From: Pseudomonadota bacterium
GTDB lineage: Bacteria; Pseudomonadota; Gammaproteobacteria; Pseudomonadales; Pseudohongiellaceae
Length of the DNA: 64,000 bases
Direction of reading: 5' to 3'
NCBI GenBank assembly: GCA_041178065.1
Contig: JBEGWB010000155.1
Location: forward strand, 1,497 to 65,496
Shown: positions 1-64,000 of the stretch, piece by piece
How positions within the stretch are numbered: position 1 is the stretch's first letter
Layout: each line of letters opens with the position of its first letter
Notes under the pieces: generated by a model
What the model saw: only the letters and a program-made list of their open reading frames with translations
Told to the model about the DNA's origin: nothing
Databases searched by the model: none
Program-made: the position numbers and the translations under genes

Positions 1-1
1 C

Positions 2-1876
2 ATGCACGACTTCCCCTACAGCTACAACTCGCTGGGCCTCAAGTACCTCTGGGCCATCAACGAAGACACCGAGTTCCGCTTCGGTTACCAGGTCAATACG
101 ATCAACTTCGAGGACTCGTTCCCGAGCACGACGGTGTATACGCCGAACTTCACGGTGTTCCCGATGTGGGAACTGAAGTTCAAGACCAGCTTCAACGACA
201 GCCTCTCCTACGAAGCCGATGCGTACTACACCGACCCACGCCTGAAGAACTCCGAGTTGCTCGCGCGCGTGTGCGGCCTTCCGCGTTTTCAGGACCTGCC
301 GGCCAACGTGCAGACGCTCGCGCGCAACCAGGGTATCACCGCATTCCGCACGGCTGCGCAGTTCGAAGCGTTTGCCGCAACGGTCCCCGGCTTGCCCGCC
401 GGCTGCGTGACAGATCCATACTCCGTTCTCGGCGCGACCAACGCGACCACCAGCGCACGCCAGGGTATATATGTTGATGCCCAGGGTCGCCCTTACGGCA
501 CGCTCGCCAATCCCTTCCCGATCGGCGCACCGATCGGCTATGCCATCGAGAGCATCGCAGGCTTCGGTACCGGGGCTCCGGTCAAAGGCTTTGGTGCAAC
601 CGACCAGGCCTCCGCTGGTTACGTCGACTACGGCTTCAACAACCGCCTGAAGTACGTCATGAACGAGAACGTCGAAGGCATCTTCGGTTACCAGAACATT
701 ACCTACCACGACAATTCGAGCGACGTGTACGGCATGCGCACCGACAAGGTCGAGAGCAACGGCATCTACGGCGAGCTGCGCCTCAGCTCCGACTATTTCG
801 TGATGACCAACGTTTCGCTGTCGGCGCGTAAGGATTTCAACAACGCCTACGAAGATGAAAGTATCTGGAAGTATGGCGTGCGCCAGGACCTGCCGGGCGG
901 CCTTTATCTGCGCTCCAACGGCGGCACCTCGTACAGCCAGCCAACAGTGCAGGAAGCCGGTTTCATCAGCGGCCGTATCGCGAATCCGAGCATCGAAACG
1001 CAGCATGTCGAAACCTATAGCTTCGGCCTCGGCGTCAACGGCGACCTGTTCGGCGGCACCTACAACGTCGAGGTCGGCTCCTTCGATACGACGATCGACA
1101 ACCAGTTCGGCTCCGCCGCCTTGCGCACCGTATGCCCGAACTACCCGAACGTACGCCCGCAGGACATCAATCCGAACATCATCACACCGATCGAATTCTG
1201 TGAGTTCGCACTGGCGCAGGGACTGCCGGACACATCGACCGCCAGCTTCAACCTACGCACCGCCCAGGACATTTCCGGCGTCACACTCGACGTCGCCTTC
1301 GACTTCGATCGCTGGCAGGCGGACTTCACCTTCACCGACATGGAGTCGCTGGAGGTCAATCCGACCTTCGGCCTGGCCGCATTACGCGAAGACACCGGCG
1401 CCGTGCAGCCGTTCATCGTACCGGGCGATGCCGGAACCAATCGCGTCCGCCAGTCTGGCGAACGTGCGGAATGGTCCGCCTCGTTGCTGCTGAGCTACAC
1501 GCCGAGCGAGCGCTGGGTGCTATCGCTGAATCCGAAATGGCAGGGCCCGGAATGGAACTGGGCGCCGACCGCGGCCGCGCGACTCGTCGATGCAAACGGC
1601 AGACGCACGAATCCCGATGTCGATTTCGGCAACTACGTCGTGCTGAACGGCTCGGTGCAGTACTTCATGGGCGACGACCTCCAGCATCGCTTCCTGCTGC
1701 GCGCCGTGAACATGCTCGATGAGGATTACCTCGAGCGCGGCGGCTTCGGCAACCAGCAGTTGTCGCGCGCCGGCGCGCGCGGCGAGATTGGATTGAACAG
1801 CTCGGCCTACTACTACCCTTACGGCTGGAACGGCAAACCGCGTTCCTTCTTCCTGCAATATGAATATAGCTTCTAA
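2..1876 (+). CDS. TonB-dependent outer-membrane receptor, C-terminal barrel part (5' end outside window)
   Basis: ORF is open to the window edge. Gly/Tyr/Asn-rich amphipathic strand pattern. Ends FFLQYEYSF with the terminal aromatic residue typical of OM beta-barrels. The next gene starts 12 nt downstream. Confidence 0.75.
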   Translation: MHDFPYSYNSLGLKYLWAINEDTEFRFGYQVNTINFEDSFPSTTVYTPNFTVFPMWELKFKTSFNDSLSYEADAYYTDPRLKNSELLARVCGLPRFQDLPANVQTLARNQGITAFRTAAQFEAFAATVPGLPAGCVTDPYSVLGATNATTSARQGIYVDAQGRPYGTLANPFPIGAPIGYAIESIAGFGTGAPVKGFGATDQASAGYVDYGFNNRLKYVMNENVEGIFGYQNITYHDNSSDVYGMRTDKVESNGIYGELRLSSDYFVMTNVSLSARKDFNNAYEDESIWKYGVRQDLPGGLYLRSNGGTSYSQPTVQEAGFISGRIANPSIETQHVETYSFGLGVNGDLFGGTYNVEVGSFDTTIDNQFGSAALRTVCPNYPNVRPQDINPNIITPIEFCEFALAQGLPDTSTASFNLRTAQDISGVTLDVAFDFDRWQADFTFTDMESLEVNPTFGLAALREDTGAVQPFIVPGDAGTNRVRQSGERAEWSASLLLSYTPSERWVLSLNPKWQGPEWNWAPTAAARLVDANGRRTNPDVDFGNYVVLNGSVQYFMGDDLQHRFLLRAVNMLDEDYLERGGFGNQQLSRAGARGEIGLNSSAYYYPYGWNGKPRSFFLQYEYSF

Positions 1877-1888
1877 GCGGAGACCGCG

Positions 1889-3223
1889 ATGAAAAACCTG
1901 GTCAGGACATTATCTGTACTCTTGTCGTTGTGCACCTCGGCAATTGCGCAGGATGCGGTTGATTATGACGGCGCACAACGCTGGTGGCGGGGCAACACGC
2001 ATGCACACACCTGGTGGAGCGACGGCGACACGCCACCGGAGTTGATCGCTCAGTGGTACAAGGAACAGGGTTATCAGTTCCTGGTTCTCAGCGACCACAA
2101 CACCTTCCAGCAGGGCGAAAAGTGGTATCCGATTGATGAGCCGCCTCGTCCGCTTGCGCAGGTGCAGGCGGCTTACGCTGAATATCTGCGCCAGTTTGGC
2201 TCTAACTGGGTCGATGTGCGCGGCAATGAAGGCAGCCGCGAAGTGCGCCTCAAAACTCTCGAGGAGTTCCGCACGCTGTTCGAAGAACCCGAGAAGTTCA
2301 TCTTTATCAAGGGCGAGGAGATCACTGATGGGTTCCAGAACCATCCGATACACATGAACGGCATGAACCTCGTCGAGCATGTCGAGCCGCTGCATGGCGA
2401 CGGAGTCGCTGCGACGATCCAGAATAACCTCAACCTCGTCGTCGCGCAGAGCGAGAAGTACCAGCAGCCCATGCTGGTTCACCTCAATCATCCCAACTTC
2501 CACTTTGCGCAGACAGCCGAAGACCTGTTCGCGCTGGACCACAAGCCGGGCGACGGCTTCTTTGAAATGTATAACGGCCATTCGGGGGTGCAGAACTACG
2601 GCGACGCGCGGCATGAAAGTACCGAACGGATCTGGGACATCGTGCTGAGCAAGCGCCTAGGCGAGTTCGGGCGCAGCGTGATCTACGGCGTGGCCACGGA
2701 TGACGCGCACGTTTATCAACTGTGGGGCCTCGGCAACGTCAACCCAGGGCGTGGCTGGATGATGGTGCGCTCAAACTGGCTGACGCCCAACAAGATTACC
2801 GAAGCCATCAAGCGCGGCGACTTCTACAACAGTACTGGCGTCACGCTCGAGTCACTGGATATCAGCGATGAACGCATGCAAATCGAAATCAAGCCCGAGC
2901 GCGGCGTGCGCTACAGGATCGAGTTCATCGGCACTCTGCAGGATGCGGATCTCGAAGGCCGGCCAGTCACCGGCGAAACGCATGAACACGAAGGCAGTCT
3001 CGACCACCTGCACCAGACGATCTATCGCTACAGCGACGATATCGGTCGCGTACTGAAGACGGTGGAGGGCACGTCTGCGACCTACCATGTGCAGGGCAAT
3101 GAAATTTATGTGCGTGCACGCATTACGTCGAGCCGCGCGCATCCGAATCCCTATGCAGCAGGCGATACCGAAATGGCCTGGACCCAGCCGCTGGTCGTGC
3201 TGGCCAATGATGCCGACCGCTGA
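1889..3223 (+). CDS. Secreted PHP-domain metallohydrolase (CehA/McbA-like)
   Basis: Signal peptide MKNLVRTLSVLLSLCTSAIA. Metal-ligand motif GNTHAHTWWSDGD, later HLNHPNFH and TDDAH, as in the PHP (polymerase/histidinol phosphatase) fold. Followed by an intrinsic terminator. Confidence 0.6.
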   Translation: MKNLVRTLSVLLSLCTSAIAQDAVDYDGAQRWWRGNTHAHTWWSDGDTPPELIAQWYKEQGYQFLVLSDHNTFQQGEKWYPIDEPPRPLAQVQAAYAEYLRQFGSNWVDVRGNEGSREVRLKTLEEFRTLFEEPEKFIFIKGEEITDGFQNHPIHMNGMNLVEHVEPLHGDGVAATIQNNLNLVVAQSEKYQQPMLVHLNHPNFHFAQTAEDLFALDHKPGDGFFEMYNGHSGVQNYGDARHESTERIWDIVLSKRLGEFGRSVIYGVATDDAHVYQLWGLGNVNPGRGWMMVRSNWLTPNKITEAIKRGDFYNSTGVTLESLDISDERMQIEIKPERGVRYRIEFIGTLQDADLEGRPVTGETHEHEGSLDHLHQTIYRYSDDIGRVLKTVEGTSATYHVQGNEIYVRARITSSRAHPNPYAAGDTEMAWTQPLVVLANDADR

Positions 3224-3251
3224 GAGCCCGATTTCCCCGACCCCTAAGCTT

Positions 3252-3277
3252 GGAGGGTGCAAGCCCTCCTTTTTTTT
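3252..3277 (+). terminator. Rho-independent terminator after the PHP hydrolase gene
   Basis: GGAGGG-tgcaag-CCCTCC hairpin followed directly by eight T. Confidence 0.75.
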
Positions 3278-3316
3278 CGAACAACGATTCAGATGCTCTG
3301 GCATCGGGAGTTTCAG

Positions 3317-5461
3317 ATGAGTTGGGATCGCCGCAAGTTTCTGTCGTTCACCGCTGGCACCGGCGCTGCCGCTGCGCTCGGCACATTGCCGCCGAGCATT
3401 CGCAGGGCCCTGGCCGCGGCCGCTGTCGTCGACACCGGTACCATCAAGGACCTGAAGCACATTGTCATCCTCATGCAGGAAAACCGTGGCTTCGATCATT
3501 ACTTCGGTACCTTGCGCGGCGTGCGCGGTTTCGGCGACCGTTTCCCGGTGCCGCTCGCGAGCGGCAAGCCGGTGTGGTATCAATCGAACGGCGAGCGCGA
3601 GATCGCGCCGTTCCATCTCGATCCAGAAGCGTTCAACGCCTTGCTCGCACCGAGCACGCCGCATAGCTTCGCGGACTCGCAAGCCGCGTGGAACCAGGGA
3701 CGCTTCGGTTTCTGGCCTAAGTACAAGAAAGACAATTCGATGGGCTATTACCGGCGCGAAGACATTCCCTTCCAGTTCGCGCTGGCCGAGGCCTTCACGC
3801 TCTGCGACGCTTACCACTGCTCGATCACGACGGGTACCGATCCCAATCGCATCACGTTCTGGAGCGGCTCCAACTTCAATCCGGAACTCGCCGCGCGTGG
3901 TATCAACTGCACCGATCGCGACTCGGAGCCTGACAACCTGCGCTGCTGGATCGGCAACCCGGAACTCGATAAGTGGCCGGTGCCCGGCTACACCTACAAG
4001 GACAGTGCATTCACGTGGCCAACGCTGCCGGACCTGCTCGAAGCGCATGGCGTCAGCTGGCGCATCTTCCAGGATCCGAACGACAACTGGACCGGCGCCA
4101 TGCACGGCGGCCTGGCGTTCGCGAGCTTCCGCGAGGCGCAACCGGGCTCGCCTGTTTACGAACAGGGCATGTCGCACTGGTCGCTCGATGATTTCGCCGC
4201 GCAGGTCAACGACGGCACGCTGCCGCAGGTGAGCTGGATCTTGCCGCCGCGCGATTTTTCCGAGCATCCGGGCGCACCCTCGAGCCCGCAGAAAGGCGGC
4301 CACTTCATCGAGCAGGTGCTCGAACGGCTGACGGCCAACACCGAGGTATGGAGTCGCGCCGCGCTGTTCGTCACCTTCGATGAGAACGACGGCCTGTTCG
4401 ATCACCTGCCGGCACCTGCGCCGCCCTCGTACAACCTCGACGGCAGCATGGCGGGCAAAGCAACGCTGAACCTCGCTGGCGAGTATTTCTCCGATCCGGA
4501 GCGCAAACATCTCGATGCGGACGACACGATCTCCGGCACTGTGCGGCCTTTCGGGCTCGGCGCGCGCGTGCCGATGTATGTCATTTCACCGTGGAGCAAG
4601 GGCGGCTGGGTCAACTCGCAGGTCTTCGATCACACATCGATGGCAATGTTCCTCGAGAAACGTTTCGACATGACGGTGCCGAACGTCAGCCCCTGGCATC
4701 GCGCCGTGTGCGGCGACCTGAGCTCGTGCTTCGATTTTGCCAACCCCGGCGATACCGCACCGGTGGCCTTGCCGACGATGAGCATCTGGGCGGAAATCGA
4801 AGCGCAGCAGCGCGCCATGCCGGCCTACATGGTGCCGGACGAGGCCCAGCTCCTGTTCCAGGAAAGTGGCACGCGCCTGTCGCGTGCGCTGCCCTACGCA
4901 TTGCACGTCGATGCAGACGTCAGCGTCGGCGCCAGCGTGACGCTGACTTTCAGCAACAGCGGCGCGCAAGGCGCGGTATTCCACGTCTATGACAAGCTGC
5001 ACCTCGAGCGTATTCCACGTCGCTACACCGTGGAAGCCGGCAAGATGCTTGCAGATACCTGGAGCACCGGTGCCGATCGCGGCGAGCATGACTTGTGGGT
5101 CTACGGCCCGAATGGCTTCGTGCGTGTCTTCCGCGACGAGGGCGCGGCGCGAGAGGCAGGGCTGGAATGCACCGCGAGTTACGCCGCTGATAGCGCGAGC
5201 CTGCGCCTCAAGTTTCGCAACACCGGCACTGAGGCCTGCACCTTGCAGATACTCGACGAGACCTACGACAGCGGCGGACCCTGGCAAGTAAGGCTCGCAC
5301 CAGACGAAGAAAAGGAACAGGTGTTCGACCTGGCGGCGAGTGGCGCGTGGTACGACTTCAGCGTGAGCGACAGGGCCGCGCCCGCATACCTGCGTCGCTT
5401 CGCTGGCCGCGTCGAGTCGGGCCAGCACGGCATTAGCGATCCAGCGCTGGGAACGGGTTAG
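3317..5461 (+). CDS. Tat-exported phospholipase C / phosphoesterase family protein (PlcH/PlcN/AcpA type)
   Basis: Twin-arginine signal SWDRRKFLSFTAGTGAAAALG. Family signatures HIVILMQENRGFDHYFGTLRGVRGF, FVTFDENDGLFDH and GLGARVPMYVISPWSKGGWV. ATG 3317 has GGGAG upstream. The track start 3257 (GTG) lies inside the upstream terminator hairpin. Confidence 0.85.
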   Translation: MSWDRRKFLSFTAGTGAAAALGTLPPSIRRALAAAAVVDTGTIKDLKHIVILMQENRGFDHYFGTLRGVRGFGDRFPVPLASGKPVWYQSNGEREIAPFHLDPEAFNALLAPSTPHSFADSQAAWNQGRFGFWPKYKKDNSMGYYRREDIPFQFALAEAFTLCDAYHCSITTGTDPNRITFWSGSNFNPELAARGINCTDRDSEPDNLRCWIGNPELDKWPVPGYTYKDSAFTWPTLPDLLEAHGVSWRIFQDPNDNWTGAMHGGLAFASFREAQPGSPVYEQGMSHWSLDDFAAQVNDGTLPQVSWILPPRDFSEHPGAPSSPQKGGHFIEQVLERLTANTEVWSRAALFVTFDENDGLFDHLPAPAPPSYNLDGSMAGKATLNLAGEYFSDPERKHLDADDTISGTVRPFGLGARVPMYVISPWSKGGWVNSQVFDHTSMAMFLEKRFDMTVPNVSPWHRAVCGDLSSCFDFANPGDTAPVALPTMSIWAEIEAQQRAMPAYMVPDEAQLLFQESGTRLSRALPYALHVDADVSVGASVTLTFSNSGAQGAVFHVYDKLHLERIPRRYTVEAGKMLADTWSTGADRGEHDLWVYGPNGFVRVFRDEGAAREAGLECTASYAADSASLRLKFRNTGTEACTLQILDETYDSGGPWQVRLAPDEEKEQVFDLAASGAWYDFSVSDRAAPAYLRRFAGRVESGQHGISDPALGTG

Positions 5462-5564
5462 CCCGAACCTCCCAGTTCTCCCATTTTCCCGCGATGGACA
5501 GCATCGCGTGGGCTGTTTATGCTCGCGGCAGATATAAAAACAGGCCGTAGATTCAGGGGGAAAC

Positions 5565-7112
5565 ATGCTGTTGCGCTTGTCCGTGTGTGCATTGCTGTGC
5601 ATCAGCGCCATCGGTTCGGTCGCGGCGCAAACGCTGCCGCGGACCGCCAGCGGCAAACCCGACCTGCAAGGCATCTGGCAGGCGCAAGGCGCCGCTGCCT
5701 ATGATCTCGAAGATCATCTCGCGCGCCACGACATGCCCGCGGGCATGGGCAGCGTCGAGGGCGCTCTGCCGTATCTGCCAGCAGCGCTCGAACAGAAGCG
5801 CGCGAACTTCGCGAACCGCGCCGAGCTCGACCCGCTGAACAAGTGCTATCTGCCCGGCACGCCGCGCATCATGACGATGCAATTTCCCTTTCACGTATTC
5901 CAGACCGACGATCACGTTGCGATCCAGTTTGAATGGAGCCAGGTGCATCGCCTGATTTACACGAACGACACGCCGGCGCTGTATCCCGGCATTGAGTCGT
6001 GGATGGGGCACGCGCGCGGCGAATGGGAAGGCGACACACTCGTCGTCACGGTCAACGACTTCAACGACCGCAGCTGGCTTGATGCCGCTGGCAATCATCA
6101 CAGCAATGCGATGACGCTGGTCGAACGCTACACGCTCATCGATGCCGACACGATCGACTATGAAGTTACCGTCACCGACCCAAACGTGTTCGAGCGTCCG
6201 TGGACGCTGCATGTGACGCTCGCGCGGCAGCAGGACTTGGACCGCATTCTCGAATTCCAGTGCCAGGCCGAAGCCGAGGAAGCCAGCGGTGACTTCGAGC
6301 GCGATGAGCGCACCTGGTATCCGGCCGAAGCGCATCCCGATAACCAGCCCTTCGATGCCGACGCGGGCCTCGATCTGCCGCTGCCCGACGTCGGCGCCGA
6401 CATCAGGCGTTTGCCCGATGGTATGCCGGACATTTCGGGTTACTTCCTCGCCGATGCCGGTGGCGCCAACTACGGTCTCGAACAGAATGAGCGCGACTTC
6501 CTGACGCCCGGCACGCGCGGCGTGCTGGTCGATCCAGCCGACGGCAAGTTGCCTTACCAGCCCTGGGCGCGCCCCGAGCGCATCGACCGCGAACTGCCGC
6601 ACCGTGGCTATGACGACCCGACCGCGCATTGCTTCGTCGCCGGCGTGCCGCGCTCGCATTATGTGCCTTCGCCCTTCTTCATCATGCAGGCGCCGGGCTA
6701 CGTCATCGTGTTGCATGAGCGCATGTCGTGGCGGCAGATTCCGCTCGATGGCCGCGCGCATCTGCCTGAGCACCTGCGGCTGTGGCAAGGCGATTCGATC
6801 GGTCGCTGGGAAGGCGATACGCTGGTCGTCGAAAGCCGCAACTTCAACGGCAAGACCTGGTTGAACGAAAGGGGCGACGTCATCACGCACGCGGCGACGG
6901 TGGTCGAGACCTTCACGCCAGTTGGCGCCGACCGCGTGATCTATCGCGCCACGATCAGCGATCCGCTCGCGTTTACACGGCCCTGGACGATGGAGCTGCC
7001 GCTGGATCGCAGTAACGATGAATTGCTGGAAGTGGCCTGTCTCGAAGACAACAACGACCTGCAGCACCTCAAAGACGTCCGCGATGAATGGCGCGCGGCG
7101 AATCCGCAATAG
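5565..7112 (+). CDS. Secreted protein of unknown function with two homologous halves
   Basis: Signal peptide MLLRLSVCALLCISAIGSVAA-Q. The halves align: GKPDLQGIW vs GMPDISGYF, GEWEGDTLVVTVNDFNDRSWLD vs GRWEGDTLVVESRNFNGKTWLN, and VTDPNVFERPWTL vs ISDPLAFTRPWTM. RBS AGGGGGA lies before the ATG. Confidence 0.6.
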   Translation: MLLRLSVCALLCISAIGSVAAQTLPRTASGKPDLQGIWQAQGAAAYDLEDHLARHDMPAGMGSVEGALPYLPAALEQKRANFANRAELDPLNKCYLPGTPRIMTMQFPFHVFQTDDHVAIQFEWSQVHRLIYTNDTPALYPGIESWMGHARGEWEGDTLVVTVNDFNDRSWLDAAGNHHSNAMTLVERYTLIDADTIDYEVTVTDPNVFERPWTLHVTLARQQDLDRILEFQCQAEAEEASGDFERDERTWYPAEAHPDNQPFDADAGLDLPLPDVGADIRRLPDGMPDISGYFLADAGGANYGLEQNERDFLTPGTRGVLVDPADGKLPYQPWARPERIDRELPHRGYDDPTAHCFVAGVPRSHYVPSPFFIMQAPGYVIVLHERMSWRQIPLDGRAHLPEHLRLWQGDSIGRWEGDTLVVESRNFNGKTWLNERGDVITHAATVVETFTPVGADRVIYRATISDPLAFTRPWTMELPLDRSNDELLEVACLEDNNDLQHLKDVRDEWRAANPQ

Positions 7113-7139
7113 CATTTGAAAGGTAGGGAGTATCCAACC

Positions 7140-7553
7140 ATGAACAAGTTGTCATCGAAATACGCGCGCACCTTGCTGCTGGCGACGCTCTGCGCGACCG
7201 GCGCCGCGCATGCCCACCACTCGTTCACCGCCGAGTACGACAATAACAAGCCGGTGGCCTTTAGCGGCGTGGTCACCGACATGAAGTGGTCCAACCCGCA
7301 CGGCTGGATCTACGTGGATGTCAAAGCGGCAGACGGCACCGTGACAAACTGGGCGCTCGAAACCGGCGCCGCGAACAACCTGATCCGCCGCGGCTGGCGC
7401 AAGGAAAACCTGCCGGCCGGCACCGTGCTGAAAATCGAAGGCTGGCAGGCGCGCAACGGAACTCCGACGGCGAACATCTCGTCCGTGACCCTCGAAGACG
7501 GCACGCGCCTGTTCGCCGGCTCATCGAACCAGCAGGCGCCGCAGCAGCAGTAA
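7140..7553 (+). CDS. Small secreted protein, DUF6152-like (family name from memory)
   Basis: Signal peptide MNKLSSKYARTLLLATLCATGAAHA, then HHSFTAEYD. About 110-aa mature beta-rich domain. AGGGAG lies upstream of ATG 7140. The track start 7116 is a TTG. Confidence 0.6.
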   Translation: MNKLSSKYARTLLLATLCATGAAHAHHSFTAEYDNNKPVAFSGVVTDMKWSNPHGWIYVDVKAADGTVTNWALETGAANNLIRRGWRKENLPAGTVLKIEGWQARNGTPTANISSVTLEDGTRLFAGSSNQQAPQQQ

Positions 7554-7558
7554 TTTGC

Positions 7559-9730
7559 TCAAACCAGCCTGAAGCCCTGATGGTATAGCGGGAGTTCGCG
7601 GAAACGTTTCCCTGTCGCGGCAAACAACGCGTTGCAGAAAGCTGGCAACAGGGGCGCCTGGCCCGGTTCACCCACACCACCCCAGAAGCCGCCGGTCGGC
7701 GCCAGTACCACGTCGACCTTCGGCATTTCCGCCATGCGCAGCACGCGGTAGTCATGGAAATTGGCCTGCCGGACCCGGCCGCGCTCGATGTTGATCTCGC
7801 CCCACATGGCCGCGCTCAGCGCCCAGACCGTTGCGCCCTGCAACTGCGCGACGACGTTGTCGGGGTTGACGACATGACCGCTGTTGATGGCCTGCACGAT
7901 GCGGTGCACCTTGATGCCGCCGCTGGCGTCGACCGACAGTTCGACTACCGCCGCAGTGAAGCTGCCATAGGGTTCCGTCGTCGCGATGCCGCGGAAGACG
8001 CCCGCCGCCGGCGCGGTGGTCCAGCCAGCATTGTCGGCTGCGACCTGCAGGATGTGGCGTGACAGTTCATCTTCGGCCATGTGCCGCAGGCGGAAGCTCA
8101 GGGGATCTTCACCCGCCGCGTGCGCGAGTTCGTCGATGAACTGCTCGCGTGCGAAGGGCGTTTGCGACCAACCCACGGTGCGCCAGAAACCGATCGGTAC
8201 ATGCGTGGGCGTCTGCTTGTAGCTGTGATCCTGGTTATCGACGAGATAGGGCAGGCGCGTGAAACCTTCGGTCGCCATCGCGTCGACGCCGTTCGGCAGC
8301 GGAATGCCGCGCATCTGCCCCAGCAAGGAGCCGCTGGCGATACGCGTACGCCAGCCAACGATTTTGTTGTCGGCATCGAGTCCGGCCTTGAGCCGGTACA
8401 TGGCGAGCGGGCGATAGAAACCGTGTTGCGTGTCTTCCTCACGTGTCCACAGCAGCTTGACCGGTGTATCCATCGGCAGTTTCGCCGCGATCAATGCCGC
8501 CTGCTTGCCGTAATCGCCGGTACCGCCACGACGACCGAAGCCGCCGCCCGCCTGCACGCGATGCACGATGACAGTTTCGGGTGGGACGCCAAGGGCGCCG
8601 GCAACTTCGGTGGCGACACCGTCAGCCGATTGCGTCGAGGTCCAGACCTGCACATGGTCGGCGCCGATCTGCACCGTGGCGCCCATCGGTTCCATCGGCG
8701 TATGACTCAGGTAGGGCGTGTAATAGTCGGCTTCAAGCACCTTGGCCGCGCTGCTGAGCGCGGCGTCGACATCGCCAGCACTGTTGGGTAGTGGTGCTGC
8801 GTCCGTCGCCGCGAGACCTTCCTGGAAGAAGGCGCGAATGCTCGCGTCGTCGACACTGCCGTTGCCGCGCTCATCCCAGGTGATTTCGACACGCGCCAGC
8901 GCCTGCTGCGCGCGCCACCAGTTGTCGGCGACGACCACCAGCGCGCTGTCGTCGTCGATCGCGAAGATGTCGATAATGCCGCGCATGCCGCGCGCGCTCG
9001 CGTCATTGAAAGTGCTCAGCTTGCCGCCGAACACTGGCGCCTGCGCGATCGCGGCGTAGACCATGCCGGGCAATGACACATCGATACCGTATACCTGCGA
9101 ACCGTCGGTCGACGCCGGAATGTCCCGACGTGGCACGGACTGGCCGATGATGCTCCACGCGGAGGGATCCTTCAGCGCGACCGTTTCTGGCACAGGCTGC
9201 GTGGCCGCAAGCGCCGCGAGTGCGCCGAAGCCGCTCTGCTTGCCGCTCGCCGCGTGCGCGACAATGCCATTCTGCACGGTGATTTCGTTGGCCGGCACGC
9301 TCCACTGCTGCGCCGCCGCACTCACCAGCATGGCGCGCGCCGTGGCGCCGGCCGTGCGCAGGGCTTCCTGCGAGGCGCGGATCGTGCGGCTGCCGACGGT
9401 GGCCATGTCGCCCCAGGCGCGGTTGTTGCGCAGGTGTTCGTTGACGTCGACGTAGACAATCTTGACCTGGTCCCAGTTCGCATCGAGCTCATCGGCGACT
9501 AGCTGTGGCGCCGACGTGAAGCTGCCCTGGCCCATTTCGGAGCGCGCGTAGCGGATTGTCACCGTATCGTCCGGCGCGACTTCGACCCAGATGTTCACGC
9601 GCGTGGGATCCGCGGCCTCGGCCGCGCGGGCCTTGTTGTTGGGCAAGGAGAAGCCCAGTGCGAAACCGCCGCTCACGGCGGCGCTGGCAAGCAGGAACTG
9701 GCGGCGGGTACTGTTGACTGGTTTGTTCAT
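7559..9730 (-). CDS. Xanthine-dehydrogenase-family molybdopterin-binding subunit (IorB/aldehyde oxidoreductase beta-like), Tat-exported
   Basis: Tat signal TRRQFLLASAAVSGGFALG. Motif QAGGGFGRRGG. 723 aa. Starts 10 nt after the 2Fe-2S subunit gene. Confidence 0.8.
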   Translation of the reverse strand: MNKPVNSTRRQFLLASAAVSGGFALGFSLPNNKARAAEAADPTRVNIWVEVAPDDTVTIRYARSEMGQGSFTSAPQLVADELDANWDQVKIVYVDVNEHLRNNRAWGDMATVGSRTIRASQEALRTAGATARAMLVSAAAQQWSVPANEITVQNGIVAHAASGKQSGFGALAALAATQPVPETVALKDPSAWSIIGQSVPRRDIPASTDGSQVYGIDVSLPGMVYAAIAQAPVFGGKLSTFNDASARGMRGIIDIFAIDDDSALVVVADNWWRAQQALARVEITWDERGNGSVDDASIRAFFQEGLAATDAAPLPNSAGDVDAALSSAAKVLEADYYTPYLSHTPMEPMGATVQIGADHVQVWTSTQSADGVATEVAGALGVPPETVIVHRVQAGGGFGRRGGTGDYGKQAALIAAKLPMDTPVKLLWTREEDTQHGFYRPLAMYRLKAGLDADNKIVGWRTRIASGSLLGQMRGIPLPNGVDAMATEGFTRLPYLVDNQDHSYKQTPTHVPIGFWRTVGWSQTPFAREQFIDELAHAAGEDPLSFRLRHMAEDELSRHILQVAADNAGWTTAPAAGVFRGIATTEPYGSFTAAVVELSVDASGGIKVHRIVQAINSGHVVNPDNVVAQLQGATVWALSAAMWGEINIERGRVRQANFHDYRVLRMAEMPKVDVVLAPTGGFWGGVGEPGQAPLLPAFCNALFAATGKRFRELPLYHQGFRLV

Positions 9731-9740
9731 GGCAGCCTCC

Positions 9741-10205
9741 TCAAGCCTTCGCTACTTCGGGTGTAGTGCCGGCGAGATCGTGAATCGCCGCACGGATACG
9801 CGCATAAGTACCGCAGCGGCAGAGGTTGCTCATCGCGGCATCGATATCGGCGTCATTGGGCTGCGGAATCTTCTGCAGCAGCGAGGCCGCGGCCATGATC
9901 TGCCCGCTCTGGCAGTAGCCGCACTGCGGCACCTGGTGCCTGATCCAGGCTTCCTGCACCGGATGCGCGACGTTTTGCGCGAGGCCTTCGATAGTCGTGA
10001 TGCGTTTGCCCACGGCGGCGGAAACTGGCAGTACGCAGGAGCGCACTGGTTCGCCGTCGATGTGCACCGTGCACGCGCCGCATTGCGCAATGCCACAGGA
10101 GTACTTGGTACCCTTCATGTCGAGGACGTCGCGGATCACCCACAGCAGCGGCATCTCGGCTTCGACATCGACTTCATGCGTTTGATCGTTGATGAGTAGT
10201 TCCAT
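9741..10205 (-). CDS. (2Fe-2S)-binding small subunit (IorA-like)
   Basis: Cys motifs [20 protein letters not shown] and CRCGTY, typical of the two [2Fe-2S] clusters in the XDH/CoxS family. 154 aa. Confidence 0.85.
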
Positions 10206-10537
10206 GGCAAGTCTCCGGCGGGGTTCAGGTCAAGGCGGGGTTTGTGCCTACTGTATGCCAACGGCGGCGATGTGTCAGCATGTGGCGGGCCAGGGAACAG
10301 GTACACGCAGGACTGGAAGTTGGCGCCTACTGCCGGGCTATCGTGAAACATAGCTCGGTTATACCGAGAGCCCTACGATGATTGGAGGTCCACCTGTGCG
10401 CGGTCCTCGGGTAATACCCCGATTGTTGCAACGGAAACTCTGTGGCGTGGAACCTTCTCCTGCAGCCTCGGTCCTCCTCAATGGGAATTTAATATTCCAC
10501 CGCCTGGCATCTGCCACGCGGAGTCAAGGAGGCTGCA

Positions 10538-11143
10538 ATGAAATTCGAAGTACCGCCCTTACCGTATCCCCGGGATGCGCTGGAACCGGCGATGAGCCGC
10601 AACACGCTGGAGTTCCACTACGAGAAACACCACAAGGGTTACATGGCAAAACTGAAAGCCGCGCTCGAGGGCACCCCTGACGAAAGCAAGTCGCTCGAAG
10701 AGATCGTGCGTTCGTCGCGCGGCTCCGTCTTCAACAATGCGGCGCAGGTGTGCAATCACACCTTCTTCTGGAAAAGCATGAAACCGGGCGGCGGTGGCGT
10801 GCCGCCGTCCGGTCCACTACTCGACATGGTCAACGAGGATTTCGGTGGCTGGGATGGCTTGCGCAAGCAACTGATCCAGAGCGGCGTGGATCGTTTCGGT
10901 TCGGGCTACGTATGGCTCGTGCTGAAAGGTTCGCACCTGAAAGTGCTGAGCACCGGCAACGCGGAGACTCCGCTGATCACCAGCGCCAAGCCACTGTTGA
11001 CCTGCGACCTGTGGGAACACGCGTACTACCTCGACTATCAGAACCGGCGCGACACGTTCCTGGAGACGTTCTGCGACAAGCTGGTCAACTGGGACTTCGC
11101 GCTGAAGAACCTGAACGAATCACGCGTGCAGCAGGTAGTCTGA
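10538..11143 (+). CDS. sodB: Superoxide dismutase [Fe]
   Basis: LPYPRDALEP, EFHYEKHHKGY, NNAAQVCNHTFFW and DLWEHAYYLDYQNRR. RBS AGGAGG. Confidence 0.9.
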   Translation: MKFEVPPLPYPRDALEPAMSRNTLEFHYEKHHKGYMAKLKAALEGTPDESKSLEEIVRSSRGSVFNNAAQVCNHTFFWKSMKPGGGGVPPSGPLLDMVNEDFGGWDGLRKQLIQSGVDRFGSGYVWLVLKGSHLKVLSTGNAETPLITSAKPLLTCDLWEHAYYLDYQNRRDTFLETFCDKLVNWDFALKNLNESRVQQVV

Positions 11144-11270
11144 TCCTGAGGCCTCGAGGGCAGACGACTCACTGTTCATTTGTTCAACAGCCAGGGGGCG
11201 TCCACCGGGCCTGTTCCCCGCGTCTTCAGTCAGTGTAACCTCCAGTACTCACACGGGAGGAAGCCGGGCA

Positions 11271-12662
11271 ATGGACACTCGCAAGGAAACCGACAGTCTC
11301 GGCAGCATCGATGTACCACGCGCGGTGCTGTGGGGAGCGCAAACCCAGCGCTCGCTGCAAAACTTTGCAATCGGCATCGCCTTGCCGGGCAGGCAACAGT
11401 TTCCGCTGCGTTTCATCCACGCGTTTGCGCTCGTCAAGAAAGCAGCGGCGCAGGCGAATAACGAACTGGGGCTGCTGTCCGCAAAACTCTGCGACCTCAT
11501 CACGCAGGCCTGCGACGAAATTGCGCAGGGCAAGCATGACGATCAGTTCCCGCTCGTCGTCTGGCAAACCGGCAGCGGCACGCAAACCAACATGAACCTC
11601 AACGAAGTCATTGCCAATCGTGCCAACGAGCTCGCGGGCCATGCGCGTGGGGGCAAGTCGCCGGTGCATCCCAATGACCACGTCAACCTGTCGCAGTCAT
11701 CCAACGATGTGTTTCCGACGGTGATGCACGTCGTCGTCGCCGCGTCGCTGGGTGACAAGCTGCTGCCGGCGCTTGAATACCTGCAGCAGTCGCTCGCGGA
11801 GAAAGCACTCGAGTTCGCCACGCTAATGAAGACCGGGCGCACGCACATGATGGATGCGACGCCAATCGCGCTCGGTCAGGAATTCAGCGGCTACCACCAG
11901 CAGGTCGACTATGCGCGCAGGCAGATTCTGGCCGTGTTGCCTGAGGTGCAGGCACTCGCGATCGGCGGCAGCGCAGTCGGCACCGGCCTCAACACGCCGC
12001 CGTACTGGACCGAAACCGTCACGCGCAACATCGCGACATTGACCGACATTCCCTTCACGTCGGCGCCGAACAAGTTCATGGCGCTCGCGGCGCATGACGT
12101 ACTCGCCGATCTCAGCGGTCGCGTGCGCGTGCTTGCCACTGCCTTGCTGAAAATCGGTAACGACCTGCGGCTGATGGCCAGCGGTCCACGCTGCGGTCTC
12201 GCGGAAATACGGCTACCGGAAAACGAGCCGGGCAGTTCGATCATGCCTGGCAAGGTCAACCCGACGCAGATCGAAGCGCTGACAATGGTGGCGATCCAGG
12301 CGATGGGTAACGACGCCGCTGTCGCGATCGCGAACAGCCAGGGCCAGTTCGAACTGAATGTCTACAAACCGCTGATCTTCCGCAACGTGTACGAGTCCAT
12401 CGAGTTGTTGAGTGACGCTATTGAGGGTTTTACCCGGCAATGTTTGCGGGGAATCGAGGCCAATGCGCAGCGCCTTTCCCGCTATGCTGAATTGTCACTG
12501 ATGCGCGCCGCCGAGCTAACGCCATTTATCGGCTACGATCTCGCCGCCAAAAGCGCGCAACTGGCTCACGAACAGGAAATCTCCCTCAAGCAGGCGGTGC
12601 TGCAGTTGGGCGCGATGACTGAAGCCGAATTCGACAAGGCAATCAATCCGAAACCAGCATAG
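11271..12662 (+). CDS. fumC: Class II fumarate hydratase
   Basis: 463 aa. Signature GSSIMPGKVNPTQ and N-terminal DSLGSIDVP pattern. RBS GGGAGGA. Confidence 0.92.
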   Translation: MDTRKETDSLGSIDVPRAVLWGAQTQRSLQNFAIGIALPGRQQFPLRFIHAFALVKKAAAQANNELGLLSAKLCDLITQACDEIAQGKHDDQFPLVVWQTGSGTQTNMNLNEVIANRANELAGHARGGKSPVHPNDHVNLSQSSNDVFPTVMHVVVAASLGDKLLPALEYLQQSLAEKALEFATLMKTGRTHMMDATPIALGQEFSGYHQQVDYARRQILAVLPEVQALAIGGSAVGTGLNTPPYWTETVTRNIATLTDIPFTSAPNKFMALAAHDVLADLSGRVRVLATALLKIGNDLRLMASGPRCGLAEIRLPENEPGSSIMPGKVNPTQIEALTMVAIQAMGNDAAVAIANSQGQFELNVYKPLIFRNVYESIELLSDAIEGFTRQCLRGIEANAQRLSRYAELSLMRAAELTPFIGYDLAAKSAQLAHEQEISLKQAVLQLGAMTEAEFDKAINPKPA

Positions 12663-12691
12663 CTTGCATCCGGCAAGCTGGAGGAAGGGAT

Positions 12692-13315
12692 ATGGCGATT
12701 TCGAAAACCTTAAAGAATGCCGACGACGACAAGCCCCTTAAGACCATCCGCGAAGCCATCGGCATTTTCCACAACGCAGACACGCTGCACGCCGCGATCG
12801 ACGAACTGATCGCCGCCGGTTTCACGACCGACGAGCTCGGACTCCTCGCCAGCGAACAGGTCGTCGAAAATTCCCTCGGCGACCTCTATGAGCGCACCAA
12901 CGACAATCCCGAATCCACAGATGCGCCCGCGATTGCCTTCGTGCGTCGCGATACGCTCGGTGAAACGGCGCGTACGCATTTCGCCAGCCTTTTCTTCGTC
13001 GGTACCGGCGGCGTCATGGGCGGGCTCATCGCGACGGCTGCTGTCGTCGCCAGTCCCTTGCTGGTTGCGCTTGGCGCGGTCGTTGGTGTCGGTATGGTCG
13101 GTGCGGCCGCGGCCGCCTTCATTCACCAGAGCGACGCCGAATACCTGCAGCAGCAGGTCGATGAAGGCCAGATCCTGTTGTTCGTGCGCATCGATGACGC
13201 ACGCGGCCAGCAGGCCATGAACATCCTGAAGCGCCACAGCGGGCTCGACGTGAAGATGTACGAAGTTCCTGTCACGACTGAAGCGCCCAATTCGGCGCGC
13301 GCCATCAATACCTGA
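12692..13315 (+). CDS. Hypothetical protein with a central Gly/Ala-rich hydrophobic segment
   Basis: RBS GGAGGA. 207 aa. Hydrophobic stretch FFVGTGGVMGGLIATAAVVASPLLVALGAVVGVGMVGAAAAAF. No family recognised. Confidence 0.5.
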   Translation: MAISKTLKNADDDKPLKTIREAIGIFHNADTLHAAIDELIAAGFTTDELGLLASEQVVENSLGDLYERTNDNPESTDAPAIAFVRRDTLGETARTHFASLFFVGTGGVMGGLIATAAVVASPLLVALGAVVGVGMVGAAAAAFIHQSDAEYLQQQVDEGQILLFVRIDDARGQQAMNILKRHSGLDVKMYEVPVTTEAPNSARAINT

Positions 13316-13355
13316 ATGTCAGCCAGCGCTTGTATGCATCAGAGTGTTGGCTACC

Positions 13356-13427
13356 CCCGAGATTCTTCATGTGCCCGAGATTTTTCATGCCCCCGAGGTT
13401 TTTCATGCACCCGAGGTTTTTCATGCA
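13356..13427 (+). repeat. Four tandem 18-bp repeats (CCCGAGRTTYTTCATGNN) just upstream of and in frame with sodC
   Basis: Units at 13356-13373, 13374-13391, 13392-13409 and 13410-13427. Units 3 and 4 are identical (CCCGAGGTTTTTCATGCA). Each unit carries an ATG; units 3 and 4 have GAGG 6 nt before it, units 1 and 2 have GAGA. Confidence 0.95.
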
Positions 13428-14001
13428 AATGAAGCGACAGGTCCCACTGCTATTTGCCACGCTCTTTTTGCCCGGCATGGCCGGCGCCGCCAGCGACGCG
13501 CAGCTGATCGTCCAGATGAACAGGGTGACCGATGCCGGTGTCACCGAGCCGCTTGGCGAGATCCTCATCGTCGACGTGGCGCATGGCGTCGAACTGCGGC
13601 CCGCGCTGACCGGGCTCGCGCCGGGCCAGCATGGTTTTCATGTGCATGAGTTCGGCAGCTGTGATCCCGGCATCGATGAGTCGGGAAAGGCGGTAGCCGC
13701 GCATTCGGCCGGCGAACACTACGATCCCGATGGCGCCGACCAGCATGGCTCGCCACTGGCCAACGATGGCCACAAGGGCGACTTGCCGATACTGAACGTC
13801 GGCGCCGACGGTCGCGCCACGATAGTCATGCAAGCCTCGCGTCTTCGCATCGACGACCTTGCGGGACGCGCGCTGATCATCCATGCCGGCGGCGACAATT
13901 TCACTGACGTACCGCCCAACGGTGGCGGTGGCGCACGCGTCGCCTGCGGCGTGATTCCGGGCCAGCCCGAAGCCTTGCCGTTGCCACAGTCCGCGCAGTA
14001 G
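13423..14001 (+). CDS. sodC: Periplasmic superoxide dismutase [Cu-Zn]
   Basis: Signal peptide MKRQVPLLFATLFLPGMAGAAS. HGFHVHEFGSC, GHKGDLP and HAGGDN...GGGGARVACGVI. The start is ambiguous among in-frame ATGs at 13369, 13387, 13405, 13423 and 13429. Confidence 0.9.
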   Translation: MQMKRQVPLLFATLFLPGMAGAASDAQLIVQMNRVTDAGVTEPLGEILIVDVAHGVELRPALTGLAPGQHGFHVHEFGSCDPGIDESGKAVAAHSAGEHYDPDGADQHGSPLANDGHKGDLPILNVGADGRATIVMQASRLRIDDLAGRALIIHAGGDNFTDVPPNGGGGARVACGVIPGQPEALPLPQSAQ

Positions 14002-14014
14002 TGTTGAAACTGGA

Positions 14015-14050
14015 CAGGCCGCGCTGATCCTTGTCGATCAGCGCAGCCTG
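14015..14050. terminator. Hairpin between convergent sodC and the katE operon
   Basis: CAGGCCGCGCTGATC-cttgtc-GATCAGCGCAGCCTG, imperfect with one mismatch. No strong T-run. Confidence 0.4.
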
Positions 14051-14104
14051 TTGCGACAGGCAACCCTGGCGCAGCGAGCGTTCCTCGACGCGTCCGGGCA
14101 CTGG

Positions 14105-14689
14105 TCAGCGACTCTTCTCCGCCTTCGCCGCAGCCAGTGCCGACGTCACATGTTGTTCCTCTTCCGGCGGCGGCAACATCGCTTCGAGGCCAAGGGCCTG
14201 TAACCACAGCTCACGGCACCAGCCCCTGGTGTGGTACAGATGTTCGTCTTCTTCATCTTCGACCTGCTCGTAAGCCTGTTGCAGCGCCGCGCCCTGTTCG
14301 GGCGGCAGCGCCTTGGCGCATTTGCCCATCAGGTGCCAGTTCATGTGGTCCTTGGTTTCGGCATGCACGACGCATTCGCAGGCCACCAGCTCGGCCGCGG
14401 TCGGATCGTTTGCGGCGAGCGCCATCTTCATGGCGATGACGAGGGACTTGCCGTTGTGCTCGACGATCTTGCGTCCCGGCGTGATTTCGCCGGGATCCAG
14501 TCCAAGCGACTCGCACACGGTCGTCATGACGAGCACGTGGTTTTCTGTCTGCGCCAGATACTTCTCCCACTCTTCACGCAGGTCCTCGTTGAGCACGCAC
14601 TCGAGCGCAGTGCGGTATACCAAAACTCCGCCGCGTTCATGTTCGAGCGCCTGCAGTAGAAGTTCTTTCACTTGCGGGGCTAGTTTCAT
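14105..14689 (-). CDS. Hypothetical all-helical protein, possibly a ferritin-like four-helix bundle, co-transcribed with katE
   Basis: Starts 26 nt after the katE stop. RBS GGGAGA. Several E/H-rich helices (ALEHERGG, AQTENH, HAETKDH). Family not recognised. Confidence 0.45.
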   Translation of the reverse strand: MKLAPQVKELLLQALEHERGGVLVYRTALECVLNEDLREEWEKYLAQTENHVLVMTTVCESLGLDPGEITPGRKIVEHNGKSLVIAMKMALAANDPTAAELVACECVVHAETKDHMNWHLMGKCAKALPPEQGAALQQAYEQVEDEEDEHLYHTRGWCRELWLQALGLEAMLPPPEEEQHVTSALAAAKAEKSR

Positions 14690-14715
14690 TGCGATGTCTC
14701 CCTTGTCAGCTGCGT

Positions 14716-17169
14716 CTATACGACCGGCGGATCGGTTTCGCGTGCAAAGTGCCGGTGCATCGAGATGGCCTCCGCGAATGCGGCAAATGCGCCATCGCCT
14801 TCCTCCGCCGCAAATTGCAGCAGGCCGGGATCCGCTTCACCGTCGGGCAGGGCGGGTGGTATGCCCGCCTTGTCGAGCAGCGCAGTCGCGGCGCCCAGCA
14901 GCAGAATTGGCTTGCAATGCCGGTACTGGTCCTTGAGGAATTCGATTGCGTGGCCGCTGTGCGACAGCGCCTGCACGCCGGCCTCTCCGTCCGGCAGCAC
15001 GAGCGCGTCGTACAGCACGGACGGGCCCGCCTCGAGGGAAATCTCGACTTCAATCGGCTCACCATCGCCGGTCGTGACCGGGCCCAGCTTGATGCCAACA
15101 AAGCGTGGCACTGCGCCTTCCGCGGCAAGCTGCTGATGCAGATTGAGAAGACTCTGTCCCGCAACTCCATCGGCAACCATGACGGCAATCCGCCGTGCCT
15201 GGATTCCGGTTTCACCGGGCCGCGCGAACAGCGACAGTGCTGGCGACTCCGTGACTTCCGGTTTCGGCGCCCGTGGCAATACGCGCGGCAATGGGTCGGG
15301 CAGTTCCATGCCGAGTCCGTCGGCGACGCCCTGCGCCAGTTCCTCGGCGACGTTGCGCAAGCCGGCGACCATGCGGCGCCTGATCGCAACGGTTTGCACT
15401 TTCGTCAGCTCGAAGCGGAAGGCGCGGATGATGTGTTGCTTCTCGACATCGGTCTGGCTGTTCCAGAACAGCGTGGCCTGGTTGTAATGCTCGGCGAACT
15501 TCTCGGGCTTGCCGCGTACCTTGTGTTCTTCGGTTTGCTCCGGGAAGGACATGAAGCCTTTGGTACCCGCCTGGAACGGGCAGCCACCGGCCAGCGAGTT
15601 TGGCTCGTAGGCCACGCGTCCGCGCGGAATCGCCTGGCGATGGAAGCCGTCGCGCTGGTTGTTATGCACCTGGGCAACGGACGCGTTGATCGGAATTTCA
15701 TGGAAGTTGGGACCGCCGAGCCGCGTGATCTGCGTGTCGACGTAGGAATGAATGCGCCCCGCAAGCAAGGGATCGTTGCTGAAGTCGAGGCCAGGCACGA
15801 TATGCGCCGTGCAAAACGCAACCTGCTCGGTTTCCGCAAAGAAGTTGTCAGGATTGCGATTGAGCACCATGCGCCCGATCGGCCGCACAGGGATCAGCTC
15901 TTCCGGCACGATCTTCGTGGCGTCGAGTATGTCGAAGCTGAAATCCTCCGCCTGCTCCTCGGTGAACACCTGGATGCCGAGCTCGTACTCGGGATAGGCG
16001 CCGGCCTCGATCGCTTCCCACAGGTCGCGACGATGGAAGTCCGGATCCGCGCCGGAAATCTTCACGGCTTCGTCCCAGGCGAGCGAATGCGTGCCGGCCA
16101 GCGGTGTCCAGTGGAACTTGACGAACACTGACTTGCCGCCCTCGTTGATGAAACGGAAGCTGTGCACGCCAAATCCCTGCATCGTGCGATAGCTGCGCGG
16201 GATCGCGCGGTCGGACATCACCCACATCAGCATGTGCGTCGATTCCGGCATCAGCGAGACGAAATCCCAGAAAGTGTCGTGCGCCGACGCAGCCTGCGGC
16301 ATCGCGTGATGCGGTTCGGGTTTGACCGCGTGCACGAGATCGGGAAACTTCATCGCATCCTGGATGAAGAACACCGGGATGTTGTTGCCCACGAGGTCCC
16401 AGTTGCCTTCGTCAGTGTAGAACTTCACGGCGAAGCCACGCACGTCGCGTGCAGTGTCGGTGGAGCCACGTTCGCCGGCGACGGTCGAGAAACGCACGAA
16501 CACCGGCGTGCGCTTGCCAGCCTCGGCGAAGATCGACGCGCGCGTCAGCTCGCCCAGCGGCTCGTAACATTCGAAGTAGCCGTGCGCCGCCGAGCCGCGC
16601 GCATGCACGATGCGCTCGGGTATGCGTTCGTGGTCGAAGTGCGTGATCTTTTCGCGCAGGATGAAGTCTTCGAGCAGGCTTGGGCCGCGCAGCCCCGCCT
16701 TCAGTGAATTCTGGTTGTCGGCAATTGGCACGCCCTGGTTGGTCGTGAGCACGCGGCCGCTGGAATCGACCCGGACCCGATCCAGCGGACCATTGCCGGG
16801 GTTGAAACTCATCTGCGGATTGCCGCTGCCCGCTTTCTCCGACGCGTTCTCTTCAGACAGCGTGCTCGCGCCGACGATCGGATCCGGTGGATCCGCGGTC
16901 TGCCCCTCGGCCGGCATCATCGCAGCCGTGCCGTACTCGGAGGCTTTCGCCGCATTGTGCGGAAAGGCGTTCGCCAGCAGTTCCGTGCCCTCCATTTTCT
17001 GCGCGGCAAGGTCGGCGCTGCCGGATTCGCGATGCGTGGGACCACTCATCGTCGAGCGCGCTGATGTTGCGGTGTCGCTGCGGGCTTTGCCGCTTGTGCT
17101 GGCGGAAGGAGAGGACTTTTTCGAGGGGCGTTTTTCTGCCGATTTTGTCGGCGGTTTTTTTGCAGCCAT
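14716..17169 (-). CDS. katE: Large-subunit catalase (HPII type)
   Basis: [32 protein letters not shown] and [19 protein letters not shown]. Carries an extra C-terminal flavodoxin/DJ-1-like domain. 817 aa with a long Lys/Ser-rich N-terminus. Confidence 0.9.
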
Positions 17170-17365
17170 GTGTGCCTCGGTCTGGAAGAGTATGGATGGG
17201 ATTCAGCGGAGGTCGTGCGAGCGCGCCGACATGCGTTCGACGTCAGGAGGAATACTGTAGGAGGACCGCGGTGATTGGCGTCGGGCATTACCCTGAAGCT
17301 CAGGGTGCGATGTCCCTGAGCCAATGCCGAAGCTCGACAGTCGAAGCACTGCCGCGAAAGCTGGT

Positions 17366-17384
17366 CCGGGCCATTGCGGCCCGG
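17366..17384 (-). terminator. Hairpin just downstream of the nitrate-reductase operon
   Basis: CCGGGCC-attgc-GGCCCGG, 4 nt after the stop at 17388. A second nested hairpin lies at 17284-17328 (GGCATT..GCTCAGGG-tgcgatgt-CCCTGAGC..AATGCC). Confidence 0.4.
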
Positions 17385-17387
17385 CGC

Positions 17388-19328
17388 TTAGTGATTCAGT
17401 CGCACGACGCCGACCTGCGGCAGTGCCGCGAGGCCAATATCGCGAGCATGCTCTTCAAAACCCTTGTTCTTCCAGAAGAAGGCGCCGGGCATCGTGGTCG
17501 GGATGACGAGCACGTAGAACAGCGCGCGACCGACGAGGCTCGTTATCAGCAGGCCGAGCATCAGCAGTGTCCAGGACATGAGGCTCAATACGAGCGTCGA
17601 GCTGAACATCGCCGCGAAGGCAAGCAGCAGGTTGAAGCCGAGCAGGGCGTTGCGCAGCACATAAGTTTTGCCGAAGGTGGTTGTCTGGATGTAGTGCGAA
17701 ACCGCGCCTTCATGTTCCTTGCCATCCATTGCAAGCGCATGTGCGCGCAGGCCGATTCCCTGCAACACCAGGCCGATGCACACGGCCGCGCCGCCAGCGG
17801 TCAGCACGGGCATGGCCTCGCCGCCGCGCGCGAGTTCGAGGATCACTCCGCCGCTGCCGATCAACGCGCCGCCGAGCGCGAGCGCCGAGCCGCAGAAATC
17901 CGTGGCGACCTGCCAGTGATCCCAGAAGGGGCGCGCCTTGATGCGGTAGCACTTGATCATGTAGTAGAGGCCGCCCGCGGCGCCGAGCAACGCAACCATG
18001 CCGAAGCCGTTGGCGATCGCCGTGGCGACGGCTGCCGACACGAGGTCCATGACTGCGGCGCCAAACAGCGCCGAGTACAAACCCTGGAAGATGCTGTTGC
18101 CCGGCAACGAGAACAGCAGGTGCAGTCCCAGCATGCCGATGAAGACCGCGATGCCAAAACCTTCGCGGCACACCGGCGAATAGCGCAGGTTGTTGAAGCC
18201 GCGGTAGAAGCGCAGCGGCTTGCCGAGGTGCGTTGTCGACATGAACATGCCGCCGGACACGAGCACGAAACTGGCGAGGCAGAGCAGCGCATAAGCCGGC
18301 GAGTTGCGCAGGCCGACCAGCACTTCGATCTTCAGCAGGCTGCCGACGAAAGCCAGCGCGAAGGCGCCGATCGCGGCCTGCGTGCCGAGCGTGAACAGTA
18401 CGAGTGGATTCTCGCGCGAGCTGAGGCGGCCGATATTCCACAGGCGCAGGCGTCCAGACTTCTGGTCGACGCGCGGTTTGTAGTTGCCGTTCGCGTCCTT
18501 GTGGTACTTCACCGGCATCGTGTCGGTACGCGTGACTTCTTCCGGCAACGTGCGCGTCTGCTGGAAGCGAATGTTCGGGTGCGTGATCGAGGGGTCGGGG
18601 AAGCCAGGGATCGTAACCTTGGCTTCCTCGCGGTTTTCCGGAATGTTCTCGATGACGCCGAAGTCGAGCGCGTTACCGAGACAGGCCGAGACGCAAGCGG
18701 GCTTCAAACCGACTTCCAGACGATCGACGCACATGTTGCATTTCGATACCTGGCCCTTGATCGGGTCGAGCTGCGGCGCGTTGTACGGACAAACCCAGGT
18801 GCAATAGCCGCAACCGAAACAGGTTTCAGGATCCTGCAGCACGGCGCCGTACTCGGTGTGCTTCGTGTAGGCATTTGTCGGGCAGCCCTTGAGGCACACC
18901 GGATCGTCGCAGTGGTTGCAGGCCATCGAGATGTTCATGCGCTTGTAGTCGGGATAGCAGCCGCCTTCGACGTAGCCGACGGAGCGAAAGGCGATGTGTC
19001 CCGGATTGTCGTTCTTCTCGCTGCACGCGGCTTCGCAGGCATGGCAACCGATGCAGTTGTCGGCGGTGAAAAAGAAGCCATGCTGCTTGTTGCGGTTCGG
19101 GTTGCAGCCGACTTCCGTATTACCGTTGATGAACAGCGGCTGGCCTTCGGCCCAGGTGGGGTTCAGCTGCAAGAGGTCGATCTTGTGGCCGTAGCGGTTC
19201 TCCGGCTGAATCTCCTTGTCGGACAGCAAGGCGTATGGCTGCTCTTCCGTGCGCATTTCCCACAGCGAACTGGCAGCTGGTGGCGTTACGGGGTCCTTGC
19301 GCGGATCGAATTCGACTACTTGATTCAT
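17388..19328 (-). CDS. Fusion of a 4x[4Fe-4S] DmsB-like ferredoxin domain with a DmsC/NrfD-like polytopic membrane anchor
   Basis: Cys clusters CIGCHACEAAC, CNHCDDPVCLKGCP, CFGCGYCTWVCP and CNMCVDRLEVGLKPACVSAC. These are followed by about 8 hydrophobic helices including HLGKPLRFYRGFNNLRYSPVCREG. Starts 23 nt after the catalytic subunit gene. Confidence 0.75.
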   Translation of the reverse strand: MNQVVEFDPRKDPVTPPAASSLWEMRTEEQPYALLSDKEIQPENRYGHKIDLLQLNPTWAEGQPLFINGNTEVGCNPNRNKQHGFFFTADNCIGCHACEAACSEKNDNPGHIAFRSVGYVEGGCYPDYKRMNISMACNHCDDPVCLKGCPTNAYTKHTEYGAVLQDPETCFGCGYCTWVCPYNAPQLDPIKGQVSKCNMCVDRLEVGLKPACVSACLGNALDFGVIENIPENREEAKVTIPGFPDPSITHPNIRFQQTRTLPEEVTRTDTMPVKYHKDANGNYKPRVDQKSGRLRLWNIGRLSSRENPLVLFTLGTQAAIGAFALAFVGSLLKIEVLVGLRNSPAYALLCLASFVLVSGGMFMSTTHLGKPLRFYRGFNNLRYSPVCREGFGIAVFIGMLGLHLLFSLPGNSIFQGLYSALFGAAVMDLVSAAVATAIANGFGMVALLGAAGGLYYMIKCYRIKARPFWDHWQVATDFCGSALALGGALIGSGGVILELARGGEAMPVLTAGGAAVCIGLVLQGIGLRAHALAMDGKEHEGAVSHYIQTTTFGKTYVLRNALLGFNLLLAFAAMFSSTLVLSLMSWTLLMLGLLITSLVGRALFYVLVIPTTMPGAFFWKNKGFEEHARDIGLAALPQVGVVRLNH

Positions 19329-19351
19329 ATGACCTGCTTCATTATCGACAA

Positions 19352-21541
19352 CTAGAATTTGCGGCGTTCCATGTTCAGCCGCGCCGCTTCGTCCTGATCC
19401 ACGTTTTCAATCTTCACGCAGCACTGCTTGAATGCCGGCTGCCGGGAATAGGGATCGAGCAGGCCGAGCGTCAAGCGGTTCACGCAATCGTGGAAGTGGA
19501 AGGGGATGAATACCATGTTCGGCGGCACGCGCTGCGTCAGCTGCACCATGACGACTGCATCGCCGCGCTTCGACACGACGCGCACGTACTGTTGATGCTG
19601 GATGCCGAGTTTCTCGGCGGCGTCCGGATTCATTTCCATGAATGCCGTCGGACTGAACTTGTTGCCGTTGGCGAGCTTTCCGGTACGCGTGCGTGTATGG
19701 AAATGCTCGACCAGGCGACCACTGTTCAACCAGAACGGAAACTCCTTGTCGGGCTTTTCGTTGTTGTCCTTGAAGCGCACGGAAATCAGGTTGGCCTTGC
19801 CGTTGTGCGTGGGGAACTTACCATCGGCGTAGAGGCGCGCGAGGCCTTTGAGCCCCTCATCGCCTTCGCGGTAGGGCCATTGAATGCCGCGCGCAGCTTC
19901 GATCCTGTCGTAGGTCATGCCGGAAATGTCGAGCGTGCGGTTCGCGCCTTTCGACAGCTGTTTCATTTCGTCGAAAACGTCCTCGGTCTCGGTCGGGAAC
20001 TTCATGTTCTGCGCATTGGGAAAGCGCTTCGCCATTTCGTTGAAGATCCAGAAGTCGGGTTTCGAGTTGGCCAGCGGTGGCACGGCATTGCGCGTGAGGT
20101 TTACACGGCGCTCGGTATTCGTGTGGCAGCCCTGCTTTTCAGCCCACACGGCCGCGGGGAAGTAGGCGTGCGAATACTGGTTGGTTTCGACGTCGGCATA
20201 GCAGTCCTGCACCACGGTGAACTCGAGCTTCTCCATCATCTTGCGGATGCGGCCGGTGTTCGCCATCGAGGTCATCGGGTTTGTTGCAACGAGCCACAGG
20301 CCCTTGATCTCGCCGGTTTCGATCGCCGGGAAAATATCGGTCTGCGCGAGCCCGCGCGTCTTCGGGAAGAACTCGGGGTCCACGCCCCAGAACTCGCCGA
20401 TCTCGCGGCGATGCTCTTCCTTCTCGAGGAAACGATAGCCGGGCAAGCCGGAACATGAGGACCACTCGCGCGTGCCCATCGCATTGCACTGGCCGGTGAT
20501 CGACAGGCTGGTGCCGCCCGGCTTGCCGATGTTGCCGGTGACGAGGTTCAGGTTGTTGATGTTGCACACGCCGTCGGAGCCGTGCGTGCTCTGGTTGATG
20601 CCCATCGTCCAGATGCTCATCGCCGCCGGCGCTTTGGCGTACAGCCGCGCCACGAGCCGGATCGTGTCTTCGTCGATGCCGCAGATATGCTGCGCCTTGA
20701 CCGGGTCGTAGTCCTGCACCGTCTGTGCCAGCTCTTCGAAGTTGTTCGTATGTGCCGCGATGTACTCCTTCGCCTGCAGGTTCTCCTTGAAGATGACGAA
20801 CAGCATGGAGTTGATCAGCACGCAGTCGGTGCCGGGCGTGATGGGGAGGTGGATGTCCGCGAACTGGGCGAACATCGTGACGCGCGGATCGACGACGATC
20901 AGCGGGAACTTGCGCTTCTCGCGCGCTTCTTTCAGGCGCCAGTAGATCACGGGATGCTGCTCGGGCAGGTTTGAGCCGAACGCCATCAGGCAGTGCGTAT
21001 GTTCGAAATCGTCATAGCAACCAGGCGGACCGTCGAGGCCAAAGGAGCGCTTGTAGCCGGATACCGCCGAGGCCATGCACAGGGTCGTGTTGCCGTCGTA
21101 GTTATTCGTGCCGATGCAGCCGCGGGTCAGCTTGCCGAGTGTGTAGAACTCTTCGGTCAGCAGCTGGCCGGTGGAGACGATCGCGAACGAGTCACGGCCA
21201 TACTTCTGCTGGATGCGCTTGATGTTGGCCGCGGTGTAATCGAGTGCTTCGTCCCAGGTGGTCTTCTTGAAGGGTTCCTGCCAGCGATTGCGGATCAGCG
21301 GATCGGTGCCGCGGCCACTGGAGTTGAACAGCTCATGTTCCTGCAGGCCCTTGATGCAGAGCTTGCCTCGATTGACGTCGGCGCCGGCGTGGCCGCGCGA
21401 AGTAATGACCTTGCCCTCGGCATTGATGCCGAGCTCGATCGTGCAGCCGGTAGAACAGTAGTTGCATGTCGCGTATTTCCATTCCTTGACCGGCTTCGGT
21501 GGAATGACGATTGGCTTTCTGTCTTTGCGTCCGAACAACAT
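19352..21541 (-). CDS. Molybdopterin oxidoreductase, NasA/NarB-type (assimilatory-like) nitrate reductase catalytic subunit, no Tat signal
   Basis: KYATCNYCSTGC (N-terminal 4Fe-4S), TLCMASAVSGYKRSFG, GQCNAMGTRE and a C-terminal PFHFHD...RQPAFKQCCVKIE beta-barrel domain. ATG 21541 has AAGGGA upstream. The track start 21616 (TTG) overlaps the predicted promoter. Confidence 0.75.
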   Translation of the reverse strand: MLFGRKDRKPIVIPPKPVKEWKYATCNYCSTGCTIELGINAEGKVITSRGHAGADVNRGKLCIKGLQEHELFNSSGRGTDPLIRNRWQEPFKKTTWDEALDYTAANIKRIQQKYGRDSFAIVSTGQLLTEEFYTLGKLTRGCIGTNNYDGNTTLCMASAVSGYKRSFGLDGPPGCYDDFEHTHCLMAFGSNLPEQHPVIYWRLKEAREKRKFPLIVVDPRVTMFAQFADIHLPITPGTDCVLINSMLFVIFKENLQAKEYIAAHTNNFEELAQTVQDYDPVKAQHICGIDEDTIRLVARLYAKAPAAMSIWTMGINQSTHGSDGVCNINNLNLVTGNIGKPGGTSLSITGQCNAMGTREWSSCSGLPGYRFLEKEEHRREIGEFWGVDPEFFPKTRGLAQTDIFPAIETGEIKGLWLVATNPMTSMANTGRIRKMMEKLEFTVVQDCYADVETNQYSHAYFPAAVWAEKQGCHTNTERRVNLTRNAVPPLANSKPDFWIFNEMAKRFPNAQNMKFPTETEDVFDEMKQLSKGANRTLDISGMTYDRIEAARGIQWPYREGDEGLKGLARLYADGKFPTHNGKANLISVRFKDNNEKPDKEFPFWLNSGRLVEHFHTRTRTGKLANGNKFSPTAFMEMNPDAAEKLGIQHQQYVRVVSKRGDAVVMVQLTQRVPPNMVFIPFHFHDCVNRLTLGLLDPYSRQPAFKQCCVKIENVDQDEAARLNMERRKF

Positions 21542-21600
21542 GGCGCGTGATTCCCTTTGATGCAGTGGCCCTGCTTCACGGCAGGTGCAAATAGGGAATA

Positions 21601-21615
21601 GCAATAAGTGCACCA
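21601..21615 (-). promoter_or_regulatory. Candidate sigma-54 (-24/-12) promoter for the nitrate reductase operon
   Basis: The minus strand reads TGGTGC-ACTTA-TTGC with exact GG-N10-GC spacing. It lies about 60 nt upstream of ATG 21541. Confidence 0.45.
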
Positions 21616-21944
21616 AGAATTAAAAATCTGCGAAAACCGCGCTCGCCACTTATCTTCTTGAAAACGCGCGGGAAAAAACCCGACGCAAATGCAGGCTGCA
21701 GAACAAAAGCGCTCAACATGTGCAGCGTGCGCACCAAAACATCGCAGCTTCATACAGCGCTGCTGCCTGGTGGTGCGCAACATGCGCGGCAGGCACGCGA
21801 AAGGTTTTGGCGTGATGCGCGGCACTTGAATCAATCATTCCGCTGCCAACGGGAATCCAGGTTGTTGATTTTTCTGAATAGAGTGTGCGTTGTCATGACA
21901 CTGTCTGCGCGCTTGCGCTGCGTGCTGAGCGGTCTTTGCCGAAC

Positions 21945-21960
21945 TGGTGCGCCTCTTGCA
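21945..21960 (+). promoter_or_regulatory. Candidate sigma-54 (-24/-12) promoter for nirBD and transporter
   Basis: TGGTGC-GCCTC-TTGCA with exact GG-N10-GC spacing. It lies about 55 nt upstream of ATG 22014. Confidence 0.45.
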
Positions 21961-22013
21961 TTGGCCCTCACGTGAAGAATTCAACGCAGTGAATGCTGCA
22001 GGTCAGGGCGACG

Positions 22014-24566
22014 ATGGCGAAGCAAAGAGTAATAGTAGTAGGCAATGGCATGGTGGGGCATCGCTTCATCGAGTATCTGCTGGCACATGCGCGCGCCAAT
22101 GAATTTTCGATCACGACCTTTTCCGAGGAATCGCGTCTTGCTTACGACCGCGTGCACCTGAGTGCATACTTCACTGGTTCCACTGCGGCCGATCTCGCGT
22201 TGACGACGCGCGAAAAATATCGCGAACAGGGCGTCAACTACATCCTCAGCGACAAGGTCGTGCACATCGACAAGGCCAACAAGACTGTTACGACGCAGTC
22301 GGGCCGGGTCGAGCCGTGGGACAAGCTGGTTCTCGCCACGGGTTCCTATCCTTTCGTGCCTCCGGTGCCCGGCCACGACCGCGAACATTGCCTCGTGTAC
22401 CGCACCATCGACGACCTCGGCCGCATCAAGGTGTCCGGGGCCCAGAGCAAGGTTGGCGTAGTCGTTGGTGGCGGGCTGCTCGGCCTCGAGGCCGCGAATG
22501 CGCTCAAAGGCATGGGACTTGAAACGCACGTGGTCGAATTCGCGCAGAAGTTGATGGCCGTACAGCTGGACGACGGTGGCTCCAAGTTGCTGCGCCGCAA
22601 GATCGAAAACCTCGGCGTGCGCGTGCACACCGGCAAGAATACGACCGCGATCGTCGACGGTGAAACCTGCCGCTACCGCATGAACTTCGCCGACGGCACG
22701 TTTCTCGAAACTGACATGATCCTGTTCTCCGCCGGCATCCGCCCGCAGGACGAACTGGCGAAACATTGTGAAATCGCGCTTGGCGCGCGCGGCGGCATCG
22801 AAATCAACGATAACTGCCGTACGTCGGAGAAAGACATCTACGCCATCGGTGAATGTGCGCTGTGGAATGGCCAGATCTTCGGCCTCGTCGCGCCCGGTTA
22901 CCAGATGGCCAAGGTCGCCGTGGCGCAGATCACCGGCGGCGATGAAAAGTTCACCGGCGCCGATATGAGCACGAAGCTCAAGTTGCTCGGCATCGATGTT
23001 GCCAGCGTCGGCGACTCGACCGCGCGCACGCCCGGCGCGCGCTGCTATTACTACAACGACGACTTCGCTGAGGTGTACAAATGCCTCGTCGTGTCGAACG
23101 ACGGCAAGAAGCTGCTCGGCGCCGTGCTGGTGGGCGAGGCCGAAGACTTCGGCAACTTCCAGCAGCTGATGCTGAACAGCATCGACCTGCCGGACAATCC
23201 GCAGGCGATGATCCTGCCCGGCATCGAAGGTGGCAAACCGGCGCTTGGTGTCGACGCCCTTCCCGACACGGCGCAGATCTGCTCCTGCTTCGACGTCAGC
23301 AAGGGCACGATCTGCTGCATGGTCCAGGAAGGCAAGAGCCTTGGCGACATCAAGGCGGCGACCAAAGCATCAACGGGCTGCGGCGGTTGCGCCGTGCTGC
23401 TGAAGCAGGTCGTCAACGCTGAACTCGCGAAGCTCGGCGTCGAGGTCAACAATCATCTGTGCGAGCATTTTGCGTATACGCGCCGCGAACTTGCCGACCT
23501 GGTCCAGGTCAGGAAGATCCGCACCTTCGCCACGCTGCTGAGCGAACACGGCAAGGGTCATGGCTGCGATATTTGCAAGCCTACGATCGGGTCGATTCTT
23601 GCGTCCTTCTGGAATGACTATGTACTGCAGCCGGAACATGTCGGCCTGCAGGACAGCAACGACCACTTCCTTGGCAACTTGCAGAAGGACGGCACCTATT
23701 CCGTGGTGCCGCGTATCGCGGGCGGCGAGATCACGCCGGACAAGCTGATCGTGCTCGGCCAGGTCGCGAAGAAATACGATCTGTATACGAAGATCACCGG
23801 CGGCCAGCGCGTCGACCTCTTTGGCGCGCGCGTGGACCAGCTGCCCGGCATCTGGAAAGAACTCGTCGACGCCGGCTTTGAAACCGGCCATGCCTACGGC
23901 AAGTCGGTGCGCACGGTTAAATCCTGCGTGGGCTCGACCTGGTGCCGCTACGGCGTCGATGACAGCGTGGGCTTCGCGATTGAAATCGAAGAACGCTACA
24001 AAGGCCTGCGCTCACCGCACAAGCTGAAGTTTGCCGTCTCGGGCTGCACGCGCGAATGCGCCGAAGCGCAGTCGAAGGATGTTGGCATCATCGCCACCGA
24101 AGGCGGCTGGAACCTGTACGTGTGCGGCAACGGTGGTATGCGGCCACGGCATGCGGACCTGCTAACGACCGGGCTCGATCGCGAAACGCTGATTCGCTAC
24201 GTCGACCGCTTCCTGATGTTCTACTGCCGCACAGCCGATCGCCTGCAGCGCACTTCGGTGTGGCTCGAAAACATGGAAGGCGGTATCGACTATCTCAGGC
24301 AGGTGGTCGTCGAGGACAAACTCGGGCTCGGCGCCGAACTCGAGCAGGGCATGGCCAACGTTGTTGCGACCTACCAGTGCGAGTGGAAGACGACGATCGA
24401 GGATCCTGAACGTGTCAAACGCTTCCGCCAGTTCATCAACTCCGACAAGAAGGACCAAAGCCTTGCCTACGTCATCGAGCGTGGCCAGCGCCGTCCCGCC
24501 ACGCGCGAAGAACGTGCCGCTGGCAAGGCGGTGGAACTGATCACACTCACGGAAGAGAACGCTTGA
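22014..24566 (+). CDS. nirB: NAD(P)H-dependent assimilatory nitrite reductase large subunit
   Basis: VIVVGNGMVGHRF and VGVVVGGGLLGLEAA (Rossmann folds). ICSCFDVSKGTI (BFD-like 2Fe-2S). SCVGSTWCRYG and AVSGCTRECAEA (sirohaem/4Fe-4S). Confidence 0.92.
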   Translation: MAKQRVIVVGNGMVGHRFIEYLLAHARANEFSITTFSEESRLAYDRVHLSAYFTGSTAADLALTTREKYREQGVNYILSDKVVHIDKANKTVTTQSGRVEPWDKLVLATGSYPFVPPVPGHDREHCLVYRTIDDLGRIKVSGAQSKVGVVVGGGLLGLEAANALKGMGLETHVVEFAQKLMAVQLDDGGSKLLRRKIENLGVRVHTGKNTTAIVDGETCRYRMNFADGTFLETDMILFSAGIRPQDELAKHCEIALGARGGIEINDNCRTSEKDIYAIGECALWNGQIFGLVAPGYQMAKVAVAQITGGDEKFTGADMSTKLKLLGIDVASVGDSTARTPGARCYYYNDDFAEVYKCLVVSNDGKKLLGAVLVGEAEDFGNFQQLMLNSIDLPDNPQAMILPGIEGGKPALGVDALPDTAQICSCFDVSKGTICCMVQEGKSLGDIKAATKASTGCGGCAVLLKQVVNAELAKLGVEVNNHLCEHFAYTRRELADLVQVRKIRTFATLLSEHGKGHGCDICKPTIGSILASFWNDYVLQPEHVGLQDSNDHFLGNLQKDGTYSVVPRIAGGEITPDKLIVLGQVAKKYDLYTKITGGQRVDLFGARVDQLPGIWKELVDAGFETGHAYGKSVRTVKSCVGSTWCRYGVDDSVGFAIEIEERYKGLRSPHKLKFAVSGCTRECAEAQSKDVGIIATEGGWNLYVCGNGGMRPRHADLLTTGLDRETLIRYVDRFLMFYCRTADRLQRTSVWLENMEGGIDYLRQVVVEDKLGLGAELEQGMANVVATYQCEWKTTIEDPERVKRFRQFINSDKKDQSLAYVIERGQRRPATREERAAGKAVELITLTEENA

Positions 24567-24574
24567 GAGGCGCT

Positions 24575-24940
24575 ATGAACGCAGCAGGAAAAATCATGAA
24601 CGAAGTCTGGACAACGGTCTGCAACGAAGACGATCTCGTCATCGGCTCCGGGGTGTGTGCGCTGCTCGACCAGGGCGGCAAGCAGGAACAGGTCGCGCTG
24701 TTCCGCGAAACCCGCGACGGCCCGGTGTATGCGATTGCGAACTACGACCCTGTCGGCGATGCATATGTATTGAGCCGCGGCATCATCGGCTCGATCGGTA
24801 CCCGCATCGTTGTCGCCTCGCCGCTGTACAAGCAGCACTTCTGCCTCGAATCGGGTCTCTGCCTCGAAGATCCGAAGGTCAGCGTCAAAGCCTGGTCCGT
24901 GCGCATCGAGAGTGGAAAGGTACAGCTGAGGACGGCGTGA
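24575..24940 (+). CDS. nirD: Nitrite reductase small subunit
   Basis: Follows nirB directly (GAGAGG RBS). About 120 aa. Pattern WTTVCNEDDL...GVCALL...QVALFR...VYAI.NYDP, typical of NirD. Confidence 0.85.
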   Translation: MNAAGKIMNEVWTTVCNEDDLVIGSGVCALLDQGGKQEQVALFRETRDGPVYAIANYDPVGDAYVLSRGIIGSIGTRIVVASPLYKQHFCLESGLCLEDPKVSVKAWSVRIESGKVQLRTA

Positions 24941-25062
24941 GCGCTGTATTCAATCCCGCGGCGGCGTGCTCGACTCCCGCCTGCGCGGCAACGACGCAGT
25001 AGCCGCATCCCCCCATCGAACAATCCAAAATGAACGGGAATTGATTCCCTCAGGAGAAGTGC

Positions 25063-26529
25063 ATGTCCGCCGAAAAGTTCAACCTGCTCAGTTTTACGGG
25101 CAAGATGAAGATCCTGCACATGAGCTGGCTGGTCTTCTTCGTCACCTTCGTCGTCTGGTTCAACGCCGCGCCGCTGATGCAGGCGATTGCACTGAGTCTC
25201 GGCGTCACGGCGCAGGAGCTGGTCGTGCTCGCAACCGTCAACGTGGCGCTCGCCGTGCCGGCGCGCGTGTTGATCGGCATGCTGACCGATCGCTACGGCC
25301 CCCGCATCATGTACTCGGTACTGCTGGTGCTGGGCTCGCTGCCCTGCTTCTGGTTCGCCACGGCCGACACGCTCGGTGAAGCGGCGCTGGCGCGTTTCTT
25401 CTGCGGCTTTATCGGCGCGGGCTTCGTCATCGGCATCCGCCTCGTCAGCGAGTGGTTCCCGGCAAACGAGCTGGGCACCGCGGAAGGACTGTACGGCGGC
25501 TGGGGCAACTTCGGTTCCGCGGCCGCGGCCTTCACGCTGCCAGCGCTTGCGCTGTGGTTTGGCGGCGACGACGGCTGGCGCTATGCGGTTGCGATTACCG
25601 GTGTCATGAGTTTCATCATGGGCTTCGTGTTCTACGTCAACGTGCGTGATACGCCGAAGGGCTCCACCTACTTCAAGCCGAAGACGCTGGGCGCAATGGA
25701 AGTCACCAGCGTCGGCGACCTCGTGATGCTGTACGTCATGAAGCTGCCGATGTATGTGTGCCTCGTATTGCTCGCCTGGCGCCTGTCGCCGGCCGGCTTC
25801 GGCCTGATCAGCGCCAGCGTGACCAGTCTCATCTACGCTGGCGTGTTCCTCGTACTGCTGGTCGATTTCCGCAAGGTGTGGGTCACGAACCGCAGTCTGT
25901 TCACCGTTCCCGTCGCCGACCTGCACCGCTACAAGTTCAAGCAGGTCGCGATCCTCAACATTCTGTACTTCGCCAATTTCGGCTCCGAGCTTGCGGTGGT
26001 GTCGATCCTGCCGCTGTTCTTCGCCGAAACCTTCGAGCTGACGCCCGTATGGGCCGGCATCATTGCCTCGACGCATGCCTTCCTCAACCTCGTGTCGCGC
26101 CCAGGCGGTGGCTGGTTATCCGATAAATTCGGCCGCAAGAAAACCTTGTTGATCGTCACCGCCGGGCTCGCCGCCTCGTACTTCCTGACGAGCTACATCA
26201 CCAGCGAATGGTCGCTGCTGGTCGCCGTGTTCGTGGTCATGCTCTGCGCCTTCTTCGTGCAGGCGGGCGAGGGCGCGGTGTTCGCGACGGTGCCGCTGAT
26301 CAAGCGTCGCCTCACTGGGCAGATCGCCGGCATGACCGGCGCCTACGGCAATGTCGGCGCGGTGGTCTACCTCGTCATCCTGACCTTTGTCGATTACTCC
26401 ACTTTCTTCTTGGTCATCGCCGCGTCGGCGATCATGGGTTTCGTCGCGCTGCTGTTCCTCGACGAACCGAAAGGGCAGATCGCCGAAGTGAACGAGGACG
26501 GCAGCGTCGAATTGATCCACGTAGGATAG
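25063..26529 (+). CDS. Nitrate/nitrite porter (NNP-family MFS, NarK/NasA/NrtP type)
   Basis: 12 predicted TM segments. NNP signatures GLYGGWGNFGSAAAAF and IAGMTGAYGNVGAVVY. RBS AGGAGA. Confidence 0.88.
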   Translation: MSAEKFNLLSFTGKMKILHMSWLVFFVTFVVWFNAAPLMQAIALSLGVTAQELVVLATVNVALAVPARVLIGMLTDRYGPRIMYSVLLVLGSLPCFWFATADTLGEAALARFFCGFIGAGFVIGIRLVSEWFPANELGTAEGLYGGWGNFGSAAAAFTLPALALWFGGDDGWRYAVAITGVMSFIMGFVFYVNVRDTPKGSTYFKPKTLGAMEVTSVGDLVMLYVMKLPMYVCLVLLAWRLSPAGFGLISASVTSLIYAGVFLVLLVDFRKVWVTNRSLFTVPVADLHRYKFKQVAILNILYFANFGSELAVVSILPLFFAETFELTPVWAGIIASTHAFLNLVSRPGGGWLSDKFGRKKTLLIVTAGLAASYFLTSYITSEWSLLVAVFVVMLCAFFVQAGEGAVFATVPLIKRRLTGQIAGMTGAYGNVGAVVYLVILTFVDYSTFFLVIAASAIMGFVALLFLDEPKGQIAEVNEDGSVELIHVG

Positions 26530-26538
26530 ACTGCGGAT

Positions 26539-26559
26539 AAATGGGCTCTGACCCCAATT
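26539..26559 (+). repeat. Hairpin repeat family A copy (AAATGGG-CTCTGAC-CCCAATT)
   Basis: Lies between the transporter stop and the kinase start. Same 21-nt element as at 35797, 35839 and 50514. The right arm is degenerate by one base. Confidence 0.8.
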
Positions 26560-26561
26560 AA

Positions 26562-28310
26562 ATGGCACAGTCGCATACTCTCAGCATAGCCTATGGCGGC
26601 CACACCACCGCCGGTCTCAAGGAGCGCAACGAAGACGCTTTCGCTGCGCTGCTGCCGGCGAGTCAGTTGCGCTATAGCAAGGGTGCGATCGCGGCGATCG
26701 CCGACGGGGTTTCCTGCAGCGACAACGCGCGCGTGGCCAGCCAGACCAGCGTCGGCACTTTCATCCAGGACTACCTGAGCACGCCCGAAAGCTGGGATGT
26801 CAAAACCTCCGCGTCGCGCGTACTCGCCGCGTTGAATTCCTGGCTGTACTCGCAGGGCCAGGCGGCGCTGACCCGACACAACGGCTTCGTTACGACGTTT
26901 TCCGCGGTGATCCTGCGCTCGACCACCGCGCACGTGCTGCACTGTGGCGACAGCCGCGTGTATCGCTATCGCGACGGCAAGTTGCAACCGCTGACGACCG
27001 ACCACAATCTCGTACAGGGCAACGGCGATGCGACGCTGACACGCGCGCTTGGCATGGATACCGAACTCAAGGTCGACTATCAACAGCGAAGCCTGCGCGT
27101 CGACGATATCCTGCTGTTCACGACTGATGGTGTGCACGGCTTCGTCAAGCCCGCGCAACTTGCTGAAGCGCTCGCCGCGCTCGCTTTGCAAGCGCCCGGC
27201 AGCGAAGGCGGTAGCACGCCGCTCGAACAGATTGCGCGCGCGCTTATCGACAAGGCGCTCCACGCCGGCAGCAGCGACAATCTCAGCTGCCTCTTGCTGC
27301 GCGTACTCGACTTGCCGGTGGAGGATATCAACGAAGCGCACAGCAAGCTGACTCAGCTGGTGATTCCGCCCGTGCTCGCGCCGGGAAACAGGCTCGATGG
27401 CTACACCGTGACGAAGATCCTGCACAACGGTTCGCGTTCGCATCTGTATCTCGCCACGCATCCGCGCTACCGCCAGAAGTTCGTGCTGAAGGCGCCGTCG
27501 CCAAACTTCGCCGAGGATCCGCAGTATCTCGAAGGGTTCATGCGAGAACAGTGGGTTGGTCGCCGCATCGATCATCCTGGCATCATGAAAATCCACGATC
27601 CCGTGCCCGACAGCAAGTTTCTTTATCACATCTGCGAATTCATCGACGGCGTCACGCTGCGCCAGTGGATGTACGACAACCCGAAACCCGACCTGCAGAA
27701 AGTAAGGGAGTTCGCGAAGCAGATCGCGGCCAGCCTGCGCGTACTGCAACGCCTCGGCATGCTGCATCGCGATCTCAAGCCAGACAACATCATGCTGACC
27801 CAGGCCGGCGAAGTTAAACTGATCGACTTCGGCACCGTGCAGGTCAGCGGCCTGCAGGACATCGCCAGTCCGCTGCGCGAAGACACGCCGGTGGGCACAG
27901 CCGACTACATGGCGCCGGAATACCTCCTCGGCGAACGCGGCGCGCATCGCTCCGACATTTTCTCTTTCGGCGTCATCATCTACGAATTGCTGACCGAAGC
28001 ATTGCCCTTCAGGACGCCTCAGGCCGGACGCAAGCTGGATTACAGCTTCTGGAAATACCGCAGCGCGCTGGAACTGCGCAAGGACCTGCCCTTGTGGATG
28101 GATATCGCCATGCGCAAGGCCTGCGCGCCGCGGCCTTCACAGCGCTACGCCGCGCTGTCTGAATTCCTGCACGACCTCGAAGTACCGAACCAGCACTTGC
28201 TTGCGGCGGAGCAGCATAAGCCGCTGATCGAGAATAATCCGGTGCGGTTCTGGCAGGTGGTATCGGCGCTGTTGCTGATGCTGCTGGTGCTGCAGGCCTG
28301 GTTGTTCTAG
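26562..28310 (+). CDS. Bifunctional PP2C-type phosphatase / Hanks-type Ser/Thr protein kinase with C-terminal TM anchor
   Basis: N-terminal GLKERNEDAF, FTTDGVHG and GSSDNLSC (PP2C). HRDLKPDNIM, IDFG and ADYMAPE (kinase). C-terminal FWQVVSALLLMLLVLQAWLF. Confidence 0.85.
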   Translation: MAQSHTLSIAYGGHTTAGLKERNEDAFAALLPASQLRYSKGAIAAIADGVSCSDNARVASQTSVGTFIQDYLSTPESWDVKTSASRVLAALNSWLYSQGQAALTRHNGFVTTFSAVILRSTTAHVLHCGDSRVYRYRDGKLQPLTTDHNLVQGNGDATLTRALGMDTELKVDYQQRSLRVDDILLFTTDGVHGFVKPAQLAEALAALALQAPGSEGGSTPLEQIARALIDKALHAGSSDNLSCLLLRVLDLPVEDINEAHSKLTQLVIPPVLAPGNRLDGYTVTKILHNGSRSHLYLATHPRYRQKFVLKAPSPNFAEDPQYLEGFMREQWVGRRIDHPGIMKIHDPVPDSKFLYHICEFIDGVTLRQWMYDNPKPDLQKVREFAKQIAASLRVLQRLGMLHRDLKPDNIMLTQAGEVKLIDFGTVQVSGLQDIASPLREDTPVGTADYMAPEYLLGERGAHRSDIFSFGVIIYELLTEALPFRTPQAGRKLDYSFWKYRSALELRKDLPLWMDIAMRKACAPRPSQRYAALSEFLHDLEVPNQHLLAAEQHKPLIENNPVRFWQVVSALLLMLLVLQAWLF

Positions 28311-28384
28311 GCGCGGATTGCGTCAATCGCGCCTACCCGGAACACGCCTTCTTGCAAGGTGTTCTCTGAAACTCGCGATGACAC

Positions 28385-30796
28385 TCAATAATCGACGCGC
28401 AGCGTGACCCCAAAAGACCGCGGTTGCTGCAGCATGCTCTGGTAGCTGGCATCGCCGGGGTACAGCGTCAGTACGGCGTCGTAGTTGACGACGGTTACAT
28501 CGTTAACATTGTCGCCCCACAACACCAGCTCATAAGCGCCGCGCGTCAGGCCCGCCCGCACGCTGAGCCAGTGATAGGCCTGCTGGGTCAGGCGTGGATC
28601 GTTATTGGCGTTCGTGTTGTAGTCATCCGTCCACGACCAGTCGGCACGCAGGTTCAGTCTGCCCCAGGATTGCGACGCCTCGTATTGCAGCCCGGCATGT
28701 GTCTTCCATTCCGGCGCATTGACTGGATGCTTGCCGCTGAGGTCGCAGGCGCCATTGTTCAGAGGACTGTCGGGCCTGCGGCCGAAGTAGCAGGGCGCAT
28801 TAAAATTGCGGCCATAGACGAGGTCGGCCAGCGACACGGCGAAATCGGCTGTAATGTTATCGGCGACCCGTATAGTGCCTTCGACCTCAAAGCCATCGAC
28901 TGTCACTTCTTCGGCATTGCTGACATTGAACTGCCCGCCAACGAAAGCCGCTTCCTGATAATTGTCGTAGCGCGTGTTGAATACGTTGGCCGCAAGGCGC
29001 CAGCGTCGTCTTGCGCTCTCGAGCTTGATGCCGGCTTCGTAATGCATGACTTCTTCATCGCCGAATTCACGCTGCTCAAGTGGAACGCGGCCGAACGCTG
29101 TGTTAAATCCGCCAGACTTGAAGCCGGTCGCAGCTGTCGCAAAGAGCATCACGTCATCACGCAGGCGCCACTGCGACGTCAACGACCACGTGGCGTTTTG
29201 GGTATCCCTTGCGAGCCCTCCGCCGCTGACGCCCATGGGTGCGAGCACGCGGGTTAACACGCTAGGGGTGGGGCTGTTGGTCCATTGGAGAACGCCCGCA
29301 TCCTTGCCTTCGGTCTGCCAGCGCGCGCCAGCGGTGAGCCTGAACTGCTCCGACACATTCCACGTTGCCTGGGCAAACACCGCGGCATAGTCAGTTTCCT
29401 GCCATGCATCCAGAAATCCCAACTGGCCGGAAGCCGCAAGCGGCAGGGGCACAGGGAAGTTAAGGACGCGCTGGGTGAGCGCGCTGACTGCGGGATGATC
29501 ACTGAAGCGGCCGGCGCTGAAGGAAGGGCTGTTGCCGCGATCGCCGCGTCGGAATTCGTTGTCGTACAGGAATACACCTGTCATCCATTCGAGGGTCTGG
29601 CCCTGCAGCGATTCGAGCCGCAGTTCCTGCTGCCACGACTCACCATATTGGCTGTCATGAAATTGCAGCAACGGTGCCTGCAGCTGTGCCATGTCGCCGA
29701 TGGTGCTGCGGAAATTCAGCTTGTCCCACGAGGTTAACGAGTGCAGCGACCAACCATTGGCGAATTCGTGCTCCGCCAGCAGCGTGAGGTCGCGCATGTC
29801 GACGCTCGTGGGCGAAGGTTGCGCGATGCAGGTGATGCGATTGTGGGGGTCGTTGTCTGTGCAGGTGTCGGAAACGCCGGCGGCACGCAGGATCGGCAAC
29901 ACGCTCCTGCCGATGCCAGCCGGATCGTAATAGATATCGGGCACTTCACGGTTGTTGTCTTCGCGCGCAAGGTTGGCGATGAGGCGCCACTGGATCGTGT
30001 CCGGCGAGCCCCACTGCAAGGTACCGCGCAGGCTGCGACGCCCGGTGTCATTCGAGGGCGCCCCGCCCTTGATGAGCGCCTCATCGAAGATCGGGCCGGA
30101 CTCTGTCGTTGCAATGCCGAGGCCGCCACGCAGCGTCTCGGCCAGCGGTCCGGCGATGTGACCGCGAAACTGGCGGTGCGATGCATCGTTTGCGCCGTCG
30201 ATCAGGCCGGCGGTCAGTTCAGCACGTAGCGAGAGCACCTCAGGCGGCGCCTGTGTATGGATCGCAACGACCCCGCCGGTCGTATTCTTGCCATGCAAGG
30301 TACTCTGCGGACCGCGTAGTACCTCGACTCGCTCGAGGTCAAAGAATTCGCCGGACGCGAACACTGGACGCGTGCGGAATGCCCCGTCGACAAAGAGACC
30401 AACGGCAGGTTCGAAGTTAGGAATCGTGCCGATGTTGCCGACGCGGCGCAGGCGCAAGCTGGTCGTGATCGAGCTCGTACTGGACTGCACTTCCAGCATC
30501 GGTATCTGGCGTGCGACGTCGTTGAGCGTCTGCACGCCAGCCTGCCGCAGCAGTGCCGCCGTCAGCACTGATACTGGCACCGGTACATCTTGCAGCAACT
30601 GTCGGCGCTTTTGCGCAGTGACGACGACTTCTTCGATGCTGGCATCCTGCGCGGCAAGAATGGGGCAGTGCAACAGGCCAAGGGCAAGTGTGAGGTTTTT
30701 GAATGGGATGACCCACTGGTCTGGAAACGATATGTGTAAACGTGCGGCACTTTCTGAATCTGACATCGGTGGTACTTGCTCTCCCGCGTGTTGCAT
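28385..30796 (-). CDS. TonB-dependent receptor
   Basis: Plug motifs EEVVVTAQKRRQ and LRGPQSTLHGKNTTGGVV. C-terminus GVTLRVDY. The start is uncertain (30796 or ATG 30766). Confidence 0.85.
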   Translation of the reverse strand: MQHAGEQVPPMSDSESAARLHISFPDQWVIPFKNLTLALGLLHCPILAAQDASIEEVVVTAQKRRQLLQDVPVPVSVLTAALLRQAGVQTLNDVARQIPMLEVQSSTSSITTSLRLRRVGNIGTIPNFEPAVGLFVDGAFRTRPVFASGEFFDLERVEVLRGPQSTLHGKNTTGGVVAIHTQAPPEVLSLRAELTAGLIDGANDASHRQFRGHIAGPLAETLRGGLGIATTESGPIFDEALIKGGAPSNDTGRRSLRGTLQWGSPDTIQWRLIANLAREDNNREVPDIYYDPAGIGRSVLPILRAAGVSDTCTDNDPHNRITCIAQPSPTSVDMRDLTLLAEHEFANGWSLHSLTSWDKLNFRSTIGDMAQLQAPLLQFHDSQYGESWQQELRLESLQGQTLEWMTGVFLYDNEFRRGDRGNSPSFSAGRFSDHPAVSALTQRVLNFPVPLPLAASGQLGFLDAWQETDYAAVFAQATWNVSEQFRLTAGARWQTEGKDAGVLQWTNSPTPSVLTRVLAPMGVSGGGLARDTQNATWSLTSQWRLRDDVMLFATAATGFKSGGFNTAFGRVPLEQREFGDEEVMHYEAGIKLESARRRWRLAANVFNTRYDNYQEAAFVGGQFNVSNAEEVTVDGFEVEGTIRVADNITADFAVSLADLVYGRNFNAPCYFGRRPDSPLNNGACDLSGKHPVNAPEWKTHAGLQYEASQSWGRLNLRADWSWTDDYNTNANNDPRLTQQAYHWLSVRAGLTRGAYELVLWGDNVNDVTVVNYDAVLTLYPGDASYQSMLQQPRSFGVTLRVDY

Positions 30797-31111
30797 GGCT
30801 TGCTACGACATCTTCGTGGGGATGCCGCTGGCGCGGCGCGCATGCTACTGAAGTTCCTGTGTCTCCGTCCGAACTTTTTGTCCGGTTGTCCCCTTGAAAG
30901 CGGCTGCGAATAGGGATACGGCAGACAATGATTCCCATTGCAGGACTTTGCCGATCCAGTTGCGTAAATACAAACCCATAAGCAAGCGGTGTGGGACTTC
31001 AGCTAACAAGACGGGCGCCCCATCATGGTGCGCGCGGACTGTAGATACCGTAGGTAGCGAAACTTGGTGTGGGTTGTCATCGGGGGCAGGAGTTCGCAGA
31101 AGCCCGCTCCG

Positions 31112-32767
31112 TCAGCTGTGCAGTATTCCGCCTTCGAGCACGGTCAGCTGCGGGCGTGTCTTGTCCGATTGATAAACGACGGAGCGGTTGCGTCCGTTCT
31201 GCTTCGCCTGGTACAGCGCTTTGTCGGCGTGCTGGATCAGTTCTTCGAGCGTTTCTTCGCGCGTGCGGCTGGCGACACCGATGCTGATCGTCAGTGGTCG
31301 TTTGCCGATCACGTCGACCTGCATCAACTCCACGCGCATACGAATGCGCTCTGACAGCGCCAGCGCATGGCGCGGGTCGGCGCCGGCGGCCAGGATCAGG
31401 AATTCTTCGCCGCCAACCCTGCCAACGGCGTCGGACTGGCGCAGGATCGTCTGCAACACGAAGGCAAACTCGCACAGCACCGTATCGCCCGCCGCGTGGC
31501 CAAAGGTGTCGTTGATCGATTTAAAATGGTCGATGTCGAGGACCATGCAGGAGAAGGGTTCGCCGGCGCGCTGCGTACGATGCCATTCGCGCGTGCCGCA
31601 TTCCATGATTGCGCGGCGGTTTGGTAACTGCGTCAGTTCATCGGTCACGGCAAGCGCATGCAGCTTGCGCGCCATGGCGCGGCTGCGCTTGTACATGAAT
31701 AGCACGAGCATCAGCACGACGCCGCCGAGCAGCAGTACGAGATACTGCAGGTTCTCCACCATGCGCCGGTGCGCGAGTTCCTCCTGCTGATTGGCGCTGA
31801 GCGTTTGCAGGCGCGCGTTGTCGTCGGCATAGCGGCGTGTGTCGATTTCGAACTGCAAGCGTTGTGTCGTATCGTTACCCTGCTGATTGAGCTGCGTCTG
31901 CAGCAGGTCGGTGTAGGCACGCTGCGCGATCAGGGCCTTTTCCCACTGTCCGAGTTTTTCCAGCGCCAGGCTCAGACCACGGTAGGTACGCAACAAGGGC
32001 GAGTTCAGGCCGAGATCCGCCAGCACCGGCAGCGCCACATAATAATATTCGGCGGCCTGCCGTGGCTTTCCCTGGTCGAGCGCGAGATCGCCGAGATTGC
32101 GCTGCACCATGGCTGCTTGCGCCGTGTCGCCGAGTTCGCGGAATCCCGCCAGCGCGGCTTCGAGGTAGGCGCGTGCGCCAGCGAGGTCGACTTGCGCCTG
32201 CGCATTTACGCCGAGCGCTTTCAGTGTGTACGCCACGCCCGACCTGTCGTCGAGCTGTTTGCTGAGTTCGAGTGCGCGTTCGAAATGGCTGGTCGCTTCG
32301 GCGTACCGGGCGCCGCTGGCGGCGACGTGCCCAAGGTTGAATAGCGATACCGACAAGCCTGCGCGGTCTTCGTTGTCGGTGTCGAGCTCGACCAAGTCCG
32401 TGAAATAGCGCTCGGCAAGGTCGAGCTGGCCGGTGTTGTAGTGCAGGTTCGCAAGCGAATTCAGCACTTTGCGGGCCAGCGCCGATTCGCGCGGATCGCC
32501 GGCGAGCAGCCACACTTCGTTCAGCAGCGCGATCGCTTCGTCGTAGCGATTTTGCGCCATGTAGCCTTCAGCGCGCGCAAGGAGTTCAGTCAACTCGGCC
32601 TGCACGTCAGCGGCGGTATCGACCGAGGCAGTGCTCTGGCCCGGATCAGCGGCACACACCGTCAACGACGGCGCCAGCAAGGCCAGCGTCAACGGCAGTG
32701 CGCGCCACAGCGTAAAGCGGGACAGCGAAATGACAGGGGCGCTGACTCTGGGCACTCGCTTGCGCAT
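31112..32767 (-). CDS. Periplasmic-TPR / TM / GGDEF diguanylate cyclase
   Basis: Signal peptide, repeated TPR-like helices and the TM segment LVLLLGGVVLMLVLFMY. GGEEF active site with an RQSD I-site five residues upstream. Confidence 0.85.
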   Translation of the reverse strand: MRKRVPRVSAPVISLSRFTLWRALPLTLALLAPSLTVCAADPGQSTASVDTAADVQAELTELLARAEGYMAQNRYDEAIALLNEVWLLAGDPRESALARKVLNSLANLHYNTGQLDLAERYFTDLVELDTDNEDRAGLSVSLFNLGHVAASGARYAEATSHFERALELSKQLDDRSGVAYTLKALGVNAQAQVDLAGARAYLEAALAGFRELGDTAQAAMVQRNLGDLALDQGKPRQAAEYYYVALPVLADLGLNSPLLRTYRGLSLALEKLGQWEKALIAQRAYTDLLQTQLNQQGNDTTQRLQFEIDTRRYADDNARLQTLSANQQEELAHRRMVENLQYLVLLLGGVVLMLVLFMYKRSRAMARKLHALAVTDELTQLPNRRAIMECGTREWHRTQRAGEPFSCMVLDIDHFKSINDTFGHAAGDTVLCEFAFVLQTILRQSDAVGRVGGEEFLILAAGADPRHALALSERIRMRVELMQVDVIGKRPLTISIGVASRTREETLEELIQHADKALYQAKQNGRNRSVVYQSDKTRPQLTVLEGGILHS

Positions 32768-32788
32768 GTGTGGGCTTGAGCAGCGGCG

Positions 32789-33604
32789 TTAGAAGCTGGC
32801 CGCTGCCTCCATGTCGATGTTGTCGAAACCATCGGTCATGCCGAGTTTGACGAAGGCCGGGATGGCGCTCAGTTCGCCGGCCTGGTCAAGCTTGCCCTTG
32901 TTCTTCGCGCTTTGCAGGTTCGCCACGATGATCAGGTCGACGTAGTCGGGACGCGCGCCGGAATCGTATTTCAGGTTCTCGTGTTCAGCGGCAACTTTCA
33001 CGAGCGTTTCGGGGAAGTTCCAGTGACGCAGGATTGCCTTGCCGAGCTCGGTGTGCGCACGTTCCACGAGACGGTCGAGTTTGACTTCGTCGCGCAGCAG
33101 CACGGGATATTCTTCGGCCAGGGTCAGCACAGGCAGCACGCCAATGTCGTGCACGAGGCCCGCGAGCATCGCCTGGTCCGCCTGCAGGTGGGGATGCTGG
33201 TGACTGATCGCCATTGCGATCGACGACACTTCCGACGCATGTTTCCAGCACGCGCGCAGCTTGCGGTCGGTGATTTCAGTAGTCGCCTGGAACAACTGCT
33301 CCATGACGAGCGCGGTAACGATGTTGCGGATCATCGCGCCACCCATGCGCATGACGGCCATCTCGACCGACTCGATGCGCGAGCGCGCGCCAAGCACGGG
33401 GCTGTTGGCAATCTGGATCAGGCGCGCCGAAAGCGCGGGATCCTTGATGACCGCTCGCGCCACGTCCCCGAGCGAACGCTCTGGATCACTAACAATGTCG
33501 CGGATTTTCAGTGCCATTTCGGGCAGCGTCGGCAGGACAAGTTCGTCCTTGCGCAGCGCTGTGAATAGCCGGTTCAGGAATTCATTCTCTAATGCTTCGC
33601 TCAT
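32789..33604 (-). CDS. HDOD domain protein
   Basis: LPTLPEMALKIRD...GLVHDIGVL pattern of HDOD. Its stop lies 21 nt before the GGDEF gene start. Confidence 0.8.
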   Translation of the reverse strand: MSEALENEFLNRLFTALRKDELVLPTLPEMALKIRDIVSDPERSLGDVARAVIKDPALSARLIQIANSPVLGARSRIESVEMAVMRMGGAMIRNIVTALVMEQLFQATTEITDRKLRACWKHASEVSSIAMAISHQHPHLQADQAMLAGLVHDIGVLPVLTLAEEYPVLLRDEVKLDRLVERAHTELGKAILRHWNFPETLVKVAAEHENLKYDSGARPDYVDLIIVANLQSAKNKGKLDQAGELSAIPAFVKLGMTDGFDNIDMEAAASF

Positions 33605-33913
33605 GGGGCCCCCAACAGGTCGGATTCGTCATTTATTTACGACGCCGCGGGGAAAACATTTAGGAGTTTTTTGCCTTCGAAAGCAGGCGGACAGGCCCTG
33701 CTGGCGCCAGGTCGGCAAGACGAGCGGAAACGGGCGGGCTGGGCATTGCAGGCAACTACCGGAATCGCGTTGCGATTGGCGGCGATCATGCAGTATGCGG
33801 GGCTTCGGGCCTGGGCGACCGGGTTGCTCTCCCGGCCCGGGATGCAGTGCCGGAGTGTGCACCTTATATGGGAGGCGACACTGCGGCGCTGGTGCCGGCG
33901 CTGGCGAGCCGGG

Positions 33914-34822
33914 TCAGTTGTTCAGCAGGTTGCCCGGAGAGTACTGGTCGGTCAGCACCCGGGCATTGGTATTCCAGTCTTCGCCCTCGTCCATGTACTG
34001 CGTGAATTCGGTGACATCCATGCCGAAGCGTTGCAGGCGCTCGCGGAAGGCGGGCGCACGTGCTTCGAGCGTCGCCTTGTCCGGCAAGGGTTGCATCGAT
34101 GCGACGATGATGCGGTTGCCGGTACCGACTTGGCGGATGTTGTAGATCTCGCCAAATACGGCGCTGTATGTCACCGATTCAGCGTCGTACAGGCGGCTCG
34201 ACGAAAAGGTGTTCGCCACGACCATGCCGTTTTCCGGCAACAGCAGCTTCACTTCTTCGAGGAATTCACGTGTCAGCAGATGCTCGGGAATGTATTCGCC
34301 ATTGAAGGCGTCGAGGATCACGAGGTCGTACTTCTCGCCGCGCAGGCCGGCACGCTTGATCTGCACGCGGGCGTCGACCGCTTCAACCTTGATCCGCTCG
34401 CTCTGCTTGAAATCAAAGAAGCGTTCGGCGACGTTGACGACGGCGCCATCGATTTCGGACACCATGATCTCGGCATTGGGGAACAGCTTGCTGTAGGTAT
34501 GCACGAGCGTACCGCCGCCAAGGCCAACGATAAGGATGCGCTGCGGGTTGTCCTGGATCAGCAGCGTCGACAGCACGAGCTTCGCGTAGGGAAACACGAG
34601 CTTGTCGTGGTCGTCGAGAAAATGACAGCTCTGGTTCTGGCCGCTCGTTGCCGTCACGGTAAAACGCATGCAACGGCGCTCGTCGTCTTCGGTGACAAGG
34701 ATGTTGCGATACAGCGAACGTTCCTGATGGATCTGGCGCAAGGTGCCTTTCTGGGCGAAGGCGGGCGTGGCGAACGTCGGCAGGATGAGGGCGGCGAGGA
34801 GGCAGGTCAGCGTCGATTTCAT
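33914..34822 (-). CDS. Spermidine-synthase-like SAM-dependent transferase with signal peptide
   Basis: MKSTLTCLLAALILPTFATPAFA-Q. ILIVGLGGGTL (SAM-binding loop) and YDLVILDAFNGEYIPEHL. ATG 34822 chosen; the track ORF extends to 34909. Confidence 0.7.
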   Translation of the reverse strand: MKSTLTCLLAALILPTFATPAFAQKGTLRQIHQERSLYRNILVTEDDERRCMRFTVTATSGQNQSCHFLDDHDKLVFPYAKLVLSTLLIQDNPQRILIVGLGGGTLVHTYSKLFPNAEIMVSEIDGAVVNVAERFFDFKQSERIKVEAVDARVQIKRAGLRGEKYDLVILDAFNGEYIPEHLLTREFLEEVKLLLPENGMVVANTFSSSRLYDAESVTYSAVFGEIYNIRQVGTGNRIIVASMQPLPDKATLEARAPAFRERLQRFGMDVTEFTQYMDEGEDWNTNARVLTDQYSPGNLLNN

Positions 34823-34984
34823 AAAGCGTTGGCCGGTTGAAAAACGAGAGGGCCATGATAACCCATCAAGCGCGAATGCGTCCTCGCGGCCGCTGGCGCG
34901 ACATGGCAAGAACCCGCCGCGCCGAACTCGACCGGGTACTTGCCAGGCGAGTCGTTTGTTGCGGAGGTGTTGCCAGAGGTGGTG

Positions 34985-35599
34985 CTAGATGTTGCTGCGA
35001 TTCGCCACGACGGCGAGACCGCCCGAGAGCGCAAGCACGAGCGCCATCGTGATCAGGATCTGGTTCACTTCAAACCAAAGCACCAGATAGAAGGAGGTCG
35101 CCAGCGTACCGAGCGCGCTGCCGAGCGTCGAGGTGAAGTACAGCGTCCCCGCCACATGCCCGCTACGTTCACGGTCGGCGACGAGCAGTCGCACGGAATA
35201 AGGCGCGATCATGCCGAGCACGGCCGTCGGCAGGAAGAACAGTAGCATCGACACCAGCAGCGAGCCATAGCGTGGGTCCTCGACGCGGATGAACAGGGCA
35301 TCCATGATCTGGTTACCCCAGAGGATCAGGGGCAGCAGCATGACCGCGGCGACGATATAGAACATGCCATAGCGCCCCAGCGTTGGCGCATGCACCGACA
35401 GCCGGCCCCCAACCAGGTACCCGATCGACAGCGACAGCATGAACACCGTAATGATCGAGCCCCACACATAAATACTACTCCCGAAATATGGCGCCAGAAT
35501 GCGCCCCCCCAGCAGCTCGATCGACATGATGATGAAGCCACTGATGAAGGCCAGGGAAAGCACTAGCGTGTTATGCAGCGAGGGATGTTGGCTTGGCAT
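34985..35599 (-). CDS. Polytopic membrane protein resembling the N-terminal membrane domain of fused MFS/spermidine synthases
   Basis: About 6 hydrophobic helices. IELLGGRILAPYFGSSIYVWGSIITVFMLSLSIGYLVGGRL. Lies upstream of the spermidine-synthase-like gene on the same strand. Confidence 0.6.
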   Translation of the reverse strand: MPSQHPSLHNTLVLSLAFISGFIIMSIELLGGRILAPYFGSSIYVWGSIITVFMLSLSIGYLVGGRLSVHAPTLGRYGMFYIVAAVMLLPLILWGNQIMDALFIRVEDPRYGSLLVSMLLFFLPTAVLGMIAPYSVRLLVADRERSGHVAGTLYFTSTLGSALGTLATSFYLVLWFEVNQILITMALVLALSGGLAVVANRSNI

Positions 35600-35796
35600 T
35601 TTGTTGTCCTTTGTAAGGGCCGCGAGTATAGCAATAAAAGGCGTTTTGCCTGTGCGCACTGGTTACTAATGCGAGTTGCGTGGTCGCTCGCTTGAGTTCC
35701 GAATGAGCGCCGGATTTGACTGTGCGCTTGGCATCGGCCCCTGGCGGATACAGTCGCGCGTTCGGGTGGGGATTGGATTTGCGCAAATAGGGTCGC

Positions 35797-35859
35797 AAAT
35801 GGGGTCAGAGCCCATTTAGCGATGCGTCTTAACAAAACAAATGGGCTCTGACCCCATTT
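35797..35859. repeat. Two family A hairpin repeats in opposite core orientation
   Basis: 35797-35817 is AAATGGG-GTCAGAG-CCCATTT. 35839-35859 is AAATGGG-CTCTGAC-CCCATTT. Both are followed by AGC. They lie in a divergent intergenic region. Confidence 0.9.
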
Positions 35860-35961
35860 AGCTATAAGCGCACCATCACGCACAACCTAACCCGCTGGGC
35901 CCCGACAAGGCGCATGCTATGATCGACCCCGGACCCACCTGCGAACAAACAAGGAGAACGC

Positions 35962-36960
35962 ATGGATATCGTAAGCTGGATAGTGCTGCTGGTACTGGTT
36001 ATCGTCCTGTTGAATTCATCGATCAAATTCGTTCCGCAAAACCGAGCCTATGTCGTCGAACGCTTCGGCAAGTTTCATTCGACACGCGAGGCCGGCCTCA
36101 ACTTCATCGTGCCCTTCATCGACCGCATCGCCGCAGACCGCTCGCTGAAGGAACAGGCGATCGACGTACCGAGCCAGAGCGGGATCACGAAGGACAACAT
36201 TTCCCTGAGCGTCGACGGCGTCCTGTATTTTCGCGTGCTGGATCCGTACAAGGCCACCTACGGTGTCGACAACTACATTTTCGCGGTAACGCAGCTCGCG
36301 CAGACCACGATGCGCTCCGAGCTCGGCAAGATGGAACTCGACAAGACCTTCGAAGAACGCAGCCACCTCAATAACAATATCGTCAATGCGATCAACGAAG
36401 CCTCGGCGGCCTGGGGCATCCAGGTGATGCGCTACGAGATCAAGGACATCGTGCCGCCGGCCTCCATCATGGATGCCATGGAAGCGCAGATGAAGGCAGA
36501 GCGCGTCAAGCGCGCGCAGATTCTCGAGTCGGAGGGCGATCGCCAGGCCGCGATCAACCGTGCCGAAGGCAACAAGGCTTCAGTCGTACTGGCCGCGGAA
36601 GCTGAAAAGGAACAGCAGGTGCTGAAGGCGCAGGGCGAAGCGCAGGCGATACTCGCCGTCGCGGGCGCGCAGGCCGAAGCGCTGAAGACAGTTGGCGACG
36701 CCGCCAATACCGAAGAGGGCCAGCGCGCGATCCAGCTCGACCTCGCGACGAAAGCAATTGCCGCGAAAGAAGCCATCGCGCGGGAATCGACGATCGTGCT
36801 GTTGCCCGACGCCGGTACCGATCCGGCGAGCGTGGTGGCGCAGGCGATGACGATCATCAATCAACTCAATGCGCGGCAGGTCGACAGGATGGACCCACGG
36901 CCCGATGGGAACACGGATGGCAGAATGGGAGGGCGCAACAGTGGCCTGGTTAACCGATAA
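35962..36960 (+). CDS. SPFH/band-7 (stomatin/QmcA-like) membrane protein
   Basis: N-terminal TM, then VPQNRAYVVERFGKF...TKDN..L.VDGVLYFRV.DP. Followed by a coiled Ala/Glu-rich region. RBS AAGGAGA. Confidence 0.88.
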   Translation: MDIVSWIVLLVLVIVLLNSSIKFVPQNRAYVVERFGKFHSTREAGLNFIVPFIDRIAADRSLKEQAIDVPSQSGITKDNISLSVDGVLYFRVLDPYKATYGVDNYIFAVTQLAQTTMRSELGKMELDKTFEERSHLNNNIVNAINEASAAWGIQVMRYEIKDIVPPASIMDAMEAQMKAERVKRAQILESEGDRQAAINRAEGNKASVVLAAEAEKEQQVLKAQGEAQAILAVAGAQAEALKTVGDAANTEEGQRAIQLDLATKAIAAKEAIARESTIVLLPDAGTDPASVVAQAMTIINQLNARQVDRMDPRPDGNTDGRMGGRNSGLVNR

Positions 36961-37393
36961 CATCATCACACTGCTCGTCATCAGCGGCATTGCGCTGCTC
37001 GCGATCGAGCTCGGCGTCTTCGGCTTCTCCCTGTTTCTGTTGTTCTTCATCGGGCTCGCCTGCCTCATCACGAGCCTGTGCATGGCGATCGGCATCCTGC
37101 CCGCAACGCTTACCGTCGCGATCGGTAGCGTCTCCGTGTTCAGCCTCGCGTTTGCGTTTGCGCTGTGGAAGCCTCTGAAGAAAATGCAGAACAGTAGCAA
37201 GGGGCAGCAGGTCAGCAGCGATTTCATCGGCCACAGCTTTGTGCTTGAGCGCGATCTTCCCCTCGGTGCGCGCGGCAAGCACCGCATGTCGGGCGTCGAG
37301 TGGAAAGTACGCAGCGAGATGCCACTGGTTGCCGGCACGCAGGTGCAGGTCGTCGAAGTGGAAGTAGGCGAGCTGACGGTCGCGCCGAAGTAG
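36917..37393 (+). CDS. NfeD-family membrane protein (partner of SPFH protein)
   Basis: Three hydrophobic helices, then a C-terminal OB-like segment GHSFVLERDL...GKHRMSGVEWKVRSE...GTQVQVVEVEVGELTV. Overlaps the SPFH gene 3' end. GTG 36941 with GGGAGGG upstream is an alternative start. Confidence 0.75.
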   Translation: MAEWEGATVAWLTDNIITLLVISGIALLAIELGVFGFSLFLLFFIGLACLITSLCMAIGILPATLTVAIGSVSVFSLAFAFALWKPLKKMQNSSKGQQVSSDFIGHSFVLERDLPLGARGKHRMSGVEWKVRSEMPLVAGTQVQVVEVEVGELTVAPK

Positions 37394-37508
37394 CGCCAGA
37401 ATTACCTTGCCGGGACGAGGCGGGAAATGAGTCAGAGTAAGCTCAGACGCTTGCCTGCAATGGCCTCATGCCGGCCAGCGGAACCGGGTTATTCCCTGCC
37501 CATCGGTC

Positions 37509-37554
37509 CAACTTACTCGGACCTTTTGATCAACTTACTCTGACCCCTTTGATC
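37509..37554 (+). repeat. Family B repeats (one degenerate plus one intact) at the 3' end of queG
   Basis: 37528-37554 is GATCAACTTACTCTGACCCCTTTGATC. It is preceded by the degenerate CAACTTACTCGGACCTTTTGATC. The last codons and the stop of queG lie inside the element. Confidence 0.85.
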
Positions 37555-38602
37555 CCGCATGCCGCGTTAGCGCCCAGGCCACATGCTCGCGCACGAGTGC
37601 CGAACGATGCTCTGCGCGGCTCTGCAGGGCCGCGATGACCGTGGCGCTCGTCGGCGCATTTCCCAGCGCCACCGCAAGATTGCGCAGCCAGCATTCGTAG
37701 CCGATGCGGCGGATCGGTGAACCTTCGGTATTGCGCAGGAATTCTTCCTCGCTCCAGTTGAACAGTTCGACGATCTGCGCGCGGTCCAGCTCGTGCCGCG
37801 GCGTGAAGTCCTTTTCCTTCGCGGGACGCGCGAACTTGTTCCAGGGGCAGCACAGCTGGCAGTCGTCGCAGCCGAAGACGCGGTTGCCGATCAGCGGCCG
37901 CAGCTCCACCGGGATCGCCGTGCGCAGTTCAATCGTCAGGTATGAGATGCATCGGCGCGCATCGAGTTGCTGTGGGCCGGTGAAGGCATTCGTCGGACAC
38001 AGGTCGAGACAGGCGGTGCAGGTACCGCAGTGGAACTCCGCCTTCGTATCGACAGGTAGGGGCAGGTCGGTGAACAGTTCGCCGAGGAAGAACCAGGAGC
38101 CGGCGCGTTTGTTGATCAGCATCGTGTTCTTGCCGATCCAGCCGAGCCCGGCTTTTTCGGCGAAGGCGCGCTCGAGCACCGGCGCGCTATCGACAAATGC
38201 GCGGTAGCCGAAGGCGCCGATGTGCTGCTGGATCTGGTCGGCCAGTTGCTGCAGTCGGCGGCGTATCAATTTGTGGTAGTCGCGCCCGAGCGCATAGCGC
38301 GACAGGTACGCCTGTTGCGGATTCTGCAGCACCTGCACCATACGCGTGTCTTCGGGCAGGTAGTCCATGCGCAGGGAGATCACGCGCAGTGTCCCGGGTA
38401 CAAGTGTTTGTGGCTCGGCGCGCAGGCTGGCGTGGCGTTCCATGTAATCCATTTCGCCGTGGTAGCGCTTCGCGAGCCACTCCTGCAGGTGCGCGGCGTG
38501 CGCGCCGATGTCGAGGTCGGCGATACCCGTTTGCTGAAAACCGAGTTCAGACCCCCAGGTCTTGATGAGTGCGGCGAGTGCAGAGAAATCGGGTTGCGAC
38601 AT
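37535..38602 (-). CDS. queG: Epoxyqueuosine reductase
   Basis: N-terminus MSQPDFSALAALIKTWGSELGFQQTGI and YHGEMDYMERH resemble E. coli QueG. 4Fe-4S motifs CGTCTACLDLCPTNA and CDDCQLCCPWN. Confidence 0.88.
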   Translation of the reverse strand: MSQPDFSALAALIKTWGSELGFQQTGIADLDIGAHAAHLQEWLAKRYHGEMDYMERHASLRAEPQTLVPGTLRVISLRMDYLPEDTRMVQVLQNPQQAYLSRYALGRDYHKLIRRRLQQLADQIQQHIGAFGYRAFVDSAPVLERAFAEKAGLGWIGKNTMLINKRAGSWFFLGELFTDLPLPVDTKAEFHCGTCTACLDLCPTNAFTGPQQLDARRCISYLTIELRTAIPVELRPLIGNRVFGCDDCQLCCPWNKFARPAKEKDFTPRHELDRAQIVELFNWSEEEFLRNTEGSPIRRIGYECWLRNLAVALGNAPTSATVIAALQSRAEHRSALVREHVAWALTRHAGSKGSE

Positions 38603-38617
38603 GCGGCTATGGTAACG

Positions 38618-38741
38618 AATCAAAGGGGTCAGAGTAACTTGATCGGGTTGCGCCGCGCGGTTGTACAGGCTCGGGCGATCAAGTTACTCTGACCCCTTTG
38701 ATCCAGGCTCGGGCGATCAAGTTACTCTGACCCCCTTGATC
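38618..38741. repeat. Cluster of three family B repeats (one inverted plus a 38-bp tandem duplication)
   Basis: 38618-38644 is AATCAAAGGGGTCAGAGTAACTTGATC (inverted copy). 38666-38703 and 38704-38741 are two tandem 38-bp units, CAGGCTCGGGCGATCAAGTTACTCTGACCCC(T/C)TTGATC. Confidence 0.9.
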
Positions 38742-38777
38742 TTTGACCCGTGTACGCCAGCCTGAAAGGAGCCTGCC

Positions 38778-39260
38778 ATGTCCGAAATTGTTGTCGAAAA
38801 ACGCCCGCCATTCCCGCCCTTTACGCGCGAAACCGCGATCCAGAAAGTGCGTGCGGCCGAAGATGGCTGGAATAACCGCAACGCAGAGAAGGTCGCGCTG
38901 GCCTACACGATCGACAGCAAGTGGCGCAACCGCAGTGAATTCTTTCAGGGGCGTGCCGCGATTACGGAATTCCTCACGCGCAAATGGGCGAGCGAGCATG
39001 AGTACCGCCTGATCAAGGAGCTGTGGGCTTTTAGCGACAATCGCATCGCCGTGCGCTTCGCGTATGAATGGCACGATGCGTCCGGGCAGTGGTATCGCTC
39101 ATATGGCAATGAAAACTGGGAGTTCGACGCGAATGGTTTGATGCAAGTACGCCGCGCGAGCATCAACGATCTTAAGATCAACGGCAGCGAGCGCAAATTC
39201 CACTGGCCCGCGGGCCCGCGCCCGGCGGGTCATCCAGGCTTGAGCGAACTCGACCTGTAA
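38778..39260 (+). CDS. DUF1348 (NTF2-like) family protein
   Basis: [56 protein letters not shown]...DNRIAV.F.YEW. RBS AAAGGAG. Confidence 0.75.
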
Positions 39261-39296
39261 AGAACGCTCAGTGCATTGCAAGCAGTAGTGTCTGCG

Positions 39297-39333
39297 CTGC
39301 AGGCGCCGCGCGGTTAAACCCGGCGCCTTGCAG
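39297..39333. terminator. Hairpin between the convergent DUF1348 and AraC-MGMT genes
   Basis: CTGCAGGCGCC-(14 nt)-GGCGCCTTGCAG, with one bulged base. Confidence 0.35.
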
Positions 39334-39358
39334 ACCGCGGCGCCGGCCTGATCCCGCC

Positions 39359-40219
39359 TCAGGGCTGCGTACGCCCCGCCTCATCCGCGCGCAATATTTC
39401 CCAGGCCTGTATCGCTTCCTTGCGCGTCAGACCCCAACGGTAGCCGCCGAGCGCGCCGCTCTGCTGGATCACGCGATGACACGGGATCAGGAACGCAACC
39501 GGGTTTGCGCCGATCGCCGTGCCAGCCGCGCGCACGGCGCGCGGCGCGCCAATACTGTCGGCGACCTGCTTGTAACTGACAGCCGCCCCCGCCGGAATAC
39601 GCAACAGTGCGCGCCACACGGCGACCTGGAAGTTCGTGCCGGCGACATGCAGGGATAGCGGCCCCTTCAGCTCCGCCGGTTTTGCCGATAGCAGTTCCGC
39701 GATGGCGCGCGTCGTTGCAATGCTTTCAATGAACGTCGCCAGCGGCCAGCTTTTACGCAGCGCGCCCAGCTGCGTGCCGATGTCTTCCTCACTGTCGATG
39801 AATGCCGCCTTGCATACGCCACGGCCCGTCTGCGCAACGAACAGGTGGCCGAAGGGCGTGTCATGCAGGCCATGCTCGATGACGAGATCGCGACCCTTGC
39901 CCCGATACTCGCCCGGCGTGACTGCTTCGATCTGCACGAAATGATCATGCAGGCGCGAGCTGCTGCTCAGGCCAAGCCTGTCGGACACTTCCAGCAGCGA
40001 GCCGGATCCATCGAGCAGCTTCTTGCCAAGCTCCAGCGTCAGTACCTGCAGGAAGCGTTTGGGTGTCGTCCCAGCCCAGCGGCTGAATAAACGCTGGAAA
40101 TGAAAGGGGCTCAGATGCACCTGCGCCGCGAGCTCGTCGAGCGAGGGTTGCGCCGTGAGGTTCTCGCGCAAATACGCTATCGCTTTTGCTATGCGTTGAT
40201 AATCCGAGTGCTCATTCAT
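39359..40219 (-). CDS. AraC-type HTH fused to methylated-DNA-protein-cysteine methyltransferase (Ada/Ogt-like)
   Basis: N-terminal LDELAAQVHLSPFHFQRLFSRWAGTTPKRFLQ (AraC HTH). C-terminal MGMT active site IPCHRVI. ATG 40219 (MNEHSDY) chosen. Confidence 0.85.
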   Translation of the reverse strand: MNEHSDYQRIAKAIAYLRENLTAQPSLDELAAQVHLSPFHFQRLFSRWAGTTPKRFLQVLTLELGKKLLDGSGSLLEVSDRLGLSSSSRLHDHFVQIEAVTPGEYRGKGRDLVIEHGLHDTPFGHLFVAQTGRGVCKAAFIDSEEDIGTQLGALRKSWPLATFIESIATTRAIAELLSAKPAELKGPLSLHVAGTNFQVAVWRALLRIPAGAAVSYKQVADSIGAPRAVRAAGTAIGANPVAFLIPCHRVIQQSGALGGYRWGLTRKEAIQAWEILRADEAGRTQP

Positions 40220-40361
40220 GGTGAATGGTGAATGGTGCCTGCCTGCAGTGTAGCCGACGAGTGTCGACGTGAATATCAGCGACCCGGCGCCGCGCAGCCG
40301 CATGGCCGATGCCGGAACTGGCGCCGGTGATGATCGCAACCTTGTTTGCCAGCAACTGCAT
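40220..40361 (-). pseudogene. Decayed remnant of a short-chain dehydrogenase/reductase gene
   Basis: One minus frame reads MQLLANKVAIITGASSGIGHAAA (SDR TGxxxGIG cofactor motif). The adjacent frame continues RLRGAGSLIFTSTLVGYTAG (the segment around the catalytic Ser). This indicates a frameshift plus an internal deletion of about 100 codons, truncated by the next gene. Confidence 0.6.
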
Positions 40362-40447
40362 GTCGACACGCCGCAATAAATGGATAGTGCGCAAGTGTGT
40401 CGCGGCGGCGAAGGCGAGTCGAACCGGATCTTGCTGAGTTTGCGGCC

Positions 40448-41497
40448 CTAAAAGCTGTAACGCAGCGTCATGTCGGCTGCATCGCGGGTATACGAGTCGA
40501 TGCGTTCGGAGCTGCTATAGGCGAGGAACAAACGCCAGCGCGCGCTGAGGTCGAGCTGCCAGTAGGCGGCCCACGCGCGCGTGTCGACAGTGATGAGGTT
40601 TTCAGTGGCGGGCCCATCGCTTAAGTAGAGGCCGACGCGTGCGCGCCCATTGACCTGCCAGTGCGCACCGAGCATCCAGGCGACGGTACTTTCGTCATCC
40701 TGGTCCCGCACCATGCCAAGCGCAGGGGTAAGCCAGGCGTCGACGCCTGGCAGGTAATATTCGAGGCCCATCATCAGGCGATCCGTGCGGCCGTTCGCAA
40801 AAGAGCTGTGCTGGTATGAACCATAGGCGGCGACTGTGCCGTAGGTATCGCGGCTCTCTGCTAGCGTCTTGCTGGTTTCGATACGCGCAAAATATTCCGG
40901 CATGAAGTCGGCTTCCGGCGTCACACCGAGCGCAACTTGCAGCGGCAACCTGCTGCCTGCGCCCAGTGTCATGCCGCCTTCGATCATCGTGTCATGAAGA
41001 CTGAAGCGATGATTGTGTTCGCCGCGGATGTAGTTCTGGCCGCCGTCTTTGCGAATGACGCGATACTCGACGTTGCGATCGTTCCATTCGGCGAATTCGG
41101 CCTGATCAATTGTATTGCGGCTGAAGCCGGTAGTGACAAACTGATCAGCATCAGGTGAACCGATTAGCGGTACCGCCCGCAGCTCGAGGATCCGCACGCG
41201 CGCGAGCTGCAAATCAGCATCGTTCGGCGCGCTCAGCAGCGCGGTGTCGATCAACGTCAGCGCATCGGTATACAAACCCTGGTAAGCGAGCACCATGCCG
41301 AGCAGGTATGAAACTTCCGCTTTATTCGGCGGCAACTCATAGGCGCGCCGAAGTATGTCTTCGGCGACATGCAGGTTGCCGGCGTTACGCTCCACCACAG
41401 CCTGGGCAATCAGCGTGTCGTAATCCTGCGCGAATGCCGGGTTGGTCGCCAGCGTTACGACCAGCGGAAGGGCGCGGAACATAAATTGCAGTTTCAT
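40448..41497 (-). CDS. Outer-membrane protein: N-terminal TPR region plus YaiO-like beta-barrel
   Basis: Signal peptide MKLQFMFRALPLVVTLATNPAFA-Q. TPR-like helices (AEVSYLLGMVLAYQGLYTDALTLIDTAL). Alternating beta pattern ending MTLRYSF. The longer track ORF (to 41944) overlaps the upstream GT2 gene. Confidence 0.7.
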   Translation of the reverse strand: MKLQFMFRALPLVVTLATNPAFAQDYDTLIAQAVVERNAGNLHVAEDILRRAYELPPNKAEVSYLLGMVLAYQGLYTDALTLIDTALLSAPNDADLQLARVRILELRAVPLIGSPDADQFVTTGFSRNTIDQAEFAEWNDRNVEYRVIRKDGGQNYIRGEHNHRFSLHDTMIEGGMTLGAGSRLPLQVALGVTPEADFMPEYFARIETSKTLAESRDTYGTVAAYGSYQHSSFANGRTDRLMMGLEYYLPGVDAWLTPALGMVRDQDDESTVAWMLGAHWQVNGRARVGLYLSDGPATENLITVDTRAWAAYWQLDLSARWRLFLAYSSSERIDSYTRDAADMTLRYSF

Positions 41498-41531
41498 GGC
41501 GTGGATACCTGGGATTTGTTGTTTCGATGTT

Positions 41532-42944
41532 TCATTTGGTGGTCTGGAATCCTGTTCGCTCCATTTTGCCCCAGTCCTTTTTGCCGCGCAGGAACGTGTA
41601 GACGCCGTGCATGCGCCACCAGGCGTTGAGCTGTCGGTAGCCAAAGCTTTCGAGCAGCGACAGCAGGAACAGTTCGAGCAGATCGCGCACCTTCGGATAG
41701 CGCCGGAACGAGATCTCCTCGAGGCTGACGGCGAAGAATGACAATGCCATGCCGAGAACGAAGGACACCAGGAAGAAGGTCGTCGTGAACACCAGGCTGC
41801 CCGGCTGCCACGCGAACAGCAGGTAGAAAAAATACACATAGGCAAGAAACTCGATGATCGGGCCGAGCCCCTCGAGCAGCATGAAGTAGGGGAAAGCCAG
41901 CAAGCCGATGCGGCCGTAGCGCGGATTGAACAGCATGCCGGCATGCCGCGTCGTCGCTTCGAGCAGGCCGCGCTGCCAGCGCGACCGCTGTCGCTGCAGT
42001 ACTTTCAATGACTCCGGGCATTCGGTCCATGCCACGGGATCAGGCACGTAGGAAATGCGGTACGGACGCTTCTGGTCCCGGCAATAACGGTGCAGGCGGA
42101 CCACGAGCTCGATATCTTCGCCAACGGTCTCAACCCCATTGCGCTTTGTGGAGTAGCCACCGGCGGCGACCACCGTGCTGCGGTGGAACAGGCCGAAGGC
42201 GCCGGAAATGATGAGCGTCGCGTTAATGGCTTCCCAGCCCATGCGCCCTGCGAGAAAAGCGCGGAAATATTCCAGCACCTGGAACTTTGCCAGGAGCTTT
42301 TTCGGCATGTTGATCGCGGTCACCCTGCCTGCATGCACATGACTGCCGTTGACGATACGGATGAGGCCGCCGACGGCGACTGTGTCGCTGTCTTCGATGT
42401 AGGGTCGTACGATGCGCGTCAGCGCGGGCTTTTCCAGCAAGCTGTCAGCATCGACGGCACAAAACAACGGACTCTCGCTGAAGTTGATGCCCGCGTTCAG
42501 CGAGTCGGCCTTGCCGCCGTTTTCCTTGTCGATGAGCCACAGGTTGGGGATGCGCTTGCTTTGGTAGAGGCCGCGTATGCTGGCGCATGGAATGCTTGCC
42601 GTGGGCATGCGGTAGGCTTCCTGCATGTCAAAGGCCTCGCGCATGCATTCGAAGGTGTTGTCCTTCGAGTCATCGTTGATAACGAGTACTTCGTACTCCG
42701 GGTACTCCAGCGCGAGCAGCGACCGCGTGGCCTCGACGCACGTCGCTTCCTCATTGTACGCCGGCGCGAGAACCGTGATCGGCGGCAGGAATCCCGATGC
42801 AAGCAGAGCTGCGTCGGGATAGGCATCCATCTTGTTCGCATACTGGCGCAGCCGGTTGAATGCCAGCAGGCTTGTGATGAAGTACACGGCGCTCAGCACC
42901 ACGAAGTAGCCGAGCACGAGATAGTTGAAGGCAGTCAGTATCAT
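41532..42944 (-). CDS. Processive family-2 glycosyltransferase (PgaC/NfrB/cellulose-synthase-like polysaccharide synthase)
   Basis: N-terminal TM, VLAPAYNEE, VINDDSKDN, CAVDADS and the Q-x-x-R-W motif QRSRWQRG, followed by C-terminal TM helices. ATG 42944 has GAGGA upstream. Confidence 0.85.
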   Translation of the reverse strand: MILTAFNYLVLGYFVVLSAVYFITSLLAFNRLRQYANKMDAYPDAALLASGFLPPITVLAPAYNEEATCVEATRSLLALEYPEYEVLVINDDSKDNTFECMREAFDMQEAYRMPTASIPCASIRGLYQSKRIPNLWLIDKENGGKADSLNAGINFSESPLFCAVDADSLLEKPALTRIVRPYIEDSDTVAVGGLIRIVNGSHVHAGRVTAINMPKKLLAKFQVLEYFRAFLAGRMGWEAINATLIISGAFGLFHRSTVVAAGGYSTKRNGVETVGEDIELVVRLHRYCRDQKRPYRISYVPDPVAWTECPESLKVLQRQRSRWQRGLLEATTRHAGMLFNPRYGRIGLLAFPYFMLLEGLGPIIEFLAYVYFFYLLFAWQPGSLVFTTTFFLVSFVLGMALSFFAVSLEEISFRRYPKVRDLLELFLLSLLESFGYRQLNAWWRMHGVYTFLRGKKDWGKMERTGFQTTK

Positions 42945-42957
42945 CGGCGCGTCATCC

Positions 42958-44034
42958 TCATTCGGCGAGTATCTGGCGGACGAGCGCGGCGCGCGGATGG
43001 CCGTCGCGCACCAGTTGCTCCAGCGCCGCATGGCCACCGAGATCCTTCATGCCATAGACGGCCTGGCGCGCAACCCACGGACTTGGATCATCCAGAGCGC
43101 GCAGGAATATCGCGTAGTCCTCGCTGGTGCACAGGGCGCGCAAGGTGCGCAGTGCGTTGACGCGCAGGAATTCCAGCGGGGCGTTGCAGATAGCACGCAC
43201 GGCCACGGAGTGATACTGCTGCCCGACTTCACGCAGCAGGCGCAATGTCGCGACGATGAGCTCGGGGTCCTGGTCAGTTCCGAGCTGGTCCGCGGCACTG
43301 TCGGCGACAGGATAGTCCGCATAGTTGATCAGTGCCTGCGCGGCGATGATGCGCGTGCGCACCGGTCGCGCCGGATCCAGGTAGATGTTCTCGAGCAGCG
43401 GAATCGCATCGGGCCCCATGCCCGATAGCAGGCTGGCCAGTTTGTGCAGGTTCCACTTGTCAAAACGGTGGAAGTGGTCCATGACGCGCGGGATGTAGCT
43501 GACGTGCTTCTGCGCCAGCAAGGCAGTCGCAGCGGCCATGGCGACAGCGGGCGATTTATCCTGCAGCGCTGCGAAGGCTGCTTGCTCATACTCGGGCATG
43601 CCGAACACACTGATGACGTTCATCGCCCAGATGCGTACGCCCGCATCCCTGGCCTGCAGGCGGGGCGCGACATGCGGCAGGTAATGCAGCGCGAGGCTTT
43701 TGAGCGTGACGAGATCGGAGCCACGCAGCCGCCAGCCGTATGGCATGAGATAGCGCACGAAGTCGAGTTCGTCCTCGTGCCGAACCAGCTTGAGGAACTC
43801 GGCAGGGGACATGTCGCCACTGAGAACGTTCAGGATGTCCTTGTCCCACAGTTCATGCAGTCGTTTCCAGAGAAGCTCGCGTTGGTTATGGCCACGACGC
43901 AAGAGGAGCGCAAACAAGGCAAAGCACAGTGCAAGTAAAAACAGTACGACGACGCTCGTGCCGAGGAAGAACAGCGTCTGGTGCTCGAACGAGGTCTTAT
44001 CAAACCCAAGGTACTGTTCGTACAGGTATTTCAC
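42958..44034 (-). CDS. Membrane-anchored HEAT/PBS-lyase-repeat protein
   Basis: N-terminal TM TLFFLGTSVVVLFLLALCFALFALLL. Repeated about 30-aa helical units (..D.....R..A...L). Its stop lies 13 nt before the GT2 start. Confidence 0.65.
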   Translation of the reverse strand: MKYLYEQYLGFDKTSFEHQTLFFLGTSVVVLFLLALCFALFALLLRRGHNQRELLWKRLHELWDKDILNVLSGDMSPAEFLKLVRHEDELDFVRYLMPYGWRLRGSDLVTLKSLALHYLPHVAPRLQARDAGVRIWAMNVISVFGMPEYEQAAFAALQDKSPAVAMAAATALLAQKHVSYIPRVMDHFHRFDKWNLHKLASLLSGMGPDAIPLLENIYLDPARPVRTRIIAAQALINYADYPVADSAADQLGTDQDPELIVATLRLLREVGQQYHSVAVRAICNAPLEFLRVNALRTLRALCTSEDYAIFLRALDDPSPWVARQAVYGMKDLGGHAALEQLVRDGHPRAALVRQILAE

Positions 44035-44047
44035 CGGAAGGAAGGCA

Positions 44048-45127
44048 TCAGGGTTTGACGAGACTCTTCACGCGCGCAAGTAATTCCACGGGTGAGAATG
44101 GCTTGACGATGTAGTCGCTCGCGCCCATGTCATAACCGCGCACGACGTCTTTCTCGCTGCCCATCGCCGTCAGCATGATCACTGGCACCGCTTTGCCTGC
44201 CGGCAGCGCGCGGGTACGCGCCAGCACTTCGAATCCGTCGTGGACCGGCATCTTGACGTCGAGGATGATCAGGCACCAGCCCTCGTATTCCACGGCGTGC
44301 ATTGCATCGGCGCCGGAGTTGACATGCACAACCTCAAAGCCGTCACGCGCAAGGCGATGCTTGATGATGCCGGCCAGCAGTTCATCGTCTTCGGCGAGCA
44401 GCACCTTGCGGCCGGGGGCTCTGAGACCGGACGCGGGCCCGGTGTTCTCGGCCTGTGCCGGTGGCATGACAGGTTGAGCCGGCGCACGCAGTTCGGCGTC
44501 GATCATCGACGTGATGGCTTCGGGGTCGAAGGGCTTGCTGAAAAAGCGCTGCGCGCCGAGTGCGAGACATTCGTCCTTGATGGACTGCCGATCGACTCCC
44601 GACAGAACGAAGACAGGAATGCCTGGACCGAGAGTGGCGCGAATCTCACGCAGCAGTACGCGGCCGTCGCCGTCGGATAGCACGAGGTCAAGCACCACTA
44701 GTCCATAGTGCTGTTGCTTCAGAGACACGCTTGCTTCAGCGGAACTGCTCGCGATCTTGATGCGGTAGTTGTCTGATTTCCTCGTCAGCAACACCTTCAT
44801 CAGATTGGAGATGTCGGCGTCGTCTTCGACAATCAGGATATGCAGGTACAAATCGTTTGCCTCACGCCCGGCCTCGAGCAATACACGCAGGAGGTTCGTG
44901 AGCTGGTGCAGCATGCTGTCAGTATCAGCTTGCTCGACATTCTTCGCAGCCGCGCTGATCTGTGGATACCCGAAGGTTGTGCCAGAGCCGTGAAGGGAAT
45001 GGGCCAGCAGGCGCAAGCTGTCAGTTGCGCCAGTCTTTCCATCGCGCATCTCGCCTAGCAACGCGCGTATTGTCCTGATTTTCTCCGGCAGCGACTGGCG
45101 GTACTGTTCCTTGAGTTCCTCGAGCAT
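44048..45127 (-). CDS. Hpt-REC-REC phosphorelay protein without an output domain
   Basis: N-terminal LAHSLHGSGTTFGYPQI (Hpt His). Two receiver domains (ILIVEDDADI...VVLDLVLSDGDG and VLLAEDDELL...IILDVKMPVHDG...K). Confidence 0.8.
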   Translation of the reverse strand: MLEELKEQYRQSLPEKIRTIRALLGEMRDGKTGATDSLRLLAHSLHGSGTTFGYPQISAAAKNVEQADTDSMLHQLTNLLRVLLEAGREANDLYLHILIVEDDADISNLMKVLLTRKSDNYRIKIASSSAEASVSLKQQHYGLVVLDLVLSDGDGRVLLREIRATLGPGIPVFVLSGVDRQSIKDECLALGAQRFFSKPFDPEAITSMIDAELRAPAQPVMPPAQAENTGPASGLRAPGRKVLLAEDDELLAGIIKHRLARDGFEVVHVNSGADAMHAVEYEGWCLIILDVKMPVHDGFEVLARTRALPAGKAVPVIMLTAMGSEKDVVRGYDMGASDYIVKPFSPVELLARVKSLVKP

Positions 45128-45156
45128 TTTTCGACACTTTAATGAAAGGGTGCCGA

Positions 45157-46944
45157 TTATAGCCCAGGGCCCCCGGCCGGCACGGAGGCCAGTGCGAAGA
45201 AAAATGTGGTGCCGGTCTCGTTATTGGAAATGAAATCGAGCTGGCTCCCATGCTCCTCGAGAATCTTCTGGCTAATGTACAGGCCGAGGCCGGTGCCACC
45301 TTTGGTGCGCGTGGTCGATGAGTCGCGCTGGAAAAATTTACCGAACAGTTTGGCACGGTCCGCGTCCGGAATGACTTCGCCGCGGTTGTTCACGGACACA
45401 CGCACGCGCTCGCCGTCCTGTGCCAGCGCCAGGGTCACAGTGCCGCCCGTGATGGAAAACTTGATAGCATTCGACAGGATGTTCGTGACGACCTGGAACA
45501 GGCGATCCGGGTCGATCCTGACCATGTGGACCTCCGCGAGGCCTGCACCCGCGAGATTGACGCCATACTGTGCCGCATAACTCTGGTTCGCGGCCAGTGC
45601 GTCTTCCATCAGGCGCGCCAGATCGCACATCCGAAAACGATATTCCATTTTTCCGGATTCGAATTTTTCGACGTCGAGAATGTCGTTGATCAAAAGTTGC
45701 AGGCGATTGGCGTTCACCAGTGCAAGATCGAGCATCTCGCGACTTTTTTCCGGTTCGTCGGCGAGGATGCCGCTGGCAAGCAGCGCGAGGCTGCCCTTGA
45801 TCGAGGTCACCGGCGTGCGCAGTTCATGGCTGACGATGGAGACGAATTCTTCCTTCAGCTTTTCGTTTTCGAGCCGACGCGTGACGTCCTGTACGACCGA
45901 CATGACGCCGAAAACCGCGCCGCCCGTATCCGAAAGCAAGGTGTTGAACCATTCGCACTGGATGACCTCGCCCTTGCGCGTGCGGTGTTCGAGGATGCGC
46001 TGGTGGCCGCCGCTGTTACTTTTCAGATCGCGCCAGATTTCGGGCAGACGTGCGGCGTTTTTGCCGGAGAACAGGAGGTCGGCCAGGATGTGCCCGCGTG
46101 CCTGTTCCTTGGTATAGCCAAAAATATGTTCGGCGGCGGGATTCCATTCCTGTATCTGCATTTCCTCGTCCCACTCGATGACGGCTAGCGGGGTTTGCGT
46201 CACGTACAACGCGAGCCGTTGCTGGAAGTTGCGCAGGTCGAGCTCGCGGTATTGCGCGTCGATCGTCAGTTCGATGCCGCGCGCGATGTTCTTGCCGAGG
46301 CGGAATGCGCTGATGATCAGCATGACCAGCAGCGCGGCCATCAACCAGAACGCGAAATTGCCAGGCCCGGAGTGCGTCAGCAATAGCGTGCCGAGTAGCG
46401 GTGCCAGGATCAGGATCAGGAACAGCACGGCGAGCTCGGGGCGGGGCGACAAGGAGCTCGCGGCGAATGCCGCGAGACATACCATCATCAGCGCGAGCGT
46501 CAGCTCGAACGTGACGTCGTCGTAGACGAACAACAGGAAGCCGGCACTGCCGACCGCCGCGCCGAGCAGGATCGTGCCGATGCGGAACTGCGTGAACCAG
46601 GGTTCGATGTCGCGCGCCGGCGGGCTCGCGCGGAGAAATCGCCGGTAATGGATCCAGCGGCCCAGCGTGATCGTCAGCAGCATACCGACCCAGAGGTACA
46701 GCCGCACCGGCGACACCGCACCCTGGTAAACGAACAGCGCGACGGCGGAGCCGAGGACATTCGCCATGAGGCTGTTGGGAATGCCGTTAAAGAGAAGGGT
46801 GACCTGCTCGTGGAGCAGCGCAGCTTTCTTGTCTGACGCTATGTACACCCGATTTCCTGTGGTACTGGGAGGTGATCCTGCGCGCTTCGTCGGCGCGACA
46901 GGGGGGGCGGCCTGGCCGTGAAACAGTACCTCGCATTCTTGCAC
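45157..46944 (-). CDS. Membrane sensor histidine kinase (multi-TM, PAS, HisKA, HATPase)
   Basis: About 5-6 TM helices, PAS (IEWDEEMQIQEWNPAAEHIFGY), H-box SHELRTP, N-box NILSNAIKF and G-box GGTGLGL. The start is uncertain; GTG 46848 with AGGAAA upstream is an alternative. Confidence 0.85.
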   Translation of the reverse strand: MQECEVLFHGQAAPPVAPTKRAGSPPSTTGNRVYIASDKKAALLHEQVTLLFNGIPNSLMANVLGSAVALFVYQGAVSPVRLYLWVGMLLTITLGRWIHYRRFLRASPPARDIEPWFTQFRIGTILLGAAVGSAGFLLFVYDDVTFELTLALMMVCLAAFAASSLSPRPELAVLFLILILAPLLGTLLLTHSGPGNFAFWLMAALLVMLIISAFRLGKNIARGIELTIDAQYRELDLRNFQQRLALYVTQTPLAVIEWDEEMQIQEWNPAAEHIFGYTKEQARGHILADLLFSGKNAARLPEIWRDLKSNSGGHQRILEHRTRKGEVIQCEWFNTLLSDTGGAVFGVMSVVQDVTRRLENEKLKEEFVSIVSHELRTPVTSIKGSLALLASGILADEPEKSREMLDLALVNANRLQLLINDILDVEKFESGKMEYRFRMCDLARLMEDALAANQSYAAQYGVNLAGAGLAEVHMVRIDPDRLFQVVTNILSNAIKFSITGGTVTLALAQDGERVRVSVNNRGEVIPDADRAKLFGKFFQRDSSTTRTKGGTGLGLYISQKILEEHGSQLDFISNNETGTTFFFALASVPAGGPGL

Positions 46945-47100
46945 AGCGCCCCAGCCGGGAGGAAATATGTATTACACTTTGCCCGCTCGTCTTGCCCGCG
47001 CGGATGGCGCAAGACTGCTGTTTTCACGCGCAAGATATCCCGTATGCAGTCGGCCACCGTGCCCACCCGCCCATTTCCGGTTTTTTCGCAGGAACATTCC

Positions 47101-47502
47101 ATGACAACGTTGCAACGTGTACTGCATGTCGAAGACGATCCTTCCATTCGCATGGTAACGAGTGTGGCGCTGGAAAAAGTTGGCAAGTTGCAGGTGTTGA
47201 GCTGCGAGAGCGGGCAGATGGCGCTGGAAAAAGCCCATGCCTATGACCCTCAGGTGCTCCTGCTCGACGTCATGATGCCGGAGATGGACGGGCCGACGAC
47301 GCTCGATGGCTTGCGCAAGATGCTGGATATGGATGGCAAGCTGGTGCTGTTCATGACAGCGAAGGTGCAGCAGAAGGAACTCGACTTCTACCTCAGCATT
47401 GGCGCCTTTGGCGTAATCATCAAGCCCTTCGACCCGATGACGCTGGCGGCGCAGATCCAGCAGCACTGGGCGCAGTTCCAGGCAACCCGCGCGACGGTCT
47501 AG
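47101..47502 (+). CDS. Single-domain CheY-like response regulator
   Basis: VLHVEDDPSIR...LLLDVMMPEMDG...MTAK. 133 aa. Divergent from the kinase operon. Confidence 0.85.
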   Translation: MTTLQRVLHVEDDPSIRMVTSVALEKVGKLQVLSCESGQMALEKAHAYDPQVLLLDVMMPEMDGPTTLDGLRKMLDMDGKLVLFMTAKVQQKELDFYLSIGAFGVIIKPFDPMTLAAQIQQHWAQFQATRATV

Positions 47503-48575
47503 GTCTCAGCCCAGCTGCGGTCGGTCAGCTTGTCGAGAATTTGCGGCGAGCCCTGCTGCGTGTGCTGTCCCCACTGGTATTTCACGTGCTGCCAGAAGCG
47601 CGTGTTCCATGAACCGTGCACTTCCTTGCGGTCCTGCCAGTAGAGAATGAATTCCTTGACGCGCGCGAGGGCGAAGTCGATATCGACACGTGCGAGCGCG
47701 AGTACTTCGAGACAGGCAGGGCTCGGCGTGAAGTCCGGCGGGATCGGCCGCGGCGTTGTGTCGTTTTCGAGCGCATTGGTGTAACGCTCCCACTGGCGGC
47801 GCACGTGCGGAATGAACTTCGAACTCCAGCCGCTCGTTACCGTGCCGCGCTCGCGCCAGTACAGGATGAATTCGGGAATGACATCGTCGATGAAGGTGCG
47901 GCTAATGCCGGCATGTTCGAGGATATCGACCGCTTCCTGGTCTGGCATCCAGCCCTGATGCATTGCAGTTTCGGTTTCGCGCGCGCCCTGCAGGCTACGC
48001 TGCTTTTCCCATTCGGCGACGACCCATTTGAAAAAGCCGAAGCTCGACTGATCCGTGCGCTTGCGTTCGCGGCATCTGAGTACGAACAGCGGCAACTGCT
48101 GATCGACGAAGTCGCGTGGAACACTGCGTTGTTCGCATTGGCGGTACACGTCCGGGTCGGGCTGCCAGCTCATCGGCATCAGCATGGTGGTGCCGGCATT
48201 GTTCTGGAATGGCGTCGCGATCGGTTTCTGCACTGGCGGTACCGCCGCCGCGGTTGGCGATTGTGGATCCGGCTGATTGATGGCGTACAGATGCGCCTGC
48301 GTGCCGTTACCCGGAGCCGCTTCGACAAGCAACAAGCCGAGGTCCTCCAGGCTGCGCTGCACGCGGCGAATGTCGGTTGCCTGCCAGAAGGGCAAGGCCT
48401 TCGCGAGGCGGTCGGCACTCAGTTCGCTCCAGCGCCGCTGCTGGCGATACTGCGGCGCGCAGGTCGCGAGCAATTCGCTGATGACATGCAGCATGACCGC
48501 TTCGTCCAGTCCGATCGTTGCGGCGAGCGTGGGCGAAATCAGCAAGGGGCGTTCGGGGATGAGTGAGGTGGGCAT
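47499..48575 (-). CDS. Protein with three tandem DnaT-like (W-rich) repeats behind an N-terminal helical domain
   Basis: Repeats FVDQQLPLFVLRCRERKRTDQSSFGFFKWVVAEWEKQ, FIDDVIPEFILYWRERGTVTSGWSSKFIPHVRRQWERY and ALARVKEFILYWQDRKEVHGSWNTRFWQHVKYQWGQ. ATG 48575 chosen. Confidence 0.6.
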   Translation of the reverse strand: MPTSLIPERPLLISPTLAATIGLDEAVMLHVISELLATCAPQYRQQRRWSELSADRLAKALPFWQATDIRRVQRSLEDLGLLLVEAAPGNGTQAHLYAINQPDPQSPTAAAVPPVQKPIATPFQNNAGTTMLMPMSWQPDPDVYRQCEQRSVPRDFVDQQLPLFVLRCRERKRTDQSSFGFFKWVVAEWEKQRSLQGARETETAMHQGWMPDQEAVDILEHAGISRTFIDDVIPEFILYWRERGTVTSGWSSKFIPHVRRQWERYTNALENDTTPRPIPPDFTPSPACLEVLALARVDIDFALARVKEFILYWQDRKEVHGSWNTRFWQHVKYQWGQHTQQGSPQILDKLTDRSWAET

Positions 48576-48734
48576 GCGGGCATTGGTGTGTGGCGGTAAA
48601 ACGGAGGGCGATGCTAGCACAGTTGCCGATGAGTGGAGTGCTGGTGATGCGCGGGGGGCTGCAGACTGTGGTGACAAGCGCAGCACTTAGGCTGCACCCA
48701 CCTGATTCAGCGAAAAACGACGCGGCGCAGGCGT

Positions 48735-48887
48735 CTAGATGATGCGAAGGAAGTCGAGGATGTTGACGGTGAAGATGGCAACTGGGGCCACCAGAACGAT
48801 CCACTGCAGGTTGCGGCGCGCGAGAAAACCTGTGAAGTGCAGGATCAGGGTGATTAAGCCAAACAGGTAAACTATGTATGAAATCAT
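48735..48887 (-). CDS. Small two-TM membrane protein (hypothetical)
   Basis: MISYIVYLFGLITLILHFTGFLARRNLQWIVLVAPVAIFTVNILDFLRII. GAAGGG lies upstream. Locally AT-richer codons. Confidence 0.4.
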   Translation of the reverse strand: MISYIVYLFGLITLILHFTGFLARRNLQWIVLVAPVAIFTVNILDFLRII

Positions 48888-49048
48888 GGAGCTACCCTTC
48901 TTTCTTAATGTGGCCGTGAATAATGCGTGATTCTTCCCAGGAAAGTAACCCATCTGGCCAAAAAAACGGGTTCGAATCAGGGTCTTCGATCGCGTTCAGG
49001 GTCTTGATGCGATGCGGGCTTCCGGTCTGGTGATGTGCCCAAGGGTGC

Positions 49049-50416
49049 TCACAGTGCTTCGAGTGCTTCGCTCAATTTGCTGACGCCGATGATCTGCATG
49101 CCGGGGATTGCCTGCTTCGGCGCGTTGGCCTTGGGCACTATCGCGCGCGTGAAACCGTGCTTCGCGGCTTCCTGCAAACGCTCCTGCCCGCTCGGCACCG
49201 GACGAATCTCGCCGGCAAGCCCGACTTCGCCGAACACCACGAGCTCGCGTGGCAGCACGCGGTCCTTGAAGCTCGAGACGATCGCGAGCAATTGCGCGAG
49301 GTCGGCACTGGTTTCGCTGACCTTGACGCCCCCGACGACGTTGACGAACACGTCCTGGTCGGCCATGAAGAGCCCACCGTGGCGGTGCAGCACCGCCAGT
49401 AGCATCGCCATGCGGTTGTGATCGAGACCCACCGCTATGCGACGTGGATTACCCAGCTGCGATGAATCGACAAGGGCCTGGATCTCGACGAGCAGGGGAC
49501 GCGTGCCTTCCCACAACACGGTGACAAGTGATCCTGCCGAAATTTCCTCAGTGCGTGCGAGGAAGATCGCGGAGGGATTCTTCACTTCCTTCAGGCCGCT
49601 TTCGGTCATCGCGAAGATGCCGAGCTCATTGACCGCGCCAAATCTGTTCTTATGGCCGCGCAGCGTGCGATAGCGGTTGTCGTCGCCGTCGAGCATGAGG
49701 AAGCAGTCGATCATGTGCTCGAGCACCTTGGGGCCGGCGAGGTTGCCGTCTTTCGTGACATGACCGACGAGGAATAAGGCGGTGCCAGTTTGCTTTGCAT
49801 ACTGGATGAGGTAGGCGGCGCATTCGCGCACTTGCGAAACGCTGCCCGGCGCCGAGGGCACATCGGCGCTGTGCATGACCTGGATCGAATCGATGACGAT
49901 CAGCTTCGGCTTGTGCTGTTCCGCGATGGCCGTGATCTCGGCGATGTTGGTTTCGGCGAGCATCTTCAGCTTGTCCATCGGCAGGGCGAGGCGCTTCGCG
50001 CGCATCGCAACCTGCTGCAGCGATTCTTCGCCCGTCACGTATAGCGTTTCCATCTGCTGCGATAGCTTGCACATGATCTGCAGCAGGAGCGTACTCTTTC
50101 CGGCGCCGGGGTTGCCGCCGATCAGGACGACCGAGCCGGGTACGAGGCCGCCACCGAGCACGCGATCGAATTCGCCGACGGTCGTCGAGAAGCGCGGTTG
50201 TTCCTCGAGATTTATTTCGCCGAGTGTCTGCACGCTGGCCAGCGCGCCGGCATAACCTTCACGCTTGAATTGTTGAGGGGCAGACGGCGCTTTCGTAGCG
50301 CCGAGACTGATGCGCGTCAGCGTGTTCCACGCGTTGCAGGACATACACTGGCCCTGCCACTGGCTGTGTTCGGTGCCGCATTCGTTGCAGACATAGGCGG
50401 TTTTGGTCTTGGCCAT
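49049..50416 (-). CDS. radA: DNA repair protein RadA/Sms
   Basis: Zinc finger CNECGTEHSQWQGQCMSCNAW, Walker A GGNPGAGKST, the KNRFG motif and a Lon-protease-like C-terminus. Confidence 0.92.
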   Translation of the reverse strand: MAKTKTAYVCNECGTEHSQWQGQCMSCNAWNTLTRISLGATKAPSAPQQFKREGYAGALASVQTLGEINLEEQPRFSTTVGEFDRVLGGGLVPGSVVLIGGNPGAGKSTLLLQIMCKLSQQMETLYVTGEESLQQVAMRAKRLALPMDKLKMLAETNIAEITAIAEQHKPKLIVIDSIQVMHSADVPSAPGSVSQVRECAAYLIQYAKQTGTALFLVGHVTKDGNLAGPKVLEHMIDCFLMLDGDDNRYRTLRGHKNRFGAVNELGIFAMTESGLKEVKNPSAIFLARTEEISAGSLVTVLWEGTRPLLVEIQALVDSSQLGNPRRIAVGLDHNRMAMLLAVLHRHGGLFMADQDVFVNVVGGVKVSETSADLAQLLAIVSSFKDRVLPRELVVFGEVGLAGEIRPVPSGQERLQEAAKHGFTRAIVPKANAPKQAIPGMQIIGVSKLSEALEAL

Positions 50417-50513
50417 GAGAAATTCGTTTCTGCGGTAGCGAGGCTGCATGATAGCCAAAAACCGTCGAGCTACCGAGCAATGCTCGCGAAGCGGAGGCAG
50501 ACTCGCGACGGGG

Positions 50514-50534
50514 AAATGGGCTCTGACCCCATTT
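50514..50534 (+). repeat. Family A hairpin repeat copy
   Basis: AAATGGG-CTCTGAC-CCCATTT followed by AGC. It overlaps the alr stop codon and lies between radA and alr. Confidence 0.9.
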
Positions 50535-51636
50535 AGCTGTACGTGCGGGGTACTCGGTTGCTGAGGCTGCAGCTCAGGTTGTAGGAAATCACGCCGGTAT
50601 GCGCGGCAACTTCGTCGATGGACACGAGGTCGCCCCAGAGCTGCGCGAATATGCCGGGCTCGGCCTCGGGGATTGCCGTGAGGTCGATGGCCAGCATGTC
50701 CATCGACACGCGCCCGAGCGTGGTGGTGCGTCGACCGCAGATGGCAACGGGCCCGCCATTGGGCGTGTTGCTCGGATAGCCATCGGCGTAGCCACAGCTG
50801 ACGATGCCGACGCGCATCGGTCGCGGGCAGACGAATTGCGAGTTGTAGCCGATGTTGTCGCCGGTCCTGTGCTCGGCGACATGCAGCAGGCGCGCCTCGA
50901 GCGTCATGACATTCTTCAGATCGAAGGCTTCGCGGCGGCGTGCGACATCCGTCCAGGCAAACGGCGAACTGCCGTAGAGCATAATGCCGGGGCGGGCCCA
51001 GTCAGCTTGCGTTTGCAGGGCCAGCAGAGCGGCGGAGGCCGCGATGCTCGTTGCGTGCGGCACGTAGCGCAGCTCGGCGTCGCGCTGCGTGAAGCAATCG
51101 AGTTGACGCCGGTTCAGTGGCGAATCCGGCAGGCTGGAATTGGCAAGATGCGTCATCGCCACGACCCCCGCGCACCAGGACCTGGCCTGCAGCTTGCGAC
51201 AGGCGGCGGCGAAGTCTTCGGGTGCAATGCCGAGCCGACCCATGCCGCTATCGAGTTTGAGCCAGAAGGTCAGCGGCGCCGGTAGCGTCAGCCGGACGAG
51301 TTCTTCCTCGAGCCAGGTGAGATGTTCGACGCGGTGAATGACGACCTGGAAACCTTGCAGGGCGATGCGCGCGATTTCGCTGCGGTCGATGATGCCCTGC
51401 AGGATCAGGATCGGCCTGTCGGTGCCGCCGGCACGTAGTTGCTCCGCTTCATCGATATCGGTGACGCCGAAAATGTCGGCGTCGTGCAGTGCCTCGGCCA
51501 CCGGCACGAGGCCATGGCCGTAGGCGTTGGCCTTGATCATCGCGAGGATGCCTGCGCCGCCGGCATGGCGGCGTGCGACGGACAGGTTATGCGCGAGCGC
51601 GCGGCGGTCGATCAGCGCGCGGATGCGATGACTCAT
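50533..51636 (-). CDS. alr: Alanine racemase
   Basis: PLP-Lys motif MIKANAYGHG. 367 aa. The start overlaps the dnaB stop by 4 nt. Confidence 0.9.
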   Translation of the reverse strand: MSHRIRALIDRRALAHNLSVARRHAGGAGILAMIKANAYGHGLVPVAEALHDADIFGVTDIDEAEQLRAGGTDRPILILQGIIDRSEIARIALQGFQVVIHRVEHLTWLEEELVRLTLPAPLTFWLKLDSGMGRLGIAPEDFAAACRKLQARSWCAGVVAMTHLANSSLPDSPLNRRQLDCFTQRDAELRYVPHATSIAASAALLALQTQADWARPGIMLYGSSPFAWTDVARRREAFDLKNVMTLEARLLHVAEHRTGDNIGYNSQFVCPRPMRVGIVSCGYADGYPSNTPNGGPVAICGRRTTTLGRVSMDMLAIDLTAIPEAEPGIFAQLWGDLVSIDEVAAHTGVISYNLSCSLSNRVPRTYS

Positions 51637-53033
51637 TCGTTGTCCCAGGGTGCCGGGCCAGCGCCGCCCATCATCGGCATGAAGTTCTCGAAGCGCGTGA
51701 ACTTGCCGATGAAGCTCAGCGTCTTCGTGCCGATCGGCCCGTTACGCTGCTTGCCGATGATGATCTCGGCCATGCCCTTGAACTGTTCGTTTTCCGGTTC
51801 GTACACTTCGTGGCGATACACGAACATGATGACGTCGGCGTCCTGCTCGATTGCGCCCGATTCGCGCAAGTCACTCATGACGGGGCGTTTGTTAGGACGC
51901 TGTTCGAGGCTGCGGTTCAGCTGCGACAGTGCCACGACGGGGCAATTGAATTCACGCGCCATCAACTTCAGCGAGCGTGAAATCTCGGAGATTTCGCCGG
52001 TGCGGTTTTCGCCGCTGCCCTTCACCTGCATCAGCTGCAGGTAGTCGACCATGATCATGCCGATGTTGCCGCCGTGTTCGCGCGCAACGCGGCGGGTGCG
52101 CGAACGCATCTCGCTGGGCGACAGGCCCGAGGTGTCATCGATGAACAGCGGACGATTGCGCAACTTGGCGACGGCCATGCTGAGCTTGTCCCAGTCGTCG
52201 TTTTCGAGGCGGCCGTTGCGCATGCGGGTCTGGTCGATCTTGCCGAGCGATGACAGCATACGAATGATCAGGCTGTCGGCCGGCATCTCGAGGCTGAACA
52301 CGAGCACCGGCTTTTCCTGGTGCAGGATCGCACTCTCGACCATGTTCATCGCGAAGCTGGTTTTACCCATCGAGGGGCGGCCCGCGACGATGACGAGGTC
52401 CGACTGCTGCAGGCCCGAGGTCATTTCGTCGAGATCCTTGAAGCCGGTCGACAGGCCGGTGATGCTGCCCTTGGCGTCGAACAGTCTTTCGATGCGCGCG
52501 ACGGCACTTTTCAGGATCGGGTTGACCTCGACCGGGCCGCCATCGCGCGGACGTTCGTCGGCGATGCGGTATACGGCCTGCTCCGCGGCATCGAGCAGCT
52601 CGGCGCTGGGACGACCGTCGGGGTTATAGCCGCTGTCGGCAATCGTGTGCGCAACGGAAATCAGGCGCCGCAGGATCGCACGTTCCTTGATGATGCCAGC
52701 GTAGGCGACAACGTTGGCGGCGCTGTGAATGTTCGTCACGAGCGCGCCCAGATAGTCGAGGCCGCCGGCTTCCTGCAACTGGTTGGAGTCGCTGAGGGCT
52801 TCGCTCAGCGTAATGACGTCGATGGGTCTGCTGGCCGCGACCTGCTGGACCATCGCATCGAAGATCAGGCGATGTTCGCGCCGATAGAAGTCGCTCGCGA
52901 GCAACACTTCATGGACTGCATCCCAGCGGCTGTTGTCGAGCATCAGCGCACCCAACACGGCCTGCTCGGCTTCGACCGAGTGGGGCGGCACTTTGAGTGT
53001 CGTGACTTTTTCCAGAGCTGCGGGTTCTGACAT
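51633..53033 (-). CDS. dnaB: Replicative DNA helicase
   Basis: PPHSVEAEQAVLG, Walker A GRPSMGKTSF, SLEMP and ALSQLNRSLEQR. Confidence 0.95.
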   Translation of the reverse strand: MSEPAALEKVTTLKVPPHSVEAEQAVLGALMLDNSRWDAVHEVLLASDFYRREHRLIFDAMVQQVAASRPIDVITLSEALSDSNQLQEAGGLDYLGALVTNIHSAANVVAYAGIIKERAILRRLISVAHTIADSGYNPDGRPSAELLDAAEQAVYRIADERPRDGGPVEVNPILKSAVARIERLFDAKGSITGLSTGFKDLDEMTSGLQQSDLVIVAGRPSMGKTSFAMNMVESAILHQEKPVLVFSLEMPADSLIIRMLSSLGKIDQTRMRNGRLENDDWDKLSMAVAKLRNRPLFIDDTSGLSPSEMRSRTRRVAREHGGNIGMIMVDYLQLMQVKGSGENRTGEISEISRSLKLMAREFNCPVVALSQLNRSLEQRPNKRPVMSDLRESGAIEQDADVIMFVYRHEVYEPENEQFKGMAEIIIGKQRNGPIGTKTLSFIGKFTRFENFMPMMGGAGPAPWDNE

Positions 53034-53445
53034 GAGTACTTGAAGCTAAACCGGTTTACGGGCGCCGGGCGCGGCCGACGGGGTTGCCATGGTACTCAAA
53101 TCCCATCCATTACCAAACGGTCATGCCGGGGATTGTCGCGCAAAATTTGGGCATGCTCGGCCTCTTAACGCGTTAACTGGCACACATTTGGAGTCAATGC
53201 GCGCAGCACGGGCCGCGACTTCGGCTTGTGCGCGCAGTACCCTGTGTCCCCGTCGTGGTCGCCGGGCATAAATGTGTCGCCGCGCTAATTGCCTGTTTTG
53301 GCATCGAATTAGCCCGTGTTAAGCCATGTTAAGCGCTCCCGCGGGCGCGCGGATGCGCAAGGGCTTAACGTTAGCTTTTTCCTTGATCCTGAAAAAAAAA
53401 CCGGCACAATGCCAGCCCCGCACTGGCCTCAGCCCTGGTTTTATC

Positions 53446-54723
53446 ATGTCGGAAATCATAAGTCCGGAAGAACTGCGTGCGCTGTGTGACCGCATCATCA
53501 AGAGCGGGGAGCTTGGGCGTTCGAAAACCTATGCGGCCATTCTCGAGTATCTCGCGGAATGCGCGATCACCGGCACGAACCCCAAGGAAGTAGCGATTGC
53601 GATGGATGTGCTCGGCCGCGAGGCCGACTTCGATGTGGGCAAGGATTCCATTGTCCGTGTGCATGTCTACCATCTGCGCAACAAGCTGAACGCCTACTAT
53701 GCCCGTGCGGGTGCAACTGAGAAATACCGGCTCGACATCCCGAAGGGCCAGTACATGCTGGTTACTACACCGAATGAGCCCGTGCCGGAGCCCGCGGTAA
53801 GCATCACGGGCCAGCCGCTTAACCGCAGACCCCTGACACTCTGGCTGGCCGGCTTCGCCATTGTGTTGCTGCTGGCGAACCTCGCGAGCAGCTGGCGCCC
53901 GGACGCGGCAGCGTCCGCCGTCGCGACGCCGAATCCTTTTGCCGCCACCGCGCTGTGGCAGCCGATGCTCGACGATGACCTGCCGGTGCTCATCATCGTC
54001 GGTGACTACTACATCATGGGTGAACTCGACGAAACGGGTAACGTGGACCGCATGGTGCGCGAGTTCAACATCAACTCAAGGCAGGACCTGCAGACGCTGC
54101 AGGGCGAAGGCGGCGGCGCTGAATACTTCAATCTCGATCTGAGCTACACGCCGACGAGCGTCGCGCCGGCGCTGGCGCAGGTGATGCGCGTCTTCGGCGC
54201 CGATGCAGACCGCGTGAGCGTGAAGATGATCTCGACGCTGAACACGACGGACCTGGTCGCTAACCACATCATCTATCTCGGCTACCTCAGCGGTCTGCAG
54301 AATCTCTCGGAGCTCATGTTTGCCGCGTCGGGGCTGACGGTCGGGATGACCTATGACGAACTCATCGAGCTCGATACGAATGAAAGCTTTACCAGTAGTT
54401 CCGGTTTGTCCCTCGGTGAAAATTCTTACCGTGACTACGGCATGCTGTCGAGTTTTCCTGGGCCGCGCGGCAACCACTTCGTATTGCTGGCCGGTATGCG
54501 CGACGAAGGCTTGATCAACCTGTCGGAAGAAGTGGCCGCCGTGGACAGCATCCGCACACTCGAAAACGCACTGAGCCTGAGTGCCTCGGGTGAGAGCAGG
54601 GCCTTCGAGGCGCTGTATGAGGTGCTCGGCTACGACAATACCAATTTCGATGCGAGCCTCGTGTACAGCAAGAGCCTCGACACGAAAGTGGTGTGGGAAA
54701 CGCGGCTCGTCGACGGGTTTTGA
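53446..54723 (+). CDS. Membrane-tethered winged-helix (ToxR/CadC-like) regulator with a large periplasmic domain
   Basis: N-terminal KTYAAILEYLAECAI...PKEVAIAMDVLGREADFDVGKDSIVRVHVYHLRNKLNAYY...RLDIPKGQY. One TM (LTLWLAGFAIVLLLANLA). About 270-aa C-terminal domain. No clear SD. Confidence 0.6.
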   Translation: MSEIISPEELRALCDRIIKSGELGRSKTYAAILEYLAECAITGTNPKEVAIAMDVLGREADFDVGKDSIVRVHVYHLRNKLNAYYARAGATEKYRLDIPKGQYMLVTTPNEPVPEPAVSITGQPLNRRPLTLWLAGFAIVLLLANLASSWRPDAAASAVATPNPFAATALWQPMLDDDLPVLIIVGDYYIMGELDETGNVDRMVREFNINSRQDLQTLQGEGGGAEYFNLDLSYTPTSVAPALAQVMRVFGADADRVSVKMISTLNTTDLVANHIIYLGYLSGLQNLSELMFAASGLTVGMTYDELIELDTNESFTSSSGLSLGENSYRDYGMLSSFPGPRGNHFVLLAGMRDEGLINLSEEVAAVDSIRTLENALSLSASGESRAFEALYEVLGYDNTNFDASLVYSKSLDTKVVWETRLVDGF

Positions 54724-54766
54724 GCCGCGGGCCTCCCATCGCCAGGCCTCTGAGTTCCTGAACGCG

Positions 54767-54816
54767 AAAGGGCCAGCCCCGCTTGATCAATACTGATCAA
54801 GCGGGGCTGGCCCTTT
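54767..54816. terminator. Bidirectional terminator hairpin between the regulator gene and rplI
   Basis: Perfect 23-bp stem AAAGGGCCAGCCCCGCTTGATCA-atac-TGATCAAGCGGGGCTGGCCCTTT. Confidence 0.8.
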
Positions 54817-54849
54817 CGTTTGGAGCGGTATTTCGTGCAGAGCTTTTTA

Positions 54850-55299
54850 TTACTTGCCGGCGACGATAGTCAGTTTGATCATGGTCGTGACTTCGCTGCC
54901 GAGCGACAGCAACACGTCGAACTCGCCCGTGTCGCGCAGGGCGCCCATCGGCAGCAGCACTTCGCTCTTCTCGAGCGCGTGGCCAGCCTGTTTGACGGCG
55001 TCGGCGATATCGCGCGTACCGACAGAACCGAACAGTTTGCCTTCTTCACCAGCATTCGCTTCGATGCGAATGACAAGGCCGTTCAGCTTGTCGGCGCGCG
55101 CCTGGGCGACGGCCTGCTTGTCGGAGGCGGCTTTCAGCAGCTCGGCACGGCGGGCTTCAAAGTCAGCCATGTTCGCTTTCGTCGCAGGAATCGCCTTGGC
55201 GAAGGGGAACAGAAAATTGCGGGCATAGCCTGACTTGACGTTGATCTTGTCGCCCACGTTGCCTACACGGCCCACTTTTTCCAGCAGTATGACTTCCAT
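54850..55299 (-). CDS. rplI: 50S ribosomal protein L9
   Basis: MEVILLEKVGRVGNVGDKINVKSGYARNFLFP. Confidence 0.95.
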   Translation of the reverse strand: MEVILLEKVGRVGNVGDKINVKSGYARNFLFPFAKAIPATKANMADFEARRAELLKAASDKQAVAQARADKLNGLVIRIEANAGEEGKLFGSVGTRDIADAVKQAGHALEKSEVLLPMGALRDTGEFDVLLSLGSEVTTMIKLTIVAGK

Positions 55300-55380
55300 C
55301 GGAAACCTCTTTTTCTCTTGGTCGGTCCGGCTAGTGAGCCGGTACTTGTAGGGAATATCGTAAATCTGTATTCGCGTTTC

Positions 55381-56226
55381 TTACTGCGCCATGCGTCTGC
55401 GTATGTTCGTCCAGCTGTCGACAAAGCCGAGCACGATGATGAGCGGTGTCGACATCGCCAGCAGGTAACTCAGCACCAGCCAACCGGAGTTGAGCTTACG
55501 CGCGGCCACTATCTTGTGCATCACGGCCAGTCCACACAGGGACGGCACGATGCAAAACAACATGATCCAGTCGCCCACCGGCTGCAATCCCAGGAGACCG
55601 CCGATCAGCAACAAGGCCAGTACGGCCATCGCACGCGGGTCGACTCTCAGCTCGTGGAACTCCTGTTGGAACCCGCCTGGGTTATACAACAGAGCCTGCC
55701 AGTAGCGGCCAATCATCACGCATACGATGAACACCAATACGTGCGATGCACCGTAAAAACTAATCCAGACTGACAGCAACTGGTCCGTGGCCTGTTCAAC
55801 CGTCAGCCCTTCGCCATCAGCCGTCGGCGGTAAACCGCCGCTGCTTTCCATGACCCGGATCAATGCTGCCCGGATCCCGGCGAGGTAGTCCTGTTGCAGC
55901 GGCAAACTCAACTGCAACAACACACCCAGCACCGTCGCGAGCACCAGCACCTGCTGCCACGACTGCGTGCGCCTGAGCAAATACGCCAGTAGCAACACGC
56001 CAATTACCATGATGACCGGGGCACTATCCCCGCTGAGCCACCGCATGCCAGCCGGCAGCAGGGCCCACATCATCACCAGGAATCCATCCTGCGGACCCTT
56101 GCGCAGAGTCACGAGCGCGACAACCGCCGCGCTCAGCAGGTTCAGCATGGGGATCAGCCCGAACAGCACCGCAACCGTTGCTGCCTGGCGCCGGCCTGAC
56201 ATTACATATTCGGCCAACCCACGCAT
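55381..56226 (-). CDS. Polytopic membrane protein conserved between rpsR and rplI (possibly DUF2232-like)
   Basis: About 7 hydrophobic helices. Occupies the same position as the hypothetical membrane gene in the Pseudomonas rpsF-rpsR-x-rplI cluster, as I recall it. Confidence 0.6.
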   Translation of the reverse strand: MRGLAEYVMSGRRQAATVAVLFGLIPMLNLLSAAVVALVTLRKGPQDGFLVMMWALLPAGMRWLSGDSAPVIMVIGVLLLAYLLRRTQSWQQVLVLATVLGVLLQLSLPLQQDYLAGIRAALIRVMESSGGLPPTADGEGLTVEQATDQLLSVWISFYGASHVLVFIVCVMIGRYWQALLYNPGGFQQEFHELRVDPRAMAVLALLLIGGLLGLQPVGDWIMLFCIVPSLCGLAVMHKIVAARKLNSGWLVLSYLLAMSTPLIIVLGFVDSWTNIRRRMAQ

Positions 56227-56236
56227 GAGGGGATTC

Positions 56237-56467
56237 TTATGCTTCGTGCGAATCCGTATAAGGAATCAGGGCCAGGAAACGTGCCTGTTTGATCGCGGTT
56301 GCCAGCTGACGCTGATAACGCGCTTTCGTGCCGGTGATACGGCTAGGAACGATCTTGCCCGTTTCCGAAACGTTGGCTTTCAGCGTTTCGAGATCCTTGT
56401 AATCGATTTCTTTGAAGTTTTCCGCGGTGAAGCGGCAATACTTGCGACGTCTGAAGAAGCGCGCCAT
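56237..56467 (-). CDS. rpsR: 30S ribosomal protein S18
   Basis: [16 protein letters not shown]...DYKD...L...V.E.GKI.PSRITGT.A.YQRQL..AIK.AR. Confidence 0.95.
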
Positions 56468-56519
56468 GGTGAATCTCCTGTGTTTCTGAAGTCAGTAACC
56501 TGTGGAAGAAAGGACGCGC

Positions 56520-56963
56520 TTATTCCGCGCTGTCGGCTTCTTCGGCTTCCTCTTCGCCGCCACCAGCATCGCTGCTGCTGTCGTCGGAGGATTCCTCGGC
56601 ACGCACGCGCTGGCTGGCGCGGGCTTTGCGTTCACGGTTTTCGTTTTCCGCTTTCTGGATGTGCGACATCTCGGTAACTGCTTCGTCACGCTTGATGACG
56701 AGGTTGCGGATGATCGCGTCGTTGTAGCGGAAGATGGACGTCAGTTCGTCCAGGACTTCCTGGCCGCATTCGATGTTCATCAGAACATAGTGGGCTTTGT
56801 GGATTTTATTGATCGGGTAGGACAGCTGGCGACGACCCCAGTCTTCCAGGCGATGTACGGCGCCGCCGGATTCCTTGATCATCTTGGTGTAACGCTCGAT
56901 CATGCCCCCGACCTGTTCGGACTGGTCGGGATGAACCATGAACACTATTTCATAGTGACGCAT
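56520..56963 (-). CDS. rpsF: 30S ribosomal protein S6 with an extended acidic C-terminal tail
   Basis: [18 protein letters not shown]...[23 protein letters not shown]. The tail is [25 protein letters not shown]. Confidence 0.95.
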
Positions 56964-57160
56964 TTAGCGCTCCTCGTGGGTTTGCTTCCTGACTTGGCGG
57001 GAGCCTTCAGCGGCAGGGAAGCCGCCAGGCGCACCGTTAAGTAGTGAAGCAAGGAGTTATGTAGAGACACCGGAGGTGTCTGCACTTCGAAAGCGGTTGC
57101 CCGCCGGGTACTTAAAAAGAGGCGGCATTCTATGGGCATTAAGGTGCGGTGGCAACCTGA

Positions 57161-57733
57161 TTATGCCTGGCTGCCAAAGGTATCGGCGCTCGCCAGTGCC
57201 AGCACCTGGTCGCCGATGTCCCCGGGCCACTCCGACACGATGGCCCGCAAGCCATCGATATTTCCTGCAAACAGCAGGCGCGCGGCCTCTTCGAAGCCGG
57301 GCAAGTTGCCGCCAACCGCGTACATGAAATGGTAGGCGGAGGTAGCCCAGCTGTGGTTCCGGTCCTTCAGGTCCGGGTCCTTGCTGGCGCGTTCGATCAG
57401 TTTGCGCAAGGTTACCGAGGCGCCGCCGGGCTGCGTCGCGAGCCAGTCCCAGTGCCTTGGCAGGAGCGTGATTTCGCGCGCCACTACCCCAAGCTTTGGG
57501 CGTCCTTTACCGGGGCGGGCCGCATCGGGCGTTTCAGCCACGGCCGCCTCCGGGACTGTGCCGCGCAGGTCCAGATCGACCTGGGTACCGGTCTGCATAT
57601 CGAAAAAAAGCGGCTGTGCAGAAGGCTTCAGGCGCAAGTAGGCGCCAACTTTTTGCACGACCTCGTCATGCGCGCCGGCGGCAATGCGGAGTGAGCCATC
57701 AAAGGCGAACAGCGTAGGGTGGGGAACTAGCAT
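57161..57733 (-). CDS. DUF2239-like hypothetical protein
   Basis: 190-aa ORF with coding-like composition. GRPKLGVVAREITLLPRHWDWL and LRKLIE resemble DUF2239 (family name from memory). Confidence 0.5.
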   Translation of the reverse strand: MLVPHPTLFAFDGSLRIAAGAHDEVVQKVGAYLRLKPSAQPLFFDMQTGTQVDLDLRGTVPEAAVAETPDAARPGKGRPKLGVVAREITLLPRHWDWLATQPGGASVTLRKLIERASKDPDLKDRNHSWATSAYHFMYAVGGNLPGFEEAARLLFAGNIDGLRAIVSEWPGDIGDQVLALASADTFGSQA

Positions 57734-57845
57734 GGGGGAGGCTCCAAAATAGAGCGCGAATATTGCCCGGGTTTAATTACGAGGGCAATTATTACCCGGA
57801 TAAAATTGTGACAACCAGGTAACGGTGGCGCCGATTCCGCGGCCC

Positions 57846-58589
57846 CTAGGCGATACGCTGGCGCAGGGCCTCGAAGAGGCATACGCCAGCTGACACCGAT
57901 ACATTCAGGCTGCTGACTTCTCCCGCCATCGGGATCGAGAACAGCGCGTCGCAGTGCTCGCGGGTCAGGCGGCGCATGCCAGTGCCTTCGGAGCCGAGCA
58001 CGATGGCAAGCGGTCCCTTCAGGTCGGTCTTGTAGATGCTTTGCGGCGCTTCGCCGGCCGCGCCGTAGATCCAGATGCCACGCTGCTTCAAGGCTTCGAG
58101 ACAACGCACCAGGTTGGTCACGGCAATAAAAGGAAGGATCTCCGCCGCGCCGCAGGCCACCTTGCGCACCGTCGGCGTCATCAGCGCGGACTTGTCCTTC
58201 GGGACGATAAGGGCGTCGACACCGGCGGCTTCCGCCGAGCGCAGGCAGGCGCCGAGGTTGTGCGGATCGGTGACCCCGTCGAGCACCAGCAGGAAGGGGG
58301 GGCGCTCGAGGCCGTCGAGCAACTGCTTCAAAAAGCCTTCGCTTTTTTCCAGCTTGAGTTCGCGCGTCAGCGCCGCGACGCCCTGGTGGACACCGCCCGT
58401 TTTTTCGTCGAGTTCCGCGCGGCTCAGCTGCGCCACGGGAATGCCGACATTCGCGACGCGCGCGAGCACCGCGGCGAGCCGTTCGTCGTCGCGGCCCTGC
58501 AATACAAATAGCTGCAGAATACTGTCGGGATTGTGTTTCAGCAGGGCTTCGACGGCGTGGAGGCCATAAACCCAGTCATTACCACTCAT
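57846..58589 (-). CDS. rlmB: 23S rRNA (guanosine-2'-O)-methyltransferase, SpoU/TrmH family
   Basis: N-terminal substrate-binding YGLHAVEALL, then LVLDGVTDPHNLGACLRSA, LGSEGTGMR and IPMAGEVSSLNVSV. Starts 11 nt after rnr. Confidence 0.88.
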   Translation of the reverse strand: MSGNDWVYGLHAVEALLKHNPDSILQLFVLQGRDDERLAAVLARVANVGIPVAQLSRAELDEKTGGVHQGVAALTRELKLEKSEGFLKQLLDGLERPPFLLVLDGVTDPHNLGACLRSAEAAGVDALIVPKDKSALMTPTVRKVACGAAEILPFIAVTNLVRCLEALKQRGIWIYGAAGEAPQSIYKTDLKGPLAIVLGSEGTGMRRLTREHCDALFSIPMAGEVSSLNVSVSAGVCLFEALRQRIA

Positions 58590-58600
58590 TGCTTACTAAC

Positions 58601-61024
58601 TCACTTCGCGCGCCGGCGTCGGCCCGGCGCCTTGTTGTTGTGCTTGGGCGCGGCTTTTTCCTTTTCCTTGTCCTTGCCCGAACTCCTGCCGCTTGCCTTG
58701 GCGCGCTTCGGAAGGGCGCGCCCTGGTCCCTTGCTGGCCCCGGGAGCTTCGAGCAACTGCAAGTCGATCTTGCGTTCATCGACGTCGACGCGCGAAACCG
58801 ACACGCGCACCGCCGCGCCGAGCCGGAAGCTCAGCCCGCTACGCTCGCCGGTCAAGGTCTGGCTCGCACTATCGAAGTGGTAGTAGTCGTTCGTCAGTGC
58901 CGTGACATGGATCAGGCCTTCGACATAGACATCTGTCAATTCCACGAAGAGGCCGAAGTTGGTCACCGCTGTCACGATGCCCGCGTATTCCTCGCCGATC
59001 TTGTCCTGCATGTATTCGCACTTGAGCCAGTTGACGACGTCGTAGGTCGCCGTGTCGGCGCGGCGTTCCGTTGCCGACAGCTGCATGCCGAGCAATTCGA
59101 GATCGGCGTGGTTGTAGGGATACAGGTCGTTGCGCTTCAGCGCTTCGGCATTGCCGACCCGGCGTACGCCGTCCTTGTGCTTCGGATTGCGTATCAGGAA
59201 GCGGATGGCGCGGTGCACCAGCAAGTCGGGATAGCGCCGAATGGGCGACGTGAAATGCGTATAGGCGTCGTAACCGAGGCCGAAATGCCCGAGGTTGGTC
59301 GGCTGATACACGGCCTGCATCAGCGAGCGGATGACGAGCGTCTGCAGCAACTTGCGGTCTGGTCGATCTTTCAGCTTGTCGAGAATGAGGCGATAGTCCT
59401 TTGGTGTCGGCTTCGCTTTGCGATTGATGCCGATGCCGATACTGCGCAGGAAATCGTACAGTTTTTCCAGCTTTTCGGCGCTCGGGCCTTCATGCACGCG
59501 ATACAGCACGGGCAGCTTGGCTTTTTCGAGCAGGTCTGCCGTCGCGACGTTGGCGCACAGCATGCATTCCTCGATGAGGCGATGCGCATCGTTGCGCTCG
59601 ACCGGAATGATCTCCTTGATACGGCGCTGCTCCGAAAAAATGATGCGTGTTTCGACGGTTTCGAAATCAAGTGCGCCACGCTGCGTGCGCGCCTGCAGCA
59701 GTTGCTTGTAAAGCGCGTACAGATTCTTCAGGTGGGGCAACAGGGGCTGATACTTGGCGCTGATGCGCTGCTGCAGCACAGTTTCCGCTTCGCTCGCCGG
59801 TGTTTGCAGCATCGAAGCGACTTCCGTATAGGTCAGTCGCGCCTGCGAATGAATGATGCCTTCGTAGAACACGTAGCCTTCGATTTCGCCGGCCTGCGAC
59901 ACTTCCATCTCACAGACCATGACGAGCCGGTCTTCCTTCGGCTTCAGCGAGCAGAGTCCGTTCGACAGGTGCTCCGGCAGCATCGGAATCACGTAACCGG
60001 GGAAATACACGGAGTTTCCGCGGATCTGCGCCTCGGTATCGAGCGCGCTCTTCACTTGCACGTAATGCGAAACATCGGCGATCGCGACATACAGCGTAAA
60101 GCCCTTGCCACGCTTGCGCTCGCAGCACACGGCGTCGTCGAAGTCCTTGGCATCCTCGCCATCGATCGTGACGAAGGGCAAGGTGCGCAAGTCGACCCGG
60201 TAGCTCTGTTCGGCATCGCCGTTGACGGCGGCGGGGAAGCGCTTCATCGCTGCTGCCACTTCCGTTGGCCACTCGTACGGAATGTCGTGCGTGCGCACGG
60301 CAACTTCGATTTCCATGCCGGGCTTGCTGACGTCGCCTAGCACTTCCACGACCTGGCCCGTGGCCTTGTGATGTTCGTGTGGCCACTGCGTGATCTTGAC
60401 GACGACGAAGTCGCCATCGTTGGCATTCTTCGGGCGTTTTCCGGGGATCAGGATCTCCTGGGTAATGCGCTTGCTGTGCGGCATGACGATGCCGATGCCC
60501 GACTCGCAGTAATAGCGGCCGACAAACTGGTCCGTCTTGCGTTCGAGCACCTCGACGATCTTGCCTTCGCGACGTCCGCGCCGGTCGACGCCGGACACTC
60601 GCGCGAGCACGGTATCCCCATCGAATACCTTCTGCATCTGGCGCGGCGCGAGGTACAGATCGCCGGAGTTGTCCTCGGGAACCACGAAGCCGAAGCCGTC
60701 CTTGTTGCCCACGACACGGCCCTTGATGAGGTCCATCTTGTTGACGAGGCCATAGACGCCACGCCGATTGCTCATCAGTTGGCCATCGCGCGTCATTGCT
60801 TCGAGGCGCTTCTCCAGCGCGTTCTGCGCAACCGAGTCGAACAGCAGTAATTCCTTGCACAGGTCCTGGTGCGATGCGGGCTCGCCGCGCTGCTCGAGGT
60901 GCGCAATGATGAACTCGCGACTGGGTATCGGGTTCTCGTAACGCGCCGCTTCACGCTCGGCAAAGGGATCGTTACCCGCATCGGGCGAAAGCGTTAACTC
61001 GGGCGGAGCCTTGGATTTGGCCAT
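58601..61024 (-). CDS. rnr: Ribonuclease R
   Basis: Cold-shock-like N-terminus (GFGFVVPED), RNB core (VTIDGEDAKDFDDAV, HFGL....YTHFTSPIRRYPDL), S1 domain (GIVTAVTNFGLFVEL) and a Lys/Arg-rich tail. ATG 61024 chosen. Confidence 0.92.
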   Translation of the reverse strand: MAKSKAPPELTLSPDAGNDPFAEREAARYENPIPSREFIIAHLEQRGEPASHQDLCKELLLFDSVAQNALEKRLEAMTRDGQLMSNRRGVYGLVNKMDLIKGRVVGNKDGFGFVVPEDNSGDLYLAPRQMQKVFDGDTVLARVSGVDRRGRREGKIVEVLERKTDQFVGRYYCESGIGIVMPHSKRITQEILIPGKRPKNANDGDFVVVKITQWPHEHHKATGQVVEVLGDVSKPGMEIEVAVRTHDIPYEWPTEVAAAMKRFPAAVNGDAEQSYRVDLRTLPFVTIDGEDAKDFDDAVCCERKRGKGFTLYVAIADVSHYVQVKSALDTEAQIRGNSVYFPGYVIPMLPEHLSNGLCSLKPKEDRLVMVCEMEVSQAGEIEGYVFYEGIIHSQARLTYTEVASMLQTPASEAETVLQQRISAKYQPLLPHLKNLYALYKQLLQARTQRGALDFETVETRIIFSEQRRIKEIIPVERNDAHRLIEECMLCANVATADLLEKAKLPVLYRVHEGPSAEKLEKLYDFLRSIGIGINRKAKPTPKDYRLILDKLKDRPDRKLLQTLVIRSLMQAVYQPTNLGHFGLGYDAYTHFTSPIRRYPDLLVHRAIRFLIRNPKHKDGVRRVGNAEALKRNDLYPYNHADLELLGMQLSATERRADTATYDVVNWLKCEYMQDKIGEEYAGIVTAVTNFGLFVELTDVYVEGLIHVTALTNDYYHFDSASQTLTGERSGLSFRLGAAVRVSVSRVDVDERKIDLQLLEAPGASKGPGRALPKRAKASGRSSGKDKEKEKAAPKHNNKAPGRRRRAK

Positions 61025-61080
61025 GGCGAGACTACTTTGAGTAGGGAAAAAGGATGCCCGGCAGTATACACGCCAGGGAT

Positions 61081-61109
61081 TTGACAAGCAGGGGCCGGAT
61101 AGCGAGAAT
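61081..61109 (+). promoter_or_regulatory. Sigma-70-type promoter for tRNA-Leu
   Basis: TTGACA, a 17-nt spacer, then GAGAAT, followed by a GC-rich discriminator GCGCGCC. The tRNA starts about 28 nt downstream. Confidence 0.6.
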
Positions 61110-61136
61110 GCGCGCCTCTGTTTGAGTCCCTCCTAC

Positions 61137-61223
61137 GCCCAGGTGGTGAAATTGGCAGACACGCTAGCTTCAGGTGCTAGTGACCGCAAGGTCGTGAAGG
61201 TTCAAGTCCTTTCCTGGGCACCA
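61137..61223 (+). tRNA. tRNA-Leu (anticodon CAG), class II with long variable arm, CCA encoded
   Basis: GCCCAGG acceptor stem pairs with CCTGGGC. Anticodon loop CTTCAGGTG. Variable arm TGACCGCAAGGTCGT. T-arm GAAGGTTCAAGTCCTTT. Closely resembles E. coli tRNA-Leu(CAG). Confidence 0.92.
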
Positions 61224-61435
61224 TTCTTAAGCTCCACGTCTTCCCGCAACGTCTGATCTGCACGCGAAGACTTTAGAAACTGCAATTCACAGTCTGCTAG
61301 CCCGCCCCGGAGACTGAGTCTGCGTTCAAGCCCAGTGGCAAACCAGGGCTTCAAGCGACCACACTATCTCTAACCATGTGCTCAGCAGTCGCTCTGGTAG
61401 CTGAGAGTCATCGTTGCCAACACGCGTAACAGCAT

Positions 61436-61954
61436 TTATACCGACGCGCTTTCCTCCGATGGCTTCCGTGCCGCCAGCCAGTTCAAGGCAGGCATCAATA
61501 ACCCCCACACCAGCGCCAGGATCAGCAGCGTCTGAAAAAGCGGAAGCGGAAATTGCACGCCGCCTTGCAGTGAGCCCGCCCAGTAACTCAGAGGCCCGGC
61601 CACTATCCCTGCCAGTGATTGTCCCCAGCGCGGCCAGCCCTGCAAGAAGCTGAAACCACAGGGCAGAACCATTCCAAAATGAAGCCACAGAACTGCGAGC
61701 CAAAGCGGTAGCAGTGTTGTTGCGAAATCAAACACCCCGAATACTGCAAGCAACTGATCTGCTGCCATGCCAATCAATGCAATATACACAGCCGCTTTGC
61801 ACGCGGACCCTGCACGGAGCTGCAAGAAAATACTGGCGAGCAGTAAGAACATTCCCCATACAACCGCCTCTTGCTGAAAAAACACCAGCAAAAACCAACT
61901 CAGCTTGAATATTAGCAGATTGAAAAGTCGGGGCTGAGGTTGGTGCCTGGTCAT
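61436..61954 (-). CDS. DUF2878-like polytopic membrane protein
   Basis: 172 aa with about 5 hydrophobic helices. KLSWFLLVFFQ...AAVYIALIGMAADQLL. Family name from memory. AT-richer than its surroundings. Confidence 0.5.
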   Translation of the reverse strand: MTRHQPQPRLFNLLIFKLSWFLLVFFQQEAVVWGMFLLLASIFLQLRAGSACKAAVYIALIGMAADQLLAVFGVFDFATTLLPLWLAVLWLHFGMVLPCGFSFLQGWPRWGQSLAGIVAGPLSYWAGSLQGGVQFPLPLFQTLLILALVWGLLMPALNWLAARKPSEESASV

Positions 61955-62294
61955 GGATGCACAGTCGCAAATGTTACGGACAGTGTGCAGTACTACGCAA
62001 AACTACAACGAATGGATCGATACGATTATTTTTATGTGCCGAAAGTCATGTCCTGCCGTAGGACTGACATGTGAGCTTCACCTGTGGGCACGACAGCGAC
62101 TGGAACTGCCCTCACTACAAACTGTGTCGGCGTCGCTCCCGGATCGCGGAACGGAGCCAGGCTTTGCAGGCTCGCTGGAGTGAGCTTTGGCCGGCGATCC
62201 GGCCGGGTCAATCGTCCTGAGGCCGGCGCGAACGCAGATTCTGGTGGCGAGCAGAGCTTTTGCGAACAGCGGGATTATCACGAGCGCGGTTCCA

Positions 62295-62834
62295 TCAATG
62301 CCAGTTGTCGAACACGTGGTACAGCAAATCGTAGTCGGGGTCGTGGACGAGGCCTTCCGTCGGTAGCTCCGGTTTGAATGTCGCATGGCAGGCGTCGCAG
62401 CTGTCGGTCAGGTCGTTGCCCAGTGTCCGCAGCGCGGCCTTGTCGTGGTCCTGCGCGGCGACGATGGCTTGCTGGGCAATGCTGGACATATTGCGCGCGT
62501 GTTCTATCCACTGCGGCGATGCGGACCAGGCCGCGTCCATGTCGCCGCTCCCACCCAGCGTAATGGCTGGGCCTGCCGCGGCGAGCTGGATGGCGTAGTA
62601 CTCAACGATGCGCCATTCCTCTTCGGCAATATCGCGTTCCATCGTACCGTAATCCCAGATGTGATGGGCCGCGTGATCGATCAGCGTCACCATCAGCGCG
62701 TTGATGCTCACGGGCATCTCGAGCGGCACCGGCTCTGCGGCCTTCGCCAGCGACGAACTCAATACGATCAACAGCAGCAGGACTCCGAAGAGTACCAGCC
62801 CGAGCTTGATGAACTGACGACGTAAGGTATTCAT
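62295..62834 (-). CDS. Class II (cytochrome c'-like) four-helix c-type cytochrome, membrane-anchored/secreted
   Basis: N-terminal RRQFIKLGLVLFGVLLLLIVL. A single C-terminal haem motif CDACH, as in cytochrome c'/c556. Confidence 0.55.
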   Translation of the reverse strand: MNTLRRQFIKLGLVLFGVLLLLIVLSSSLAKAAEPVPLEMPVSINALMVTLIDHAAHHIWDYGTMERDIAEEEWRIVEYYAIQLAAAGPAITLGGSGDMDAAWSASPQWIEHARNMSSIAQQAIVAAQDHDKAALRTLGNDLTDSCDACHATFKPELPTEGLVHDPDYDLLYHVFDNWH

Positions 62835-62869
62835 GCCTTGTTCCTCCAATCAGCCGATGACGCCACTGC

Positions 62870-63334
62870 CTAGTAGTAATATTCCTCATAACCCGGCAGC
62901 AGCGAGTAGCGCGAGTTCAGGAAGGCGACGATGTCGACGAGCTCGGTCACTTTCATGTCCAGCGTCAGATACATTGGCGACAGTTCGGCACTCGTGCGGC
63001 GCGCCGGAGGCAACTGATCGACGTATGCTTCGGCAAGCTCATGGTTGGGATTGATGATCGACGTGACGAGGTCGCCGTAGGTCTTTGCGAAGATCAGCTC
63101 GCCGCCCAGCGGTATCGACAGGAAGGGCGTGCCCTTGTAGTCGGCGAAATCAACGCCAGCCACGGCGTGGCATTGCGGACAGTTGAGGCGGACGAATGCC
63201 TCGCGTCCTTTCTCGATGTTGCCGCGCTCGATCGGAAAGCGAAAATCGGTCGTGTAGTCCGGGTAGCTGCGACATGCGGATAGAGCCGTCAGGCCAATCA
63301 GGGCCAGGCCTAGCAGGGGAAGGGTTGTTTTCAT
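62870..63334 (-). CDS. Lipoprotein c-type cytochrome
   Basis: Lipobox LTALSAC. Haem motif CPQCH. 154 aa. Confidence 0.6.
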   Translation of the reverse strand: MKTTLPLLGLALIGLTALSACRSYPDYTTDFRFPIERGNIEKGREAFVRLNCPQCHAVAGVDFADYKGTPFLSIPLGGELIFAKTYGDLVTSIINPNHELAEAYVDQLPPARRTSAELSPMYLTLDMKVTELVDIVAFLNSRYSLLPGYEEYYY

Positions 63335-63503
63335 CGGGGCGTACTCCTCACATCAGTATGTGGGGAAAATTACCACGGGCAGCGACTGGCCTATTGACGT
63401 GGATCAGAACCCGAGCCGGAACTCTGCGCTGGGCACTGCGGCTCGGCACCCGCGTGCTCGGGCCCTTTGACTCGACCCGCCGGCAGGTCAAAGTCGAGGT
63501 GGC

Positions 63504-64000
63504 TCAGCGCTTGCGTTTCAGCAGCCGTATCATTTCGCGCGCGTTTTTGACGGCGTAGCCGTCGTTGTCGTTGTTGAAGTAGATCCACACCCGTTTTGCG
63601 CCACTTTGGTGGATGCGTTCGACCCACTCACTCAGTTCCGCCTTCGTGTAGTCGTGCCGATACCAGCGTTTCAGGCCATGAAAACGTATATAGAGCTCGT
63701 CGGAGCTTTTTACGAGCGTGTCCGGAAGCCGTGGACCGCTGCAGCTGCAGAAGATGGCGCCGGCCTTGCGAAAGGCCTTGTACACGTCGTCATTCCACCA
63801 GCTCTTGTGGCGAAACTCGACGACATTGCGTCGCAGTGGGTCCAGCTGCTCCAGGATCCTTTTCAAACGCGCCGGGCTGTACCTGAAACTCGGCGGCAAC
63901 TGAAACAGGAAACAACCCATGTGCGGGCAAAGCAGGTCGGCGATATAGCCGAAATCCCGGATCAGTGTTTTCGCGCCTGTGAAGCGTTTTACATGCGTGA
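63504..64000 (-). CDS. DUF72 family protein (5' end beyond window)
   Basis: FLFQLPPSF...FRHKSWW...LYIRFHG...Y.Y...EL..W pattern. The reading frame stays open upstream of Met 63920 to the window edge. Confidence 0.7.
   Translation of the reverse strand, partial: THVKRFTGAKTLIRDFGYIADLLCPHMGCFLFQLPPSFRYSPARLKRILEQLDPLRRNVVEFRHKSWWNDDVYKAFRKAGAIFCSCSGPRLPDTLVKSSDELYIRFHGLKRWYRHDYTKAELSEWVERIHQSGAKRVWIYFNNDNDGYAVKNAREMIRLLKRKR

Follow-up and report, generated by a model that had tools for sequence, protein, structure and literature searches.

The stretch of DNA analysed here, referred to as the window, is a 64-kb chromosomal piece of a Pseudomonadota metagenome-assembled genome (MAG) with a GC content of 61%. 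Between 10538 and 17169 it carries an oxidative-stress cluster in which genes for an Fe/Mn superoxide dismutase (SOD) and fumarase C, the membrane protein gene ORF207 and the Cu/Zn SOD gene sodC follow one another, with ORF194 and a catalase gene inserted on the opposite strand. ORF194 is probably co-transcribed with the catalase. The features that enter the analysis are the following.

10538-11143, Fe/Mn-SOD, first gene of the order SOD, fumC, ORF207, sodC
11271-12662, fumarase C, between the Fe/Mn-SOD gene and ORF207
12692-13315, plus strand, ORF207, a conserved uncharacterised membrane protein directly upstream of sodC
13321-13352, plus strand, imperfect hairpin of 11 bp within the 40-nt leader that separates unit 1 of the array from the ORF207 stop
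13334-13355, plus strand, possible decayed extra unit or units, starting ATGCA, with weak similarity to the units
13356-13427, plus strand, 18-bp tandem array of 4.0 units (13356-13373, 13374-13391, 13392-13409 and 13410-13427)
13359-13362, plus strand, weakened Shine-Dalgarno (SD) sequence (GAGA) of unit 1; unit 2 has the identical GAGA at 13377-13380
13395-13399, plus strand, SD-like GAGGT of unit 3, 5-6 nt before ATG 13405
13413-13417, plus strand, SD sequence GAGGT of unit 4, which would serve the conserved start at 13423
13423-14001, plus strand, sodC coding sequence from the conserved start (MQMKRQVPLLFATLFLPGMAGAAS...), a predicted Sec signal peptide followed by the Cu/Zn SOD domain
14105-14689, minus strand, ORF194, between sodC and the catalase gene, with no Pfam or NCBIfam match
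14716-17169, opposite strand to sodC, large catalase
37528-37554, 38618-38644 (minus strand), 38677-38703 and 38715-38741, copies of a 27-bp element, including a 38-bp tandem pair

No regulator gene was found near sodC; the adjacent genes encode enzymes and membrane proteins, and those farther away metabolic enzymes. A related locus, L012, has the matching gene order without the catalase/ORF194 pair, and continues with the same Fer4/DmsC and molybdopterin oxidoreductase genes as the window. Pseudomonas aeruginosa has an iron-regulated fumC-sodA operon, which the pairing of SOD and fumC in the window recalls. Elsewhere in the window, a 27-bp element with self-complementary ends, GATCAAGTTACTCTGACCCCTTTGATC, occurs in four copies in both orientations, the chance expectation being none. 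They lie on either side of a queG-like gene (37535-38623, PF08331 plus Fer4_16), and the element looks like an intergenic repeat of the REP/MITE type.

The array ahead of sodC can be read directly from the plus strand as CCCGAGATTCTTCATGTG, CCCGAGATTTTTCATGCC, CCCGAGGTTTTTCATGCA and CCCGAGGTTTTTCATGCA, the units abutting exactly and AATGAAGCGACAG lying directly 3' of unit 4. Tandem Repeats Finder (TRF) reports it with a period of 18, 4.0 copies, 90% matches, no indels and a score of 102, the second highest in the window after an unrelated 38-bp repeat, so that the four abutting units described in an earlier note on this DNA are borne out by both sequence and program. The unit consensus is CCC-GAG(A/G)-TT(C/T)TTC-ATG-NN, a conserved core of 16 nt followed by a variable 2-nt junction. 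Also as the earlier note had it, in units 3 and 4 a GAGG precedes the ATG by 6 nt, its place being taken by GAGA in units 1 and 2, the ATGs of all units (13369, 13387, 13405 and 13423, as well as 13429) are in the sodC frame, and translation gives PRFFM(C/P/H/Q) repeats. Its description of the T-rich unit as conspicuous in a GC-rich genome holds in that the local GC content is lower, but the contrast is modest (0.52-0.53 at the array as against 0.61 for the whole window). A dispersed genome-wide repeat, named there as an observation that would speak against a link to sodC, did not appear: allowing up to three mismatches, the 18-mer has three matches in the 64-kb window, all within the array (0.02 expected; 0 of 100 shuffles reached three). 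In this the array differs from dispersed REP- or MITE-like repeats, no other copy with up to three mismatches being present in the window or in the public collections. As in minisatellites and VNTRs, it consists of head-to-tail direct repeats of a unit in the range of roughly 10-100 bp, and like those at gene starts its motif contains the start codon and ribosome-binding site (RBS) of the adjacent ORF, since ATG 13423 and its GAGG both lie within unit 4. Over 6314 bp, all four units included, the window has a 100% identical counterpart in L001 (SRR35180140), a Logan contig that was assembled independently.

ORF207 encodes a protein of about 200 aa whose N-terminal domain is conserved and whose membrane segment is rich in Gly and Ala. 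The protein matches no Pfam or NCBIfam family; some JGI records name homologues 'SlyB'. Homologues lie directly upstream of sodC in gammaproteobacterial MAGs, with an ATGA overlap in two, and sodC is not adjacent to more distant homologues from Alphaproteobacteria. ORF207 may be a functional partner of the periplasmic SOD. In relatives the two genes are 0-37 nt apart or overlap as ATGA, a spacing that implies a single transcript and translational coupling.

The same junctions give the state from which the array would have arisen. In the protein collection, ORF207 has relatives at 90%, 83% and 60-69% identity, and there too sodC follows ORF207. The closest relative with DNA is L093, from a JGI metagenome, whose ORF207 shares 83% of amino acids, 79% of nucleotides and 57% of third codon positions with that of the window. 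Its junction reads ...GCG TAA cttgttttgaggagacacctgaga ATG CAA ATG AAA CGA AAA..., with 24 nt between stop and start; SodC begins ATGCAAATGAAACGA (MQMKRK) from a single start site, and TRF found no tandem repeat on the whole L093 contig. In L013, a Lysobacterales MAG, a single CCACGAGGATTCCCATGCAAGTA (MQVK...) corresponds to CCCGAGGTTTTTCATGCAAATG of unit 4 in the window, with CCACGAGGATTCCCATGCAA likewise standing against CCCGAGGTTTTTCATGCAA. L002 and L009-L011 each have one CGAGG-N6-8-ATG, 32-34 nt after the stop of the ORF207 homologue, and in L012 and L014 the homologue and sodC overlap as ATGA. No tandem repeat is present at the junction in L013 or L014. When the four units and the single-copy sites of the relatives are aligned jointly, the invariant columns are CGAG and ATG. 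The existence of these homologous single-copy sites identifies the 18-bp unit as the initiation region of sodC itself (SD, spacer, ATG and CA). On the JGI 3300041965 contigs of P0121 and P0122, whose ORF207 is 90% and 83% identical, gene calls place the start of the next gene 22 and 20 nt past the stop; this is gene-call geometry only. Such gaps agree with that of L093 and leave no room for an array of this kind. If they hold a single SD-ATGCAAATG, the array would be younger than about 10% protein divergence.

The comparison of sodC upstream regions that the earlier note had proposed for related strains was thus made with other species, and it gave one start site each and no array. Judged by these junction sequences, the four-copy state is derived and lineage-specific, and the expansion half of the note's suggestion that the tract varies in copy number is supported by the single copies of the relatives. 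One allele is known, represented by two identical contigs. Scans with a degenerate two-unit pattern in genome contigs, and with 1.3-unit and unit-sodC junction patterns in metagenome contigs, had no match, a result that says little on polymorphism because the collections exclude even the source contig.

In the window sodC is also farther from its neighbour, its start lying 107 nt from the ORF207 stop as against the 0-37-nt junctions or ATGA overlaps of the relatives. Part of this distance is the 40-nt leader at 13316-13355, which L093 lacks and which simple duplication of the unit does not account for. A likeness of 13334-13355 to the units is weak: its cyclic-profile score is 6.5 against 1.5 +/- 2.5, a value reached by 22 of 500 shuffles and 34 of 997 random windows (p about 0.04). 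The hairpin in the leader, AGCCAGCGCTT...GAGTGTTGGCT, is centred on ATGCAT and is not a terminator by the scan, since no T-run follows it. Neither a sigma-70-like promoter nor an intrinsic terminator was found by the scan between ORF207 and sodC. Over 12600-14200 there is no Rfam match at E <= 1, and nothing in this region corresponds to a known structured RNA leader.

The reading frame entered by the array is that of a Cu/Zn SOD (Pfam PF00080, E 7e-34). Against NCBIfam the best match of the product is SodC NF007628 (E 6e-45), at 153 bits below the equivalog cut-off of 165 bits. A Sod_Cu domain follows an N-terminal Sec signal peptide, as in periplasmic SodC, the signal peptide being predicted from the homologue alignment, in which the n-region, the hydrophobic core and the AGAAS motif of the window protein align with those of the homologues. 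SodC has no close relative in the protein collection, where the next match after its own entry, P0001, is 54% identical.

Where this protein begins is obscured by the repeat. The longest ORF in the frame runs from TTG 13330 without interruption across the array, the public call (P0001) begins within unit 3, at 13405, and the earlier note began the protein at 13429, with AATG and MKRQ. Comparison with homologues places the conserved start at ATG 13423 in unit 4 (MQMKRQ) and not at 13429, which is 6 nt too far downstream. From 13423 the window protein aligns with L093 SodC from residue 1, so that MQMKR is common to both, and MQ is also common to L013. A GAGG at -10 precedes 13423, as in the neighbouring genes, where the distance is 9-12 nt; for 13429 it would be at -16. 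Finally, the relatives have 26-32 residues before the VQMN motif, and the window has 29 from 13423, as compared with 27 from 13429, 35 from 13405, 41 from 13387 and 47 from 13369. The public call at 13405 and the earlier one at 13429 are both understandable results of the repeat. No record matched, in exact look-ups, the SodC variants that begin at 13423, 13429 and 13387.

Two observations made alongside concern other potential starts. At 3150-3215 of L004, the public call of a sodC homologue (P0020) is much extended at the N-terminus and includes two MKK starts (GFTMKKN... and GFFMKKI...) that share a frame at a distance of 36 nt. Since no direct repeat there reached significance, we rejected this locus as a second case of start-site duplication; it is probably an over-extended gene call. 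In the window, CATG is palindromic, and each unit therefore has a minus-strand ATG as well, from which MKNLG(C/G/H) is read, in an antisense ORF of 87 aa at 13305-13568. This candidate gene, which has no SD and is antisense to the 5' end of sodC, was judged to be non-coding.

Within the array the units are graded. No difference separates unit 3 from unit 4; two sites distinguish unit 2 from unit 3, and three distinguish unit 1 from unit 2. This gradient indicates that the oldest part of the array is its 5' end and that the most recent extension took place next to sodC. The differences affect three places: the SD core (G to A, making GAGA of GAGG), the spacer (T/C) and the dinucleotide after the ATG. 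Those in the SD core and the spacer fall within the part coding for PRFFM and are synonymous in the sodC frame (AGA/AGG and TTC/TTT). Together with the kept ATGs and the open frame, these changes could hint at selection on translated upstream units as against neutrality, two sites being too few to decide. In the neighbouring genes the distance from the first base of GGAG or GAGG to the start codon is 9-12 nt. With GAGG at -10, units 3 and 4 are canonical SD-ATG modules of the same geometry.

We consider it probable (about 0.75) that the array is a lineage-specific minisatellite, formed by repeated tandem duplication of the initiation region of sodC itself and tolerated, with the mature enzyme unchanged. 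In the ancestral state, preserved by the relatives, a single SD-ATG module follows the upstream gene at 20-37 nt or overlaps with it as ATGA. Replication slippage would then have repeatedly duplicated an 18-bp segment containing the SD, the spacer, the start codon and the first two positions of codon 2. The last copy holds the conserved start at 13423, the preceding copy, identical to it, is equally canonical, and the two oldest copies have drifted. Ribosomes that start at upstream copies would read straight into sodC, given a period divisible by 3 and a unit free of stop codons. Their products would gain (M)xPRFF units, each with one Arg, in the positively charged n-region of the predicted Sec signal peptide, and cleavage of the signal peptide on export would remove the extensions and leave mature SodC unchanged. 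The duplication would thus be tolerated because upstream starts merely lengthen the n-region, by multiples of 18 nt, a length divisible by 3. With any other kind of period, upstream starts would instead give rise to short ORFs that overlap the real start out of frame. Upstream SD-start-stop units lowered translational efficiency to 0.05-0.5 in E. coli reporter constructs (PMC3045613), from which it follows that only an in-frame period would be expected to persist. The in-frame property of the array needs no further explanation: an 18-nt, stop-free duplication is the kind that purifying selection would let through.

With regard to output, we infer that sodC is co-transcribed with ORF207 and that more than one start is used; initiation is expected at unit 3 as well as unit 4, and to a weak extent at units 1 and 2. 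The net effect of the array on SodC output is likewise expected to be small, from neutral to about 2-fold. A crude, simplified initiation model of the Salis type, with terms for the anti-SD duplex, a spacing penalty and the unfolding cost, ranks the starts as 13423 > 13405 ~ 13429 > 13387 > 13369. Summed over alleles of 1-6 units, the rates it gives run erratically from 0.2 to 5.5 with no trend (1.8 for four units and 3.0 for one), sums too erratic to argue for or against a benefit of copy number.

The best of the other explanations, though an unlikely one, is that the array is a selected translational device, in which stacked in-frame SD-AUG sites and U-rich spacers act as entry or standby sites that raise SodC and offset the lost coupling to ORF207. 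It draws on the canonical geometry of units 3 and 4, on the distance of 107 nt that now separates the start from the ORF207 stop, where relatives have 0-37 nt or an ATGA overlap, and on the preservation of the frame and of all ATGs, with both substitutions within PRFFM synonymous. The array region is also free of significant RNA structure (fold z -0.69). Drechsel and Bock (2011) built synthetic mRNAs with 2-4 tandem SD and in-frame ATG modules, all of which were used in E. coli, and the in-frame stacks raised translational efficiency 1.4-2.5-fold when closely spaced (PMC3045613). However, the spacing of 18 nt is less than the ribosome footprint, so the sites would compete rather than add (PMC3045613). 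Moreover, the initiation model shows no trend and gives a lower sum for four units than for one, the two distal units lack the GAGG core, and no relative examined has converged on such an arrangement. The proposal of the earlier note that stacked initiation sites raise translation of a secreted enzyme is thus upheld in its anatomy, with units 3 and 4 canonical and the N-terminal variants confined to the n-region; the gain itself did not emerge, the model showing no monotonic benefit and the SDs of units 1 and 2 being weakened. From this analysis the stacked starts are a plausible reading, but no regulatory role of the array emerged. A stronger claim, that the array is an evolved, selected multi-start module acquired after the loss of coupling, whose slippage-prone copy number tunes secreted SodC while signal peptidase erases the N-terminal differences, appears rather improbable to us.

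Far less probable is an operator or iteron-like array bound by a DNA-binding regulator specific for the TTTTTCATG/CCCGAGG unit, which the earlier note had also put forward. Four regularly spaced direct repeats just 5' of a stress gene, with a conserved 16-nt core followed by a variable 2-nt junction, have the outward form of such an array. In the 64-kb window, however, the motif is absent elsewhere, including the regions 5' of sodB, fumC and katE; a search with the 13-nt core at two mismatches gave scattered chance-level matches in the rest of the window, none of them 5' of other stress genes. There is neither an adjacent regulator gene nor a promoter-like site nearby. At the homologous junction of seven related loci the site is missing, conservation there being limited to the positions of SD and ATG. 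The 18-bp period, in addition, would set successive sites on different faces of the helix. What marks an operator or iteron array, a recurring or orthologously conserved motif and a nearby gene for a DNA-binding protein, was thus not found here, the motif being absent from the window's other promoters and gene starts as well as from the junctions of the relatives. To our knowledge, the unit has no resemblance to Fur, OxyR, PhoB or CopR-type boxes.

It is harder still to credit the array with encoding a functional (PRFFM-X)n peptide at the N-terminus of SodC, for instance a metal-binding (Met/His/Cys) or membrane-interacting extension. The long ORF from TTG 13330 would allow one, and the substitutions within PRFFM are synonymous while the variable residue is Cys, Pro, His or Gln. 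Such a peptide would nevertheless precede the hydrophobic core of the signal peptide, and would therefore be cytoplasmic and lost on cleavage. The relatives, moreover, start with MQMKR or its equivalent, 26-32 residues before VQMN, and have no extension. No homologue with PRFFM repeats was found; a search with the N-terminal 100 aa, repeats included, matched not even the protein itself and is uninformative here. An assembly or sequencing artefact, conceivable for a window from a MAG, is just as improbable, since the second, independent contig is identical over 6.3 kb including the four units, the 72-bp array is shorter than a typical read, and graded unit differences are not a product of collapse or expansion artefacts. 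Finally, a phase-variable contingency locus based on a frame-shifting simple-sequence repeat was rejected: the 18-nt period excludes on/off variation, being divisible by 3, and there is no in-frame stop and no flanking promoter-like hexamer.

A tolerated duplication of the sodC start has partial counterparts among known repeats. In Neisseria, the opa genes carry CTCTT repeats in the region coding for the signal peptide and are phase-variable simple-sequence contingency loci. Like the sodC array, these repeats are prone to slippage and stand at the 5' end of a gene whose product is exported; the opa unit, however, is 5 nt long, so that a change in copy number shifts the frame and turns the gene on or off, which the 18-nt unit of sodC cannot do. 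Mycobacterial MIRUs, reportedly described by Supply et al. in 1997, are intercistronic VNTRs of 40-100 bp at about 40 loci per genome. They resemble the array in being tandem repeats of an operon's intergenic spacer whose reading frame links the stop signal of one flanking gene to the start signal of the other. In contrast to these longer and dispersed elements, the sodC unit is 18 bp long, confined to a single locus and derived from the local start site.

Closer in kind are the start-codon minisatellites of Yersinia pestis, in which 6 of 88 VNTR loci have a motif that contains the start codon of a gene (PMC3689786). These are head-to-tail units of 16-45 bp, and a change in copy number alters the 5' end of the ORF; the 17-bp motif of N1398 (AGTACGGAGGTGATAAA) even includes an SD-like GGAGG, as the sodC unit carries its SD (PMC3689786). 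The Y. pestis loci are, however, defined by observed copy-number differences between strains, whereas the sodC array is known from one allele, and most of their motifs are not multiples of 3, whereas the sodC period of 18 makes every copy an in-frame start (PMC3689786). The constructs of Drechsel and Bock share with the array the repetition of SD-ATG modules in frame into one ORF, but they were engineered and their extensions were removed by TEV protease, while the sodC case is natural and would depend on signal peptidase; that paper does not describe a natural example of such a stack (PMC3045613). The tandem repeats of Borgs are, like the array, young, lineage-specific and near-perfect, and their units inside ORFs are always divisible by 3 (bioRxiv 10.1101/2022.05.18.492195), which is the general rule for repeat periods within ORFs. 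Borg repeats differ from the array in that they are pervasive in an archaeal extrachromosomal element, A-rich and give rise to disordered protein regions, and they are not duplications of start sites (bioRxiv 10.1101/2022.05.18.492195). The array is thus best placed with a known kind, the start-codon minisatellites, and what is specific here is that a whole SD-ATG module is the unit, in frame and before a cleavable signal peptide.

If the duplication is merely tolerated, its value is a practical one, since a minisatellite at a start site misleads gene callers, as the call in unit 3, the longest ORF from TTG 13330 and the start at 13429 illustrate. It would also show that such repeats survive only with a period that is a multiple of 3 and a disposable N-terminus. 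Even the use of multiple starts, if true, would leave the understanding of translation initiation unchanged. If all copies are used and their number varies, however, the array would be the equivalent, in nature, of engineered multi-RBS cassettes, and slippage at sodC would provide a graded, rather than on/off, control of expression.

Follow-up and report, generated by a model that had tools for sequence, protein, structure and literature searches.

A Nas-type molybdoenzyme paired with a DmsB–DmsC fusion as a candidate cytoplasm-facing quinol:nitrate oxidoreductase

Classical assimilatory nitrate reductases (Nas) draw their electrons from NADH through a flavoprotein-type module or from soluble ferredoxin or flavodoxin, and in Paracoccus, NasC is fed by NirB/NirD-like proteins (the NasB–NasG–NasC system). 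Quinol-fed, membrane-bound architectures are typical of respiratory enzymes, and modules of the DmsBC type normally reside in the periplasm (PMC8076601). Here, we describe a locus in which a Nas-type catalytic subunit (MoA) is paired with a fused DmsB–DmsC protein (BC). Our literature search turned up no description of this architecture, and in two reviews its opposite is stated or listed. An earlier note on this DNA was aware of no characterised example; our search agrees for the architecture itself, but an inverted anchor has been seen before in SoeABC, whose molybdoenzyme likewise sits on a DmsC/NrfD-type anchor and faces the cytoplasm (PMC8076601, PMC6335251).

Layout of the locus

The window, i.e., the whole 64-kb stretch of DNA analysed here, contains a minus-strand gene pair in which the 729-aa catalytic ORF is followed, 23 nt after its stop codon, by the 646-aa fusion ORF. 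The pair is divergent from plus-strand nirB–nirD–narK (Table 1). The earlier note had read the locus in the same way: both ORFs, the gap and the motifs that it quoted were all recovered at these positions, and the nirBD genes and NNP transporter that it placed opposite the pair correspond to nirB, nirD and the NarK-family gene. The PP2C–kinase gene that follows the transporter also adjoins narK in many related loci, and its product is probably a post-translational regulator of uptake.

The pattern TGGYRC-N5-TTGCW matched only twice in the window, both times in the shared intergenic region and each time in the correct orientation. Of 55 related loci, 5 have a similar motif upstream of the catalytic gene, where ~0.3 would be expected. 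The presence of such sigma-54-type motifs on both divergent operons suggests nitrogen control.

Table 1 Features of the locus and the evidence for each.
Feature	Coordinates	Strand	Evidence or remarks
Fusion BC, 646 aa	17388..19328	-	N-terminal extension, four-cluster ferredoxin domain, linker, 8-helix anchor, C-terminal tail
Conserved cytoplasmic C-terminal tail TTMPGAFFWKNKGFEEHARDIGLA... (predicted)	17391..17510	-	Alignment to DmsC; conservation among homologues
DmsC/NrfD-type anchor, 8 transmembrane helices	17511..18410	-	Residues 307-606; Pfam DmsC
Basic linker, Fe-S domain to TM1	18411..18533	-	10 K+R
DmsB-type domain, four [4Fe-4S] clusters (predicted)	18534..19088	-	Cys groups begin at residues 92, 137, 170, 197
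N-terminal extension, ~80 aa	19089..19328	-	WEMRTEEQ motif, conserved; low pLDDT in AlphaFold model
Catalytic subunit MoA, 729 aa	19352..21541	-	Predicted Nas-type Mo-bisPGD nitrate reductase, no signal peptide; Pfam, motifs, phylogeny
Cys155 codon, predicted molybdenum ligand	21077..21079	-	Aligns to Cys140 of D. desulfuricans NapA (2NAP)
N-terminal [4Fe-4S] (FS0) domain	21329..21481	-	Pfam PF04879, residues 21-71; Cys26/Cys29/Cys33/Cys62, then CIKG lysine
Sigma-54-type promoter-like motif TGGTGCACTTATTGCT	21600..21615	-	59 nt upstream of catalytic ATG
Second sigma-54-type promoter-like motif TGGTGCGCCTCTTGCA	21945..21960	+	33 nt upstream of nirB
nirB, NAD(P)H nitrite reductase large subunit	21993..24566	+	NCBIfam PRK14989 1340 bits, TIGR02374 1090 bits, both above cutoff
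nirD, nitrite reductase small (Rieske-like) subunit	24563..24940	+	TIGR02378 103 bits vs cutoff 75
NarK/NNP-family nitrate/nitrite MFS transporter	25063..26529	+	TIGR00886 320 bits vs cutoff 312
PP2C phosphatase fused to Ser/Thr kinase	26562..28310	+	Pfam PP2C_2 + Pkinase; immediately 3' of transporter

Affiliation of the catalytic subunit

Pfam identified Molybdop_Fe4S4, Molybdopterin and Molydop_binding domains in the catalytic subunit. Its length of 729 aa is counted from an ATG; extending the ORF as far as possible, to a TTG at 21616, adds only 25 residues and no RR motif. The segment KYATCNYCSTGC supplies the FS0 cysteines 26, 29, 33 and 62, while TLCMASAVSGYKRSFG includes Cys155, with Met as the next residue; Nap and Nas share this arrangement, whereas FdhF has Sec/Cys-His here. 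The molybdenum-ligand motif LCMASAVSGY closely resembles LCMASAVGGY of D. desulfuricans NapA, in contrast to the C/U-H of formate dehydrogenases, and SITGQCNAMGTRE matches SLTGQPNAMGGRE of NasA, whereas the FdhF counterpart reads RGQNNVQG. Compared with NasA, NapA and FdhF, both motifs are of the Nas/Nap type and not of the FdhF type; GQCNAMGTRE was also confirmed.

A tree built by neighbour joining only, with cyanobacterial NarB and B. subtilis NasC left out, united the catalytic subunit and classical NasA in one clade with 100% bootstrap and left NapA and FdhF outside it. The clade comprised Nas proteins of Klebsiella, Ralstonia, S. meliloti, Rhodoferax and Hymenobacter; the last, the closest classical relative found, has a NirB-like flavin/NAD module as a fused part. 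Among plasmid-borne relatives, the best annotated ones (31–39% identity) are all called nitrate reductase, the label that annotation sources also give to the window protein. In the NCBIfam search, no curated equivalog cutoff was reached and the top match was a sub-threshold Fdh-alpha; this match is not diagnostic because classical NasA proteins rank likewise, also below threshold. Domain comparison further showed that, unlike NADH-type NasA, the catalytic subunit has no 2Fe-2S (BFD) domain at its C-terminus. On its motifs and phylogeny, the catalytic subunit is predicted to be a Nas-type nitrate reductase, and its placement among nitrate reductases rather than in a non-nitrate family agrees with the earlier assignment.

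The fusion protein and its orientation in the membrane

The N-terminal extension of the fusion carries neither a Tat nor a Sec signal; it is kept across the proteobacterial family and missing from divergent fusions, which align from residue 80 onward. The Fe-S domain (Pfam Fer4_11 at residues 133–225) has DmsB TIGR02951 as its best NCBIfam match (159 bits) and PsrB (2vpw_B), FdnH and ArrB as fold matches, with a moderate pLDDT of 50–85 in the AlphaFold model. All 16 cysteines of its four Cys groups are invariant among 39 diverse homologues, down to 27% identity. The model contains exactly 8 transmembrane helices. The anchor (pLDDT >90) matches Pfam DmsC (PF04976, residues 306–607) with 38.6 bits, above the cutoff of 22.3; it can be aligned to E. 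coli DmsC along the full set of 8 helices, and its fold matches are ActC and PsrC. Unlike canonical DmsC, the fusion has a C-terminal tail. Together with the confirmed presence of the motif HLGKPLRFYRGFNNLRYSPVCREG, these results bear out the earlier description of a DmsB–DmsC/NrfD-like fusion with four ferredoxin Cys clusters and about 8 helices.

In the alignment to E. coli DmsC, His367 and Glu389 of the fusion are the counterparts of DmsC His65 and Glu87, and both are invariant in 39 sequences reaching down to 27% identity. Substitution of these DmsC residues stops quinol oxidation (PMC8076601). We infer that the fusion anchor has kept a DmsC-type quinol site.

An even count of 8 helices places both anchor termini on one side of the membrane. 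Across 120 members, the anchor carries a mean of 18.5 K+R on the terminus side (minimum 15) and 1.5 on the other (maximum 4), whereas E. coli DmsC shows the opposite sign (4 vs 7). A Tat motif was found in 0 of 120 catalytic homologues and 0 of 120 fusion homologues by a scan that detected its controls (E. coli NapA, E. coli DmsA and Paracoccus NapA). Nor was one present at any possible start of the window proteins; for the catalytic ORF, the earlier note had likewise reported no twin-arginine motif at either candidate start. None of the 240 homologues (120 per protein) has an RR motif or a hydrophobic N-region, and at the related loci examined, the operon encodes no partner with a Tat signal. 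Because no Tat motif is present and the charge bias of the anchor is reversed relative to E. coli DmsC, the positive-inside rule predicts an N-in/C-in anchor whose Fe-S domain and quinol site face the cytoplasm, in agreement with the placement of the Fe-S domain proposed earlier.

Conservation of the pair and its probable function

Since relatives of the fusion occur in at least 592 species genomes and the pairing is conserved, the ORFs are not chance. Among 80 species loci fetched from this set, 79 have the catalytic gene upstream of the fusion gene on the same strand, at a median gap of 64 nt. Two divergent fusions, 39% and 47% identical to that of the window, likewise lie downstream of catalytic genes from this family (56–60% identity, identical motifs). 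Homology and synteny thus point to the fusion as the partner of the catalytic subunit, with which it would physically associate. The pair adjoins nirBD, narK and cobA in many related loci, which extends the co-occurrence with nirBD noticed in the window to many genomes, and an ANTAR regulator or P-II gene is also encountered there. nirBD is often located elsewhere, whereas the catalytic–fusion pairing persists; several loci, among them those of Shewanella, some Colwellia and Pseudomaricurvus, lack nir and narK genes within 8 kb. In Burkholderiales, the pair shares an operon with a classical 938-aa NasA carrying a BFD-type 2Fe-2S domain, so the pair need not be the sole, or even the, assimilatory enzyme everywhere. 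As our view is that of a 64-kb window, another Nas could be encoded elsewhere in this genome.

We propose, with a probability of roughly 0.6, that the pair forms a two-subunit, membrane-bound, cytoplasm-facing quinol:nitrate oxidoreductase for assimilation. Quinol would be oxidised on the cytoplasmic side of the 8-helix anchor, at its DmsC-type site (His367, Glu389). Its electrons would pass through the four [4Fe-4S] clusters of the DmsB-type domain and then, within the Nas-type subunit, through the N-terminal [4Fe-4S] cluster to Mo-bisPGD (Cys155 ligand). There, nitrate imported by the NarK-type transporter would be reduced to nitrite, which the neighbouring NirBD would convert to ammonium for assimilation. 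The idea of a cytoplasm-facing, quinol-linked nitrate reductase built from Nas and Dms parts, put forward in the earlier note, is supported, with conserved residues suggesting the quinol link. Both quinol oxidation and nitrate reduction would take place at one face of the membrane, so turnover of the enzyme need not by itself build a proton gradient.

Quinol as the donor is predicted from homology and synteny, and the choice of quinone is likewise a prediction. DmsB-type clusters are of low potential, so ubiquinol, the likely quinone of these aerobes, may or may not drive them well.

The same path from quinol to cytoplasmic nitrate might instead be dissimilatory, an electron sink or a form of low-oxygen respiration in which the pair is a haem-free functional analogue of NarGHI and NirBD only detoxifies nitrite. 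Such a role would fit the respiratory style of the design (PMC8076601), the facultative anaerobes among the carriers (Shewanella, Colwellia and Rhodoferax, by record titles), the loci with no nir or narK nearby and the classical NasA that Burkholderiales already own in the same operon. We consider it unlikely, however: the pair takes the place of nasA in the nirBD–narK–cobA cluster, both in the window and at many other loci; the sigma-54-type motifs, ANTAR regulator and P-II neighbour point to nitrogen, not oxygen, control; and two cytoplasmic half-reactions are not expected to yield a redox loop. An assimilatory role is therefore the one we infer.

Alternatively, electrons could come from NADH via NirB/NirD, as in Paracoccus, or from soluble ferredoxin or flavodoxin, leaving the fusion as a tether or a reversible overflow to the quinone pool. 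The earlier note had seen no separate NAD(P)H-binding nitrate reductase subunit; the fusion is indeed the only partner within the pair, but NirB, with its FAD/NAD domains, brings an NAD(P)H module into the locus, so that NADH-dependent reduction via NirBD is a live rival. Adjacent nirB and Rieske-like nirD, the use of such donors by classical Nas and the NirB-like module fused to the Hymenobacter relative all speak for this route. It nonetheless seems quite improbable, given the missing BFD domain, a pairing with the fusion that holds in 79/80 loci while nirBD is often elsewhere, and invariant residues (16 cysteines and the quinol-site His/Glu) that are hard to square with a mere tether.

It is very improbable that the substrate is chlorate, selenate, iodate or formate and the co-location with nitrogen genes incidental. 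Formate dehydrogenases do rank among the best NCBIfam and PDB scores, and no equivalog cutoff was reached, but classical NasA proteins show the same NCBIfam ranking, Nas/Nap signatures replace Sec/Cys-His and RGQNN, the clade with NasA has full bootstrap support, and the nitrate/nitrite gene context is conserved. A periplasmic complex like DmsABC, exported through an unrecognised signal or by hitch-hiking, would suit the usual place of DmsBC-type modules (PMC8076601) but is barely credible against 240 homologues lacking an RR motif or hydrophobic N-region in a scan that found its controls, a strong positive-inside bias that puts the termini and Fe-S domain in the cytoplasm, and an operon with no Tat-bearing partner.

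If the pair is the assimilatory quinol:nitrate oxidoreductase proposed here, use of the quinone pool would keep the energy conserved by quinone-reducing dehydrogenases; with a soluble, NADH-dependent Nas, that energy would be lost. Our analysis suggests that, in many aquatic bacteria, the electron source for nitrate reduction in support of growth may be the respiratory quinone pool and not NADH or ferredoxin.

The catalytic subunit and its gene neighbourhood

The earlier note had described a Nas-type molybdoenzyme encoded next to a fused DmsB–DmsC protein and divergent from nirBD and a nitrate transporter; this observation was confirmed, and all the motifs quoted there were found. The longest reading of the catalytic frame, from a TTG at 21616, adds 25 residues and brings in no twin-arginine motif, so that the protein, as claimed, has no Tat signal at either candidate start. 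Divergent from the pair on the plus strand, Pfam and NCBIfam searches identified nirB (1340 bits, NCBIfam), nirD, a NarK-family transporter (320 bits against an NCBIfam cutoff of 312) and a protein combining a PP2C phosphatase with a Ser/Thr kinase. The gene for this phosphatase–kinase directly follows that of the transporter and accompanies narK in about 19 or more of 80 related loci, which suggests phosphorylation control of nitrate uptake. A large catalase gene lies downstream of the pair, within a group of oxidative-stress genes that adjoins it, and the window encodes a second molybdoenzyme, unrelated to the pair. Rfam yielded one match over the window, a tRNA.

Two putative promoter elements lie between the divergent gene sets. 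The sigma-54 pattern TGGYRC-N5-TTGCW has only two matches in the 64-kb window (0.55 expected window-wide), both within the 450 nt between the two gene sets, where they stand back to back in the correct orientation. A sigma-54-like motif precedes the catalytic gene in 5 of 55 related loci against ~0.3 expected, an enrichment that is not general; the motif may be read as supportive in the window and as no rule for the family. A terminator-like hairpin considered as a NasR/NasT-type leader element was rejected because it lies upstream of the sigma-54-like motif and because terminator-like sites occur at chance density.

Features of the window and of related loci
Sequence	Feature	Position	Strand	Remark
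Window	Second molybdoenzyme	7559-9730	minus	723 aa; xanthine dehydrogenase/aldehyde oxidase-type molybdopterin cofactor-binding domains
Window	Oxidative-stress genes adjoining the pair	10538-17169		
Window	Fe/Mn superoxide dismutase	10538-11143		
Window	Class II fumarase	11271-12662		
Window	Cu/Zn superoxide dismutase	13330-14001		
Window	Large HPII-type catalase	14716-17169	minus	Ser/Lys/Ala-rich N-terminal extension of ~130 residues
Window	Fusion ORF, 646 aa	17388-19328	minus	Begins 23 nt after the catalytic ORF
Window	Fusion residues 1-80	19089-19328	minus	N-terminal extension
Window	Catalytic ORF, 729 aa	19352-21541	minus	From ATG; ORF reading
Window	Sigma-54-like motif	21600-21615	minus	59 nt before the catalytic gene
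Window	Terminator-like hairpin	21646-21630	minus	Rejected as leader element
Window	Sigma-54-like motif	21945-21960	plus	33 nt before nirB
Window	PP2C phosphatase–Ser/Thr kinase	26562-28310	plus	
L010, Burkholderiales MAG	Fusion gene	4885-6786		
L084, Rhodoferax MAG	Operon with the pair and classical NasA	4388-15260		
L009, L016, L019, L035, L044, L045	Operons with the pair and classical NasA			
L084	Small ORF c3	12052-12447		
L085	Small ORF c3	12069-12440		
L013	Small ORF c3	9981-10382		
L086, Hymenobacter volaticus plasmid	Nitrate reductase–NirB fusion locus	5974-11020		

Pfam assigned Molybdop_Fe4S4, Molybdopterin and Molydop_binding domains to the catalytic protein and no flavin/NAD or 2Fe-2S domain. 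Cys26, 29, 33 and 62 make up its N-terminal [4Fe-4S] motif (FS0), and Cys155 aligns to the molybdenum ligand of Desulfovibrio desulfuricans NapA (2NAP; LCMASAVSGY against LCMASAVGGY), the Cys-Met context reading LCMASAV here, LCMSSAV in NasA and HCMASA in NapA. A neighbour-joining tree of 697 columns with 100 bootstraps, built without cyanobacterial NarB and B. subtilis NasC, united the family with the Nas enzymes of Klebsiella, Ralstonia, S. meliloti, Rhodoferax and Hymenobacter in a clade with 100% bootstrap support, apart from NapA and FdhF, and the family made up its own branch, sister to these five classical Nas. The phylogeny therefore bears out the proposed nitrate-reductase lineage. 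The closest annotated relatives in the plasmid collection, at 31-39% identity, are all labelled nitrate reductase, and close homologues in public sources are named nitrate reductase or assimilatory nitrate reductase catalytic subunit.

The catalytic subunit ranked highest with the formate dehydrogenase alpha model (559 bits), followed by NasC (506), haloarchaeal NasA (458) and NapA (416), and fell below every curated NCBIfam equivalog cutoff, including those for Nas (1100 bits for NasC, 1000 for NasA_Halo). Since the NasA proteins of Ralstonia, Rhodoferax and Hymenobacter show the same sub-threshold ranking, the Nas cutoffs discriminate little and the top formate dehydrogenase score is uninformative. 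Identity as a formate dehydrogenase, to which the top NCBIfam and PDB scores pointed, was rejected on motifs, tree and the classical NasA control: C-M stands where formate dehydrogenases carry C/U-H-G-P at the molybdenum-ligand position, SITGQCNAMGTRE matches NasA SLTGQPNAMGGRE, with TGQCNAMG in place of the FdhF RGQNNVQG and its conserved Arg, and the score lies below the 666 bits of TIGR01591. NapA was likewise set aside: the RR motif is missing, the NapA models gave 416 and 400 bits where 904 and 931 are required, and the clade is a separate one. The NarGHI type does not fit either, with 37 bits for the NarG model, 54 bits for the NarH model and a DmsC-type anchor. Judged by its sequence, the catalytic subunit is a Nas-lineage nitrate reductase.

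The fusion protein and its predicted orientation

In the partner protein, Pfam placed a 4Fe-4S dicluster domain at residues 133-225 and DmsC (PF04976) at residues 306-607 (38.6 bits against a cutoff of 22.3). The iron-sulfur part best matches DmsB TIGR02951, at 159 bits and under the equivalog cutoff of 214, and by this score is DmsB-like and no DmsB orthologue. Its four Cys groups begin at residues 92, 137, 170 and 197, and the 16 cluster cysteines are invariant across 39 homologues in a range of 27-88% identity. Foldseek gave PsrB, FdnH and ArrB as matches for this part, and for the membrane part ActC (E 6e-4) and PsrC (E 2e-3). The AlphaFold model has eight transmembrane helices and a mean pLDDT of 76, rising above 90 in the membrane part. 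A ninth helix, which would have altered the topology and was suggested by the hydrophobic stretch 417-455, was rejected, as AlphaFold places there a short non-membrane helix (412-422), formed by the insertion relative to DmsC, followed by TM4.

The membrane part aligns to E. coli DmsC across all eight helices. Three segments set the fusion apart from DmsABC: an N-terminal extension of 80 aa, 22 aa inserted between TM3 and TM4, and a conserved tail of 35 aa at the C terminus. DmsC His65 and Glu87 have their counterparts in His367 and Glu389, which do not vary in the alignment of 39 sequences; quinol oxidation is blocked when these DmsC residues are replaced (Calisto and Pereira review, PMC8076601). 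The anchor thus appears to keep the predicted DmsC-type quinol site and fits the haem-free DmsC/NrfD family of two four-helix bundles. The N-terminal extension, a low-confidence part of the model in which a WE(M/I)RTEEQ..YA(F/L)L motif is conserved, is kept in the proteobacterial family and absent from more distant fusions, and may contact the catalytic subunit. In the plasmid collection we found no full-length fusion and one weak match to the membrane domain alone. The best plasmid match to the iron-sulfur domain, from Rhodobacter xanthinilyticus, belongs to a periplasmic-type system with cytochrome c and a TorD chaperone and was on that account rejected as a SoeBC comparator.

With eight helices, the termini and the fused iron-sulfur domain lie on one side of the membrane, and two lines of evidence bear on which side. 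First, no RR-type motif or hydrophobic N-region occurred in 120 homologues of the catalytic subunit (0/120) or 120 of the fusion (0/120), and the same test detected the Tat signals of E. coli NapA, E. coli DmsA and Paracoccus NapA. Second, we counted Lys and Arg around 15-residue helix cores, and also with looser boundaries. Across 120 family members the terminus side carries 18.5 (minimum 15) and the other side 1.5 (maximum 4), and across 17 divergent fusions the values are 18.1 and 2.7; E. coli DmsC and a plasmid DmsC show the opposite sign, 4 against 7. Under the positive-inside rule, this bias places the iron-sulfur domain, the quinol-site loop and hence the catalytic subunit facing the cytoplasm, in agreement with the cytoplasm-facing enzyme proposed earlier. 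The arrangement typical of DmsC, with periplasmic termini and quinol site and a Tat-exported partner, fails on both the inverted charge bias and the absence of Tat signals. As far as charge distribution and missing export signals can tell, the module is a DmsBC unit inserted upside down.

Carriers and locus contexts of the pair

A scan of one genome per GTDB species found the fusion protein in at least 592 species. In 79 of 80 fetched loci the fusion gene is preceded on its strand by a catalytic gene of this family, with a median gap of 64 nt (at most 300 nt in 73 loci). The sole locus without a catalytic gene, which lacks one in the 4.8 kb upstream, is L010 from a Burkholderiales MAG; it could be a true exception, or the locus could have been rearranged or misassembled. 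Cluster representatives, searched exhaustively, gave 8745 matches and included full-length fusions down to ~27% identity. One fusion at 47% identity follows a catalytic gene that is 56% identical to that of the window and has the same motifs, with a P-II gene just upstream, and another at 39% identity likewise follows a same-family catalytic gene.

Among the carriers are Cellvibrionales, Porticoccus, SAR86-labelled MAGs, Shewanella, Colwellia, Thalassotalea, Pseudoalteromonas and Pseudomonas fluvialis, and Burkholderiales carriers are many (e.g., Rhodoferax, Polaromonas and Roseateles). The window protein is identical to one of a Pseudomonadota MAG. Two loci bear non-proteobacterial labels, L004 (Gemmatimonadales MAG) and L066 (Flavobacteriales MAG); their proteins are 61-79% identical to proteobacterial ones and may reflect horizontal transfer or contamination in binning. 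Annotation of the fusion is inconsistent: one SAR86 MAG and one Burkholderiales MAG have it as aspartate carbamoyltransferase (homologues P0031 and P0077), JGI entries throughout call it DMSO reductase iron-sulfur subunit, and the label DmsC/YnfH anchor is also routine.

nirB, nirD, narK, the PP2C-kinase gene and cobA adjoin the pair in many loci, so that the co-occurrence with nirBD noted in the window extends to many genomes and takes in narK and cobA. Some loci are divergent like the window, others run nirBD–catalytic gene–fusion gene on one strand, and some have no nir or narK gene within 8 kb. Directly after the fusion gene, often overlapping it or within 20 nt, at least 37 of the 80 loci carry an ORF of ~130 aa, here called c3, with the motifs NPDYLVTW and WW.W.P. 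c3 matched no Pfam family, has no signal peptide, and is absent from the window and from its closest relatives, L001 and L002; its product may be a third subunit or an assembly factor.

In Burkholderiales such as Rhodoferax, an operon beside an ANTAR/NIT-type regulator contains, in this order, nirB, nirD, the catalytic gene, the fusion gene, a small ORF and the gene for a classical NasA of 938 aa that ends in a 2Fe-2S domain of BFD type. These operons encode two nitrate reductases, presumably with different electron donors. Since two Nas-like enzymes coexist there, the pair need not be the only assimilatory enzyme: its proposed assimilatory role retains the support of the nitrogen-gene context and is qualified by the classical NasA beside it. 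The closest classical relative found, at 39% identity, is encoded on a Hymenobacter volaticus plasmid (L086) within a nirD–MFS–cobA cluster. It is a nitrate reductase of 1171 aa, fused to NirB's flavin/NAD half, and the next gene, of 496 aa, bears the annotation rubredoxin. This fusion is another unusual wiring of a Nas enzyme.

A proposed route from quinol to nitrate

For bacterial assimilatory nitrate reductases, textbooks and reviews distinguish two types of donor, NAD(P)H and ferredoxin/flavodoxin, and the enzymes are treated as soluble. The window enzyme resembles classical Nas (Klebsiella/Ralstonia NasA, S. meliloti NarB and the fused Nas of Bacteroidota, and also cyanobacterial NarB and B. 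subtilis NasC) in its N-terminal [4Fe-4S] cluster, Mo-bisPGD and Cys-Met, and shares with them the TGQxNAMGxRE motif, a cytoplasmic, Tat-less character and the nirBD/narK context. Unlike them, at 31-39% identity, it lacks both a C-terminal 2Fe-2S domain and a flavin/NAD(P)H module of its own, be it fused or separate, and its catalytic subunit is paired with a four-cluster iron-sulfur/membrane-anchor fusion. Of the quinol-linked systems, E. coli DmsABC has an iron-sulfur domain 39-40% identical between DmsB and the fusion, and in both the iron-sulfur subunit sits on the terminus side; unlike DmsABC, the window system has B and C fused, a Tat-less catalytic partner of Nas rather than DmsA lineage, and the inverted charge bias. 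NarGHI performs the reaction proposed here in the same geometry, being membrane-bound and quinol-oxidising with a cytoplasmic nitrate site and a four-cluster subunit. NarG, however, has an Asp ligand and belongs to a different lineage, and its di-haem b anchor, NarI, takes electrons from quinol on the periplasmic side in a redox loop, unlike the anchor here, which would be haem-free with its predicted quinol site on the cytoplasmic side. NapA has a similar active-site motif (CMASAV), a comparable PDB match (2NAP, 424 bits) and a quinol link through accessory proteins; unlike the window enzyme, it carries a Tat signal, is periplasmic, falls in a separate clade and has cytochromes or NapGH as partners.

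SoeABC matches in architecture and is the one described molybdoenzyme with an NrfD/DmsC-like anchor predicted to face the cytoplasm (PMC8076601, PMC6335251). SoeC is expected to be an inverted anchor with an N-side quinone site, and His65 and Glu87 are listed for it as for DmsC (PMC8076601). By description, SoeABC likewise combines a Tat-less catalytic subunit, a four-cluster protein and an inverted anchor; unlike the window enzyme, it has a SoeA-lineage catalytic subunit, passes electrons from sulfite to quinone and consists of three separate subunits. Wells et al. (2020) reported that the clade of Nas, Nap, Aio and cytoplasmic Fdh never occurs with canonical four-cluster or anchor subunits (PMC7331816), and the part of a 2023 survey by the same group that bears on NasC, NasA and NarB describes them as cytoplasmic assimilatory enzymes and makes no mention of an anchor (PMC10100899). 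A 2021 census of NrfD-like systems lists Nrf, Psr, ACIII, Dms, Hyb, Arr, Ttr, Qrc, Sre, Nhc, Dsr, Mcc, Fqo and Soe and no nitrate reductase (PMC8076601). Full-text searches of the literature outside subscription journals found no paper in which a Nas enzyme is paired with a DmsBC or NrfD module. The novelty proposed earlier thus stands for the Nas–DmsBC pairing, with SoeABC as a precedent for the inverted anchor: Nas lineage, DmsBC-type module and SoeABC-like inversion are each known, and their combination, with the quinol dependence it implies, is not.

The earlier note proposed a cytoplasm-facing, quinol-linked nitrate reductase, an interpretation supported in every computational test it had suggested, with three corrections: NirBD offers a possible NADH route, SoeABC is a precedent, and Burkholderiales also have a classical NasA. 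Quinol would be oxidised at the cytoplasm-side DmsC-type site, and electrons would pass along the fused domain's four clusters to FS0 and on to the Mo-bisPGD of the Nas-type subunit; a NarK-type carrier would import nitrate, the enzyme would reduce it to nitrite, and NirBD would take nitrite to ammonium. We give this full mechanism a probability of about 60%. What the analysis shows is the identity of the domains, the type of active site, the lack of an export signal, the charge bias, the conservation of the quinol-site residues and the pairing of the genes; that the two proteins form a complex, that quinol is their donor, which quinone it would be and what the enzyme does in the cell, we infer. 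With nitrate/nitrite near +420 mV and ubiquinol near +100 mV, transfer from quinol to nitrate would be strongly downhill; with the two half-reactions on one side of the membrane, a redox loop is not to be expected. Compared with an NADH-dependent Nas, the cell would keep the energy conserved upstream of the quinone pool.

The same electron path may instead serve a dissimilatory or redox-balancing role. It is also possible that NirB/NirD feed the enzyme with electrons from NADH, or that another soluble donor does, and that the fusion is a mere tether, as the adjacent nirB and nirD genes would allow; NirB/NirD-type supply of NADH electrons to a nitrate reductase operates in the Paracoccus system. 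A tether role is hard to square with so strict a pairing and with cluster and quinol-site residues that do not vary. The earlier statement on NAD(P)H accordingly holds for the catalytic protein, which has no dedicated module, and is tempered by NirBD as a possible NADH route. A further reading, unlikely in our estimation, is that the enzyme represents a third, undescribed membrane-bound, quinol-dependent assimilatory class and perhaps the main route of nitrate assimilation in many aquatic Gamma- and Betaproteobacteria, among them SAR86-related bacteria, Porticoccus, Cellvibrionales, Colwellia, Pseudoalteromonas, Shewanella, Rhodoferax and Polaromonas. In its boldest version, the inverted NrfD-like anchor would use the drop of ~300 mV from ubiquinol to nitrate to move protons, and the assimilatory step would be energy-conserving.

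The family would provide a second upside-down DmsC/NrfD anchor after SoeABC. Because the fusion is mislabelled as a DMSO reductase subunit or otherwise, metagenome surveys may miscount DMSO respiration and overlook some of the genes for nitrate assimilation, and such labels would mislead metabolic reconstructions. Should quinol drive the enzyme, at least about 600 bacterial species, several of which are abundant heterotrophs of the sea and of fresh water, would have their nitrate assimilation coupled to the respiratory chain. The energy cost of nitrate use would change, since electrons would enter after complex I and not be spent as NAD(P)H, and nitrate uptake would be tied to the redox state of the cell.

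Follow-up and report, generated by a model that had tools for sequence, protein, structure and literature searches.

Five closely spaced minus-strand genes in the window (the whole stretch of 64,000 nucleotides from a Pseudomonadota bacterium, GCA_041178065.1 JBEGWB010000155.1:1497-65496) are best read, on balance, as a synthase-dependent exopolysaccharide system under direct phosphorelay control. According to the DNA of the window, the genes for a membrane-anchored HEAT-repeat protein (42958-44034; 358 residues, GTG start), a GT2 synthase predicted to be membrane-embedded (41532-42944; 470 residues) and a TPR protein with a YaiO-family barrel (40448-41497; 349 residues) follow one another on the minus strand. 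The gaps between them are 13 nt (42945-42957) and 34 nt (41498-41531), in agreement with the original observation. The close spacing extends 5' of the HEAT gene. The gene for an Hpt-REC1-REC2 protein with no output domain (44048-45127, minus strand; Pfam Hpt and two Response_reg matches) ends 13 nt before the HEAT start, and a further 29 nt separate the Hpt-REC-REC gene from the end of the gene for a sensor histidine kinase (45157-46944, minus strand; Pfam PAS, HisKA and HATPase_c). The three core genes had been taken for a minimal apparatus for polymer synthesis and export, and these two genes were overlooked; the module is wired to a multi-step phosphorelay. The original observation was confirmed and its interpretation partly supported, but the unit was drawn too narrowly.

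Scans of the locus for promoters and terminators gave no signal above chance, so the operon boundaries are drawn from gene spacing alone. No riboswitch was found at the locus, and the genes flanking the module include no further polysaccharide genes. As originally noted, profile searches detected no deacetylase, PilZ or MshEN domain in the three core proteins or in neighbouring genes up to about 10 kb away. Sequence profiles likewise detected no c-di-GMP receptor (PilZ, PgaD interface, PelD or MshEN) in the five proteins, although a cryptic site for c-di-GMP, invisible to sequence comparison, is conceivable. A TPR-GGDEF gene is present in the window, 8 kb from the module.

The GT2 protein carries the complete D/DxD/ED/QxxRW motif set: NDDSKDN (90-96), VDADS (164-168), GEDIEL (275-280) and QRQRSRW (317-323). 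The three motifs claimed previously (NDDSKDN, VDADS and QRSRW) are among them, and the residues D91, D165, D167, E276, D277, Q319, R320, R322 and W323 show no variation among 57 homologues of 58-84% identity. In the profile searches, the protein matches Pfam Glyco_tranf_2_3 (E 5e-20) and, just above the cutoff of 27, Chitin_synth_2 (27.8 bits). The best NCBIfam match is PgaC_IcaA (E 4e-36), and NodC is also matched (E 6e-13). In the AF2 model (pLDDT 87.5, pTM 0.87), a single TM helix at the N-terminus precedes a cytoplasmic GT-A domain and an interface helix with QRSRW; the C-terminal part consists of three long helices and the conserved cytoplasmic tail WGxMxRxGF. In the Foldseek search with this model, hyaluronan synthases rank first (E ~4e-17, TM ~0.6), followed by BcsA and chitin synthases. 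These matches are full-length, with about 480 aligned columns including the membrane part. By computation on the model, the protein is placed structurally among the membrane-embedded processive synthase-translocases of the hyaluronan synthase, BcsA, chitin synthase and PgaC type, which favours the earlier assignment as a processive synthase. The model contains about three true TM helices besides interface helices, fewer than any solved synthase channel. Thus a complete channel probably requires the TM helix of the HEAT protein or oligomerisation. The family is about 60% identical in amino-acid sequence between phyla, and relatives are present in at least 589 species-representative genomes.

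The HEAT protein matches Pfam HEAT_2 (E 1.6e-14) and has a single hydrophobic helix near its N-terminus (about residues 21-46), with RRGHNQRE after it; the earlier description as a membrane-anchored HEAT-repeat protein agrees with this. An N-terminal TM helix is present in all of the 75 family members (75/75), with on average 0.9 K+R ahead of the helix and 4.2 behind it. Computation thus gives a predicted single-pass membrane protein with its alpha-solenoid on the cytoplasmic side. The HEAT profile collects 623 clusters (50% identity) at E<=1e-30, and among the longer family members no REC-HEAT or HEAT-GT2 fusion was found. We propose that the synthase has this protein as its obligate co-subunit and regulatory adaptor, and infer that it couples the synthase to the phosphorelay.

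The third core protein was originally described as secreted, with TPR-like helices and a barrel ending in RYSF. It starts with the signal peptide MKLQFMFRALPLVVTLATNPAFA|QD, ends in LRYSF, gives TPR matches in the profile search and exceeds the curated YaiO cutoffs (TIGR04390, 48.2 versus 32 bits; PF19413, 26.8 versus 23.9 bits). By these models, the signal peptide and the C-terminal aromatic residue, it belongs to the YaiO outer-membrane beta-barrel family. The profile assignment of the three core proteins is HEAT_2, Glyco_tranf_2_3 and TIGR04390/PF19413. In the AF2 model (pLDDT 91.8), TPR-like helices (about residues 26-108) precede a YaiO-family barrel of 14 strands (residues 118-348). The best overall Foldseek match is BcsC (E 7.5e-12), PelBC is among the matches listed, and the best match of the barrel is OmpG (TMt 0.62-0.68, rmsd ~4.8). 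We propose the protein as a candidate outer-membrane export conduit.

In the histidine kinase, about 230 N-terminal residues with several hydrophobic segments precede the PAS, HisKA and HATPase_c domains; translation may in fact begin at a start codon downstream of 46944. A kinase gene is found at the identical position in one surveyed locus (L005), and kinases or hybrid kinases stand beside the module in many others. In the Hpt-REC-REC protein, the Hpt domain is matched with a Pfam E of 8.7e-10, and REC2 (residues ~240-357) is an OmpR/PhoB-like receiver over which the NCBIfam PhoB model spans residues 240-357. The phospho-acceptor Asp and the Thr and Lys are kept in 72 aligned receiver sequences. 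Judged from the domains, the two-component phosphorelay set appears complete, with a HisKA/HATPase kinase, an Hpt domain and receivers carrying the acidic pocket, the phospho-acceptor Asp, the Thr and the Lys. REC2 is the domain conserved beside HEAT-GT2 in other lineages: the neighbouring receivers score 80-125 bits against REC2 and 25-40 bits against REC1. As REC2 is of the generic OmpR/PhoB type and the control receiver CusR of E. coli reaches 68 bits, orthology of these receivers is plausible, short of proof. A stand-alone receiver domain is encoded divergently at 47101-47502 on the plus strand (Response_reg, E 7.6e-21); its start codon is uncertain, since the ORF opens at 46918, and its membership of the system is also uncertain. 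It matches REC2 weakly, and a 132-residue receiver occupies the matching place in a relative of L005. It is possibly an extra phosphorelay or phosphate-sink component.

The survey of gene neighbourhoods covered 87 related loci; at least 17 bacterial phyla and a haloarchaeal plasmid are represented. The HEAT gene is directly upstream of the GT2 gene on the same strand in 71 of the 78 testable loci, often with an overlap of 1-4 nt. Upstream of the pair, and on its strand, a receiver is encoded in 64 of 75 loci at a threshold of at least 50 bits, and in 56 of 75 at 80 bits or more. These receivers are OmpR-like and have no DNA-binding domain. YaiO is confined to double-membrane lineages, with variable position; its link with the module recurs in Proteobacteria, Marinimicrobia, Bacteroidota, Verrucomicrobia and Sericytochromatia. 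Actinobacteria, Firmicutes and archaea lack it. Among annotated examples from cultured organisms, the gene order is HK, REC, REC, TPR-YaiO, HEAT, GT2, Hpt on pMESCI01 of Mesorhizobium ciceri, TPR, HEAT, GT2 in Deinococcus radiophilus, and REC, HEAT, GT2 with 4-nt overlaps in the haloarchaeon Salinirubellus. Solirubrobacterales and Elusimicrobia have HEAT-GT2 pairs alone, which marks the pair as the core. In Blackallbacteria a GGDEF protein is encoded among the signalling genes, whose orientation is convergent; c-di-GMP may thus play a part in some lineage. From the HEAT-GT2 pairing, the receiver upstream in most loci and the restriction of YaiO to double-membrane lineages, it follows that the conserved core is REC-HEAT-GT2 and that the porin is an outer-membrane add-on. 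The expected conserved triad therefore held in part: the genes are conserved together, but the unit is the HEAT-GT2 pair, with a receiver in most lineages and YaiO optional. The strict pairing is consistent with the earlier suggestion that the HEAT protein stands in for partners of the PgaD type. Dozens of unrelated lineages share this order, which chance comes nowhere near explaining. The idea that the genes are neighbours by accident or by an annotation artefact, with no joint function, is refuted by the same survey and can practically be dismissed.

A more serious alternative, though an unlikely one in our estimate, accepts the synthase and the porin but makes the HEAT protein merely a structural co-subunit or scaffold, as are PelE, PgaD and IcaD. 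The receivers would then act elsewhere, as relay intermediates or phosphate sinks that supply a distant transcription factor or diguanylate cyclase, and control of the synthase would be transcriptional or c-di-GMP-based. An Hpt domain with two receivers, as in the window protein, is typical of relay intermediates, and the receiver is a generic OmpR-like one. An Hpt-REC-GGDEF-REC protein adjoins the module in two loci (L001 and L002), the window itself holds the TPR-GGDEF gene, and some lineages have HEAT-GT2 pairs with no receiver nearby. However, the receiver next to the HEAT gene is mostly a stand-alone protein of 120-160 residues with no output domain, encoded immediately upstream and often overlapping the next gene by 1-4 nt. 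The link spans Proteobacteria to Firmicutes and a haloarchaeon, which is awkward for a relay ending elsewhere, and no DNA-binding regulator is conserved in the neighbourhoods of the surveyed loci.

It is also conceivable, but improbable, that the GT2 protein makes a membrane glycolipid, a short NodC-like oligosaccharide, or a periplasmic or wall-attached glycan, and that the barrel serves uptake or anchoring. QxxRW and a similar topology occur in NodC, which the window protein matches, and in lipid glycosyltransferases of the GT21 type; PF13506 is listed for many of the GT2 homologues. The few TM helices of the model, the presence of the module in single-membrane bacteria and archaea with no exporter at all, and a barrel of 14 strands, smaller than the 16-18 strands of known exopolysaccharide porins, agree with such a product. 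On the other hand, the top structural matches over the full length, membrane part included, are polymer synthase-translocases, and PgaC/IcaA is the top NCBIfam match. The TPR-barrel protein accompanies the module in many double-membrane lineages, with varied gene orders, and its overall fold resembles BcsC and PelBC. Pores of OmpG size are wide enough for one glycan chain.

For the phosphorelay-controlled exopolysaccharide system, the following mechanism is proposed. The kinase would sense a signal, and phosphate would travel from REC1 through Hpt to REC2. Phosphorylated REC2 would dock on the cytoplasmic HEAT solenoid, whose TM helix would pack against the few TM helices of the GT2 protein, and the HEAT protein would toggle polymerisation and translocation on or off. 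The module would thus be switched by a phosphorylated receiver instead of c-di-GMP, with HEAT and REC2 taking the role that c-di-GMP plays with PgaD, PilZ, PelD or MshEN in known systems. The polymer would cross the periplasm along the TPR domain and leave through the YaiO barrel. Because precursor and modifying genes are absent, a housekeeping nucleotide sugar probably serves as the donor, and the product is probably a beta-linked homopolymer of a simple kind. UDP-GlcNAc is our first guess for the donor, since the nearest matches are PgaC/IcaA, hyaluronan synthases and the Pfam chitin synthase model; UDP-Glc is the second.

A broader and more tentative idea, to which we give somewhat less than an even chance, is that REC-HEAT-GT2 is an ancient bacterial-archaeal module in which a phospho-receiver on a HEAT solenoid gates a processive glycan synthase directly and independently of c-di-GMP. 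The synthase family is widespread and conserved, has no known c-di-GMP modules and is tied to the HEAT partner and the receiver. If the idea is true, a new synthase-dependent system would stand beside those for cellulose, PNAG, alginate, Pel and Nfr, and in double-membrane bacteria it would have a 14-stranded exporter of the YaiO type to itself. It would bring a phosphorylation-based mode of control to synthase-dependent polysaccharide secretion and a new coupling of environmental sensing to matrix production. The YaiO barrel family would be assigned a function, and a candidate matrix polymer would be gained for haloarchaea and for many environmental phyla that have been little studied (Gemmatimonadota, Marinimicrobia, Acidobacteriota, Rhodothermota). 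Cultured carriers of the module exist, and the idea is open to direct testing.

No paper describing this HEAT-GT2 system was found in the literature, and the REC-HEAT-GT2 machine is apparently uncharacterised. It resembles PgaABCD/IcaADBC in its inner-membrane GT2 protein of the same superfamily (E. coli PgaC is 28% identical over 300 residues). PgaC/IcaA requires a small membrane partner (PgaD or IcaD), comparable to the pairing with HEAT, and PgaA is a TPR and beta-barrel exporter in double-membrane bacteria. However, the partner in the window is a TM helix with a HEAT solenoid, 358 residues in all, and the module is tied to a phosphorelay with no c-di-GMP element. Neither a PgaD partner, a PgaB deacetylase nor a PgaA porin was detected in the five proteins or the flanks. 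The GT2 protein was rejected as a PgaC equivalog (124.9 bits against a TIGR03937 cutoff of 422), and the porin as PgaA (16.9 against 366.7 bits for TIGR03939, in the TPR region only, with no significant pairwise BLAST match).

The solved structures of class I hyaluronan synthases, BcsA and chitin synthases (E 4e-17 to 1e-10, TM ~0.5-0.64) have the GT-A domain, the interface helix with QxxRW and the membrane part in common with the window GT2 protein, whereas sequence identity is 12-18%, and the window protein has fewer TM helices, no PilZ domain and a HEAT partner. BcsC and PelB/PelC, which export cellulose and Pel across the outer membrane, also fuse periplasmic TPR helices to a C-terminal beta-barrel. 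The window porin is far shorter (349 residues, ~2.5 TPRs) and is a 14-stranded member of the YaiO family, and its sequence similarity to them is confined to the TPRs.

Both parallels drawn originally, with E. coli yaiO-yaiP and with NfrAB, proved loose. The yaiO-yaiX-yaiP-yaiS locus also places a YaiO-family barrel near a GT2 protein, and both barrels match the same family models. It is an analogue only: it has an acyltransferase and a deacetylase but neither HEAT protein nor receiver, and orthology was rejected (YaiP, 24% identical over the GT domain of ~230 residues; YaiO, no pairwise match). NfrA-NfrB-YbcH, for the phage N4 receptor glycan, combines an inner-membrane GT2 protein with an outer-membrane TPR protein. 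It was rejected as well, given a BLASTP E of 0.037 to NfrB, no MshEN domain, and similarity to NfrA in the TPRs only.

In the systems for cellulose, PNAG, alginate, Pel and Nfr, c-di-GMP acts as a post-translational switch. Membrane-associated alpha-solenoids, of the TPR or Sel1 type, are partners of glycan synthase complexes in PelE of the Pel system and in yeast Chs4/Skt5 with Chs3. Their repeat families differ from HEAT, and to our knowledge neither reads a receiver domain. Control by c-di-GMP is typical of synthase-dependent pathways (PMC12802240). [quoted passage not shown] This pair belongs to a Wzx/Wzy pathway, the enzyme targeted is a phosphoglycosyl transferase and no HEAT adaptor takes part, but the pair offers a precedent for the control step proposed for the window system.

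The three minus-strand ORFs of the original prediction are present: the HEAT gene (42958–44034, 358 aa, GTG start), the GT2 gene (41532–42944, 470 aa) and the porin gene (40448–41497, 349 aa) are separated by gaps of 13 and 34 nt. A longer GT2 ORF up to 43037 runs into the HEAT gene and was rejected as the real start. The proposed extent of three genes was too narrow. On the same strand, the Hpt-REC-REC gene (44048–45127) stops 13 nt ahead of the HEAT start, and the PAS-HisKA-HATPase kinase gene (45157–46944) stops 29 nt ahead of the Hpt-REC-REC gene. A stand-alone receiver (about 47101–47502) is divergent from the module. The putative operon boundaries were drawn from gene spacing alone; promoter and terminator scans gave signal no higher than the shuffled expectation.

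The module is flanked by housekeeping genes (QueG, SPFH/NfeD, an Ada-like regulator, DnaT, RadA, Alr and DnaB). Directly downstream of the porin gene, the Ada-like fusion (39359–40369, minus strand) combines an AraC-type HTH with a methylguanine-DNA methyltransferase domain, and it is also present on the contig of a relative. The DnaT-domain protein (47499–48686, minus strand, 395 aa) has three matched stretches of the DnaT DNA-binding domain, PF17948 (E = 3e-54), and its gene also adjoins the module in a relative. Among the matches listed, Pseudohongiella and Pseudomonadales MAGs are the closest named relatives. Within about 10 kb of the module there is no gene for sugar-precursor supply, deacetylation, acyl transfer, PilZ or MshEN, and over this range the lack of deacetylase, PilZ and MshEN noted originally holds. 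In the window, no riboswitch was found with Rfam, the anti-phage defence models gave no meaningful match, and the sole RNA gene detected is a tRNA-Leu (CAG) at 61137–61223 on the plus strand.

The GT2 protein matches the GT2 models of Pfam, and Chitin_synth_2 is barely over its cutoff. The best NCBIfam match, PgaC_IcaA, scores 125 bits, far under the equivalog cutoff of 422 bits. The motifs NDDSKDN, VDADS and QRSRW were read correctly in the original prediction, and their key residues, like those of GEDIEL, are invariant among homologues; GEDIEL likely supplies the catalytic base. GT2 has a very large and unusually well-conserved set of homologues. Of the 8000 candidates scored, 7969 have E ≤ 1e-20, and the best 120, from Gammaproteobacteria, Gemmatimonadota, Omnitrophota, Fidelibacterota and Acidobacteria, share 59–84% identity with it. 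At least 589 genomes carry a relative in a scan that took a single genome for each GTDB species. A sequence search of solved structures gave no relative of GT2 and nothing informative for the HEAT protein or the porin. Judged by sequence, the GT2 protein lies outside every solved or named family.

The AF2 model of GT2 is confident (pLDDT 87.5, pTM 0.87). One N-terminal TM helix is followed by the GT-A domain, an interface helix with QRSRW, three long C-terminal helices and, on the cytoplasmic side, the conserved tail WGxMxRxGF. The top Foldseek matches among solved structures span the full length: the Xenopus and Chlorella virus hyaluronan synthases (E about 4e-17, TM 0.58–0.64) lead, and BcsA and the fungal and oomycete chitin synthases rank next. 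Thus, the predicted fold is that of the processive synthase-translocase class, in agreement with the processive synthase originally proposed. The first long C-terminal helix (residues 341–378) contains the invariant glutamates E358 and E365 in LExLGPxIE, which may line the translocation path.

The HEAT protein matches HEAT_2 of Pfam (E = 1.6e-14). Searched with the family profile, 1.84 billion cluster representatives yielded 623 clusters at E ≤ 1e-30, and nearly all of the 150 matches listed are about 350–365 aa long and match end to end. The family evolves far faster than GT2, with 25–30% identity where GT2 holds 50–60%. An N-terminal hydrophobic helix is present in all 75 full-length members (75/75). 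The K+R content is 0.9 in the 15 positions ahead of the helix and 4.2 in the 15 behind; by the positive-inside rule, the HEAT solenoid is therefore predicted to be cytoplasmic. In the family member P0214, a bacterial SH3_3 domain is located N-terminal to the TM helix, which fits an extracytoplasmic N-terminus. The longer family members carry extra HEAT repeats or SH3_3, and no REC or GT2 domain is fused to them.

For the porin, TPR models and PF19413 (YaiO) of Pfam are over cutoff, and TIGR04390, the YaiO outer-membrane barrel domain of NCBIfam, scores 48 bits, over its cutoff of 32. The AF2 model (pLDDT 91.8) shows a signal helix, five TPR-like helices (26–108) and a 14-strand barrel (118–348) ending in RYSF, as expected from the TPR and barrel protein first suggested. 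With the whole porin, BcsC is the top Foldseek match (E = 7.5e-12), and PelBC is among the matches listed. The barrel alone matches the 14-stranded OmpG best (TMt 0.62–0.68, r.m.s.d. about 4.8 Å). The near relatives are TPR and YaiO proteins of 350–450 aa. The GT2 homologue P0137 (720 aa) was rejected as a true GT2–YaiO fusion. Its junction, WGAMERKGFAKSAAVLAAICAAHGAAAQT, resembles the signal peptide of a separate YaiO gene, and thus P0137 is probably two adjacent genes merged through a lost stop codon.

The conservation survey comprises 87 loci: the window, four non-duplicate contigs of distant HEAT homologues, 79 non-duplicate loci of the genome scan and three annotated plasmids. The loci were annotated in stop-to-stop ORF frames using HMMs that we built for HEAT, GT2, the barrel and signalling domains, and the counts are therefore approximate lower bounds. 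In 71 of the 78 loci with room for it, the ORF directly upstream of GT2, on the same strand, encodes a HEAT protein. The exceptions are mostly technical. In some loci the contig ends within GT2, and in two annotated plasmids our HMM missed the adjacent RefSeq "HEAT repeat domain-containing protein". Where gene calls exist (L001, L002, L003, L005, L087, L088, L089, L071 and L047), the two genes are separated by a 1 nt gap or overlap by 1–4 nt. Adjacency of the module genes through chance is excluded.

The conserved triad of the original prediction is thus borne out for HEAT and GT2; the YaiO protein varies and is absent from some lineages. TPR and YaiO proteins accompany the module in Alpha-, Beta- and Gammaproteobacteria, Verrucomicrobia, Bacteroidota and Ignavibacteria, usually between the receiver and HEAT genes. 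They are also present in the clade of the window, in Marinimicrobia and Fidelibacterota (behind GT2) and in Sericytochromatia. None was detected in the surveyed loci of Actinobacteria, Firmicutes and the haloarchaeon, and the Gemmatimonadota and Deinococcus loci have large TPR proteins with no detectable YaiO domain. Divergent YaiO proteins escaped our barrel-only HMM, whose scope was too narrow, and were confirmed with NCBIfam. In Blackallbacteria-type loci (L001, 14840–16663; L002, 14267–16087), the HEAT–GT2 pair lacks YaiO and adjoins a convergent cluster encoding Hpt-REC, REC, REC-PAS-HK and Hpt-REC-GGDEF-REC proteins.

The actinobacterial HEAT partner matches our profile with an hhalign E of 4e-11. 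The haloarchaeal partner matches weakly (E = 0.003), and it is counted in the family according to its architecture, position and RefSeq annotation. On haloarchaeal megaplasmids (L089, the Salinirubellus sp. SYNS196 plasmid, and the further matches H5 and H7), the order is REC-HEAT-GT2 with 4-nt gene overlaps. The identity of 42% between the GT2 proteins of L089 and the window suggests a transfer of these genes between domains of life.

Within 3.3 kb upstream, a receiver ORF on the same strand scores ≥50 bits against REC2, the second receiver domain of the window protein, in 64 of 75 loci; 56 of 75 pass the stricter ≥80 bits. REC2 is of the OmpR/PhoB-like type. The neighbouring receivers score 80–125 bits against REC2 and just 25–40 bits against REC1. 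As the E. coli CusR receiver, used as a control, scores 68 bits against REC2, they rank over a generic family member, and orthology to REC2 is plausible. The acidic pocket, the phospho-acceptor Asp, the Thr and the Lys are kept across 72 aligned receivers. In many lineages, such as Mesorhizobium and Salinirubellus, the receiver is a stand-alone protein of 123–160 aa without an output domain. Among the other neighbours, Hpt domains and kinases, hybrid kinases included, are common. An [RK]G motif behind the HEAT TM helix was dropped as a receiver tracker, since receiver-bearing Bacteroidota lack the basic residue. The surveyed loci point to a hierarchy: HEAT–GT2 forms the invariant core, the receiver with its phosphorelay usually accompanies it, and YaiO is an accessory of cells that have an outer membrane.

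Beyond the fold classes, motifs, gene order, topology and conservation shown above, we infer a mechanism of four steps. The kinase would pass phosphate into the REC1-Hpt-REC2 relay, and phosphorylated REC2 would dock on the cytoplasmic HEAT solenoid. Through its TM helix, the HEAT protein would then complete or stabilize the small membrane part of GT2, thereby gating polymerization. PgaD and IcaD complete or stabilize the membrane part of their own synthases. Finally, the TPR-YaiO protein would carry the chain through the periplasm and the outer membrane. The control step by phosphorylated REC2 has a precedent in Myxococcus, where phosphorylated EpsW activates EpsZ (PMC12802240). Alternatively, HEAT may be just a scaffold, and the receivers may be intermediates of a relay whose end point lies elsewhere; the GGDEF neighbour in Blackallbacteria and the HEAT–GT2 pairs without signalling neighbours in Solirubrobacterales and Elusimicrobia, which have no receiver, are compatible with this reading. 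Synthase-dependent pathways are typically under c-di-GMP control (PMC12802240). About 8 kb from the module, a TPR-GGDEF diguanylate cyclase gene (31112–32767, minus strand) lies beside an HDOD gene (32789–33604, minus strand), and a c-di-GMP link to the module is possible.

The GT2 product may also be an oligosaccharide or glycolipid, as TM helices are few in the model and QxxRW also occurs in enzymes other than polymer synthases. If the product is a polymer as in the mechanism proposed here, our first guess is a GlcNAc-containing β-glycan, because the nearest named family is PgaC/IcaA, the nearest structures are hyaluronan synthases, Pfam gives a chitin synthase match and precursor genes are absent.

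No description of the module was found in the literature; subscription journals were thinly covered, and absence is not proven. The module belongs to none of Pga, Nfr and the E. coli yaiOP locus. The window GT2 shares 28% identity with E. coli PgaC and 24% with E. coli YaiP, in the latter case over the GT domain only, and NfrB gives no significant match. In its predicted mode of working, the module resembles Pga, Bcs and Pel. It is probably a synthase-dependent system in which the putative obligate partner and the candidate exporter family are new, and likely the control input too.
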